Below, piece after piece: positions 1-64,000 of a stretch of 64,000 bases of DNA; the stretch's first letter is position 1; each line of letters opens with the position of its first letter. The notes below the pieces were generated by a model that did no database searches, was not told the origin of the DNA, and saw only the letters and a program-made list of their open reading frames with translations. The stretch is from Takakia lepidozioides. Its lineage: Eukaryota; Plantae; Bryophyta. The stretch lies in NCBI GenBank assembly GCA_030704615.1, contig CM060731.1:95170001-95234000 (forward strand), read 5' to 3'. Position numbers and translations under genes: made by a program.

Positions 1-11
1 CACAAGAAGAG

Positions 12-542
12 GTGGACAACTTGACCCTTGCAGGTTTTCGACTAGTCCATCCTCCCAACGTTCCTGATCCGAACTTTCCTGTGGGACCACTTCCAGTGGA
101 ACAACATATTCATCAAGGTGTTGTCCTTCCTGTGGGTAAGTATCCCACTACACGCTATGGGGTGCGCATTCGGCGTCGGGATCCGACTCCTCGACACTTG
201 AGTCGCCAAGAGTCAGCGAAGACTCTTATTGCTGAGGTTCGTGGATTCAGAAACGTGCCTCAGCCAGGTTATGGGAGAATTTACCAGCTACAAACAGAGG
301 GATCTACCAGAGCAGGATTGGTTTACAATGTATACATTGGTCAGTTTCCATCTTGTGATTGTCCCGACTTTGATGAGCTATCTGTCAAGAAGAAAAAACA
401 AACATATCTACCTTGTAAGCACATGTACTTCATGTACAACGTGCATCTAGGATGCGCCGGGGCTTATGAGATCCACCAACCTTCCCTTAGCCAGTTAGAG
501 GTTAGGGCTATGCTAAAGAAGGACCCTAGTTCAACTTCTTAG
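12..542 (+). CDS. 3' part of a SWIM zinc-finger protein (C-terminus of a Mutator-like transposase family); 5' end lies outside the window
   Basis: SWIM motif CxC-x(n)-CxH (FPSCDCPDF...LPCKHMY). GYGRIY and HQPSL...EV blocks align with the C-termini at 10641-10958 and 15258-15600. Confidence 0.75.
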   Translation: MDNLTLAGFRLVHPPNVPDPNFPVGPLPVEQHIHQGVVLPVGKYPTTRYGVRIRRRDPTPRHLSRQESAKTLIAEVRGFRNVPQPGYGRIYQLQTEGSTRAGLVYNVYIGQFPSCDCPDFDELSVKKKKQTYLPCKHMYFMYNVHLGCAGAYEIHQPSLSQLEVRAMLKKDPSSTS

Positions 543-630
543 TGACACATGAAATGCACAAAAAAAGAACCTCTAACTTGTGCCGTTCATTTTCATGCAT
601 GTGACATGTAATTATCTTGTTACTACTTTA

Positions 631-860
631 TTCCAAACATGACACATAGCATTTGTTAGTACAGAAGTTCCTATTTTGGTTAAAATGGAACTTGTGTACC
701 TGTCATACAAGTTTTCAAATTATAGAACTGCTTGGCATTACAAACAGACATGCAATGTGGTGGTTCCAAACATGACACATATGCATTTGTTAGTACAAAA
801 GTCCATATTTTGGTTAATATGAAACTGTTTTCCTTGAATACAAGTTTGCAAACTATTACT
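631..860. repeat. Two diverged ~133-bp direct repeat units
   Basis: ttccaaacatgacacat..gcatttgttagtaca..agt.c.tattttggttaa starts at both 631 and 764. Confidence 0.7.
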
Positions 861-1199
861 TTGGCCAGGGATCTTGTATTCTCTTCAGTTTAAGGTGGTG
901 CATTAGTTGGAGTTAGTGGTCACATGCATCTTTGACCATTGACTACTGATTTTGTTAGCTAAGATTTTTATTTTATTTTTTTCTATATACATATGATGTA
1001 ACATTTGCATATGCAATAAATACGTCGTATTCTATGTTATATAACTCCACTGCATACAATCTACAATGTGTGCATACAAATTTGTCACATGCATATATAA
1101 TAAGGGATTTTGTGCATGCATGCACACAACCTGTGCATATGGAATAGCAACCCCCCAGATTTCCATGATAAGCTGCAATGGTGGCATTTGTGTTTTGTC

Positions 1200-2416
1200 C
1201 GGGTTAGCGACGCCAGGACCTCGGGCGCGCCGGACGCGCCGAATCCCCTGAGACTGCAGCGTCGCACAGGCGCCCGGCTCGGGACTTACGACGTCGGGGC
1301 GTCGTAACGCCAGTGCTCGGACGACGTTGTAGCATCTTGCGATGCCATGCCGTCGCGGAAAAGGGGCCTAACCCCATTCCCCCGCCAACGCACTTAGGGG
1401 GTTGCGACGCCCCCGGGAGGCTATGACGTCGGGGAATCGCAACGAGACGTCGCAGCGCCGCAGCCCAGCGATGCTTTTGCGACGGCCGGGCGCTCCTGCG
1501 ACAGCGGGGAATCGCAATGCCTGGGGAAAAAAATAAAAAAATAAAAAAATAAAAAATCACGATTCCCCGGCGTCTTGGGGGCGTCGCGGAAAATTGATTC
1601 TGGGAGTAGATTGTAGAGCATAATGGACTTGGCATCCTCAGACTATAGCCATTGTCCAACAATAAGTTGCAATGCAGCTTTGCAAAACTTAGGCCATTGA
1701 TAGATATTTGTTCTTGAAGAACTCTGGGGACAAGTCTCGGTGCAAGTTCTAGCTGTGCGAGCTCCTGTAGAGTACGTATAATTTGCAACACAATGATAGG
1801 ATTGAGATAGTGGTAGTCACCAAGAGCTAACTCTTGATATGTATATATATACTTGGACTGTTTTTGTGATACATAGATGTATTGTAGATTTGTTCGTTAG
1901 TGTGCAGTGTTTTAGAAATGTTATAATGTGGAGGTCCTACGTTCAAATATGCATTGTCTAATATATATAGAACAATCCATGAACTGTCATTGGACAAAAC
2001 CGGAGTCAATGGTCAACGCCGAGTCAATGGTCAACTACTTTTTGAAATTCAAAATTCAAATTCAAAATTTCCCACCTAAATTTAAATGTACCCCCCTACT
2101 GTAACGTCTAGGGGTCGCATTTACGACCCCGGGACGTCCCTAATGCGACGTCGCAGAAAAAAAACGTTTTTTTTTATTTTTATTTTTATTTTTTTTTATT
2201 TACGATGCCCGGACGTCGCAAGTCGCGCCCGCGCCGCGGCCGGGGGGTCTCGGGGGGTTTGCGATTCCCCGACGATGCTAATTAGCGACGTCTCTACGAC
2301 TTCCCGACGTCGCAAAATGCCCCCGGCGCGCCCCGGGCCCCGTAGAGTATTTCCGTTGCTAATCGCGGTGGTTGGAGGTCGCTAGGGCATCGCTAACCCC
2401 CCCAAATGTAGTAGTG
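1200..2416. mobile_element. Right end of a CACTA (En/Spm) transposon: TIR plus GC-rich subterminal repeat blocks (about 1200-1590 and 2090-2416)
   Basis: Ends ...cccccaaatgtagtagtg (reverse complement CACTACTACATTTGGGGGGTTAGCGA). Many spaced palindromes of the CGAC-N8-GTCG type, with the same design as the ends at 51372 and 60674. Confidence 0.75.
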
Positions 2417-2530
2417 TGTGGAATGTTGCGAGAACCCATTGTCCACATTTAGCTTTAGGAACCCACTCCTGCTCCAAGTAGTCACAAAATTCACTTAGAG
2501 TGGGGTACTTGAAACGCAAGTTCGCACACC
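2417..2530 (-). pseudogene. Short fragment of a Mutator-type transposase
   Basis: Minus-strand translation LRFKYPTLSEFCDYLEQEWVPKAK resembles the MULE 'F..Yl...W' segment. It stops near the CACTA terminus. Confidence 0.4.
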
Positions 2531-3359
2531 GCCCATGCTTCATCTGCGTCGCCCTCGCTTTTTGACGCACTATACATGATCTTAGACATGTCTTGCATGA
2601 CACATGCACGCAAATCTGCATCTTTGATCTTAGACACGACATTCTTTTGCTATGCTCTCTTCACATGCCAAAGACATAGAAATACTGCAAATTGCCCCCA
2701 CACGGCCCTGACATAGAAAGATATGTGAGAACATTATAATGTGGAGATGTGCAGAAAACCAAGGAATTTCAGAGAGGTGTGAATTGGCAATCATATGATT
2801 GCTTTTATTTCAGCATCTGCGTCATCAACATTGAAAGCATGTTGGCACCATCCTGCCTGGTGAGCCTGAAGCTTCCCGTTCAAACCCCCTAAACACAATG
2901 GATGAGGCAAATGAATCATAGCACTAGCATGAGACAAATGAATCATAGCACTAGTATTGTATGTCATGTGCAGCTTGCCTAAAGTCAAGTGTCTGTCATG
3001 CTTGCAGTCATGCAAGGTGAAACAGAGAGTGAGAACGTGATAGGATAGGTGTGGTAGAAAGATTGTCATGCAAACTGGAGCTGTTTTTTCATATGGGTGC
3101 ATCAGTCTTTGCAAAGAAGACATTGAAGATGTGAAGACATCCCATAGTAACAACTTAAACAGTCAAAAGATGGAAAGCAATTTCAATTCCGCCCACCCAC
3201 ACAAAAATGAGCTGCATCGCCTTCATACATGTATGCTATGTCTATCTTGCATGGGAAAATGAAGCTTTACTTCATGGCAGGAAGTTCTAGACGAAGAAAA
3301 TATAAACAAAATGTTGCATAGCAAGATACATTGCTGACGGCAACCGTAAGATGAACACA

Positions 3360-4190
3360 TTACTCCGCAAACCAGTCAATGCATTTGAAGTCCCAGTCAT
3401 ACTCTGGCACATCAACTTCATGCACTTTGGATTTTTTCCAAGAGGAAAGTTGCACATTCCACTGGAACGTATGGACGACATGGTGGAAGTGATCCGTCTC
3501 CCAGTTCTCCAAGAAGACCCGCCAGAGTATACTAGAGCTGTTCAGTTCCCCCCCAACCTCAGATGCAAAGTGAACCGACATGGTGTCCCCATTTACCGTG
3601 ATGCAAAGGTCACCTAGAGCACTGACAGGGCCAGTATGGGAGATATTCCTTCTCAGTAACCAAAAAATTGGGTTGGGGACGGGGTCTACCAATTTCTTCA
3701 CATCCCATGAACCCTCCACCCACTGGAAAACTGTCAAAAGATGGAAACTTTCTTGCTCTTTGTCTGGGTCCATGCCTAGAGTCCAAGGACCCCACTTCTC
3801 ATTTGGGGCCTCAAGGAACCTAGAACGCAAAACCAGAGTGTTGGACATCATGGCAGCCCCTACATTGTTTGGGTCATAAAATCCACACCATGCCAATCTG
3901 CCAACAAACTCAAAAGCTCTCACAAGAATATCCCCTTGTATGAGTTTGGAATAGTCGATGCTGCGGTCCATCATCCAAATGCGCCGTGCGACGAAGGGAG
4001 TGAGGTTACCAAGAATACCTGCATCAGGCTGCTCATTGGGACGGGGGCCACGGCCATTGGATGAGTCGTGCTTGTGGGCATGGTGTTGGTTGAAGATTGC
4101 TTTGCAATCGACGATGGTGTGCTGCAAAGATGAAGGACTGAAAGCAGGCTGAAACCAAGAGGGCTCAAAGAAATCAAGACAACAAAGCAA
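3360..4190 (-). CDS. Hypothetical protein (276 aa, Trp-rich, no recognised domain)
   Basis: Long uninterrupted ORF with globular-like composition and no recognisable motif. Confidence 0.4.
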   Translation of the reverse strand: MLCCLDFFEPSWFQPAFSPSSLQHTIVDCKAIFNQHHAHKHDSSNGRGPRPNEQPDAGILGNLTPFVARRIWMMDRSIDYSKLIQGDILVRAFEFVGRLAWCGFYDPNNVGAAMMSNTLVLRSRFLEAPNEKWGPWTLGMDPDKEQESFHLLTVFQWVEGSWDVKKLVDPVPNPIFWLLRRNISHTGPVSALGDLCITVNGDTMSVHFASEVGGELNSSSILWRVFLENWETDHFHHVVHTFQWNVQLSSWKKSKVHEVDVPEYDWDFKCIDWFAE

Positions 4191-4490
4191 GAGTGTTTAA
4201 AACCAGCAAGAAGGCTCAAACAAAGCAAGAATGAAAGAGGTGTCAAAGAAAGGAAGAGAACAAAGGAAGATGGCTCAAAGAAACCAAGAATGAAAGAGGG
4301 CTCAAAGAAAGCAAGAGAGGAAAGCAAGAGGCCTCCCACACGGCAAGTCTGGAAGATGGCTTTTCCTATGCAAGAGAGGAAAGCAGGAGAGGTGAAAGAA
4401 AACTAGAATGAAAGAGGCCTCCAAGAAAGCAAGAGAGCAAAGCAAGAGGACTCAAAGAAAGCAAGAATGAAAGAGGGCTCAAAACAACCC
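4140..4490. repeat. Purine-rich degenerate tandem repeat (about 27-bp unit, ctcaaagaaagcaagaatgaaagaggg-like)
   Basis: Recurrent aagaaagcaagaatgaaagaggg / aaagcaagag words. Confidence 0.6.
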
Positions 4491-4625
4491 TAAACTTAAG
4501 TGAAATAGGAGGGAAACTCTTGGCATGTCATGGCAAGTCATGCCTCATCTTTTTATATAAGTATGCATGAACTTATGAACCCAAACTGGCAAGTCAAAGA
4601 AAGTCATAGAAAGTCATAGCAACTT

Positions 4626-5153
4626 ATGGCCTTTCATAGTGTTGTGATGCTGCCATGTTTGTCCAGAGCACGCATTGTGCAAATTGTGGAAAATGGGCTT
4701 TTGCTCTATAGCAGAATGTGCGATGCGGATATCCATTTGCATGTGTTGTCCATGGTGGAGTCGTATGTAGGGCTAGACAAAGCATGGGCGTACACTGTGA
4801 AAGAGGGGGTACGCACCCTTACCGTGGAGTTGGCGTCATTGGAGTACGCGTACATGATGGACGAGGACGAGCAGAAGGGTGTCATCATCCTCCATGTACA
4901 GCTGGGCCTCGTTGACAAGGTAGTATTCCGAACATTCAAGGAAATGCATTCATGCTACGATGGCATGTATATAGAGTGGGGTGAGCACATTGCAATGGAC
5001 TCACCATGGGTGCAGGACGTCTTGGCATGGATTCCCCAATCCATGGTGTTTGGACCCGTCTGCACCGCATACATTAGAGTAATGGCAGTAAGCTTGCCAT
5101 GGTTTAGGGTTCATTCCTTATTTTGCAGAGACAGATTGACTGTGTGTTCATGA
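4626..5153 (+). CDS. Hypothetical protein (175 aa)
   Basis: Uninterrupted ORF with protein-like composition. No motif recognised. Confidence 0.35.
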   Translation: MAFHSVVMLPCLSRARIVQIVENGLLLYSRMCDADIHLHVLSMVESYVGLDKAWAYTVKEGVRTLTVELASLEYAYMMDEDEQKGVIILHVQLGLVDKVVFRTFKEMHSCYDGMYIEWGEHIAMDSPWVQDVLAWIPQSMVFGPVCTAYIRVMAVSLPWFRVHSLFCRDRLTVCS

Positions 5154-6580
5154 AGGCACGGTTGTAGTTTCTTGTTGCTTCAGATATGAATCGTCTTGTT
5201 GTAATGCATTTGTGGATGCATCATCAAAGTCTGCTCCTTGCAGTTACCACACATTCGTCTCTTCATTTGTTTGAATGGGAATGCACTTTCCTCGTCTTCC
5301 ATCCCATGCGGTTTATTTGGCCTAGCCCTTCACAGTTCCCCACGATCCAGCGCGCACCAATATTTTCTTTCACTGTACGAGGACATTCATGACCCATGCC
5401 ATTGTAATGCACCAAATCTCTTTAGAAAAGAAGATGAAATAGAATGTGAGGGACGCGACTTCACAAATGGCGTTTCCTTTCACCATGGAAATGCTATGAA
5501 TACTGTAATACCATTTCCACGCAACATAACAACTTCGCTTGACATACACGATCACGTTAATCATGGGTGAAATGCAAGCATGGTTCGAAGGGAATATGGA
5601 TATGCACTTTGCTGCATTCATAAAATGTACAATGTAGCTTTAAGAACGAACCATATAGATGAACCCAGAAACGTCATGAAAACAGACAGATTTCTACACC
5701 CAGCATACAACGAGGTCATTGTGGTCAAGCAAGAAAAAAATGAATCTACATAAGAGGACATCTGAACTGCCCCATGTGAATCAAGATGCATACAATTGCC
5801 TCTTCGCATTCGTTCGTTCAGGCACGAGCGGCAAATGACGTTTTCTACCGCGCGCCTCCAAAAAATCCTTCCATCTCACAAGTGACTTGGTGTTTCCATC
5901 GTCAACCTCAGTGAGAGTGGGGTCGTCCTGGGGATGATGAATATCCTCCTCCATTGTGGACGAATTTCGACAACGTGCGTGCGACCTCGACTGGAATGAG
6001 AAGAGCCTCATTAGTCAGTTTCACCATCTTTTTCTGTTGGTAGAAAGACTCTCCAAAGGTTAGTGGCCTCACACAATACACTTGGACAACACACTTAAAC
6101 ACCCGTAAACATCACCCACAGGCAAAAGGTTGCTATGAATTTGAGTTCTCACGTCCTCAGGGAAGGATGTGAACACAGTTCAGTTATCACCTATCATTTG
6201 TGCGCCTCATGTAAATTTCCAAGAAGACAAGGTCGTTCACATACGAACTGGTGTCATTACAGCACCATCAATTGCATACACTGTTGTCAAATCTGGCCAT
6301 GGCTTCATGGCATCCACGATTGGTGGCAATACATATACAATACATCTTTGTGGGTTCCGTGTCCTCTGATGCTAGCATGGTAGAAGAACTGGTGTGCATG
6401 CACTCAAAAATGGAGTTGATGCGGATAGTGGAAAGAAATCGATTATGCGCAATCACAATTTCATAATGTGTCACAAGGCTCCCCAATGGATATTTCCTTG
6501 TAGAGTTTGCCACATGCAATGACATTGAAAATAGAAGGGATACAATCTCATCACATACATTAAACTGTTCATTGTGCATC

Positions 6581-7354
6581 CTACGTATTGGCTGAGTGGC
6601 CACCATGAAGGCTGGCAAACAGGCGACTACTAACATGCATTTCTGCCATGGAAAAGGCCAAGTCATCCACGGCAGTGTTTTCCATGGTCACTGGTGTTGG
6701 TGTGATCAATAACGTAAACACGCACTGCCGCGTCATGCCCAGAGACCAAGGGCAGTCCATGGCATCACGTGTATCTGGAAACTGTTTTTTCAACTGCATC
6801 TTGAAAGCTCCCTTGACCAGCAAGCTACTCCCAGCCATTTCCATGCAGTTCTTCAGATTCATGATGCGCTGTTTGTTAAACTCCCCATGTGCATCTTCCT
6901 CGACGATCCAAAATGGGGATACTTCACCAGTCTTCAAGCTCACTTCCAACCACACGTGCTCACCAGCGAGCCGAGCCTTTCTTGTCATGTCCAACCTAAA
7001 CCCATTGTCCACTGTCAATGTTGAAACAACATCCCATATGGCACGATCGATGCCAATTGTGACATACTCCACTCCGTACGTCGACGGTGCCATAGTCTTG
7101 TGGAGAATGATAACATCCTGCAGATTCACAACCTCTGCCTTGACTTCTCCCACAACAATGGGAGCCACCAGAGTCCTCATGCCTGCCCTATGAGTGACGA
7201 GAGAGGATGTGATGTCCTTCACATCATGGATCTTCGGGACGAGGTTTGCTGCATTGTCTCCGTGAAAGAAAGCCATCACTGAAGTAACGGGGATATGGAG
7301 TGATACTAATATGTATGAAGAGGATGTGAGAGAAGTGGGGGAAAATAGTGACAT
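6581..7354 (-). CDS. Hypothetical protein (about 230-257 aa; likely start MAFFHGD near 7276)
   Basis: Long ORF with globular alpha/beta-like composition. No motif recognised. Confidence 0.45.
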   Translation of the reverse strand: MSLFSPTSLTSSSYILVSLHIPVTSVMAFFHGDNAANLVPKIHDVKDITSSLVTHRAGMRTLVAPIVVGEVKAEVVNLQDVIILHKTMAPSTYGVEYVTIGIDRAIWDVVSTLTVDNGFRLDMTRKARLAGEHVWLEVSLKTGEVSPFWIVEEDAHGEFNKQRIMNLKNCMEMAGSSLLVKGAFKMQLKKQFPDTRDAMDCPWSLGMTRQCVFTLLITPTPVTMENTAVDDLAFSMAEMHVSSRLFASLHGGHSANT

Positions 7355-9425
7355 GCAGACACTGCAACATGCATGAGAACATCGCCCGTAAACCCTATCA
7401 TCCCTATGAACCCTATGAATGTTATCATCCCTATTTCGTCTTCACCATTCGTGCAAACTACATTGTTCATGGCTGGCCCAATGGTCACGTCCTTCTCAGG
7501 TGGCAGTTGTGCCCACATCCCTTCTCCCACTCCTCCATGCCATGCCCACGCAATAGGCATAGAGATTGGGGCCCTACCCTGCTACTAACCCCTCGGCACA
7601 GGTACGGTGACATGCTTCTTGGAGAATGGTTATGTCTACGACTGCTACAGGAGTATATATTGCTCTTAGGACGTCAACGACAATTTCTGTTTGGTGCACA
7701 ATTTACAGAGTTCCATGGCGTTTTTCTGAGCCATGTTGGGGTGAGAGTGTGGATTGTCCTTCCGCATGTAAGATGCCCAATTTGCATGCTGCATTATGGG
7801 AATCCGAATGGATCAGACCGGACTTCCATCGGTGGATATGTAGAACGTCATCGTGGAAGTTGGGTTTATGAACATGTCGAGCTTGATCGGATTGTTGATC
7901 ACCTCCTTGATGTTGATGCTGTTGGAACTGCATGATGGTGGCGGAATTGCACATTTGATTTTGTGAGGGAGGTGGAATTCTTGTCAAATAAGATGAAGTT
8001 CTTCCCTACCCTTTTCTTTCCTCAGGATGAATGGACGCCAGTGAATGTATATTGGGAAACCTAGGGGCCCCAAAGAAAAGCTTGGATTTAGCACTTCATG
8101 ATTAGAGTCCCAAAGTGTAAACTTTAATGCAGACTTTACTGTACATGCAAGCAACCCGCATGCAAGCCTACCCACCCTGGAGACTTACTGCCTCGCTCTC
8201 ATCTTCTCCGCCCTCTGGTTTTCGTTATGATAATATTGACAGGGGTCCAGATTGCAGGGGTTCAGATTGACAGGGGTCCAGATTGCATTGTGATACAAGC
8301 ATCATGATTGGCCTTAATCATCACTGGAGCATGCCTATTGTGCTCACAAGAAACACCTCAATGCTCAAATCATGGCCACACCATCTCTAGTTTTCTGTCT
8401 CACAAGGAAAGATCATGGGAATGACACCCCTGGATTCCATAAATCCAGCTGAACTCTAATTTACTGCACAGCTTCCTCAAAATGTGTGGTTTGTCCCAGT
8501 TACCTATATGAAGCCATGGCAACCCACATGCATGGAAGCCTGGCGACCATGCAGATTTGCTACCTTGCTATGGTATGCACAAATGTAAACCCTGGACACA
8601 GGGCCCTACTCTCAAAGCCATTCTACCATGACCACATTCCCCATGGGTTGTTCACAGTGAAGACATTGTAGAGAAAAAATGTCATCATACATCACACAAT
8701 TGCAGAACGTATTCAATTGTCATGGAAAACTTCGTAAAGGGGCCCTCCAACATTCATCGGTGCATGAATGAGCATGCCGGTCTTGTGGCGTAGCCATGGA
8801 AAACATCGGGGACATGCTCATCTTCCCCAATACAGTATGGTTCGCCATGACTTCTGGTCTGCAATTCTAGCAATACAACATCCCCAATTTCCTTCTTTCA
8901 AATTCGCAGGACGCGGGGGAGAGAATGTTTCAATTCAGGAATGTGAATTTCATTGTAGTCCGTGCTCATTACAACGGATGGTGGGAAGAGAAATGGTGGT
9001 GCAACGGAAAACGGAGAGTGTGTCCCCTCATGTTCCATAAATGAATTCCCTCAAGTACATCCATAGGTGGTGTCAACACTGCTACTGCTACCACTTGAAT
9101 CTGCTGAACTGCTAGTACTGCTACCACCTGAAACTGCTGCACTATCATCTATGAAAAGGTGCTTGAGCGTCTTCCTGGAACTCCAACGCAAGGGTAGGGG
9201 AGAAAACACAGCTGCTTGCACACGAGCAATGCCTTCCGCGTAATCGGGAAGGACATAATTAGGAGGTGGGCTCCAGCACAAGTCCCTCAAGTATATGGAA
9301 GACAGGGGCCACGGGAGTGCATTCACATTCCTGCAATCAGAAATGCACCATTTTGGTAACAATCAGACAACAGAAGGGGATGTGACAGAGCATATACACA
9401 GGGATCAAATAGACAGAAAATAAAC

Positions 9426-10360
9426 TTACTCACATGAAAAGTCATTGTCCAGGTCCTTGTCGTCACCGTCGAGGATATCAATTTGCGCAGTGACATCCTT
9501 GACATTGGAGGTAGACGCGCCCCCTTGCAACTCGGCGAGGAGGCCAGTGAAAATATCTGCATCTCCTTCCATACCAAACAAGTGCTTGCCAGCTGCCTTG
9601 CAAGCATGGTAAGAAGCGCCTGCAAGAGACAAATTGAAGGAATTAGAGTTTTAGAATATTGAGTAAAGAAGGTGCAGAAGAAAAGAAATCGATGACAAAA
9701 GCAAGAAGAGAAACATGTGCCGAGAGTGAGATCTATGATGCGGGCCCCTGGCCGAGAACAACTCTCAATGATCGTTTGGATAAAAGCCGGGCTTTTTTCA
9801 CGGGCCCCTCTCCAAGGCGTTCCATTTGGCTTTCGCAAATATACGTTGGAGTCGACATAGTTGTAGTGCATGTCGTCGACAACAGGATCGAACCTCTCGT
9901 TTATGAAACATCATCCCCCATGAAGCTCGAACTCCACCACTGTGGTGGGAGTTGACAGTGGATGTACCCTCACGAGACAGACGGCCTCAAATAGACGGGT
10001 CTGCGATGAAGAGGACAATAATTAGTGAGTAATGTTTCATAGCACATCTGGGTGGGAGTGCAGACCCATTCTGGATGGAACTGGTTCAGAGTCATTGCTC
10101 ATGCACCGCCATAACTGAGTGCGCTGAAGCACTCAATTCAGGCAGTGCGAACAGCATGACTTCATAACAGTCAGTACAGTGGAACTTCAACAGAGAAGGC
10201 ATAAAAATGAAGTATTTGAAACCCACCTTCTGCCCTGGGCAATCCCCCTTCGTCAGATATAGGTTGTTGACACAGTTCCAGGTCTTGATAATCCGCATCC
10301 CCGAGGCTTTCAAGTAGCTTGCCAGCTCCCGGCGACATCTCATCGTGACAGATTGTATGA
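9426..10360 (-). pseudogene. C-terminal half of an intron-containing N4-cytosine/N6-adenine (beta-class-like) DNA methyltransferase; 5'-truncated, with one in-frame TGA
   Basis: Exons ~10360-10227, 10000-9715 and 9619-9426 are joined by GT-AG introns 10226-10001 (phase 0) and 9714-9620 (phase 1). Spliced product ...PWRGAREKSPAFIQTIIESCSRPGARIIDLTLGT(C)ASYHACKAAGKHLFGMEGD matches the amino-MTase pattern 'KP..l...i...s..Gd.vlDpf.GsG.t..A....gR...G.E.d'. TGA at 9911-9913. Confidence 0.7.
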
Positions 10361-10386
10361 TAACCTCCCCCCCCCTGGAGAACTGA

Positions 10387-10958
10387 GTGCGTCAACACAC
10401 TCAATTTTTTCATGATCATGATTTCAGGATGATCATTGACGAACTGGAGATGGGCAAGTTGGAGGACGCCAACTTTCGTCTGCACCGATCTGTGGCGTCG
10501 ACTCTTGGTGGCCTTGCTGATATGGTGCCTCCTCCAGACGATACTTCGCATCCCACAAGAAGGAATGGCAAAACAGTGCATCGGGTGGCTTCGGGGCCTG
10601 ATCACGATGCGAAGGTGGAATCGGCCAGACTACTTCAGGCTTGGGTAATAGGAACTATGGAAGTACCTTCATCTGGGTATGGACGGGTTTATACTTCACA
10701 TCTGGGTCTGTTTTGCACGACAGGGCCTATCAGGTGACAGTGGGAAATTTTCCGGGGTGTACCTGTCCCGACTTCGTGTGCATACGTGAGGAAGCTCTAG
10801 GAAAGAGAGGGAAATGGGTTCCCTGCAAGCATCTTTACTACATCTTTTTGCGCAAGATGTATTGTGATCCCAAAAGAGACCAAATCATTCACCAGACGAC
10901 ACTAGGTCCTGGTGAGGTACAGACACTTTTGCAGCGAGACATTGGCAATATCGAGTAG
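10387..10958 (+). pseudogene. Inverted, frameshifted copy of the 3' end (SWIM region) of the Mutator-like transposase at 15258-18869
   Basis: HPTRRNGKTVHRVASGPDHDAKVESARLLQA...EVPSSGYGRVYT and YQVTVGNFPGCTCPDFV...GKRGKWVPCKHLYY closely match the 15.3-15.8 kb translation. Confidence 0.85.
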
Positions 10959-11289
10959 TGTTGCATATGTTGCGATTTTTCGCAATGTCGGAAAGGGCTG
11001 CCTTGTTTGTAGAACATGTATACACAGTTCTTAAATTTGGACAAGCATGCGATGTCTCGTTATGAAATGTAGTTTATTTTTTCATCGGGTTTGGTTAACG
11101 AGCCTCTAAAATTGAGTGCGTCAACGCACACCACTTCTGCCCCTAACCCCAATATTGCCCCGGGCCAAAAAAAAAAAACCAAAAAAGCAAAAAAAAAAAC
11201 AAAAAATTGTTCGAGGGCCTGCCAAACATGGACAAGTGTCAGTATGAAAGCTCATTCTATTTTTTCATGGCCTCTACAGAAGCATTGCG

Positions 11290-12720
11290 TAAATGAGCTT
11301 CATGATGACCATCTGTTTTTTTTTCCACTTCTTCTTGAATAACAGGCACCTGAACAAGTTTCACAATGACAGCTCATTTGTTTTCCACGTCCTCTATACA
11401 AACAAACCCTAAATAAGCATTCATGATGACCATATGATTTTTTTTTTCACTTCTTCTTCAATAATAGAAACCTGAAGAAGTTTGACAATGATTGAGCTCA
11501 AGTTTTTTTTTCACCTCTTCTTCACAAACAAACCCTAATTTATTCATGATGACATCTGATTTTTTATTCACCTCTTTTTCATCAACAGAAACCTGAACAA
11601 GATTGACAATGATAGAGCTCAATTTTTTTCACCTCTTCTTCACAAAAAAACCCTAAATAAGCATTCATGATGACCATCTGGTTTTTTCACCTCTTCTTCA
11701 ATAACAGAAACCTGAAGAAGTTTGACAATGGTAGAGCTCAAGTTTTTTTTTCATCTCTTCTTCACAAACGATCCCTAATTTATTCCCTAAATAAGCATTC
11801 ATGATGACCATCTGGTTTTTTTTTCACCTCTTCTTCAATAACAGAAACCTGAAGAAGTTTGACAATGATAGAGCTCAACTTTTTTTTTCACCTCTTCTTC
11901 ACAAACAAACCCTAAATAAGCATATGTTTTTCACCTCTTCTTCAATTACAGAAACCTTAACAAGTTTGAGAATGAGAGCTCAATTTTTTCCACCTCTTCT
12001 TCACAAACAAACCCTAAATAAACATTCATAATGACCATCTGATTTCTTTTTTCACCTCTTCTTCAATAACAAAAACCTGAACAAGTTTGACAATGATAGA
12101 GCTTAACTTTTTTTTTCACCTCTTCTTCACAAACAAACCCTATATAAGCATTCATGGTGACCATCGATTCTTTTTTCACCTCTTCTTCAATAACAGAATC
12201 CTAAACAAGTTTCACAAGGATAGCTCAATGTTTTTTTATACCTCTTCTTCACAAACACACCCTAAATAAGCAATCACAATGACCATGTGTTTTTTTTTCA
12301 CCTCATCTTCAATAACACAAACCTGAACAAGTTCCACAATAAACCGCTCATTTTGTTACACATCTTCTTCACAAACAAAGCCTAAATAAGCTTGAAAATG
12401 ACCATCTGTTTAATTTTCACCTCATCTACATTAACAAAAACCATTGCCTGTTTCACAATGAGGGGTCATATTTTGGGGCCTGTTCTTGCCCATCCTCATT
12501 ATTTTTAACCTCTCCTTCAATATTTCATCCATCATCCATCCACCATGGATGAAATACTAGAAACGTCAGATAGCTTGACAATGAGCATCCAAACTTTTCT
12601 TGCCTCTTGTTCATGCAAGAATCCCTAAATAAGATTCATGATGACTCACCCAGCCTTTTTTTTCCACCTCTTCTTCAATAAGAAAACCTCAGTAAGTTTC
12701 ACAATGACCATTCCATTCAT
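11290..12720. repeat. Tandem array of ~120-125-bp units (two ~60-bp subunits), most containing AAACCCTAA(A) or a close variant
   Basis: ttttcacctcttcttca recurs about every 60 bp. aaaccctaa or a close variant occurs at ~11404, 11530, 11648, 11907, 12010, 12135 and 12260. Confidence 0.85.
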
Positions 12721-12753
12721 TCTATACCTCTTTTTTTAAGCGCTAACTGCTTC

Positions 12754-15006
12754 CATGACAATAGGACCCTCTCTAAACAGAGGACTCGGGTATGGGGCCT
12801 GCTTCTTCCTCCACTAAACCCCTGGGCTCACGCTTAGCAAGCGTGAGCCTAGGCTCATGCTTAGAGGGCAAAGCGTGAGCCGAGCTTCTGGGCTCACACG
12901 GCTAGGCTCACGCCGTAGCTGCACTCGTCGGAAAGCATGACCACCCCATTGCCAGAGGCAATTGCAGAGTCGCTTTTCAACAAGCCCACGATATTATCAA
13001 GGAGGAGGTGAGGTTGAGGCCGGGAGCAAAACCAAAGCAGATACAGCTCGCATCCGCACATAGAATCTTATTAAAGATAGATGGATGAGGTCATCCAATG
13101 GATGAACCCATTCATGTATATGCCTTAAGATGCCACGTGTAGTGATGTCGTCATATAAACAGAGTTGTGAAACCTCATGTAGTCATGTAGTCATAAGCTT
13201 CTATGGCATGTCATCAATGTGTAGTAATGGTGTAGTCATTTTGTTCATGGACTTGCGTGGACCTGGCAGGAGGGGACCTCTGGGTATTCAGCAATTGCTC
13301 GCAAAGTGGAGGATATGGAAAGAGCACAGGGTGCACAACACAAAGATATGATGGATTTGAAGGCTACAATATCGCATGTGATGATGTACCAGAAGGCCAT
13401 GGCTGAGAAATTTGGGATCAACATTTCCTCACCTGCCTTAGTGGGCTCATCCATAGCAAACAGCTCGTGCATCGCTGGCCCTTCAGCCTCGAGACGTCTG
13501 GAGGACAGGTTTGACTTGTCTGGCATGTCACCAGGTAACGTCACTCCCGTTGATGCATTCGAGGATGATGTGCAGGTGGAGCATGTTGGCCCAGGTGGAG
13601 GGGACGACACCCCTACCAAGGAACTTACGCGTCCTCATGCAGTTCTGTCACACTGTGCGGTAGTGGAGGCGCATGCAGAACTCCAGCCTGCTGCTGTCGC
13701 GGTGGGGGCATCTGAGACAACCCTGGACATTGACCTTGTTTCCCCGCGGGCAGATATTACCCAACAACCCACGGTTGTCACTTCCACTCCCAACCTTCAA
13801 TTAATGTCGGAGAATGTCGTGCACACAATAGTGGAGAAGGGCAAGCATTTGCTCATCCTAGATATTAATGGATTGTTGTGTGAGTGCGTCCATGTCGGGA
13901 GTGGTAATGCGTTTGTGGTTCCAAATGGCCTTGAGCACAAATTATGTGGTAGCAAGATGGTCGTTGTAAGGCCTGGTTGCAAAGCTTTTTTGGACAAGTG
14001 TTTCGAACACTTTGAAGTGGCAGCATGGTCTTGTATGCAACCACGTAATTTCCTACCCACAGTGGACTGGCTTTTCCATGGGCACCGTGACCTTGCATTC
14101 AAGTGGGATGGGGGATATTGTGAGCAGTCCACTGACATGGATGGGAGCCTGCCCATGAAACCACGATTTCTGAAGAACCTATCTACAGTGTGGCGGGACA
14201 ACTGTGTCTGGAATCCTGAAACCACTCTTCTTGTTGACGACACACCGCACAAGGGGTCAAAAAATCCAGCATACAGCGCCATTTTCCCACTGCCTTGGAG
14301 AAGTCGTTCTGTAGAGGCGCACAATGATAATTTCCTTCTGACCAGCTTATGGCCCTTCTTGGAGGGGGCAGCTAAGGCTCCGAGCATTCCAGAATATCTC
14401 AAAGGGCAACCCACATTTGGGCAACAAGCTATCAGCCCTCGAGCCATTCAGCCTCGCCAGGTAACATACTTTGTAGTGTGGTACACAGTGCCAGACATTA
14501 GAGGCATTTTTGTGTGACTCCCTTGTGCCATTGCCAGCCTCATTTGTGCTTAAGTTGTGGCAGTAAAACATGTTGTGACAGAGTTTGTCAAATTACTGTC
14601 GCAGTGTCAACTGTAGGCATTGACAGTTTGGGTGCATCTTATTGTGTTAGTGTAATTTGAGTTCCCAGTGTAGATAATATACATTTTTGGTGCTTGTTGG
14701 TTGGTTGTAGGTGCTTGGCCACGAACGAGGCCCCCCAAATCAAAGGGCAGCACACCTTCACCCTTTGAGGAAGCCGACACCACTGATCCCTGATTCGCAG
14801 AATGGGGTAAGTGTATGCATCTGCTATTCTCCCCTTCCGAGCGTAGCTACGGCGTGAGCCCAACCCCGTGAGCCTGGGAGCTGAGCTCACGTTCAAGCTA
14901 CAAAGCGTGAGCTGAGCTCACGCTTCAGGGAAGCGTGAGCGGCACGAATCTGCTGGAGAAGAAGGTCCTATAGGCGAGGATTGCAGGAAGAGGGCCTATT
15001 ACCGTG
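12754..15006. mobile_element. Non-autonomous TIR element (~170-bp imperfect TIRs built of GCTCACGC/GCGTGAGC palindromes) carrying a phosphatase-like gene
   Basis: 12760-12920 aligns with the reverse complement of 14840-15000 (aatagg(a)ccctct; gctcacgctt..aagcgtgagc; ggctcacgccgtagct). No TSD identified. Confidence 0.65.
13306..14517 (+). CDS. FCP1/SCP-like (NIF family, HAD superfamily) phosphatase-domain protein
   Basis: HAD motif I-like KHLLILDINGLL, then VRPGCKAFLDKCFEHFEVAAWS, KPRFLKNL and TTLLVDDTPHKGSKNP..SAIFP, as in plant NIF-domain proteins. The N-terminal part is low-complexity. Confidence 0.8.
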   Translation: MEDMERAQGAQHKDMMDLKATISHVMMYQKAMAEKFGINISSPALVGSSIANSSCIAGPSASRRLEDRFDLSGMSPGNVTPVDAFEDDVQVEHVGPGGGDDTPTKELTRPHAVLSHCAVVEAHAELQPAAVAVGASETTLDIDLVSPRADITQQPTVVTSTPNLQLMSENVVHTIVEKGKHLLILDINGLLCECVHVGSGNAFVVPNGLEHKLCGSKMVVVRPGCKAFLDKCFEHFEVAAWSCMQPRNFLPTVDWLFHGHRDLAFKWDGGYCEQSTDMDGSLPMKPRFLKNLSTVWRDNCVWNPETTLLVDDTPHKGSKNPAYSAIFPLPWRSRSVEAHNDNFLLTSLWPFLEGAAKAPSIPEYLKGQPTFGQQAISPRAIQPRQVTYFVVWYTVPDIRGIFV

Positions 15007-15257
15007 GACAAAACAAAGGGGGCCAACACACACCATGTGTGCAATGCCTGCTCAAAAACAGAAATATGAAAACATGGCAGATTTGAGCTCAGAATGATTG
15101 TCACAGTTTATTTCAATTCACAGATAGACGCTTACAATGAATTGCATGTGCATTTGCCCTGGTTCCGTAAACAAAATCCATATGTTTGTCAGAAATGCAA
15201 AGTCTTCACACGGCAACCTGCAAACCAGCATGGGCAGCGGGCATGGCTTGTATGTGT

Positions 15258-18200
15258 TCAAAGAGAAGTTGGCGGAGCTCCACGTGAGGTGTCCCGCTGT
15301 AGAAGGGTGTTCACTTCTCCATAGCCTAGTGTGGCTTGGTGGATGAATTGGTCTCTCTTACCGCCATAAGCTTATGTAGCACTTGTTGACGTGTAGTAGT
15401 GCATACATAATCACAAGGTATATGTAATATTGATGCTTGCAGGGGACCCACTTCCCCCTCATGCCGAGAGCGCCCTCACGCATCGTTACAAAGTCCGGAC
15501 AAGTGCACGAAGGGAAATTCCCGACGGTAACCTGATATTCTTTGCCATGAAGAACTGACCCAATTGACAGCACTGTGTAAATCCGTCCATACCCCGAAGA
15601 AGGGACTTCGGTGATACGAGACACCCGAGCCTGCAAAATTCTAGCAGATTCCATCTTGCATTCGTGATCTGCACCCGAAGCGAAACGGCGCACTGTTTTT
15701 CCATCTCTTTTTGTTGGGTGGGAGTCGGCACAGGGTGGCGGCATTGCCAGAGCATGTGGCACATCTGTGCCGACAGTGCATGAGGGCACCACCCGGGACC
15801 GTGCAAGACAGAACCCTCCCTCCTCCAGCATGCTTATCTCGGTTGATGACAGCGACGTCCCAATTTGCACAGGCCAAATTGCGGGGGGAGGGGGTTTCAT
15901 TATCACCGAAGGACGAACTGTTCCCTTCACGCATCGTGCCATATCGTCTGGGCAAAACCAAAATTTGTGGTCCTTTGACTCCCCACTATGATAAGGTCGG
16001 AACAACCCTGTGAATGTTGGAGCTGGAGTCCCCCTGGAGCCTTTGCATATCTTTGATTTGCATTTCTTGAATGAGGGGGTCCGAATTGCCATGCAAGCCA
16101 CTCTAGATCCTGGTGGGGTGCGTTCTATATGCCACTCACTATCAATGCAATCGGATTCCTGCACCATGGCCACCGCCTCCTCCAATGGGATTCCCGCTGC
16201 TGTGCTTGTATGTTCTGCACGTGCTCCACTGGAGGAGGACCCACCTGGGAAGGGGCGGGCACACGACTCAGTCTGCAGTGGAGACACCTTTGGCACAGAG
16301 AAATTGACCCTGTCTGGCCGATGGGAATCTCCATCTGACCCTGGAAGAGTGTTCAATTTCCTTTTGCATGATCCAAATCTTTCCTCGCCTTCCAAATGGG
16401 GGATCCTGGATTGTAGAGCGGACCCTTCAGTGCATCTGTTTAGAGCTCTGGCCATCTTTGACGGGACTCCGGACCTACTCGCAGCCCTTAGCATCAACAA
16501 AGTCGTATCAGGGCCCTTGCCTCCACCCCGTCCCATCAGAAAATTGCGGTACCTGGTTTGTTGTGTAAGTGCACGCACCATGTCATCAGCAGTGGCCACA
16601 TACAAGTCACGACCTGCTTTGGTAGACTGCTGCATCCAGGCGTTGTGAACAGTCTCCGCCAAATTACAGGATGGCATGTCGGCCAAGTCCTCCAAGGACA
16701 TGTCTTGCAGGAGGCATTGCATGGATATGTCAGGAACGAAAACAAATGGTAGAGGTTCTTCAAGTGACAATCAAAGAACCCCAAATGAACAGGCACGATG
16801 CAAAATTTCTGTTTTTGGGATTGAAGAGGCTTAACGTCGTCATGAAAGATCCCCACTGTCTGTACCTGAAGTTCCAGAAAACCAACCAGTCCTCCAAACT
16901 CCTTTACGTGGGTACCTGTTGCAGCACCAGAGGAGAATCACCAAGCCCGGATTGCCTGGTAAGTGCTCTCAGCTTCTCCCATTGAGGTGGCATTCTTGTA
17001 CTTGAGACAGAACCTTCTGTGCTCCAACTGCAGGTCAGGGCGAATGCAGCGCTTTGTATGACGTGCCAGAGATTGAGTCCAATGGAAGAGGCATGTGCGC
17101 TCCGTATTTTCCATTGGGACCTTAGGATCCCCCGAACCAAACACGCGTCGCACTGCATTGAAATTTGCCTGTGCACTATCAGCCATGAAGCCCGCAAAAT
17201 TTGTGTTTTGTATTCCATTGCGCTGCATGACGGCCAAGAGCGAATTCCACATGAGCATTTGGGATTCAGTGTCCTCCGACTGCATATCACAAATTGCTAT
17301 GGAGAGCACACGCTGGTACGCCGGATCATACACATGGCACGCCATGGTTGTCCAACCCTTCACCCGTTTGCAGTGATCAAACATTAACCAACATTTAGCC
17401 AAATCTCCTCCTGGTTGCATACGGCGGACAATGCTCACACCACTGCCTTCGCCCACAGCGGACATCTTGAACAAATACACCTTGGACGAGCCCTGGCCAG
17501 GGAAGATACTGTTTTGAATGAATTCATAGCGACTCCTCCGTTTCAGGTCCATAATGTTGTCCATGAATCCAGCAGTGCCTGTGCCCATTCTGAGTGCATT
17601 CACCTGGTTTCGAATATTGGGAGAGCTCAACACGGAGAAATGGTCCATGACTGCATTAAGCGAATCTGCATCCAGCATAAGTTCTGTCGCATCCCCTTCA
17701 CCCAGTATGTGTTTCTCCAGGAATGCCTTGCTAGCTGCAAGCGCTATAGCAGAAGGTGTTGCACAAGGGGCATTGTGGAACTCCTGCTTCAGCAGATTTC
17801 TAGCGATGTCCACGCTATCCCTGCAACTTCCTTTGGACACAGGATGCTCGTGTGCACCCATATGAATGCAGGCACGAGTCATTGTCTTGCATCGGTGTGC
17901 CACCTGATACATACGAGCGTGGCACACAGAAACACAGGACGGGGAAAGTTTGCAGAACCTGCACACGAAAGTATTGGTCCTGGGAGGGGCAAGCCCTGGG
18001 GTGAAAGGATTCAGGGGCACACCTTCCCACTCACTTTCGTTTGGTTGAGCGCTGTTTCTCAGGCGAGGGCAAGAAATATTCTGGCACTTACAATGCCCAA
18101 CGCAGACTGACCTCCGAAATTTCAAGCCAATGTCGTTATGGATGTTCGACGTTTTTGTCCTGCACCAAGGATGTCCGTCATGTTTCTTGTCCATGCCCTG

Positions 18201-18869
18201 TAAAAGCCCAGCCAGTCCAGTGGAAGAGGTGGGAGGGTTGAGCTCAAACAGGATGTCCCCATCAAACTGTGCTGGCACGTATTGAACCCGTTGCACAGGA
18301 AGGGACTCCCAGTCAACAAAACGCAGCTCGCTCTTGCACCCAGGCACACCTGCGAGGGCTTTCAATTTTGGAATGACACTCGTTATCTCTTGCAATTCGT
18401 CATCATCCAATGACGGAGTCTGCACTGGCGGAGGAATCTCAGAAACATCCTCCGAGGACGAGTCTGAAAGAGTCACGAAGGTAGTGGATGTGCTCACCTC
18501 TTGTTTCACAGGAACTGTGCCCTTCTGTTGCACGACCGATGCTGCAGTGCCAGGGGTAACGACCGATCCTGCTGATTGTCTTCTCTCTTTTCCAAGGACA
18601 CGGTATGTGCCTGGAAGGACTCTCCACTTCCTTCCACACTTGCCAACCAATGGTTTCTCCAAGTGCCCAGAATCCAAATTCCCATCCTCGTCATACACCT
18701 CTTTTTGAACAAGGAGAGAACCCAACTCCAGCGGGAACACTGTAACCAGCTCATCCTCATGAACAACTGCAAACCCATCGTCGTCTGCAGTGGCAGTCAG
18801 TGGAAGAGTACCTGCATTGGAATGGAATCGAGCAAGTGTATCTCGCTCCCTCGACATGTTTTCCCTCAC
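15258..18869 (-). pseudogene. Mutator-like (MULE) DDE transposase with N-terminal GCM-like Zn domain and C-terminal SWIM finger; inactivated
   Basis: Catalytic-type motifs LMFDH (~17376), GFMADSAQAN (~17178), CLFH (~17090) and SCNLAETVH (~16654). SWIM motif CTCPDF...PCKH. Lesions: W-to-TGA at 16938, a frameshift near 16897, a probable intron ~16706-16835 with decayed splice sites, and a 37-bp insertion at 15365-15401. The true C-terminus DQFIHQATLGYGEVNTLLQRD...* ends at 15258. Confidence 0.85.
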
Positions 18870-19627
18870 TGAACGAAAGTTGCGGAATCCTCGAACTGAT
18901 AGCCCGCAATTACCGAAAGGGGAATTAAGACAAGCAAACCGAGGTCAACAAGGCTAGCTCCAATCCAAAGGTTGCAGGTGATGCATGCAAAGGATGTAGG
19001 GATGAGATGCACCTTCACTTCGGAAACAGCAACGCCAAGAGGCACTAACCAGAAAAACTGTTTTCAAATACTACAAGAAGCCGTGCTGTTTATGGATGAA
19101 AACAAACACTGAAAACGACATGAAACCATCCATTATGAAAAGACGGCAACAACCCTGGAGAGCAGTAAACAGGAAGACCACAAATGTCATGAGGTTGTGC
19201 TGTGCCAGAAGAGCACAGCACAAACACTGACACTGCAGAAGATACCTCGCACGAATGCGTGCCAGACATGGTCGTATCCGACAGAACCCTTTATGCCGAA
19301 TGACCCCATGGCGACGGTAACGGTAAACTGCAAACCACAGGGTAGGCAGTACAACACACGTGGATGCATATGTGAAGCATAACAATTATTGCGGATCTGC
19401 AAGAACTGCTCGAAAATGAACTAGCATTAGATTTCTACGGCACATCCGAATTTGAAAGAAAGCAAGAAGGCCGCGGTGTATTGGCAGGCGGCGCAGTACA
19501 TCTGACATATATCGCTAGTGCATGCAACGGATGTACTTTTTTTCTTGCGCTTTATTGCTTGGATAATACGGAGACGACGGAATGGATGAATTCCGTTCGC
19601 ACACAATAACAACACCCGCATCCAAAT

Positions 19628-20155
19628 ATGGTTGATAACGTCCAATTTCGATTTTGGTTACATGCCATAGCAGCACTTGTTACAAACGTCAAACTGGAGA
19701 GCTCTAGAGGCATCGTGGGGAGCCCTTGTTTCCAGCGTAGGAGGAAGAGAAGGAAGTCACTATACTTCACGAGCTCTAGAAACAGGAATAGAGCCAGAGA
19801 TAGAATGAGGATGGAAAGAGTGGACGAAGAGGAAAAGGAGGTAGAAGAGGGAGTAGAGGAAAGTGTGGCGATGGAGGAGCAGGAATCAGCAGAAGAACAG
19901 CAGCCCGCCATAGTTCCAAGGACAGATGAAGAGGACACCGCATCTGAGGGAGAGACAGACGAGATGGAAGAGGATGTTGAAGGTGGCCTCACGAGGAGTC
20001 TGCCTGCGGGAAAGAGGAAGGGGGAGAGGCTCACGTACACGCTCGGCGCAGAGAGCAGCCCGAAGCGCAAAGGGTCCCCGGCAATTGGGGAGTCTTCTGG
20101 AGCAGCCAAGAAAAAGGTGAAATTCTTAAGACCCACATTTTTGTTTCGTTGCTGA
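19628..20155 (+). CDS. Acidic, low-complexity ORF or exon with basic NLS-like clusters, divergent from the transposase
   Basis: Glu-rich run (EEEKEVEEGVEES...), KRK and KKKVK clusters, and a possible splice donor AAG|gtgaaa near 20118. Confidence 0.35.
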   Translation: MVDNVQFRFWLHAIAALVTNVKLESSRGIVGSPCFQRRRKRRKSLYFTSSRNRNRARDRMRMERVDEEEKEVEEGVEESVAMEEQESAEEQQPAIVPRTDEEDTASEGETDEMEEDVEGGLTRSLPAGKRKGERLTYTLGAESSPKRKGSPAIGESSGAAKKKVKFLRPTFLFRC

Positions 20156-20209
20156 TATGAATATAGCCCACACAGGACATCTGCACCACGCTGAAAGCAC
20201 CGCAAACTG

Positions 20210-23200
20210 GAAGCCCAAACAGTGTGCGGCAACGCACACTGTTTGGGCCTACCAATTTGCTTGATTGTTCAGGTGCGAAACGCCCAAACTTGGGCACTAC
20301 AGCAGGTTCAACACAACCCAAATTGCAACCTCAAACAATGTGACATGAGCTGAACATTTCACTGCTGTTTCCGTCTGGATATCGGTTTTCCAGGATATGT
20401 ATGTCAGGACGACAGAACCCTTCAGTGGCAGCTCAAACAGTGTGCGTTGGCGCACACTGTTTGAGCTCTACATGTCACGGTTTTCTCCGTGTCGAATTCG
20501 GCCTTTAGGGCACGTTTCTGATGATGAAATAACCATTCAGTGGCAGCTCAAACAGTGTGCGTTGGCGCACACTGTTTGAGCTGAACATGTAAGTGTTTTT
20601 TCCGATTGAAATTCGGACTTCCAGGGCAGGTTTATGATGATGAAATAACCATTCAGTGGCAGCTCAAACAGTGTGCGTTGGCGCACACTGTTTCAGCTGA
20701 ACATGTCACTGTTTTTTTGGTGTTAAAATTCGGCATTTAGGGCATGTTTCTGAGGATGAAATAACCATTCAGTGGCAGCTCAAACAGTGTGCGTTGGCGC
20801 ACACTGTTTGAGCTGTACATGTCACTGTTTTTTTGGTGTTAAATTCGGACTTCCAGGGAGGTTTATGATGATGAAATAACCATTCAGTGGCAGCTCAAAC
20901 AGTGTGCGTTGGCGCACACTGTTTGAGCTGTACATGTCACTGTTTTTTCGTGTTAAATTCGGACTTCCAGGGCAGGTTTATGATGATGAAATAACCATTC
21001 AGTGGCAGCTCAAACAGTGTGCGTTGGCGCACACTTTTGAGCTGAACATGTAAGTGTTTTTTTCCGATTGAAATTCGGACTTCCAGGGCAGGTTTATGAT
21101 GATGAAATAACCATTCAGTGGCAGCTCAAACAGTGTGCGTTGGCGCACACTGTTTGAGCTGAACATGTAAGTGTTTTTTTGGTGTTAAATTCGGCATTTA
21201 GGGCACGTTTCTGAGGATGAAATAACCATTCAGTGGCAGCTCAAACAGTGTGCGTTGGCGCACACTGTTTGAGCTGTACATGTCACTGTTTTTTTGGTGT
21301 TAAATTCGGACTTCCAGGGCAGGTTTATGATGATGAAATAACCATTCAGTGGCAGCTCAAACAGTGTGCGTTGGCGCACACTGTTTGAGCTGAACATGTC
21401 ACTTTTTTTTTGGTGTTAAAATTGGCATTTAGGGCACGTTTTTGAGGATGAAATAACCATTCAGTGGCAGCTCAAACAGTGTGCGTTGGCGCACACTGTT
21501 TGAGCTGTACATGTAAGTGTTTTTTGGTGTTAAATTCGGCTTTTAGGGCACGTTTTTGAGGATGAAATAACCATTCAGTGGCAGCTCAAACAGTGTGCGT
21601 TGGCGCACACTGTTTGATGAACATGTACGTGTTTTTTCCGATTGAAATTTGGCATTTAGGGCACGTTTCTGAGTATGAAATAACCATTCAGTGGCAGCTC
21701 AAACAGTGTGCGTTGGCGCACACTGTTTGAGCTGAACATGTAAGTGTTTTTTAGAGTTCAAATTCGGCATTTAGGGCACGTTTCTGAAAAATAACCATTC
21801 AGTGGCAGCTCAAACAGTGTGCGTTGGCGCACACTGTTTGAGCTGTACATGTCACTGTTTTTTGGTGTTAAATTCGGACTTCCAGGGCAGGTTTATGATG
21901 ATGAAATAACCATTCAGTGGCAGCTCAAACAGTGTGCGTTGGCGCACACTGTTTGAGCTGAACATGTAATTGTTTTTTTGGTGTTTAAATTCGGCATTTA
22001 GGGCACGTTTCTGAGAATAAATAACCATTCAGTGGCAGCTCAAACAGTGTGCGTTGGCGCACACTGTTTGAGCTGAACATGTAAGTGTTTTTTTGGTGTT
22101 AAATTCGGCATTTAGGGCACGTTTCTGAGGATGAAATAACCATTCAGTGGCAGCTCAAACAGTGTGCGTTTGCGCACACTGTTTGAGCTGTACATGTCAC
22201 TGTTTTTTTGGTGTTAAATTCAGACTTCCAGGGCAGGTTTATGATGATGAAATAACCATTCAGTGGCAGCTCCAACAGTGTGCGTTGGCGCACAAAGTTT
22301 GCGCTGTACATGTCACTTTTTTTTTGGTGTTAAATTCGGACTTCCAGGGCAGGTTTATGATGATGAAATAACCATTCAGTGGCAGCTCAAACAGTGTGCG
22401 TCGACGCACACTGTTTGAGCTGAACATGTAAGTGTTTTTTTCCGATTGAAATTTGGCATATAGGGCTCGTTTTTTAGTATGAAATAATCATTCAGTGGAA
22501 GCTCAAACAGTGTGCGTTGGCGCACACTGTTTGAGCTGAACTTGTAAGTGTTTTTTAGAGGTAAAATTCGGCATTTAGGGCACGTTTCTGAGAAAAAATA
22601 ACCATTCAGTGGCAGCTCAAACAGTGTGCGTTGGCGCACACTGTTTGAGCTCTACATGTCACTGTTTTTTTGGTGTTAAATTCGGACTTCCAGGGCAGGT
22701 TTATGATGCTGAAATAACCATTCAGTGGCAGCTCAAACACTGTGCGTTGGCGCACAAAGTTTGCGCTGTACATGTCACTGTTTTTTTGGTGTTAAATTCG
22801 GATTTCCAGGGCAGGTTTATGATGATGAAATAACCATTCAGTGGCAGCTTAAACAGTGTGCGTCGGCGCACACTGTTTGAGTTGAACATGTAAGTGTTTT
22901 TTCCGATTGAAATTTGGCATTTAGGGCACGTTTTTTAGTATGAAATAATCATTCAGTGGCTACTCAAACAGTGTCCGTTGGCGCACACTGTTTTAGCTGA
23001 ACTTGTAAGTGTTTTTTAGAGGTAAAATTCGGCATATAGGGCACGTTTCTGAGAAAAAATAACCATTCAGTGGCAGCTCAAACAGTGTGCGTTGGCGCAC
23101 ACTATTTGAGCTGTACATGTCATTGTTTTTTTGGTGTTAAATTCGGACTTCCAGTCAAGTTTATGATGCTGAAATAACCATTCAGTGGTAGCTCAAACAG

Positions 23201-26200
23201 TGTGCGTTGGCGCACACTGTTTGAGTTGAACATCTAAGTGTTTTTTCGATTCAAATTCGGCATTTAGGGCACGTTTTTGAGTATGAAATAACCATTCAGT
23301 GGCAGCTCAAACAGTGTGCGTTGGCGCACACTCTTTGAGCTGTACATGTCACTGTTTTTTTGGTGTTAAATTCAGACTTCCAGGGCAGGTTTATGATGAT
23401 GAAATAACTATTCAGTGGCAGCTCAAACAGTGTGCGTTGGCGCACTCTGTTTGAGTTGTACATGTCACTGTTTTTTTGGTGTTAAATTCGGACTTCCAGG
23501 GCAGGTTTATGATGATGAAATAATCATTCAGTGGCAGCTCAAACAGTGTGCGCCAACGCACACTGTTTGAGCTGAACATGTAATTGTTTTTTTGGTGTTT
23601 AAATTCGGCATTTAGGGCACGTTTCTGAGGATGAAATAACCATTCAGTGGCAGCTCAAAAAGTGTGTGTTGGCGTACACTGCTTGAGCTGAACATGTAAG
23701 TATTTTTTTGCTGTTAAAATTCGGCATTTAGGGCACATTTCTGAGGATGAAATAACCATTCAGTGACATCTCAAACAGTGTGCGTTTGCGCACACTGTTT
23801 GAGCTGTACATGTCACTGTTTTTTTGGTGTTAAATTCGGACTTCCAGGACAGGTTTATGATGATGAAATAACCATTCAGTGGCAGCTCAAACAGTGTGCG
23901 TTGGCGCACACTATTTGAGTTGAACATGTAAGTGTTTTTTCCGATTGAAATTTGGCATATAGGGCTCGTTTTTGAGTATGAAATAATCATTCAGTGGCAG
24001 CTCAAACAGTGTGCGTTGGCGCACACTGTTTGAGCTGAACTTGTAAGTCTTTTTTAGAGGTAAAATTCGGCATTTAGGGCACGTTTCTGAGAAAAAATAA
24101 CCATTCAGTGGCAGCTGAAACAGTGTGCGTTGGCGCACACTGTTTGAGCTGTACATGTCACTGTTTCTTTGGTGTTAAATTCGGACTTCCAGGGCAGGTT
24201 TATGATGCTGAAATAACCATTCAGTGGCAGCTCAAACAGTGTGCGTTGGCGCACACTGTTTGCGCTGTACATGTCACTGTTTTTTTGGTGTTAAATTCCG
24301 ACTTCCAGGGCAGGTTTATGATGTGAAATATCCATTCAGTGGCAGCTCAAACAGTGTGCGTCGGCGCACACTGTTTGAGCTGAACATGTAAGTGTTTTTT
24401 TCCGATTTGAAATTTGGCATTTAGGGCACGTTTCTGAGGATGAAATAACCATTCAGTGGCAGCTCAAACAGTGTGCGTTGGCGCACACCGTTTGAGTTGT
24501 ACATGTCACTGTTTTTTTGGTGTTAAATTCGGACTTCCAGGGCAGGTTTATGATGATGAAATAATCATTCAGTGGCAGCTCAAATAGTGTACGCCAACGC
24601 ACACTGTTTGAGCTGAACATGTAATTGTTTTTTTGGTGTTTAAATTCGGCATTTAGGGCACGTTTCTGAGGATGAAAAAAACATTCAGTGGCAGCTCAAA
24701 CAGTGTGCGTTGGCGCACACTGTTTGAGCTCTACATGTCACTGTTCCTTTCGTGTTAAATTCGGACTTCCAGGGCAGGTTTATGATGATGAAATAACCAT
24801 TCAGCGGCAGCTCAAACAGTGTGCGTTGGCGCACACTTTTTGATTTGAACATGTAAGTGTTTTTTCCGATTGAAATTCGGACTTCCAGGGCAGGTTTATG
24901 ATGATGAAATAATCATTCAGTGGCAGCTCAAACAGTGTGCATTGCCGCACACTGTTTGAGCTGAACATGTAAATGTTTTTTTTGGTGTTAAATTTCGGCA
25001 TTTAGGGCACGTTTCTCAGGATGAAATAACCATTTAGTGGCAGCACAAACAGTGTGCGTTGGCGCACACTATTTGAGCTGTACATGTCACTGTTTTTTTG
25101 GTGTTAAATTCGGACTTCCAGGGCTGGTTTATGATGATAAAATAACCATTCAGTGGCAGCTCAAACAGTGTGCGTTGGCGCACACTGTTTCAGCTGAACA
25201 TGTCACTTTTTTTTGGTGTTAAAATTGGGCATTTAGGACACGTTTTTGAGGATGAAATAACCATTCAGTGGCAGCTCAAACAGTGTGCGTTGGCGTACAC
25301 TGTTTGAGCTGTACATGTAAGTGTTCTTTTGGTGTTAAAATTCGGCTTTTAGGGCACGTTTTTGAGGATGAAATAACCATTCAGTGACAGCTCAAACAGT
25401 GTGCGTTGGCGCACACTGTTTGATTGAACATGTACGTGTTTTTTTCCGATTGAAATTTGGCATTTAGGGCACGTTTCTGAGTATGAAATAACCATTCAGT
25501 GGTAGCTCAAACAGTGTGCGTTGGCGCACACTGTTTGAGCTGAACTTGTAAGTGTTTTTTAGAGTTCAAATTCGGCATTTAGGGCACGTTTCTGAAAAAA
25601 AAAATAACCATTCAGTGGCAGCTCAAACAGTGTGCGTTGGCGCACACTGTTTGAGCTGTACATGTCACTGTTTTCTTGGTGTTAAATTCGGACTTCCAGG
25701 GCAGGTTTATGATGATGAAATAACCATTCAGTGGAAGCTCAAACAGTGTGCGTTGGCGCACACTGTTTGAGCTGAACATGTAATTGTTTTTTTGGTGTTT
25801 AAATTCGGCATTTAGGGCACGTTTCTGAGAATAAAATAACCATTGAGTAGCAGCTCAAACAGTGTGCGTTGGCGTACACTGTTTGAGCTGAACATGTAAG
25901 TGTTTTTTTGGTGTTACAATTCGGCATTTAGGGCACGTTTCTGAGGATGAAATAACCATTCAGTGACAGCTCAAACAGTGTGCGTTTGCGCACACTGTTT
26001 GAGCTGTACATGTCACTGTTTTTTTGGTGTTAAATTCAGACTTCCAGGGCAGGTTTATGATGCTGAAATAACCATTCAGTGGCAGCTCCAACAGTGTGCG
26101 TTGGCGCACAAAGTTTGCGCTGTACATGTCACTTTTTTTTGGTGTTAAATTCGGACTTCCAGGGCAGGTTTATGATGATGAAATAACCATTCAGTGGCAG

Positions 26201-29200
26201 CTCAAACAGTGTGCGTCGACGCACACTGTTTGAGTTGAACATGTAAGTGTTTTTTCCGATTGAAATTTGGCATATAGGGCTCGTTTTTTAGTATGAAATA
26301 ATCATTCAGTGGAAGCTCAAACAGTGTGCGTTGGCGCACACTGTTTGAGCTGAACTTGTAAGTGTTTTTTAGAGGTAAAATTCGGCATTTAGGGCACGTT
26401 TCTGAGAAAAAATAACCATTCAGTGGCAGCTCAAACAGTGTGCGTTGGCGCACACTGTTTGAGCTCTACATGTCACTGTTTCTTTGGTGTTAAATTCGGA
26501 CTTCCAGGGCAGGTTTATGATGCTGAAATAACCATTCAGTGGCAGCTCAAACACTGTGCGTTGGCGCACAAAGTTTGCGCTGTACATGTCACTGTTTTTT
26601 TGGTGTTAAATTCGGATTTCCAGGGCAGGTTTATGATGATGAAATAACCATTCAGTGGCAGCTTAAACAGTGTGCGTCGGCGCACACTGTTTGAGTTGAA
26701 CATGTAAGTGTTTTTTCCGATTGAAATTTGGCATTTAGGGCACGTTTTTTAGTATGAAATAATCATTCAGTGGCTACTCAAACAGTGTCCGTTGGCGCAC
26801 ACTGTTTTAGCTGAACTTGTAAGTGTTTTTTAGAGGTAAAATTCGGCATATAGGGCACGTTTCTGAGAAAAAATAACCATTCAGTGGCAGCTCAAACAGT
26901 ATGCGTTGGCGCACACTATTTGAGCTGTACATGTCATTGTTTTTTTGGTGTTAAATTCGGACTTCCAAGTCAAGTTTATGATGCTGAAATAACCATTCAG
27001 TGGTAGCTCAAACAGTGTGCGTTGGCGCACACTGTTTGAGTTGAACATCTAAGTGTTTTTTCGATTCAAATTCGGCATTTAGGGCACGTTTTTGAGTATG
27101 AAATAACCATTCAGTGGCAGCTCAAACAGTGTGCGTTGGCGCACACTCTTTGAGCTGTACATGTCACTGTTTTTTTGGTGTTAAATTCAGACTTCCAGGG
27201 CAGGTTTATGATGATGAAATAACTATTCAGTGGCAGCTCAAACAGTGTGCGTTGGCGCACTCTGTTTGAGTTGTACATGTCACTGTTTTTTTGGTGTTAA
27301 ATTCGGACTTCCAGGGCAGGTTTATGATGATGAAATAATCATTCAGTGGCAGCTCAAACAGTGTGCGCCAACGCACACTGTTTGAGCTGAACATGTAATT
27401 GTTTTTTTGGTGTTTAAATTCGGCATTTAGGGCACGTTTCTGAGGATGAAATAACCATTCAGTGGCAGCTCAAAAAGTGTGTGTTGGCGTACACTGCTTG
27501 AGCTGAACATGTAAGTATTTTTTTGCTGTTAAAATTCGGCATTTAGGGCACATTTCTGAGGATGAAATAACCATTCAGTGACATCTCAAACAGTGTGCGT
27601 TTGCGCACACTGTTTGAGCTGTACATGTCACTGTTTTTTTGGTGTTAAATTCGGACTTCCAGGACAGGTTTATGATCATGAAATAACCATTCAGTGGCAG
27701 CTCAAACAGTGTGCGTCGGCGCACACTATTTGAGTTGAACATGTAAGTGTTTTTTCCGATTGAAATTTGGCATATAGGGCTCGTTTTTGAGTATGAAATA
27801 ATCATTCAGTGGCAGCTCAAACAGTGTGCGTTGGCGCACACTGTTTGAGCTGAACTTGTAAGTCTTTTTTAGAGGTAAAATTCGGCATTTAGGGCACGTT
27901 TCTGAGAAAAAATAACCATTCAGTGGCAGCTGAAACAGTGTGCGTTGGCGCACACTGTTTGAGCTGTACATGTCACTGTTTCTTTGGTGTTAAATTCGGA
28001 CTTCCAGGGCAGGTTTATGATGCTGAAATAACCATTCAGTGGCAGCTCAAACAGTGTGCGTTGGCGCACACTGTTTGCGCTGTACATGTCACTGTTTTTT
28101 TGGTGTTAAATTCCGACTTCCAGGGCAGGTTTATGATGTTGAAATATCCATTCAGTGGCAGCTCAAACAGTGTGCGTCGGCGCACACTGTTTGAGTTGAA
28201 CATGTAAGTGTTTTTTCCGATTGAAATTTGGCATTTAGGGCACGTTTCTGAGGATGAAATAACCATTCAGTGGCAGCTCAAACAGTGTGCGTTGGCGCAC
28301 ACCGTTTGAGTTGTACATGTCACTGTTTTTTTGGTGTTAAATTCGGACTTCCAGGGCAGGTTTATGATGATGAAATAATCATTCAGTGGCAGCTCAAATA
28401 GTGTACGCCAACGCACACTGTTTGAGCTGAACATGTAATTGTTTTTTTGGTGTTTAAATTCGGCATTTAGGGCACGTTTCTGAGGATGAAAAAAACATTC
28501 AGTGGCAGCTCAAACAGTGTGCGTTGGCGCACACTGTTTGAGCTCTACATGTCACTGTTCCTTTCGTGTTAAATTCGGACTTCCAGGGCAGGTTTATGAT
28601 GATGAAATAACCATTCAGTGGCAGCTCAAACAGTGTGCGTTGGCGCACACTTTTTGATTTGAACATGTAAGTGTTTTTTCCGATTGAAATTCGGACTTCC
28701 AGGGCAGGTTTATGATGATGAAATAATCATTCAGTGGCAGCTCAAACAGTGTGCATTGCCGCACACTGTTTGAGCTGAACATGTAAATGTTTTTTTGGTG
28801 TTAAATTTCGGCATTTAGGGCACGTTTCTCAGGATGAAATAACCATTTAGTGGCAGCACAAACAGTGTGCGTTGGCGCACACTATTTGAGCTGTACATGT
28901 CACTGTTTTTTTGGTGTTAAATTCGGACTTCCAGGGCTGGTTTATGATGATAAAATAACCATTCAGTGGCAGCTCAAACAGTGTGCGTTGGCGCACACTG
29001 TTTCAGCTGAACATGTCACTTTTTTTTTGGTGTTAAAATTGGGCATTTAGGACACGTTTTTGAGGATGAAATAACCATTCAGTGGCAGCTCAAACAGTGT
29101 GCGTTGGCGTACACTGTTTGAGCTGTACATGTAAGTGTTCTTTTGGTGTTAAAATTCGGCTTTTAGGGCACGTTTTTGAGGATGAAATAACCATTCAGTG

Positions 29201-30622
29201 ACAGCTCAAACAGTGTGCGTTGGCGCACACTGTTTGATTGAACATGTACGTGTTTTTTCCGATTGAAATTTGGCATTTAGGGCACGTTTCTGAGTATGAA
29301 ATAACCATTCAGTGGTAGCTCAAACAGTGTGCGTTGGCGCACACTGTTTGAGCTGAACTTGTAAGTGTTTTTTAGAGTTCAAATTCGGCATTTAGGGCAC
29401 GTTTCTGAAAAAAAAATAACCATTCAGTGGCAGCTCAAACAGTGTGCGTTGGCGCACACTGTTTGAGCTGTACATGTCACTGTTTTTTGTGTTAAATTCG
29501 GACTTCCAGGGCAGGTTTATGATGATGAAATAACCATTCAGTGGCAAGCTCAAACAGTGTGCGTTGGCGCACACTGTTTGAGCTGAACATGTAATTGTTT
29601 TTTTGGTGTTTAAATTCGGCATTTAGGGCACGTTTCTGAGAATGAAATAACCATTGAGTAGCAGCTCAAACAGTGTGCGTTGGCGTACACTGTTTGAGCT
29701 GAACATGTAAGTGTTTTTTTGGTGTTACAATTCGGCATTTAGGGCACGTTTCTGAGGATGAAATAACCATTCAGTGACAGCTCAAACAGTGTGCGTTGGC
29801 GCACACTGTTTGAGCTGTACATGTCACTGTTTTTTTTGGTGTTAAATTCGGACTTCCAGGGCAGGTTTATGATGATGAAATAACCATTCAGTGGCAGCTC
29901 AAACAGTGTGCGTTGGCGCACACTGTTTGAGCTGTACATGTCACTTTTTTTTTGGTGTTAAATTCGGACTTCCAGGGCAGGTTTATGATGATGAAATAAC
30001 CATTCAGTGGCAGCTCAAACAGTGTGCGTCGGCGCACACTGTTTGAGTTGAACATGTAAGTGTTTTTCCGATTGAAATTTGCATATAGGGCTCGTTTTTT
30101 AGTATGAAATAATCATTCAGTGGAAGCTCAAACAGTGTGCGTTGGCGCACACTGTTGAGCTGAACTTGTAAGTGTTTTTTAGAGGTAAAATTCGGCATTT
30201 AGGGCACGTTTTCTGAGAAAAAATAACCATTCAGTGGCAGCTCAAACAGTGTGCGTTGGCGCACACTGTTTGAGCTCTACATGTCACTGTTTCTTTGGTG
30301 TTAAATTCGGACTTCCAGGGCAGGTTTTATGATGCTGAAATAACCATTCAGTGGCAGCTCAAACAGTGTGCGTTGGCGCACACTGTTTGCGCTGTACATG
30401 TCACTGTTTTTTTGGTGTTAAATTCGGATTTCCAGGGCAGGTTTATGATGATGAAATAACCATTCAGTGGCAGCTTAAACAGTGTGCGTCGGCGCACACT
30501 GTTTGAGTTGAACATGTAAGTGTTTTTTCCGATTGAAATTTGGCATTTAGGGCACGTTTTTTTAGTATGAAATAATCATTCAGTGGCTACTCAAACAGTG
30601 TGCGTTGGCGCACACTGTTTTA
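20210..30622. repeat. Satellite array of ~115-116-bp monomers (about 88 copies), each with a perfect 40-bp hairpin; ~3.8-kb higher-order repeat; continues into the gap
   Basis: cagctcaaacagtgtgcg-ttgg-cgcacactgtttgagctg (18-bp arms) recurs, with monomer anchors at 20421, 20536, 20652, 20768, 20883, 20998 and onward. A degenerate first hairpin lies at ~20213-20248. Confidence 0.97.
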
Positions 30623-31122
30623 NNNNNNNNNNNNNNNNNNNNNNNNNNNNNNNNNNNNNNNNNNNNNNNNNNNNNNNNNNNNNNNNNNNNNNNNNNNNNN
30701 NNNNNNNNNNNNNNNNNNNNNNNNNNNNNNNNNNNNNNNNNNNNNNNNNNNNNNNNNNNNNNNNNNNNNNNNNNNNNNNNNNNNNNNNNNNNNNNNNNNN
30801 NNNNNNNNNNNNNNNNNNNNNNNNNNNNNNNNNNNNNNNNNNNNNNNNNNNNNNNNNNNNNNNNNNNNNNNNNNNNNNNNNNNNNNNNNNNNNNNNNNNN
30901 NNNNNNNNNNNNNNNNNNNNNNNNNNNNNNNNNNNNNNNNNNNNNNNNNNNNNNNNNNNNNNNNNNNNNNNNNNNNNNNNNNNNNNNNNNNNNNNNNNNN
31001 NNNNNNNNNNNNNNNNNNNNNNNNNNNNNNNNNNNNNNNNNNNNNNNNNNNNNNNNNNNNNNNNNNNNNNNNNNNNNNNNNNNNNNNNNNNNNNNNNNNN
31101 NNNNNNNNNNNNNNNNNNNNNN
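30623..31122. other. Assembly gap (500 N)
   Basis: Run of N. Confidence 1.
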
Positions 31123-32824
31123 GAGAGGCGCCACAGGAGTGGACGATCAGTTACCTGATGCGAGTTTTATTTGTTAATGAGGTGCAAGGAAGTGCAGATG
31201 AATGGTTAGATTGGCAGTGGCCAATCAGATACTACCTTGCTCATGGTCAGTGCCCCACCTAGTTATGGTAAGGAGCAGAGGAAGAGAATCGCTATCAAAG
31301 CTTTACCTTATACTATGGTAGGAAGCAGAATGTATAAGTTAGGACCTGATGGAGTACTAAAAACGATGCTTGTACCACCATGAAGTAAATAAAGTTTTGG
31401 CGGAAGTTCATAAAGGAGTGGCTGGAGGTCATTTTGGAGAAGAGACTACCAGTAGAAAGATACTACTCGCAGGATACTGGTGGCCTACTTTGTTCAAAGA
31501 TGTACACGAGTATTGTCAGAAGTGTGATGAATGTCAGAGGCTAGGACCTTTGCAGAGATCTGGAAGGATGGCCTTGCATCCTACAATGCCTACGGAACCA
31601 TTTCAGAAATGGGGACTAGACTTTGTTGGACCAATTAACCCACCATCCAAGAATACACGAAACAGGTACATAATTACAGCCACTGATTATACTACAAAGT
31701 GGGTGGAAGCTAAAGCTTTGAGGGACAACACAGCCAAGTCCACAGCAAGGTTCCTGTACGAGAACATACTTACGAGATTTGGCTGTCCCTTAGAATTTAT
31801 CAGTGATCAAGGAAGTCACTTCATGAATGAGACCATTGAGTTGTTGACTAAAGAGTTTATGATTGTGCATAGAAAGAGTACAACATATTACCCACAGGGT
31901 AATGGGCAGGCAGAGGCTACCAACAAAATACTATGTACTATCTTGGCTAAGATAGTCAATGCAAACAGAACGGATTGGGATACAAAGCTGCTGACAGCTT
32001 TGTGGTCATACAGGACTTCATATAAAGTCACCACTAAGTATACACCATTCCAATTAGTTTATGGTATGGAAGCCTTACTTCCAGTGGAATTCCTGTTACC
32101 TACCATGAGAACGGAGTGGGGAAAAAGAATGGAATTGCAAGACTCCATCAAGGTCAGGAAACATGAATTATACCATGTGGAAGAAGTACGTGCTGATGCA
32201 GCTGATAATATGACCAGAATTCAGATGAAGCGAAAGGAACAGTTTGATGAAGGCAAGTTAAAGACTTTTAAGACGGGGGATTTGGTTCTATGGTTGCAGA
32301 AGAAAGGAAAGATTCAAGCTTCTAAGCTTAAATCACCGTGGAAAGGACCTTATGTCATACAAAAGATGTATGATAACAACACCGCCATGTTACAAACCAT
32401 TAACAAAGAAATGCTGGGAAGAGTCAATGCAAATAAGTTGAAGGGGTACAGTGGTATCCATGACAAACCCCTGCAGCATGATTTGCATGTTGAACCGCAA
32501 GAGCAGTCACGGGCTGCACCAGTGTTACGAACGGAGTATGGAACACTTGTCGCTAGGCCCAGCATATATGACCAGGGTGGGCAAAACAAACGTGACACAT
32601 CCTATCACAGCCCATCACAACGTGACACAGCCTATCACAGCCCAGCACGGCGCAACACAGCCTATCACAGCCCATCACGACGTGACACAGCCTATCACAG
32701 CCCAGCAAGGCGCAACACAGCCTATCACAGCCCAGCAGGCGCAACACAGCCTATCACAACCTACCACAGCGTGTCACAGCCTATCACAGCTTACCACAGT
32801 GCATCACAGCCTATCACAGCGTAA
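31123..32824 (+). CDS. pol: Gypsy integrase (3' end of pol; stop and frameshift before 31370)
   Basis: HHCC zinc motif (H.GVAGGHFG...CQKCDECQ), WGLDFVGP, ISDQGSHF, YYPQGNGQAE, and a GPY/F module (WKGPY). Confidence 0.92.
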
Positions 32825-32850
32825 ACACAGTATGTCACACACAGCCTACT
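32590..32850. repeat. ~30-bp tandem repeat (acacagcctatcacagccc...) at the end of pol
   Basis: Repeated DTAYHSP/NTAYHSP translation. Related cacagcc repeats occur at 37247-37480, 59940-60120 (reverse complement) and 62510-62600. Confidence 0.85.
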
Positions 32851-33321
32851 AAAGTTACACGATCCATAGAATCAGTGACAAGTGGACACATAATAACTTC
32901 AGGAAAATGGCTGACGGAAGAGGAAACGGAAATTACTTTAAAAATGGACACGTGGAGGTCAGGGCGCGACACACAGCCGAGAAGGAAGTGCAAGAACAGG
33001 TGTCAAAAAGAAAGAGGACAAGAACGGCCGTCAAAAGGGATGAAAGGCGGGCCCATTAATGAGTACGGAAAAAGGGAAACGGAACGAACGGCAAGTACAG
33101 AAAAGCGGAATTCTTGTCACATGTGTGATCCTAGTGGACTATCCAACAAGGAAAGTCCACTAAAGAAGATAAAATCTAAAATCCAGTCACAGCGGATACA
33201 GCCAATAGAAAACCAGAGAAAGGATCAAGAAAATGGAGGGAAATTGAGCGCAAGAGGCGGCGTCGTTCTGAGTAACGGGCGTCTCGACAGGACAGACCAT
33301 CAATGCTATACCTTGGAAACT

Positions 33322-36300
33322 ATGGAGGAACTAACAGACTATACGCTCGCAATATTACTTACGCAGTGGCATAGACACGAAAGGACAGAGCGGAGCTTTT
33401 CTCTTGAGCGATGCTTGCAAGCCCCGCAGGCTTACAAGAAATTACCCATAGCTTTCTGCGACAACCATACGTTTATGCTTTGTGCACTACAGGCATTCCT
33501 GCAGTTGTTACAGCCAAAACAGTTCTGTGAGTCTAAAATGAAGAGAGTGAGAGGAATGGAGGAAATCAGGGTGAAGAGCACCACAATTCTGCAGAAACAA
33601 ACGATTGCTACCCCACAGGCGATACAGATACTGGAGGAGCTGAGATTGCAAGGATTGCAAAGCCTAGATTGGACACTACACCATAGACAGTACATGTTAC
33701 AATTTTTGCAGAACTTTGAGCCAAGGACAGGAACAACAACGGTGAAGGGAGTTGAATTAATGATTACTCCCCTATACCTCCAGCAATTGTTTCGATTGCC
33801 AGCAGGTCAGGTGCATGTGGAGCAACACAGGGCAAGACTGCAAATAGAGGACTTATTCCAAGAAGGGAGTTTCTTTAAAACTCAGGGTTATGCTTGTACC
33901 AAGGCTGTGTACCCAGGGTTAAAAGAGGTAGGCCAGGTATTGAACGTTCTGATTGCCATGAAACAGAACCAACAGTATTTGAGCAGATCCTTCACGGAGG
34001 AAATACTCAAAGGCCTGAAGGGACGAGAGGTACAATGGGCGGACATAATGTACAACGCACTGGTAGAGGAGATGAAAAGATTACAAGGTACTACCGCAAA
34101 GTCTCCTATAATAGTGTCTGGCCCAATCATTGCTCAAATAATCCTTGATTCTGGCATACTTAATGCGCAAGAAAGAAAGGAAATGGGAGTGTTTGAGCCA
34201 GCAACAACTGCAATGGAAGAGCAAGGCTCTTCACACAGTGAGGGTGGACTAGCAGGGCAACCTGAGACTAAGAGGCAGAGACGGGGAAAGACTGTGGTGG
34301 CGAATCCACTGGCTTCACGGATTCCGCATGATAATGTTTCCCAAGCTCATGGCCAGGAAGGGGCACAGCAGCACAGAGAAATGCTATTACTGGAAGCAGG
34401 ACCTTCAGAGAGGGAGGAGGAAGTTACTTCTGCATCACAACCATCACAGCCACTTGAACGACTTGTCACAAGGTCACAAGTTATCCATGCAGCTCAACCA
34501 GAAATAATTGATTTGGAAAGTGAAGGGTTAGATATTCCAACTACAGAACAGATAGTGGCAGAAATAGAGAAGGGGGACCTTCTCTATGAATATTCTGGTC
34601 TGGTCAAGGAGACAGAAATCCCAGAGGTGCAACAGTTGCCCAAGGGAAATCCTGAGGTGCATATAATACACACACCTGTGTCGGAGGTACCACAGGCGGA
34701 AGGTCATGACACTGTAGCACCGGTGATAGATGAAGTAGTTCAGGAAGAAAATCCGGTGGGACAATGGCCTGAATGGTTAGTGAGACATCACACTGTTGAA
34801 GATCAGGAGGAACAGCAGCAACCTCACCATGATGACCCTCAACAGGCAATGCTGATGAGTTCCATAGGCAGGACACTTAATTTGTTGGGGACTTATGTCA
34901 AATCCCATGTTCCAATTACCCAATTGACAGCCTTGAAAGAGGAACTCAGGAAGGAGTTTGAGGCTCGACTTGCCACTGAGTGTGCAAACAAGGTCGATGA
35001 AGAGGTCACTCTCAAGATGAAGCAGGACTTGGGAAATACAGAAATGGCTTTGCAATTGGCCAAGGAACAATTGATTGAGGCAGGCCTCGCGCAAGACCAG
35101 TTGCACGAAGCACATAAGCAACAGCTATACCAAATGCAGGTGCAGCATGAAAGCAAGTTGCAAGAACTGAATGCACTACATACGGAGTTGCAGACAGTGC
35201 ATAACAGGATGGCGATACAATGTGCTACATTTACAACTATGCTTGACCAATCTACAAAAGAAATAAACAGTCAAGCGGAAAAATGTACGAAGGCAGAAGA
35301 AGAGAATGTTGAGCAAATGAAGCTCATTGTCGATATGAAGAATACAATCTGTCGCAATGAAGATACTTTCAAGCAATACAGGCAGATTGAAGCTGATCAA
35401 GAGAAGCACATCGTGGAGTTGCAACAAACCATCATGGCCAATAGAAATGAAATCGCGGTCAATAACAAGGCTTGGAAGGAAGCCAATAATCTACTTGCTG
35501 CTTATGCGCAATTGGTTGAACCTCAGGCGAAGCGCATGGAGGCTTTACAACAGCAGTTGGAATTGTACAAGCTAAGAGAGGAGCAAACTCTCAGGGGAAC
35601 CACAAGCAACTTGGTGGATAACAGCCTTATGCAGGTCTGGTTAGCACAAGGGCCAGTAGAGGGCAAAGCACCACGGAAGCTCACCCAAAGCGAGATGAAT
35701 GAGCTCAGGCTGCAGGTGCAGAACATTGCCACAACTACTATAGACAATGTCTATAGTAGGATAGCAGAGTTACAAGAGGATGTAGACGGACTCCAGACTC
35801 AAGTGGAAGACCTCACTTCAAACATCGACCAAAGAGTCTATATCCCTCAGGAACAGCTAATGGCTTCTTATTTACAAGCCAGAACTTTGGCTTTTCAGTC
35901 TTCACAGGAGGTGCAGGAGATGCCAATGATACAAGAGCCAGTACCACCACCACCACAACAAGTCACTGTACCAGTAGCTGAACCTGTGGTTACTACAACC
36001 ACACCACAGCCACCACAGCAGGAGGTATGGGGCAATGCCGCTTTTAACCCACCTAAAACTCCAGCTGCAAGGGAGTACAGTAGGGCTATGATTATGCCCT
36101 TCAACCAAATTCCCATCATGTTGGATTTGGCTTGGAAAGAATTTAGTCCTCCGCAGTCATTCGCACATTACTACCAAATCATGCGTATTTGGCTGCCAGT
36201 GGCAACTAGGACTAAAGTTCTTCCGAACAATCGACATATTGAAGATCATCACTTTGCACAATACTGGCACGAGGCAGGTACCATGTTGAGGGAATTGATT

Positions 36301-36729
36301 GCTTTCCAGGTTGTACATGGACTCATTTATACCAAGACCAAGGAGATAGCAAGTATTGTCATGGGGTGCGGGTTATACTACGCTGCTTGTTTTCTGGTAC
36401 GTTACCACATTGAGCAACAAAAGATGCAAACACGCTTTCTGAGTTATTCCAGTGGAGATCATTGGGTATTACCTTCGGTGCCACCTCATATGTACCTATA
36501 TGACCCAAAAGTTATGATGCAAAAGGATTCTCAAATTCGTTCATGGTTTCAAGCGGCCTGCAACCATTTGTCAACACAGAAATTCGGCATTGATGACATT
36601 TTCTATAAGGGACATGTGGCATGGAAGTACTTGCACGCTGCACCAGTAATTGGTACCCACTCACCTGGACAGACAAGGAGCTCAGTGTCTACACCAATTT
36701 TGCTGTTCAGCGGTTACACCAAGTTGTAA
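33322..36729 (+). CDS. Additional sense ORF of the gypsy element (about 1135 aa; Athila/Tat extra-ORF-like N-terminal domain plus long coiled coil)
   Basis: Open frame 32875-36729. Protein conservation with the second copy begins at Met 33322 (MEELTDYTL vs MADITDYTL at 63171). A Gln/Glu-rich heptad region lies at ~34900-35850. Confidence 0.8.
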   Translation: MEELTDYTLAILLTQWHRHERTERSFSLERCLQAPQAYKKLPIAFCDNHTFMLCALQAFLQLLQPKQFCESKMKRVRGMEEIRVKSTTILQKQTIATPQAIQILEELRLQGLQSLDWTLHHRQYMLQFLQNFEPRTGTTTVKGVELMITPLYLQQLFRLPAGQVHVEQHRARLQIEDLFQEGSFFKTQGYACTKAVYPGLKEVGQVLNVLIAMKQNQQYLSRSFTEEILKGLKGREVQWADIMYNALVEEMKRLQGTTAKSPIIVSGPIIAQIILDSGILNAQERKEMGVFEPATTAMEEQGSSHSEGGLAGQPETKRQRRGKTVVANPLASRIPHDNVSQAHGQEGAQQHREMLLLEAGPSEREEEVTSASQPSQPLERLVTRSQVIHAAQPEIIDLESEGLDIPTTEQIVAEIEKGDLLYEYSGLVKETEIPEVQQLPKGNPEVHIIHTPVSEVPQAEGHDTVAPVIDEVVQEENPVGQWPEWLVRHHTVEDQEEQQQPHHDDPQQAMLMSSIGRTLNLLGTYVKSHVPITQLTALKEELRKEFEARLATECANKVDEEVTLKMKQDLGNTEMALQLAKEQLIEAGLAQDQLHEAHKQQLYQMQVQHESKLQELNALHTELQTVHNRMAIQCATFTTMLDQSTKEINSQAEKCTKAEEENVEQMKLIVDMKNTICRNEDTFKQYRQIEADQEKHIVELQQTIMANRNEIAVNNKAWKEANNLLAAYAQLVEPQAKRMEALQQQLELYKLREEQTLRGTTSNLVDNSLMQVWLAQGPVEGKAPRKLTQSEMNELRLQVQNIATTTIDNVYSRIAELQEDVDGLQTQVEDLTSNIDQRVYIPQEQLMASYLQARTLAFQSSQEVQEMPMIQEPVPPPPQQVTVPVAEPVVTTTTPQPPQQEVWGNAAFNPPKTPAAREYSRAMIMPFNQIPIMLDLAWKEFSPPQSFAHYYQIMRIWLPVATRTKVLPNNRHIEDHHFAQYWHEAGTMLRELIAFQVVHGLIYTKTKEIASIVMGCGLYYAACFLVRYHIEQQKMQTRFLSYSSGDHWVLPSVPPHMYLYDPKVMMQKDSQIRSWFQAACNHLSTQKFGIDDIFYKGHVAWKYLHAAPVIGTHSPGQTRSSVSTPILLFSGYTKL

Positions 36730-37126
36730 AATACAAACTTCCAGACATGGTAGGACAGCATTGTATGCCCCAGATGATTCCACAAAAAGTTCGAAAATTA
36801 AAACCTGAGAGGACGATGAGGATTCTGATACAACTGTTTCTTCACCGAATTCTTTTGACATGGGAGAAGACTATGCAGTTCAGATGGCAGAGAAGAAGCG
36901 AAGGGGATCTCCTATGCCGGAAAGGTTACCTCGATATCAGCCTCCAGAGGGCCTCACTTATCCAGGTATATGATCAACCATCTCCGTCAACCAGAGACAG
37001 ACCTCGGGCTCGTACACACAGTCCGCCACGAAACTCTCAACGTCAAGAAGGTGCTCACTCACAAAGGTTTGCTAGTCGAAATCAGTAAACCGTGAGGACA
37101 CGGCTTTTTGAGGGGGGAAGGGGTAA

Positions 37127-38109
37127 TGTAGAGGACTGTCGGGGACTTAGACACTTATACGGGATCTGTAGGGTACCCTTAATTTTTGCACAGACTGAGA
37201 CCAACATGAGCCTTAGGGTGACAGCAGCGCACTGTAGAGGGCGGTTACACAGCCCGTCACAGTCGTCACAGCCAACACAGCCAACACAGCCCGTCACAGT
37301 CGTCACAGCCAACACAGCCAACACAGCCCGTCACAGTCGTCACAGCAGACACAGCCGACACAGCCGACACAGCTCGGCACAGCCACACAGCCAGTCACAG
37401 CCCGACACAGCCAAAACACAGTCGCACAGCCAGTCACAGCCCGTCACAGTTTCACACAGCCAGTCACAGCTTGACACAGCTGTCACGATCATAGGGAACG
37501 AAGAGTAGGACAGGGAACGACTGTGGGGAACAACACCTGCGAAGGAACATGTTAGTTCACAGACGACGGTTAGTGAGGGAAACGGTTAGAACCGCGGATA
37601 GGGAAGATAAAGGGAGAAACGGGGAATTGAGGGAGATCATTCGGAGGAGGACTTCTTGGTGATAGAGGAGAGGGGATCGGGCAGAGATGAAGAACGGAAG
37701 TGAAGATAGAGAGATGATGAATAGATGCTTGATATATGCAAGGCTGTAATGATATTGTAGAGGAGATTAGAGACACAATGGCTTCGGCCTGATACCTGAT
37801 AAATCATAATCGGATACTTTTACGATACAAACACACTGTGTAGAGAGATCTGAGTGAAGCTGTGGAATTGTGGATGAGTTGATGGAATCCAATAGATTGA
37901 TAAAGCAAACTGATACTTAATTATCAATGGTAAGATAGTTAACATGAATACCAAAAGGGAAACAAATAGGAAACACCCCCATGATACACTAGCTGTAGGT
38001 CATGACTGATTGTTCTGCGCGGGCTGAGTACTTAGAGATTTCCAACTCTTCAATCTTGGAGTTTCCGCCTCGAATAGCGAAGGGATGGGTGAGTAAAAGC
38101 CGCGCGACA
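37127..38109 (+). repeat. Probable 3' LTR (TG...CA); right boundary approximate
   Basis: Begins TGTAGAGG directly after the PPT and contains a cacagcc minisatellite. Candidate end ...cgcgcgaca at 38109. Confidence 0.6.
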
Positions 38110-38934
38110 CCTACTCCTTCACCTATCCATGCCTCTGCACAAATCATGCATACATCCTTGCTCTGCTGCTAGAAGCTGACAATGACAGCCTACATCTATT
38201 CTAGGAAACACCCACTCAACTTATCACTCTAGTTCTATGCCTCAATTGCATCTGCTACTCTTTGTAATCCAACAGGCATTCACTTTTTTGCTCGATTGTC
38301 CAACCGTTGACTGGGTCAGAAAATTATTCATTCCACAACTTCTCCTCATCTCTGTTACCTGTTTCTAGATACTAATCATGTTGTTACATTGGCAGTATCA
38401 TGTCAAAGTCACTCCAAACTATTTAAGTTTCACTCAACCAGCTAATTTGCAAATTTCAACATTTAAGGCCGATTCTGATCAGAGGGAAAAACAACGGTGA
38501 AACGTGTTGAAGAAGGTGCCTTCATGAGCAGTGCCTGATTTTATCAATCGTGCCGATGCTGCTGCGGCTTCCAGTTGACCATCTACCCATGCAGGTTTCT
38601 TGTAGTTATCCTTCCACAGGGAGTCATAGGTGATCTAAAGCTTGAAATCCGGCCCTCTTGGATGAATCAAAACCCACACTCCATCCCTGCTTCTTTAGCT
38701 ATCCACGCATCTGCACAAATCATGCATACATCCTTGCCTTGTTGCTAGCAACTGACAATGACAGCCTAGAATTCATGCAGCAAACACGACACCACATCTC
38801 GTTCAGCCATACTACCCAAACCCGGAATTAGGACAGCACTCTGATTCCATCCACTGTCACCAAAGTCAGTCCAATATCACCCCTTCAGTCAAGTGCAATT
38901 ATGGGCTTGACTTCCCACCTATGCTGGGTGGACC

Positions 38935-41900
38935 CCACTATTATTTCTCGTGGATATGCCAAAACCAATGGCCAGCTTCTCACTGTGGTGGCAAAGAGAA
39001 AATTCATTTTCCTCCTCCCCCGTATCATGCAATACAAAGCGCCTATCAGGCACATACCCCGCCTCCTTCATCTTCCCAACCAATCTTCTCAACTCGCATG
39101 GATTTCCTTAATTTTGGGATGCAACTTGTCGTCTACAACGGAGGTGTGCACCGTGTTGCCAACCTCAATGTAGCAGCGACCTGGCTCGTTTCTAACCCCT
39201 TTGACCTTCATCATTCTTCTCACCTTTGCAGTATCATCCCACCTGCCAGCTGCAGCATAGATGTTTGAGAGCAACACAAAAGTCGCGGCATCTTGTTCAG
39301 CCCACATGAGGGTAGATGCTGCTGCACGTTCAGCCATCTCCACATTGCCATGGATTCTGCAGGCACCAAGCAAGGCCTTCCACACCACAGCACCTGGATT
39401 TATGGGCATTTTATTAATCATGTCCACTACCTCATCCGGTTGTCCCTCATGTCCAAGAAGGTCCACCATGCAGCCAAAGTGCTTTACTATCGGAGTGACA
39501 CCATGATCTTGACTCAGGGAATCAAAGTAGCGTCTTCCTTCATTCAGTAGGCCAGCATGGCTGCATGCAGAGAGAACACATATAAAGGTGATATTGCTCG
39601 GCTTCAAGCCGTTCTTTTGCATTCCTTCAAATAGTTGCACGACCTCCCTATGACAACCATGCTGTGCATATCTTGCGATCATCGCATTCCACGACACCAC
39701 ATCTCGTTCAGCCATATTGTCGACACCACATCTCGTTCAGCCATATTGTCGAACACTCCCTTTGCATCCTCCATGCCCCCACATTGGCATACATGTCCAT
39801 CAGGGCAGTGTTCAGGATCACATCTGGTACACGGGCTCACTCACCCCGTCGCCCATCATTTGCTTCTAGGTCTCCAAAGCCTCCATCCCATGTCCTCCTG
39901 TGCATACCCTCAACATCGCACTCCACGACACCGCATCTCGCTCAGCCATAGTGTTGAACACTCCCTTTGCATCCTCGATGCACCCACATTTTGCAGTGGG
40001 TCTTGTTCAGAATGACATCTAGTACAATTCCAGCTCGGAAGATGTCGCCATGCACCTCTTTCCCCTTTTCCAGAGCTGCCAGGGCAGTGTTTAGATTGAT
40101 ATTTGGTACAATTCCAGCTTTGACGATATCCCCATGCACCTCTTTGCCCTTCTCCATGGCTGCCAAGGCTTGCACAAGCATTACGAATGCACACAAACAT
40201 GATGTGCTTCCCCCATCATTTGCTCATAGGTCTCCAAAAGCCTCCATCCCACTTCCCTGCTATGCATAACCTGCAAGCATCGCACTCCACGACAGCACAT
40301 CTCGTCCAGCCATAGTGTCAAACACTCCCTTTGCATCCTAGATGCACCCACATTTTGCAAACAAGTCCACCCGGGTACTATTGTTCAGAATGACATCTGG
40401 TACAATTCCAGCTCTGAAGATGTCGCCATGGACCTCTTTCCCTTTTTCCAGAGCTGCCAGGGCAGTGTTCAGAATGACATTTGGTACAATTCCAGCTTTG
40501 ACGATATCCCCATGCACCTCTTTGCCCTTCTCCAGGGCTGCCAGGCTTGCACAAGCATTCCAATGCACACAAACATGATGTGCTTCCCCCATCATTCGCT
40601 CGTAGGTCTCCAAACCCTCCATCCCACGTCCCTGTTGTGCATACCCTGCAAGCATTGCACTCCACGACACCACATCTGGTTCAGCCATAGTGTCGAACAC
40701 TCCCTTTGCATCCTAGATGCCCCCACATTTTGCAAACAAGTCCACCAGGGTATTGTTCATAATGACATCTGGTACAATTCCAGCTCTGAAGATGTCGCCA
40801 TGCACCTCTTTTCCTTTTTCCAGAGCTGCCAGGGCAGTGTTTAGAATGACATTTGGTACAATTCCAGCTTTGACGATATCCCCATGCACCTCTTTGCCCT
40901 TCTCTAGGGCTGCCAGGCTTGCACAACGCCACATCCTGTTCAGCCATAGTGTGGACCACTCCCTTTGCATCCTAGATGCACCCACATTTGCAAACATGTC
41001 CACTAGGGTATTGTTCGGAATGACATCTGGTACAATTAATGTCGCCATGCACCTCTTCCCCCTTTTCCAGAGCTGCCAAGGCAGTGTTTAGAATGACATT
41101 TGTGCACAAGCATTGCAAATGCACACAAACATTATCTGCTTCCCCCATCATTCGCTCATAGGTCTCCAAAGCCTCCATCCCACGTCCCTCTTGTGCATAC
41201 CCTGCAAGCATCGCACTCCACGACACCACATCTGGTTCAGCCATAGTGTCAAAAACTCCCTTTGCATCCTAGATGCACACCCACATTTTGCAAACATGTC
41301 CACCAGGGTATTGTTCAGAATGACATCAGGTACAATTCCAGCTCTGAAGATGTCGCCATGGACCTCTTTCCCTTTTTCCAGAGCTGCCATGGCAGTGTTT
41401 AGAATGACATTTGGTACAATTCCAGCTTTGACGATATCCCCATGTACCTCTTTGCCCTTCTCCAGGGCTGCCAGGCTTGCACAAGCATTGCAAATGCACA
41501 CAAACATGATGTGCTTCCCCCATCATTTGCTCATAGTCTCCAAAGCCTCCATCCCACGTCCCTCTTGTGCATACCCTACAAGCATCGCACTCCACGACAC
41601 CACATCTCGTTCAGCCACAATGTCGAACACTCCATGTGGCCTAGATGCACCCACATTTTTGCAAACAAGTCCACCAGGGTATTGTTCAGAATGACATCTG
41701 GTACAATTCCAGCTCTGAAGATGTCGCCATGCACCTCTTTTCGTTTTTCCAGAGCTGCCAGGGTAGTGTTTAGAATGACATTGGTACAATTCCAACTTTG
41801 ATGATATCCCCATGCACCTCTTGCCCTTCTCCAAGGCTGCCAGGCTTGCACAAGCATTGCAAATGCACACAAACATGATGTGCTTCCCCCATCATTTGCT

Positions 41901-43250
41901 CATAGGTCTCCAAAGCCTCCATCCCACGTCCCTCCTGTGCATACACTGCAAGCATCGCACTCCATGACACCACATCTGGTTCAGCCATAGTGTCGAACAC
42001 TCCCTTTGCATCCCTAGAGCACCCACATTTTGCAAACATGTCCCCAGGGTATTGTTCATAATGACATCTTGTACAATGTCGCCATGGACCTCTTTGCCCT
42101 TTTCCAGAGCTGCTAGGGCAGTGTTTAGAATGACATTTGGTACAATTCCAGCTTTGACGATATCCCCATGCACCTCTTTGCCCTTCTCTTAGGCGGCCAG
42201 GCTTGCACGACGCCACATCATCCTGTTCAGCCATAGTGTCGAACACTCCCTTTGCATCCTAGATGCACCCACTTTTGCAAAAACAAGTCCACCAGGGTAT
42301 TGTTCAGAATGAAATCTGGTACAATTCCAGCTCTGAAGATGTCGCCATGCATCTCTTTTCCTTTTTCCAGAGCTGCCAGGGTGTGGTTTTTAGAATGACA
42401 TTTGGTACAATTCCAACTTTGATGATATCCCCATGCCCTCTTTGCCCTTCTTCCAGGGCTGCCGAGGCTTGCACAAGCATGCAAATGCACACAAACATGA
42501 TGTGCTTCCCCCATCATTGCTCATAGGTCTCCAAAGCCTCCATCCCTCCCACGTCCTCCTGTGCATACACTGCAAGCATCGCACCCATGACACCACATCT
42601 GGTTCAGCCATAGTGTCGAACACTCCCCTTGCATCCTAGATGCACCCACATTTTGCAAACATGTCCACCAGGGTATTGTTCAGAATGAAATCTGGTACAA
42701 TGTCGCCATGGACCTCTTTGCCCTTTTCCAGAGCTGCCAGGGCAGGTGTTTTTAGATGACATTTGGTACAATTCCAACTTTGACGATATCCCCATGCACC
42801 TCTTTGCCCTGCTCTTAGGCTGCCAGGCTTGCACGACGCCACATCCTGTTCAGCCATAGTGTTGAACACTCCCTTTGCATCCTAGATGCATCCACATTTT
42901 GCAAACCATGTCCACTAGGTATTGTTCGGAATGACATCTTACAATTCCAGCTCTGAAGATGTCGCCATGCACCTCTTCCCCCTTTTCCAGAGCTGCCAGG
43001 GCAGTGTTTAGAATGACATTTGGTACAATTCCAGCTTTGATGATATCCCCATACACCTCTTTGCCCTTCTCCAGGGCTACCAGGCTTGCACAAGCATTGC
43101 AAATGCACACAAACATGATGTGCTTCCCCCATCATTCGCTCATAGGTCTCCAAAGCCTCATCCACGTCCCTCTTGTGCATACCCTACAAGCATCGCACTC
43201 CACGACACCACATCTGGTTCAGCCATAGGGTCGAACACTCCCTTTGGACT
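38935..43250 (-). pseudogene. PLS-class PPR gene with E domain and truncated DYW domain; internal motifs tandemly amplified and frameshifted
   Basis: Motifs DVVSWNAMI..YAQHG, TFICVLSACSHAGL, CMVDLLG, VWKALLGACRIHG and FVLLSNIYAAAGRW. The shifted frame gives KMKEAGYVPD...LCHHSEKLAIGFGI (38950-39080) and lacks the later CxxC. About 11 near-identical 250-370-bp units lie upstream. Confidence 0.9.
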
Positions 43251-43439
43251 CCATAACTGATGTTGGCCTTTCCAAATCAAAAAAAGACCATGTAGACCTC
43301 ATTCATGGCAAACTCATCCCAAGAGGGCATGGATTTAAGGTATCGTCAACGGACACCTTAATTCCATCTCTCAAATAGCAATCAAACAAGAAAATGGCAC
43401 AACACAGAACAACACAAGACTACATTGAAATTGAAATTG

Positions 43440-46400
43440 TGATACTACCCTCGAACACTTTCCTATCATCTATAACTCGATATTATCCTCCCCACAACCC
43501 CACACTACATATCTCTCGACCCTACCCCCAAGCAAATCTTACATTTTCCACCGCTCGACTCTATTATACAACACTCTTCGGCCCTCCCCCACTCCAACCC
43601 CCCCGCTTCAGCACGCCCTGATTGACCTCCACATACACGCTTCGCCCACTAGTTCTACCTCCCCAACCCCCAATCCCTCTATCCACACAATCTGGCCACA
43701 CCCCTCTCACCCCCACTTTCCCAACACCCCTTACCTAGTTCACCCCTCTCTCTAGCCATTCATCCACATGGTACCCGCCATTTCTACCCCCTAAAATCCA
43801 GACATTACTACCATCATCCTCCCTCAACCGACACCGCTTACATAGACACCTGTATTGACCTCATCCTCCTCAGATGTGGTGACATACACCCAAATCCAGG
43901 ACCCTTTTCTATAGATAATATCATTTGTCAACTATCCTCTGCCTCACAAGATAGATATGCTTTATATTTCCAACAAAACACCACTTCCCTCACACACCCA
44001 TACCGACATCTCTCTGACCACTGCACCCCTTTCCTCCCCAAACCTCAACCCCCCAACCCCACACATCAGAATCCCCCTACACACCAAATCGCCACCTTTG
44101 GCCTCCCTGCCTGCCATCGCCCAACTCTCACCCGTGCCACACACAGACTCAAAGGTGTTTCCCACCCAACACATCCTCTTTGCCCTCATCATTCTTATTT
44201 TCCCCGCTACCAGACACATGTGATATCTACTTTGAATCTCACTCCCTTTCCCAGACCCGTTCTCCTGTACGCAACATACAACATAATTTGCCCCCGCTCC
44301 CCACAACTACCTAGCCCTCCACACACCTCTCTGAATTACAACTCCTCGCTTCAACTCCTACAATCCAACCCCGGTGGTCCATACAATCCTAGGCGACCAT
44401 CTTGCCTCACTTACCTCCCCGACTCAAGACCTGCCAGCCCTCTCTAATAAGTTCCCATTTTTATCCCACGACATCCTCGCTGCCACCCTAAAGGCAATAA
44501 CCCCCCTCCCTGGATTCAAGGCTCCCCCCATGCCTCCACCCACCCCACCCCTCCCACCCCCGTCTACTCACTTAAATGCACCTACACCCCCCTCTCCCGA
44601 CCCCTCCTCCTCCGCCTACAATCTAAGTACAACTCCCCACCCTAAAGGCAATAACCCCCCTCCCTGGATCATGGCTCCCCCCATGCCTCCACCCACCCAA
44701 CCCCTCCCACCCCCGTCTACTCACTTAAATGCACCTACACCCCCTCTCCCCGACCCTCCTCCTCCGCCTACAATCTAAGTACCAATCCCACCCTAAAGGC
44801 AATAACCCCCCTCCCTGGATCATGGCTCCCCCCATGCCTCCACCCACCCAACCCCCCCCACCCCCGTCTACTCACTTAAATGCACCTACACCCCCCTCTC
44901 CCGACCCCTCCTCCTCCGCCTACAATCTAAGTACCAACTCCCTTAACATCATCACCTGGAACGTCAGCTCTATGGCCACTAGTATACAGAGTCTCATACA
45001 CCTTCTCACAAACTCCTTCTCCCCACACATTATTCTACTACAAGAAACTAAACTACACACCAACCGCCCAGCTAACAGCTCATACATAAACAAGCTACTC
45101 CCGACATACTACTTCCTGTATGGCAACCCTTTGTCGGCTCCGCAATGCCTTAGGCGGCGCTCGGCCCCACACAGCCCCACCCGGGGTGGCGTTGCCATTG
45201 GCATCCTACGTACCCATCACTCTCCCAGCACCACTACCAAGGTGAACGTCCCCATCCCTCTTCGCTCCCATCTCCAAATTATCCAACTTTATTTGCCTGC
45301 TCTTAACCCAATTACCATCATTCACCTATACATGCCCTCCTACATTGATGACCTCCAACTAATCCCAGATATTATGCTTACAATTTCCAATATGATTACC
45401 CACCCTGATCAGCAGCATCACCACTACATTCTCGCTGGTGACTTCAACAGAGATATTGCCCTCTTTGGACACTCCTATAAAGGTTCTCACCAACCCCATC
45501 CCCTTCCGATCATGATTGGGCCAAGTTCACTCAACAGCACCACTTTAGCTACATACCCGCAGATCACCACTACTCCAGGCAAGGTGGTCTCCAGTACTCC
45601 TCCCTCAGCCTCCTTGATGGTTTCTATCTCAAAACCAGCACCGAGATCCCATCCTAACTTCGCAGCCATATTCACATTGACAGCATTTGTAACTCCGACC
45701 ATTACTCAGTATCAATCTCTCTTCCCCCTTCCCTTGTTCCCTTCCGCCCCCTCCCTTCCATCCTTACCCCCCCTCCCCAACCCAGGATCTTTTGTCCATT
45801 ACCCAAACATAACATCACAGCCTTCCAAAACCACTTCCAACCTACTGCCTCTATCCTAACACAAAACCTTTCCCATATCCTCTCAGATACGAACCTCTCA
45901 CAGGAACCCGATAATACCTGGCTTGAAGCAGAGCTCACCCTCTCTTCCATCTTACTAGAAATGACCAAAAGCGTTCTCGCCACGTGTGCCGCTCCCCCAG
46001 ACCTGCCCCAAACCTCCCGCTCTAAACATAACGGGGGATATCTTACCCGTTCACAAAAGCGGGCCTGGACCTCCCACCTAAACACCTATCACACTATCCG
46101 TTGAGCTCTCACCATTATTCCTAACTCTTCCACCTTCCCACTACACAGATACTGGCGCTCCAATCCCCGTATCTTATGCCTAAACTCCATGTCTGTCTGT
46201 AGCCCGATCATGCCCCCTCCCAACGACCCCTCCAATCTCCCTAGCTGGATTGCTGCCCTCTACAAGCTGGGAAGAGACGCTAAAAAAACCGCCTACATTA
46301 TCACTAAACAAAAAGCCACGGCTGATCACAAAAGATTTGTTTCATCCTTTGGCCAATTACTACATGACCACCCCAAAAAAGCCCATAAAGCTATTTTCAA

Positions 46401-49400
46401 CCCTGCTCTAATCCCACCCATTGACTGCCTCAAACATAGATCCGGCCAACTACTCACCACCCCCGATGACATAAAAAATGAAATATGGATTCAAGCCTCA
46501 TCCTCCTACACTCCCACCACTACGAACTGCCTGCACCCTACCTTACACACCCCTGACTGCGTGTGTAAAGTCCGTCACTACCCCTGGCACGACTTAGACG
46601 GCTTTTCACTGGAGAACCGTGGTTCTCCATCAGACCTCATCCATGACGCCTTCACTCTTGATATTTTGAATCCTGCCTCAAAGTTCTTCCCAAAGCCAAA
46701 GCCCCTGGCCCCGATTTGATTCCAAATGCTATTCTACAAGCTCTCGACCCTGTACTTTACCTCCTCCTCTTCAAATTCTTTAAACTTTGCTACCAACTCC
46801 GCCAGATCCCGCACACATGGAAGCAGAGCCGCACCATTCTCCTCTTCAAGAAAGATGACCCTACGGATCTTAGCAACCACAGACCCATTGCTCTCACTAA
46901 CACTATCTATAAACTATTTACCAGCACATTTACTAAGATGTTGTCCAACCATGGTGAACACCACCGTATTCTTAGCGACCCGCAAGAAGGCTTCCGCACC
47001 ACACGTAGCACTACCAGACAGATACAATATGTGTTATCCGTCCTAGAGGACGCCAAACTCACAAAACAAGATATATATCTCCTATATATCGACTTCAAAA
47101 ATGCTTTCGGCTCCTTAGACCACCCGCGTCTACTCGCCATTATGACGGACCTAGGCTACCCATCAGACGCCATACAACTCATCGGCAATATTTACACTAA
47201 CAGCTCCACGGAATATACAGGCTCATATTATGGTTCCACCCCTCCCATCCCGATTCTACGAGGTACTATCCAAGGCGACACACTTAGTCCGTATCTCTTT
47301 ATCATCTTCCTTGAACCCTGCTCAGATGGATCGCACGTGGCAAACTTGGATACCAATACAAAACTTTCTCAAACGAAATCTCTGTTGCTGCTTACGCGGA
47401 TGACCTTGCCATCCTTGCGCACAAACCCCAACACCTCAACCGGCAAGTTGAAAAACTATCCCGCTTTAACCAATGGTCTTGTCTTCATAAATGCGCCGTC
47501 ACCGTGGCTACCCACCGCAGTAAGCTCACCAAATCTTCTATTGCGTCACACTGCAAACTATACATCCAATACCAGAACAAACCATTTCCTTTCCTATGCC
47601 CTGATGAACCCTACACATACTTAGGTATTCAACTTGTCCCCTTGCTCACATGGCACGTATAGAAAATCGCTACACTCACCAAACTAACTAATAAAAGCCT
47701 GGCTCTCCTCAAAACCCCCATAGCCATCAGGCCCAAGCTCTCCCTCATAGAATCCGTCCTAAAACCACAGGTCCAATACTCCTTCCATGCGGCCCCCTTC
47801 TCCCTCCCAATCGACAGACAAATTATCCAACTCACTAAGTGCATTTGTGGACTCCCAACTAACACTCCCAATGCTTTCATTCAACTCCCCACGGATAGCT
47901 TTGGCATATACTAGTCCCCTTCCCTAGCTTAATCTCATACTCGCGCACTCTTGGCTCCCAATTACTCGAAGCCCTCAACGACCCGGGTCCGTGGGCTACT
48001 TAAACACCTTGCCTCTAAGTATAATGGACTTCACTCACTACTAGACATAATCCCCCCCTCCCCCCCGCCGTGTTCTCCGAGTTTTAGTGCCAATCCTAAC
48101 AACTCCACCGCCTTCATTCTTGAAAACATTCTCGGGGTCAGAACCCAAACATCAACTGACGTTTTGACGCTACATGTCTGGATACGTACTACCTTTGCAA
48201 ATGGGCCGGTTTTTCCTCAGATGACAACACTTGGCAAATTGAGGACGACCTCTTTGGTTCACACGATGACTGTGACCCCATCCACAACCTCGCCCTCCTT
48301 ACTGCGTTCCATAAACGTACCAACATTAACTACCTAACACACACTCACCAGTAACATGTCTCTCAGGCACAACTCATAGATGTCCGCAACATTCCCTACC
48401 CACTCGCCATTCCTCACATTCACATCAACACTACCGAATGTAACCCTAATAAAGACATTGCCCACGACTCCCCCCTTAATCTATCAATGCCCTTGGTGGT
48501 CAAAAATCTACGCCCACAACGGCCGATACATTGGCCTCATCCCCAATGATCGGCTAGCATGGCTCTGGCATAAATACTCTACTCCTAACGTACATGCATC
48601 TCAGATAGTGCCACACAGACAGGATTTCGCTACTGAATTTTTCTGGCTATTAGACCGCTATCTTAAGGATATCCCCTCCAATAAACCTCGCGTCCAATCC
48701 AAGTTAACTCAAGCAGACACTCACAGTACTATCCCCAGAGAGTTGTCTAGCTTTCTTATCTCCTCCTTCCAACTTACTCACTCCTACTACTCTAGCCCAC
48801 TCACATGCCTAATGGAACTTGCCTCATATGCTAGCCCACACCATAGGGACTGCATCTTTGGCGCCACTGGTCTAGCCACCCAACACAGATGGTCCGGTCG
48901 TGGCTTTGCTCACCCTCCTGACTCCCATATACAAGAAGCCTCCAATGGGCTCGCACTGCTGCCCACTCCTCCCCCTCTGCCTGTACTATTCTCATACTTA
49001 CACAGCAAAGGCCTCCAGACAACCCCAACCCTCTCCTACAACTCCCCCATGGCGTCATCTTCCTAGCCACCTTTGAACCTAACCAGCTCCTATACGCACA
49101 CTACCCCCCCTTCCCCAAATACCTCCGACGCGTAGAACCCACCACTACGTCACTACTACTCGTCCAACACACCCATCCCACCTCGCGCTAATTACCCTCC
49201 CCTCTAACTTACACCACTTACTGGCACGCACATGGGGGATGAAAGTATCCATTACCCCCAACACACTCCCTCTCCCATCTACATCTTGCTCCTCACCCAC
49301 CCTGTTTCCCAGAGTCAACCCAAGCAAGGCCTAGATAAGGGCAATGCCGCGCCCTCTTCCTGCCCCTCTCCCGCCCCCTACTGACCCACCGGTCTCACAT

Positions 49401-50997
49401 CTACGTATGCCGCTCAAATTCTCGCCCTCACACTCCCACTATACAGATGGATCCCAATCTGGCTCTAACGCTGGCTACGGTGTCTATCACGCTACTAATA
49501 ACCGTGGGGTAGCACTTAGACTTCCAGGCCCAGCCACTATACTATGCGCTGAGCTTATGGCAATCTTTGAAGCACTCTCCAAGATGCCCTCCTTCTCCTC
49601 CCCATACTACATTTTCACAGACAGCCTTACCTCACTATTTCTCCTTCGCAACCACCTTTCAAGCCCCTCCTGCCACCTTCATCACCCAGACCGGAACCTC
49701 ATTGCAGCTATCATCCACCGGGCAGCTTCCATTAATCACCCCATACACTTCCTCAAAGTGCGCTCCCACACTGGCATCACCGGTAACGAAAACGCAGATC
49801 TCCTCGCTCAGGTAGGGGCCGCCCAACCCTCACTAGCTCCCACGGCCGACCCCATTCATATCACCCACACTCACCCATTCTAGCTAATTCACCCAGTACC
49901 AGGACCCCCAACTACCAAGCCCATACGTAACCTAAAATCCACTCTCACACGTGAAGCCCACAAACAAGCCTCGGCCTCTACTAGCCATACCAAAGCCCAT
50001 ATCCAAAAATGGACACAATCCATAGTTCTTCACCACAAATTGTCAAACCACTTCTGGCACATAAAGACTATCACCGACGCGCAACTCCGACAAACACTCA
50101 AATTTCGATACGCCCAATACATGGGACACCAACGCAAACACAACTTCTGGCCTCGCCAATTCCCATCCCCCAACTGCCCATTATGCTCACATACACATGT
50201 AGTACGTGACACCTGGCCCCACCTCCTCAGTCAATGTATTCACCCCGTTATACATGGTCTCCGTGTTACTTGCCATAATCACGCAGTGTGGCACATCCAT
50301 AAACTTCTCATGTCCAGATCAAAAACCAGATGGTTCTCACTCATCAATGCTGGTACCTATCAAGGCAGACCCCCTGACCACACAGTCCCTCACTGGCTAC
50401 TCCCGTGTAGTTGTCTTCATTCACCCTGTACCTGTCCCTCTCGTCTCTGCCCGGACATCCTACTTGTCCACGGCTTACCCATCAATGCCCCCCTACCCAT
50501 TTCCCCCTCCCCGGAGCTAACCATGCACGTCGTTGAATTCACATACTGTCACAACCGATACCCAGCCCCCTCCACCCTAGAAAAACAACAAAAATATGCC
50601 CCCCTCATCCTCACCATCCGCCAGCGTGGGTGGCACACCGGCCCCCTATCAGTTATCACAGCTGGTACTAGAGGTGGAATTCATACCACCAGCATAAATG
50701 CATTACACGACAATCTTAAAATCCCTATCCCCCCGATCCACAAATGCTTTAAAGCCATCCACCTCACTGCGCTCCGCTCCCTCACTGCCATCATCACCAT
50801 AAGCGACAACTTGAGTCCAACCCCTCTTCGGCGCCCCCGGGTACCATAGGTACCCTCGGTACCACTACCCTATTTACTACCTCGTCCTGGTTACCCGGTG
50901 TCTCCTGGACACCTGTTCTCTTTATAGGGCCCACCCCCGAAAGGGGGCAGTAGCCGTCAGGTGAAGTGGCTCTTAGTTACGCCGGCCTTGGCCGGAG

Positions 50998-51029
<32 letters not shown>
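43440..51029 (+). mobile_element. Dualen/RandI-like non-LTR retrotransposon (APE + RT + RNase H + RLE), multiply frameshifted; boundaries approximate
   Basis: APE: ITWNV, LLQETK, GGVAI, LAGDFN and SDH (45694). RT: HRPIAL, QEGFR, DFKNAF, QGDTLSP, YADD (47393) and YTYLG. RNase H: YTDGS, AELMAI, FTDSL and KVRSHTGITGNE. CCHC plus RLE: CPLC..HLLSQC, PDILLV, VEFTYC and KQQKY. Strong C-rich strand bias, and a (TC)n run at 50999-51029. Confidence 0.88.
44488..44935. repeat. Three ~152-bp tandem copies encoding a Pro-rich linker upstream of APE
   Basis: ctaaaggcaataacccccctccctggat...cgcctacaatctaagtac at 44488, 44642 and ~44793. Confidence 0.9.
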
Positions 51030-51031
<2 letters not shown>

Positions 51032-51059
51032 AGCGACGGTCTATGGCGACGACTCTGGT

Positions 51060-51371
51060 CATGTGGGATGTGTGATTGAAATTAACCAACGTGAAGCCAC
51101 AATCATCTTCCTTCATTGATCTGGGTTGACGACCCACATTTTGGGCCCCTATCCAGGAGCACAAAAACACTACAGGCCGTGTAGTGCCATAGTCATTTGC
51201 TAAATCTCCCTGATAAGACCCATATACCGTACAAATTATGTCTCATACTTGAAAACTGATGAGACTCCACAATCAAAGGATGCTATACTCGATGTGTTCA
51301 TGCCTGGGGATGTAGCCCTGTAATGGTTGTCATATGCTGACATACTCTTGTATGTCAAGGCATAATATGAT
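51060..51371 (-). pseudogene. Fragment of a CACTA/En-Spm transposase-region gene (DUF4216-like)
   Basis: YKSMSAYDNHYR...SFDCGV...YMGLIREI...DYGTTRPVVFLCSWI...EDDCGFTLVNF, with stops and a frameshift. Confidence 0.65.
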
Positions 51372-51381
51372 CACTACAAGA

Positions 51382-51417
<36 letters not shown>

Positions 51418-51840
51418 AGCGACACCCTGACGTCGCTAAATCGCCATTTTGGGGCAGGGTGAAAACCCCATTTTGCGACACCCGGGCGTCGGAGCACTGT
51501 CGCAGGGGCATGGCAAGAATAACATCGCTATTATCCGACGGATGGGGGTCGCTAAGCACCGCCACACCACACCCCCCCCCCCCCCCCCCCGGCGATACCC
51601 CGACGTCACTTTAAGGCGATCCACAGTGCTGGCAGGGCCTCCTGCTAGCGACACCTTGCCGTCGCTGCCTTCCAGCCGGCGGCATGTGTGGGGCGACGGC
51701 GCGACGTCGTTGATAGTTTTTTCTTGGAAATGCCCGGAGGTGCCTCAAAAAATTGAGACACGTGGCACCATGGGGCGTTTCTAGGACCCCCATACGTCAA
51801 CATTAAATAATAAAAATAATAAAAAATAATAAAATTTTAA

Positions 51841-51880
<40 letters not shown>

Positions 51881-51920
51881 GTCGCACACAGCCACGCTGC
51901 GCCGTCGGTTGCAGCGACCC
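51372..51920. mobile_element. Left end of a CACTA element (TIR plus subterminal palindromic repeats), interrupted by the LTR element and continuing at ~59571-59650
   Basis: Begins CACTACAAGAAACAGGGG..., followed by repeated GCGAC-N8-GTCG(C) motifs. Confidence 0.75.
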
Positions 51921-52638
51921 TCTTGCGCACCTCACTTCGGTAAACTTCCCTTCACGTCATAGTTACTTGCGCGCGCCTAACTCCCAAACCGACCGCCGGG
52001 CCAACTCGGAGCTTCGGCTGCTCACTGGGGCATAACGGTCCCCCTCACACTCCCACTCGACCCTCGACCTGTCGGGCTCAGTGGAAATTCCCTTCAGTAG
52101 ATGGCAGTCCGGAACAGCTCCCCACACCTTGGTCGCTTTCCGGCTCGCACGCTTACTCACTAGTTTTTGGTCACCAACGGGCTTGCACCGTTCTCGGGGT
52201 TACTACTCCTTATATATACTTCTGTAGGTGTCTGCAGGGGTTCCACAAGTAGCACGGTCCAAATCTGGTGCACCACCACTTAGACCCTCGATCGTCCCAG
52301 TGGTGAGCCGTGGTGAGTCTTGGCCCACCCACCACGGCCCCAATGGACCGTGGTGAGTCCCAAGACTCCCCATGACTCCCACCACAAGGCCTCAGCCTCA
52401 AGATGAGTCCTATGCCACCCCCACTACGACTCCCTACGCTACCACCACCCCTCGTGGAGCCCCCACCACCGCCACCCAGTTTGCAGGGCTCCACCTAGTG
52501 AGCGCCACCGCCTCCTTGAGTGCCATCGGCACTCAAGGGTGCTTCAGCCCCCTTTCCTATTTGCTGCCATTGCCCCCACCATAGGGGCAGCCCCTCTTGC
52601 GTCCCGACCCCCCGCCCTCAAGGCAAAGGGCCGCGACA
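51921..52638 (-). repeat. 3' LTR of the chromovirus
   Basis: Aligns end to end with 58841-59565. On the minus strand it is preceded by the purine tract ggtaggggtgtg (~52639-52650). Confidence 0.92.
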
Positions 52639-53545
52639 CACACCCCTACCAATGAGGAGTCGATGTCCTCATCGACTTGTCCCTTTTTGTGAAAACTAAC
52701 ATCCAAGTTGTGGCGTCCCAAATCAAGGAGTTTGTTTCCGTACCATGGCGTCCCATGGCAAAGAACCAAACCCCCACTTGACTCTACTCTCCACTAGCTA
52801 GTTCTGCCGACTTCCTCCAAGTCCCGGCCAAGGGTGGAGCCTCTCAAGCTCCACCCAGTGCACTCTTCTTGGCCCACTTCAAGGCCAAGGAACGATCCTC
52901 CCCGAGGATCGAATCGCCTTACTGCAACAACATTGCTTGCGACCGCTCATGATGCCAATTTTTGGCATCACCTTGAGCAAGGATTCACTTTAAACCCTTT
53001 TTGACTAGGAAGATAACCTTGAATCAACCGTGCGCCCCAATCACTACAATTAGGTCCGCCTTGGAATGCTGGCCTGAGGTACGGGAACACGCCGAAGCCG
53101 CACTACGACTTCATCCCGAGGCTACACGATTATAGTATGTGAACGGAAACACGTAGCTTCCATGTTAGCCCGCACTACAAGGCAACCCCCGCGGTAGCGC
53201 AGTTATAGTACACGCACGCGCCAGGTGCGCACTAGCACGTGAACTCCCAAAGAAAGGCGCAAGTTTCCTTGCCCTTTGGACGGGAGTCACCTGATTTCGG
53301 CACTGCGCAAACACACGATTAATTCAATTTATCTCTCCCACTTTTGTAAGCTAGCATGCATTCTACACACTAGCCAACCATACCATGCATCACCATTCCA
53401 AATAAAATAGGAAGCACAACATTTGGAAACCATTCATTTATAAACAAGATTTGTGCAACACAAGTCTTTGCAATCGGATTCCTGAGCTAGCTAAGCCGGA
53501 CTAAGCATGCATTTCCTCCCCCACAATCCAAGGTTGATGTCCCCA

Positions 53546-56500
53546 TCAACGCTTCTTCCGCTTTTGAGGTCGCTCTTCGAAAGCTGCAACTGCCTCGGAT
53601 GCGTTTCCCATTTCTGAGGCACGCACCCAAGTTGCGTCCACTTGATGATAGCCCTTCCATTTCACGAGATACTCTGTTTCTCGATTCGTGAACCTCCTCG
53701 ATTTAAGCACTGCCTCCACCTCGTACTCAGGTTCATTTTCATGATCCAACAGTACAGGTGGCGGACGCAACACTTGATGCCGATTCAAACGCCCTTCATC
53801 TTTGAAGTAAGGCTTCAAAAAGGAAACATGGAATACTGGATGCACCTTGCTGTTTGCCGGCAGCTCCAATTCATACACATCCTCATTCATAACCTTCTGG
53901 ATGCGAAAGCACCCCGCATACGGTCGGACTCACTTCCGGAGGTAGTCAAAAATTCTTGATGTTCAACTAGACCTCCATGCCTGCCTCAAACTTAACTTCC
54001 CTCCGCTTCCGATTCGCTTTTCGTTCGTACCGTTTCCTAGCTTTGGCAATGTTGTACTTTGCAAGCTCCAACAAACGCTCGCATTCTTCCAGCACCGTTT
54101 GTCGCGGCCCTTTGCCTTGAGGGCAGGGGGTCGGGACACATGAGGGGCTGCCCCTGTAGTGGGGGCATCGGCAGCGATAGGTATGGGGGGCTGAAGCACC
54201 CTTGAGTGCCCAAGACACTCAAGGAGGCGGAGGCGCTCACTAGGTGGAGCCCCGCACACCGGGTTGCGGTGGGGGTGGCTCCACAAGGGGTGGTGGTAGC
54301 TTAGCGGGACTTAGTGGGGGTGGCATAGGACTCACCATGGGGGCGGAGACCTCGTGGTGGGAGTCGTGGGGAGCCTTGGGACTCATCACGGTCCATAGGG
54401 GCCGTGATGAGTGGGCCAAGACTCACCGCGACTCATCACCGGGAGTCGAGGGTTTTCGTGGTGGTTCGCCATAAAATGGCATGGCTGGTTATGAAACCCC
54501 CGCGGACAGCTACAGAAGTATATATATGGAGTAGTAACCCCGAGAACGGTGCAAGCCCGTTGGTGACCAAAAACTAGTGAGTAAGCGAAGGAGCCGGAAA
54601 GCGACCAAAGAGTGGGGAGCTGTTCCGGACTGCCATCTACCAAAGGGAATTCTCCTAGTCCCAAATAGGTGGAGGGTTTAGAGGGAAGCGAAGGGGGACC
54701 GTTATGTCCCGGTGAGCAGCCGAAGCTCCAAGTTGGCCCGGGCGGCCAGGTTAGGAGTCAGGCGCGCGCATCAAAGCGAGTAACTATGACTTGAAGGGGA
54801 GCTTACCGAAGTGAGGTGCGCGACACCGTTGCTGCTGCCGGTTCCTCACCGTCTTGGGTGGCCCAACTTGTCGGCACCAGAGGTGCTTTTCCATAGACCA
54901 ATACAAAGGGGGAAACTCCCGTTGCGGAGTGTTTTGTGTTATTATAACAGAACTCTGCCGCATCCAAGTGCTCCACCCAGTCCGACTGGTCTGCCGACAC
55001 ATAAAGATCTGCTTCACCACGGAGTTCACTCTTTCCGTTTGGCCGTCCGTTGTAGGTCAGAAGGCCGTGCTCATCTTGAGCCTCATCCCCATTTTCTTCT
55101 AAAGTGCCCTCCATAATTTACTTGTAAACTTTGGATCGCGGTCTGAGACCATATCCTTCGGGAGTCCATGATGCTTGAAGACGTGGGCGAAGTAAAGTCG
55201 CCCCATCTCCTGCGCCGTTGCCGTCTCCTTGGTGGGGATGAAATGGCCCATTTTACTGAACCTATCCACCACCACCATGATTGCATCGAATCCTTTTGAC
55301 AACGGCATAGCAGTCATGAAATCCATCGAGACACTTTCCCAAGACCCCTTTGGAATCGGCAAGGGTTGTAACAGCCCCGCTTGCTTTTTGTACTCGCTCC
55401 GGTTTTGTTGGCATGTGGTGCATGTCTTGACATACTCCTCTGCCTCCTCCCTCAGTTTGGGCTAGAAATACTCTTTCTTCATGAGTGCCGCGGTGCGCTT
55501 GGCTCCGTCGGGGCACGCAAGCGGGCCATCATGGCATTCTCTCAAGAGACTATCTCTGATCCCTCCCTTTGGCACATAGAGATGCTTTTGCTTGTACCGG
55601 AGCAGTCCATTGTGCAAGTGGAACTGCGATTTAACCCCCAACCTCAAGTCCTGCATCACGGACTTTGCCATTTCATCCTTCCGGTAAGCCTTCCGGATCT
55701 TCCTTTGGAGCGCCGTCTCGCCCCTGTACACCAACATGAACTACTGTTTTCTACTTAACGCATCGGCCACCACATTGCCCCATCCTGGTTTGTACTGGAT
55801 ATCCACGTCAAACACTGCCAAAGTGTCTTGCCACCTAAGTTGTTTTGGGGACAACTTAGGCTGTGTGGCAAAATACTTCACCGTGACATTGTCCGTGAAC
55901 ACCTTCACCGGGTTGGAACCAACATAGTGGCGACAAAGCTCAAGGCAATGCACCACCACCTTCATTTCTTTCTCGTGCGTAGGTCACCGTCGCTCCATTT
56001 CATTCAGTTTCTTACTTTTGTAAGCCAGTGGACGTCCATCTTGCATGAGCACACCCCCGATTGCGAAGTCCGACGCATCTGTATGAATCTCAAATGGACG
56101 GTCAAACTCTGGGATTTTCAAGACTGGAGCTTCCGCCATCCGCTGCTTCAACTCGGCAAAAGCTTGGCCACAAAAGGTATTCCATACCCATACCTTGGAA
56201 TTACACAGAAGGTCTGACATCGGCCCCGCGATCTTGGCGAAATTTCTCACATACTTTCAGTAATAGGAGGCGAGTCATAGGAAGGATCGCACTCCCGGGA
56301 CCGAAGTCGGAGGTTCCCAGTCCAAGATTGCCCTCACCTTTCTGTCATCCATTTTGATCCCCTCCTGTGTAATCACATGCCCTAGGAACTCTACTTTTGT
56401 GACCCCGAATTCGCACTTTGAAGCTTTGGCATACAGCTTCCCTTCCCGCAATTTCTGGAACACCCTTTTGAGGTGCTCCAGGTGCTCTTCCTTCGTTTTC

Positions 56501-58800
56501 GAGTACACCAAGATATCGTCGATGTACACGATCACAAAGTCATCCAACCACTCCTGAAAGAGGCAGTTCATCAGGGTGCTAAAGGCTGCTGGCACGTTGG
56601 TAAGCCCAAAAGTCATCCCCAAAATTTGTATGAGCCATACCTTGTCGTGCATGCTGTCTTTTCCTCATCTCCTTCCGCTATCCGGATCTGGTGGTAACCC
56701 GAACGTAAATCGATAAGGCTGAAATACATTGCTTCTACCAACCGATCAAAGAGGTCGTCGATCCTTGGCAAAGGGTACCGGTTTTTTATAGTTACTTTAT
56801 TCATAGCCCTGTAATCGACACACATCCGCAGCGTCCCATCCTTCTTATTTACGAATAGTACTGGGGCTCCGTAAGGTGACTTACTTGGCCAAATGTACCC
56901 CTTTGCCACTAGATCCTTGAGCTGGACCTTCAACTCGACCAATTTTCTGTGGCTGAACCGGTAGGGCGCCTTGGCAGGCGGCTCCAATCCCGGTATCACC
57001 TCTATCTCGTGGTCAACTCTTCTTCGCGGTGGCAAGCCGCTTGGTAAATCCTCCGGCATCACATCCTGGTATTTCTCCAGGATCCCCTTGATCCAATCTA
57101 GGCTCGGCTCCCTATCGACTTCTTCTTCCACTTGTCTCACATAAAGCAAAAACTGGGGCTCGTGTGGCTCCTCCACGGCCCACTCCTTTGCTGTCAGCAG
57201 GTTTATTTGCCCTCCCACTCGGTTGGGCGTTTCCGACACCCGTAAAACTTTGCCACCATTCCCACACGGTAGCGTGACTACTCTCTTGCGGCCATCTATG
57301 ACCGCTCCAGATTTTCCTCAAAAATGTCATCCCCAAAATGAGATCCACTCCATCGATCTCGCAAATGGTGAAGTTCTCACGTCCCTCCCAACTCCCCGGC
57401 TGAAGAGGAACATCGAATGCCAACCTCGTCGCCAGTTGTGGTTCTCGTTTGGCAGAACGCACTTCAATAGAGGCCCCCACATCACTTGTCAGGAGCCCCA
57501 GCTTCCGTGCCGTTGCCGGTGTCATGAAGGAGTGCGACGCTCCTGTGTCCACCAACAACGACACGTTAGTTCCGGAAATTATCCCGCTCACGAACATTAA
57601 CTGACTCCCTTTACATAAGGCTCCAGTCTCCTGATACAACTCACAAGAGTAGTTGCCTACCTTGCAAGTCTTGGCGACCACCGCCTCCACCAAGCGGCTG
57701 ATGGAATCTTCGGACAGCTCCGTGGTCGCCCGAATCATGTTCAATTGTCAGGGTTTTGCGCACTTTTTGGCCATGTGCCCGGGCTCCCCGCAATTAAAGC
57801 ACACTCCATTGAAGGTCGTTTTTTGTCCGCCATAAGTCGCCGCACCTGATTTTCCTTTCGGAGCACCGGGTGTCGCCTTAACATGTGAAGGCCCTCCCTT
57901 CGATTTCCATGTGCCATTGTTACCGCGTGGCCTATCCCACTTCTTTTCCGGTCGGAAAGAGTCACCCTCCCACCGGACCTTCTTGTGGTTCAGCTCCTTA
58001 CGGCCTTGTCTTTTGCCCCTAGGGACATCCGAGAAGCATTCAACCCTTTCAATTGCCTCGTTCAAAGTCTTAGGTGGCTTCTCCTCCAACTTCCGCCTGG
58101 CCCACGGGGCCAGTCCCGCCACAAAGTTGAAGACCATTTCTGGTTCCACCATATCTGCGACTTCGAACAATAGCACATTGAAAGCCTGAACATATCCCCG
58201 AATGTCATCTGTTTGCTTCAAGCTCCTCATCTTGTCCCGGGCGAGCCAGGACGCGTTGAGGGGCACGAACTGTCTTTTCATAAGTTCCTTGAACCCACTC
58301 CAGCTCAAGGTTTCTGGGTTTGGCCCTTGGTCATGAAGGCGCTTTTGCCACCATTGTTGAGCATAGCCCCTCAAATAGGTGGGGGCCACTTCCAGCCGAT
58401 CCTCGCACGCAACTTGGCCGCCAAGAGCCAGGTGTTGAGTGCCTTCTGATTTTGGACGCCCTCGAAGGTGTCGGGTTCCTTAGGCTTTACCTTAAACTTT
58501 TCCTTAGTGGAAGTGGCATTAGCCGCCCTCATCACGTCTTTCAACGTCCCGCCAAATTGCGCCAAGAACCCTTCCCAAAAGGCTGCTGGCATGGGAGGCA
58601 TCTGTTGTCTGGCAGAGCCTCTGGGAAGTCCTTGGGCTCCGACTCCCCAAATTCCTCCCGTTCTTGAGTGACCTCGCTTCCAGAAGCATAAATCGCCTCT
58701 TCCATTTGCCGCTTCGGTGACATGTCGCCCCCATCGGGCTCACCAAGATCATCGTCTTTCGGGCCGTTCCGCTTTTGCTTTGTCTTGGCTGACCCCATGG
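53546..58800 (-). pseudogene. gag-pol: gag-pol of the chromovirus (frameshifted): Gag with CCHC knuckle, protease, RT, RNase H, integrase and C-terminal chromodomain
   Basis: CFNCGEPGHMAKKC; LLVDTGASHSFM; [21 protein letters not shown]; TDASDFAIGGVL; SMDFMT, SDRDPKF; YEVEAVLKSR..EYLVKWKGY..ATW. Confidence 0.93.
54100..54825 (+). mobile_element. Solo LTR of a related chromovirus, inserted in the opposite orientation inside the integrase; TSD CCGTT
   Basis: TG...CA, 726 bp, with reverse-complement homology to the host LTRs. CCGTT at 54095-54099 and 54826-54830. Confidence 0.92.
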
Positions 58801-58826
58801 TGAGGCCGATCCGTACTGAACTCTAA

Positions 58827-58838
58827 GCTCTGATACCA
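58827..58838 (-). promoter_or_regulatory. Primer-binding site complementary to the 3' end of initiator tRNA-Met
   Basis: TGGTATCAGAGC on the minus strand, 2 nt inside the 5' LTR. Confidence 0.93.
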
Positions 58839-58840
58839 AG

Positions 58841-59565
58841 TGTCACGCACCTCACTTTGGTAAACTCCCCTTCACGTCATAGTTACTTGCTTTGATGCAC
58901 GCGCCTAACTCCCAAACCGGCCGCCGGGCCAACTCGGAGCTTCGGCTGCTCGCTGGGGCATAACGGTCCCCCTCACACTCCCACTCGACCCTCGACCTAT
59001 CGGGCTCAGTGGAAATTCCCTTAGGTAGATGGCAGTCCGGAACAGCTCCCCACACCTTGGTCGCTTTCCGGCTCGCACGCTTACTCACTAGTTTTTGGTC
59101 ACCAATGGGCTTGCACCGTTCTCGGGGTTACTACTCCCTATATACTTCTGTAGGTGTTTGCAGGGGGTTCCACAAGTAGCACGGTCCAAATCTGGTGCAC
59201 CACCACTTAGACCCTCGATCGTCCCATTGGTGAGCCGTGGTGAGTCTTGGCCCACCCACCACGGCCCCAATGGACCGTGGTGAGTCCCAAGACTCCCCAC
59301 GACTCCCACCACAAGGCCTTAGCCTCATGGTGAGTCCTATGCCACTCCCACTACGACTCCCTACGCTACCACCACCCCTCGTGGAGCCCCCACCACTGCC
59401 ACCCGGTTTGCGGGGCTCCACCTAGTGAGCGCCACCGCCTCCTTGTGTGCCTTCGGCACTCAAGGGTGCTTCAGCCCCCTTTCCTATTTGCTGCCATTGC
59501 CCCTACCACAGGGGCAGCCCCTCTTGCCTCTCGACCCCCCGCCCTCAAGGCAAAGGGCCACGACA
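58841..59565 (-). repeat. 5' LTR of the chromovirus
   Basis: TG...CA termini, adjacent PBS and adjacent TSD. Confidence 0.93.
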
Positions 59566-59649
59566 GACCCCCTGCCAAAAAACCCGTCACAGTGGGCCAC
59601 GCCCCGTCGTTGGCTCTGGCGACCCTGCCCACACAAACCCCCAACAGGG

Positions 59650-60525
59650 GGCCACTACAGCTTTGCATGTAACAAGCATCTACTGTTCATCTTTCCTCCT
59701 TCACCGTGCTCTCCATCCTTGCTCTCCGCCTGATCTCCTCTCATGCATGTCCAAGAAGCGCTCCCCGTGAAGTGATCCCTCCTTCGTTGCTGCTCTCCCT
59801 CATCTACATGCAAGCTGTTCTAACCACCTAACTAACTAACTGTCACCCCAAGAAGTAACACGTTTCCCCTGCAGATATCGTTCCCACACAGTCGTTCCCT
59901 ACCAATGATAATTGTTCCATATGTACGATGTGACCGGTTGTGCCAAATTGTGTCGGGCTGTGACTGTGCCAAGCTGTGACTGGCTGTGTCGGACTGTGAT
60001 TGGCTGTGTGAAACTGTGTGAAGCTGTGTCGGGTTGTGTCGTGCTGTGTCTGACTGTGCGAAGCTGTGTCGAGCTATGATAGACTGTGATGGGCTGTGAC
60101 TGGCTGTGTGAGGCTGTGTAAGCCTGTCTACCCCCCCCCCCCCCCTCCTAAAGCCTGTGCATGTCACCCCTAAGGCCTTTGTTGGTCTAAGTCTACCATC
60201 CGTAAGTCTGCGCAAAAAGTAAGGGTACCCCACAGAACCCGTAAAAGCGTCTAAGTCCCAAACAGCCCTCTAACATTACCCCTCCCCCTCTCAAAAAGCC
60301 GTGTCCTCATGGTTTACTGCTTAGGATCAGCAAACCTTTGTGAGCGAGCACCCTTCTGACAGTGAGAGTCTCTTGAAGGGCTCTGTGTGCGAGCTCGAGC
60401 CCTGTCACTGGCTGATGGAGGTGATTGAGCACCAAATGGAAATGTCTGACCCGCCTGTGGTTGATAACGAGGTAACCTCTCAGGCATAGGAGATCCCCGT
60501 CGTTTTCTCTTTCCCCCTTCATGCC
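59650..60525 (-). mobile_element. 3' fragment (3' internal region, PPT, part of LTR) of the non-chromovirus gypsy family
   Basis: Reverse complement aligns with 36890-37560 (tgaggacacggctttttgaga...ggggtaatg; cacagcc repeats). LTR start at 60275; left boundary approximate. Confidence 0.75.
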
Positions 60526-60529
60526 ACCT

Positions 60530-60674
60530 TATGATGGCTGGGCGTCGTAATGATGTTGCAGCGAGGGATTGCGACGCCGGGACGTCGCAAAAAAACGCCA
60601 TGGGCTCGGCGTCGCAGGGGCGTGGGCCGTGGGGGCGCGGCTGGCGTCGTAAACCCCCCCCATTTGCTGTAGTG
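60530..60674. mobile_element. Right end of a CACTA element
   Basis: ...cccccccatttgctgtagtg (reverse complement CACTACAGCAAATGGGGGGG), with a GCGAC-N8-GTCGC subterminal motif at ~60571. Confidence 0.7.
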
Positions 60675-60888
60675 TTCCACTTCCAGTACGAAACTCGCGT
60701 CTTAGCACATTGAGCTCATGGACATCCCCGGACCCCAAGTGGTACCTTATCATACCTATTGAAACAATCAGAATCTCCCCTCAACAGTGAGTCAACCGAG
60801 GACATAGTATCAGTCTGGCCAATGACAGATCTTGAAAAGAGAAGAAATGAGCTGCCATACTACGTGGGCAAACCTCTATAATCCCTAA

Positions 60889-62597
60889 CACATCAGGGTC
60901 TGATTTATCTGGTGAACAAGCCTTTGATAAGTGGCAGGATAGCAAGATGGTTAATAATCTTGCATGAGGTTGAATTCGAAGTTGTTTACAAGCCTAGCCG
61001 TTTGCATCTTGTGGCAGATCACTTGTCACGCCTAACAACAGGAGAGGCCGCCACGGGAGTAGAAGACCAATTACCTGATGCGAGTTTATTTGCAGTGGAG
61101 ATTCAAGGAAGTGCAGATGATTGGTTAGATTGGCAGTGGCCAATCAGATACTACCTTACTCATGGTCAGTGCTCACCTAGTTATGGAAAGGAGCAGAGGA
61201 AGAGAATAGCTATCAAGGCTTTACCTTACACTATGATAGGTGGTAGAATGTATAAGCTAGGACCTGATGGAGTTCTTAAACGATGCTTGTACCACCATGA
61301 AGTAAATAAAGTTTTGGAGGAAGTTCATAAGGGAGTGGCTGGAGGTCATTTTGGAGAAGAGACTACCAGTAGAAAGATACTACTTGCAGGTTACTGGTGG
61401 CCTACTTTGTTCAAGGATGTACACAAGTATTGCAAGAGTTGTGATGAGTGTCAGAGGCTAGGACCATTGCAGAGATATGGGAAGATGGCTTTGCATCCTA
61501 CGATGCCTACTGAACCATTTCAGAAATGGGGACTAGACTTTGTTGGACCAATTAATCCACCAGCCAGAAATACACAGAACAAGTATATAATCACAGCCAC
61601 GGATTATACTACAAAGTGGGTGGAAGCTAAGGCACTGAGGGACAACACAGCTAAGTCCACAGCAAGATTCTTGTATGAGAACATACTCACAAGATTTGGC
61701 TGTCCCCTAGAATTTAACAGTGACCAGGGAAGTCACTTCATTAATGAGACCATAGAACTATTAACTAAAGAGTTCATGATTGTGCACATGAAGAGTACAA
61801 CCTATTACCCACAGGGTAATGGGCAGGCAGAGGCCACCAACAAAATACTATGTACTATCTTGGCTAAGATAGTCAATGCAAAGAGAACAGATTGGGATAC
61901 AAAGCTGCTGACAGCTTTGTGGTCATACAAGACTTCATATAAAGTCACCACTAAGTATACACCATTCCAATTAGTTTATGGTATGGAAGCTTTACTTCCA
62001 GTGGAGTTTTTGTTACCTACCATGAGAACTAAATGGGGAAGGAGAATGGAATTGGAAGATTCAATTAAGGTCAGGAAACATGAATTATACCGTGTGGAAG
62101 AAGTATGTGCTGATGCAGCAGATAACATGACCAGAATTCAGATGAGGAGGAAAGATCAATTTCATGAAGGTAAATTAAAGATTTTTAAGATGAGAGATTT
62201 GGTACTATGGTTGCAGAAGAAGGGAAAGATTAAAGCTTCTAAGCTTAAATCACCATGGAAAGGACCTTATGTCATACAGAAGATGTATGATAACAACACA
62301 GCCATGTTACAAACCATTAACAAAGAGATGCTGGGAAGAATCAATGCCAATAAGTTGAAGGGATACAGTGGTATCCATGACAAACCATTGCGGCACGATT
62401 TGCATGTTGAAACACAGAAACAGTCACGGGCTGCACCGGTGATACCAACGGAGTATGGAGCACTTGTCATTAAGCCGAGTATGTATGGCCAGGGCGGAAG
62501 GTACAGATGTTCACATAGCTATCACAGCCCATCACAACATCACACAGCCTATCACAGCTCGTCACAGTCTGACACAGCCTATCACAGCCTAACATAG
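60889..62597 (+). CDS. pol: Gypsy pol 3' part (RNase H end plus integrase), second copy, 5'-truncated
   Basis: HQGLIYLVNKP..SGRIARW..., HHCC, DDE and GPY motifs. Highly similar to 31123-32824. Confidence 0.9.
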
Positions 62598-63170
62598 CCC
62601 ACGCGGGTTGCACAGTCCATAGGGTTAGTGACAGGTGGATGCGGGTTAACGTCAGAAAAGTGGCCGGCGGGTGAAAGAACAGCTTGGAAGTCAAACTCGG
62701 AGAGTGTGCCACGCGGACTGGGGAAGACGGAGGCATGTCTAAAAACGAACACGTGGCCACTAGGCCGAAGCACACCGCGGTGCATATATTGCAAAAGTGA
62801 GTGTCATCATGTAAGAGGACAAACTGGGCCGTCAAAGTACCTAACCGGTACAGTAGCCAAAACTATTTGTGGGCCCATTAATGCATTCAGGGTAAAAGTA
62901 ACGGAACCCTTCACGAGTACAGAAAAGGGGAACTTTTGCCACATATGCTGTCCTAGTGGACATTCCAGGTGGGAATGTCCACTGAGGGGGGTAAAATTAA
63001 GAAATTACGCAAGGAGGCAACAGCCAATCAGGAGCGAGAATTTCATGCAGGTGGTTCCCTCCAAGAAACAAGAAGAAGAAATTAGAAAAGTTATGAGCGG
63101 AAGAGTCGGGGTGACTCTGAATAACCAGTGTCTCGATGGGAGGGGCAATCATAGCTTTAGCTTTGTAGCT

Positions 63171-64000
63171 ATGGCGGATATTACAGATTATACGCTCACT
63201 TTACTTCTTACGCAGTGGCGCAAGGACGGACGGGTTGAGAGTACATTCTCTCTCACTCGATACTTGCAAGCCCCACAGGTTTACACGCACTTACCCGTTC
63301 CATTTTGTGCCAACCATACTTTTATGCTCTACGCCTTGCAAGCTTTCTTAGAGCTATTTCAAACAAGGCCATCTTGTTTGTCTGGAATGAAGAGAATTCG
63401 GGGAATGGAGGATGTCAGGGTGAAGAGCACCACGATTCTGCAGAAGCAGACAATTGCTATACCTCAGGCAGTGCAGCTGTGGAAGGAGTTGCGATTGGAG
63501 GGACTGCTACGCAAAGAATGGTCCTTGCATCATAGGGCATTCATGATACAATTCATTCAGAACTTTGAACCTCAGACGGGAGATACACAAGTGAGGGGAG
63601 TAGATATAGAGATTACTCCCCAATACTTGCAGCAATTGTTTGAATTGCCATCAGGCCGTGTAAATGTGGATGAGCACAGGGCAAGATTGCAGATAGATGA
63701 TTTGTTCCAAGAAGGGAGTTTCTTTAAGACTCAGGGATACACTTGCACCAAGGCCGAGTACCCAGGGTTAAAAGAAGTTGGTCAAGTTCTGAACATTTTG
63801 TTTGCCATGAAACAGAACCAACAATACCTTAGCAGATCATTCACGGAAGAGATACTGAAAGCCTTGAGGGGGGAAGATGTGGCTTGGGCGGACTTAATGT
63901 ACAATGGTTTGGTGGAAGAGATGAAGCGGTTACAAGGCACTACTGCTAAGTCTCCAATCGTTGTGACTGGCCCAGTGATTGCGCAAATTATTCTTGATTC
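63171..64000 (+). CDS. Additional ORF of the second gypsy copy (runs off the window)
   Basis: MADITDYTLTLLLTQW...MKRIRGMEDVRVKSTTILQKQ...AQIILDS is open to the window end and collinear with 33322-34150. Confidence 0.85.
   Translation, partial: MADITDYTLTLLLTQWRKDGRVESTFSLTRYLQAPQVYTHLPVPFCANHTFMLYALQAFLELFQTRPSCLSGMKRIRGMEDVRVKSTTILQKQTIAIPQAVQLWKELRLEGLLRKEWSLHHRAFMIQFIQNFEPQTGDTQVRGVDIEITPQYLQQLFELPSGRVNVDEHRARLQIDDLFQEGSFFKTQGYTCTKAEYPGLKEVGQVLNILFAMKQNQQYLSRSFTEEILKALRGEDVAWADLMYNGLVEEMKRLQGTTAKSPIVVTGPVIAQIILD

Follow-up and report, generated by a model that had tools for sequence, protein, structure and literature searches.

The minus strand of a 64,000-nucleotide stretch of Takakia lepidozioides DNA (hereafter the window, taken at its full length) carries a dead, four-exon copy of a gene from a protein family with a predicted methylase fold and no DPPY motif. 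In our preferred reading, to which we assign a probability of roughly 0.4, the family is an accessory of Mutator-like elements (MULEs) whose product binds palindromes of its own element without normal methylase activity and shields that element from silencing.

The gene remnant is spliced, with four exons separated by three GT..AG introns of 226, 95 and 99 nt (Table 1). The three exons and the peptide proposed in the initial annotation are real, as is its observation that one intron splits motif I, and its view that the gene is spliced as in eukaryotes is borne out by introns conserved in relatives; a fourth exon (exon D) and a TGA had been overlooked. The spliced product aligns with residues 486-722 of KAG0605740.1 from Ceratodon purpureus (29% identity, 249 aa, E 4e-24), so the exon set is more than a chance assembly. 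Taken singly, the window exons return no Pfam match, no PDB match and no word-index homologue, and exon A alone is weakly supported, as the best of 1595 window ORFs against a profile of the family's motif-IV exon (E 0.022). The sole internal stop in the 298 spliced codons is an in-frame TGA at 9913-9911, in exon B. The reading frame is truncated at 10364, with motif IV expected upstream of this point. Contigs from X1 and X2 continue past the break with different letters, which by an eye reading add ten in-frame codons of the LxDxG-hydrophobic type seen in the family. No motif-IV-like peptide was found elsewhere in the 64-kb window, and the missing 5′ half has therefore not been displaced nearby. 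The window copy is a pseudogene fragment whose 5′ half is gone, and it is unable to encode the full protein. Contigs from X6 and X7, runs guessed to be RNA, touch small parts of it, one of them within exon C, with no junction spanned, which weighs neither for nor against expression.

Table 1. Coordinates of the features discussed in the text, in window numbering
Feature	Position	Strand	Basis or remark
Whole multi-copy fragment	8895..10364	-	X1 contig with 32 differing letters; loose ends at 8895 and 10364
Exon D, conserved C-terminal motif and stop codon	9051..9330	-	Ceratodon proteins match by tblastn (48-59%, 29 aa)
Intron, GTAAGT..TTGCAG, 99 nt	9331..9429	-	splicing
Exon C, remainder of motif I plus motif II (acidic position for the SAM ribose)	9430..9619	-	Ceratodon match, alignment
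Intron interrupting motif I, GT..AG, 95 nt	9620..9714	-	position common to 8/9 metagenome loci compared (no row returned for L022)
Exon B, counterpart of motif X (WRGAREK) plus the first half of motif I	9715..10000	-	phmmer, splicing
Intron, GT..AG, 226 nt, containing family palindrome	10001..10226	-	junction also in L001, P0061/P0062
Spaced palindrome in methylase intron (site 10117)	10113..10138		matches 10381 site at all 20 specified bases
Exon A remnant, stretch after motif IV	10227..10364	-	motif-IV-exon profile and splice script; cut at 10364
Family palindrome just beyond break, adjoining C-run (site 10385)	10381..10406		pattern search
MULE transposase 3′ piece, SWIM finger, frameshifted, head-to-head with methylase-like gene	10429..10958	+	72% DNA identity over 303 nt to transposase at 15422-15723; weak SWIM match, E 0.044 (Pfam)
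Family palindrome after SWIM stop codon	11114..11131		pattern search
122-bp tandem array, 9.5 copies, without palindrome	11290..12442		repeat calls
Second, high-copy MULE transposase, two open frames (DDE core, SWIM)	15358..18944	-	ESM Atlas
Palindrome 20222 and 116-bp array with related palindrome, upstream of second transposase	20222..30620		88 matches

The fragment belongs to a repeat. Summed contig depth in X2, which we take as marking a repeat and not as a copy number, is 9,000-12,000 over 8812-11415, against 200-490 across most of the left flank, and beyond both ends of the fragment other copies carry different sequence. Together with the dispersed Ceratodon paralogues described below, the raised depth supports the multi-copy repeat status claimed for the gene at the outset. 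The methylase and SWIM pieces are alike in X1, both in depth (12.4 and 14.4) and in divergence (32/1470 and 16/775). The SWIM piece has a separate left end in 12 contigs of X3, and because of this independent end and the nested fragments in the window, the adjacency of the two pieces may be secondary. Two contigs, one from X7 (882 nt, depth 50) and one from X6 (919 nt, depth 84), cover part of the 3′ flank at 8895-9013 and extend into off-window sequence, which may represent an additional gene of the intact element. To the left of the fragment lie two low-copy open frames on the minus strand, at 6581-7441 and 3360-4196 (286 and 278 aa), neither with a Pfam match.

A phmmer search with exon B retrieved 37 proteins at E values up to 0.001, one of which, P0008, is a spurious hit to a repeat protein and was dropped. 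Most of the relatives found in this way are single-exon calls ending at the common motif-I intron. Four full-length members of 758-810 aa are present in Ceratodon purpureus, where their locus tags (M758_9G084500, 3G218200, 1G310400 and 6G158200) point to chromosomes 9, 3, 1 and 6; two of these four paralogues are 89-91% identical to the query domain. The metagenome scan gave 23 loci, and removal of L019, a false match on a bacterial contig, left 22 plant loci that fall into 14 groups at 95% identity. In their common layout, a low-complexity linker joins the conserved N-terminal domain (~260 aa) to the methylase-like domain, and a short motif follows at the C-terminus. The GTDB scan yielded no prokaryotic relative with the WRGAREK word once L019 and L030/L031 (chance matches of 13-18 aa) had been dropped; the viral contigs scanned gave no locus and the plasmids searched no match. 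A phage search returned weak matches only (E about 0.01-0.3), and those listed are nearly all annotated methylases. In a tree with five phage outgroups only and long branches, the window copy joins L001, P0013, P0029 and P0033 (96/97), and the donor is not named.

The initial annotation had placed a DPPY or SPPY motif in the missing 5′ half, and the relatives speak against this. None of the 32 family sequences that span motif IV (from 18 loci and 14 proteins, counting near-copies; in a further four loci the site is not covered) reads [DNS]PP[YFW] there, and the usual form is instead D-[V/A/I]-P-E. We count 13 instances of DVPE, seven of DAPE, three of DIPE and two each of DAPS and DAPD, with DLPK, DIFE, YAPE, DALE and DTPS occurring once each. 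By position, Asp is first in 31 of 32 and Pro third in 30 of 32, and the fourth residue is Glu in 26, Ser in three, Asp in two and Lys in one. The nearest relative of the window copy that spans the motif, L001, reads DIPE; the site of the window copy itself is deleted. Five of six phage comparators have DPPY or DLPY, the sixth CDS beginning past the site. The HPTQKP word found in 5/5 phage comparators, together with a GSG[TS]T motif I, is WRG[ASP]REK in the family. Motif I is degenerate in family members, with its first Gly often replaced, and the acidic residue of motif II is retained in 44 of 45 rows. In the model of N4CMT, as presented in the portion of that study available to us (PMC10406627), the Tyr of SPPY stacks against the target base, the Ser and the following main-chain carbonyl grip the amine, and a bond to the cofactor ribose comes from a His. 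Set against this modelled SPPY, DxPE would keep the amine-holding half and lose the stacking residue. Judging from these motifs, we lean slightly towards a loss of normal methylase activity in the family protein.

An AlphaFold model of the Ceratodon methylase-like domain (mean pLDDT 65.3, pTM 0.63) has a permuted Rossmann fold in which motif IV precedes motifs X and I and the D-A-P-E site follows the strand at residues 53-57; the motif-IV loop is poorly predicted, with pLDDT below 50 at residues 60-78. The VIA comparison ranks CcrM at Z 13.4 (rmsd 4.0 over 204 aligned residues), HpyAVI at 12.8, N4CMT at 12.7 and PvuII at 12.3. Its best 11 rows (Z 10.6-13.4) are beta-class amino-methyltransferases throughout, and MT-A70 proteins score lower, at Z 6.1-8.0. 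Foldseek likewise returns M1.HpyAVI (E 1.9e-7) and CcrM (E 6.3e-7). The methylase-like domain is thus predicted to adopt a beta-class DNA amino-methyltransferase fold, in keeping with the motif order and homology originally proposed. At 12-16%, identity to N4CMT matches the range for CcrM or PvuII and indicates no closer tie to N4CMT than to the bacterial enzymes. Sequence profiles agree weakly with this assignment. The MTase profile hit anticipated by the initial annotation did not appear in the window exons scanned one by one, and Pfam N6_N4_Mtase (PF01555) gives weak matches in 11 of 38 proteins, mostly entered as single exons, the best at 26.5 bits and below the cut-off of 26.7. A profile of the family's motif-IV exon found no methylase when compared with the PDB by sequence. 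The N-terminal domain is modelled as all-helical (mean pLDDT 60.5; best structural match Z 5.4), and a fold search with this low-confidence model gave no clear match and no ParB row among the matches listed, an outcome that we do not read as a sign of a novel fold.

Pairwise dN/dS values, calculated by the Nei-Gojobori method for nine of the 22 loci, whose synonymous sites are close to saturated, are 0.02-0.15 for the motif-IV exon, 0.02-0.20 for the motif X-I exon and 0.06-0.27 for the N-terminal exons (pairs with dS above 0.5). As judged from these ratios, the methylase-like domain is under strong purifying selection.

The palindrome in the first intron of the remnant connects the gene to its surroundings. 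Its form with 20 specified bases has two sites in the window, compared with a shuffle mean of 0.02, and the palindrome pattern occurs at 10117, 10385, 11114 and 20222 and at 87 array sites, and nowhere else in the window (shuffle mean 0.15). Since the methylase intron and the SWIM piece have this palindrome in common, the gene is linked to a DNA transposon. Of the earlier proposal that a transposon carries its own non-5mC methyltransferase, the transposon link is supported, and the catalytic claim is doubtful in light of the 0/32 relatives with DPPY or SPPY. The 116-bp satellite (88 units, 10 kb, 20416-30620), which stops at a 500-N assembly gap, is grown from a MULE palindrome unit. Uniformity is higher in its palindrome columns (0.966) than in the remaining ones (0.864). 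The two CGs of the palindrome are intact in 74/78 and 78/78 array units, which are not independent of one another, and we rejected this retention as strong evidence since it depends too much on homogenisation.

Among the relatives, a different word, TCGG-N2-CCGA, or its half-site is present in the gene flanks of seven of the 14 locus groups, in six of them as arrays (L003, L004/5/7/8, L006, L009/10, L011/12 and L015/17/18/20) and in L016 as a single site. The array units called by TRF are 73-128 bp long and either tandem or regularly spaced, and their sequences differ apart from the word or half-site itself. Arrays lie on both sides of the gene in three groups, L004/5/7/8, L009/10 and L011/12. 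In L004, L005, L007 and L008, the 85-bp upstream and downstream arrays are mutually inverted, and those of L009/10 and L011/12 are direct. No palindrome of the TCGG-N2-CCGA type was seen in the flanks of L001, L002, L013, L014, L021, L022 and L023; four of these seven have little flank, and L001, L013 and L022 have at least 0.6 kb. The subfamily of the window has a word unlike TCGG-N2-CCGA, and word and protein thus change in step, to the extent that a comparison of two words allows. From this arrangement we infer, at somewhat better than even odds, that the family protein binds the CG-containing palindromes arrayed around its element's genes.

The second transposase in the window is assigned through ESM Atlas, where the top match scores 0.95, MULE PF10551 is present in 61% of the members and the ten best family matches agree. 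Its first frame has no Pfam match, and its N-terminal part is, by motif, putatively GCM-like. The transposase, SWIM and NIF frames of the window match nothing in the 22 plant loci, which are 1.2-5.7 kb long. In neither the window nor these loci was an intact element with both a methylase-like gene and a transposase seen, and no shared ends or target-site duplication were seen around the methylase-like gene and the MULE piece. With the shared palindrome in mind, we consider the methylase-like gene to be, probably, an accessory gene carried by moss Mutator-like transposons.

Other frames and repeats share the window. At 13228-14517 on the plus strand, convergent with the second MULE transposase, an open frame encodes an FCP1/NIF-type phosphatase domain (Pfam E 1.6e-15) between inverted repeats of ~100 bp (12826-12927 and 14838-14940). 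These repeats bear a second type of palindrome, at 12825, 12875, 14903 and 14916, and the frame may be an additional accessory gene that has a word of its own. Degenerate tandem repeats of about 372 bp, presumably PPR-like by motif, occupy 39850-43100 on the minus strand. Retrotransposon integrase frames (rve, Integrase_H2C2) lie at 31361-32824 and 60882-62597 on the plus strand, and 10-bp repeats of the CACAGC type come after both; the first has behind it, in addition, a 1347-aa frame (32686-36729) without a meaningful Pfam match.

If the preferred reading holds, an intact copy would supply the protein in trans and the protein would recognise the palindrome of its own subfamily. A former base-flipping, SAM-binding scaffold would have been reused as a DNA clamp, which might hold off the host 5mC machinery or keep promoters open, and palindrome and protein would drift jointly between subfamilies. 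That the protein acts as such a non-catalytic clamp on its element's palindromes and counters silencing is a real possibility; the anti-silencing role is suggested by analogy with VANC of the VANDAL MULEs. More tentatively, moss Mutator transposons may have made a bacterial restriction-modification methylase into a sequence-specific anti-silencing device, working either as a DxPE-rewired enzyme of new chemistry or as a base-flipping, 5mC-blocking clamp on CG palindromes, with protein-palindrome pairs co-evolving in each subfamily.

The retained Asp and Pro of motif IV, the acidic residue of motif II and the motif I that is kept would equally fit a working enzyme. Such a protein would be an active, atypical amino-methyltransferase with Glu where the stacking Tyr would stand, depositing 4mC or 6mA within or close to the palindromes of a self-marking transposon. 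Strong purifying selection on the motif-IV exon is consistent with activity, as are the tolerance of phage enzymes for a change at the second motif position (DLPY), the N6/N4 methylase genes carried by algal transposons and, within the limits of non-independent units, the intact CGs of the array. We nonetheless find an active enzyme rather unlikely, because the fourth position is non-aromatic in all 32 sequences and variable (E, S, D, K), the His of HPTQKP and often the first Gly of motif I are replaced, and no member reaches the Pfam N6_N4_Mtase cut-off. MULE transposases also bind repeats, so the palindromes may belong to the transposase, and the methylase-fold protein would then be a conserved passenger, whether a transposase or chromatin partner or an RNA binder. 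It would suit this assignment that the transposase downstream of the largest array has an N-terminal part that is, by motif, presumably DNA-binding-like. A passenger role of this kind has been proposed for inactive DIRS1 MTase domains (in the portion of PMC4738411 available). What makes transposase-owned sites unlikely is that the arrays of L004/5/7/8, L009/10 and L011/12 closely flank the methylase-like gene on both sides and that one window palindrome sits inside this gene's own intron.

The gene might also ride another element, or an array-flanked cassette moving between transposon families, its MULE adjacency being an accident of nesting. Both ends of the fragment are truncated, the piece beside it ends independently, a transposase was found in 0 of the 22 plant loci, and algal accessory genes are described as moving between Plavaka, Mutator and Zisupton elements (bioRxiv 2025.02.11.637652, as far as available). 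The agreement of the intron and SWIM-piece palindromes at 20/20 specified bases and the matched depth and divergence of the two pieces render a different carrier quite improbable. Introns conserved among distant relatives, along with strong purifying selection, would be expected if a Pack-MULE-style capture had taken a fragment from a family of host genes that, like DN4MT1, encode a domesticated methylase of bacterial type. Dispersed paralogues that are nearly identical, arrays in the flanks and the many subfamilies point away from such an origin, as does the TSPPY of DN4MT1, which is absent from the family, and we hold it to be very improbable indeed.

To our knowledge, transposon escape from DNA-methylation silencing has been worked out for few systems, VANC being the plant example. 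The present family is a second candidate anti-silencing system. Its gene models in Ceratodon purpureus look intact and a candidate target word is visible, so binding and activity are directly testable. It also raises the question of whether methylation is still possible in a beta-class fold that lacks the aromatic residue of DPPY, and where plant repeats are annotated as 'bacterial N4C/N6A methylase', motif IV should be inspected before 4mC or 6mA is inferred.

Amino-methylase genes in transposons are already known from algae. The Ectocarpus transposon Sola1-1_Ec32 carries a ParB-MTase accessory gene (PMC12477816), and Plavaka transposons of Bostrychia carry the amino-methylase accessory genes PAG2 and PAG3, the latter adjoining inverted-repeat arrays proposed as its binding targets (bioRxiv 10.1101/2025.02.11.637652). 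The moss family shares with these a bacterial-type amino-methylase domain in an accessory gene of a DNA transposon. Going by the algal descriptions available to us, it is set apart by its land-plant host, its likely MULE carrier and its non-canonical motif IV, and no ParB or SET domain was found in its N-terminal domain, modelled at low confidence as all-helical. In the accessible text of Iyer 2016 (PMC4738411) no such land-plant clade is listed, and the accessible supplement contains no WRGAREK or WRGSREK string, although alignment gaps could hide one. A term search of the available part of a MULE survey (PMC6446971) did not return 'methyltransferase', and PMC12344493, in the part available, names only the two host cases. 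No published description of a methylase-fold, MULE-linked family was found in the literature searched, parts of which were accessible to us, and as far as found there, the moss family with its altered active site and palindrome arrays is undescribed.

Compared with beta-class enzymes (CcrM, M1.HpyAVI, M.PvuII, M.MboIIA, N4CMT and DN4MT1), the family is alike in its predicted fold and in having motif IV before motifs X and I. It differs in the replacement of DPPY/SPPY by D-[V/A/I]-P-E and of HPTQKP by WRG[ASP]REK, in its low identity (9-16% in structure alignments) and in its additional 260-aa N-terminal domain and C-terminal motif. The host 4mC writers DN4MT1 (bioRxiv 2021.02.12.428880) and N4CMT (PMC8885841) are reported, in the portions available, with TSPPY and SPPY (the latter in PMC10406627), respectively. 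METTL14 and the MTase domains of DIRS1, as treated in the available part of PMC4738411, also combine a conserved methylase fold with disrupted active-site motifs, and DIRS1 is likewise transposon-borne; they belong to other clades (MT-A70 and PCIF1-derived), and our model scores lower against MT-A70 proteins than against the bacterial beta enzymes.

For VANC of the Arabidopsis VANDAL MULEs, binding and demethylation have been shown, and the targets are tandem repeats in VANC and VANB introns and upstream of the transposase that differ between related MULEs (PMC5735166, in the part available). By analogy, the moss family, a likely MULE accessory, has words particular to a subfamily, which are tandemly repeated and lie within its own intron and upstream of a transposase. 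It departs from VANC in having no VANC domain in Pfam scans, a predicted methylase fold and CG-containing palindromes that it would bind. If our reading is true, land plants would possess a second VANC-like system, independent of the first and with a methylase as its scaffold.
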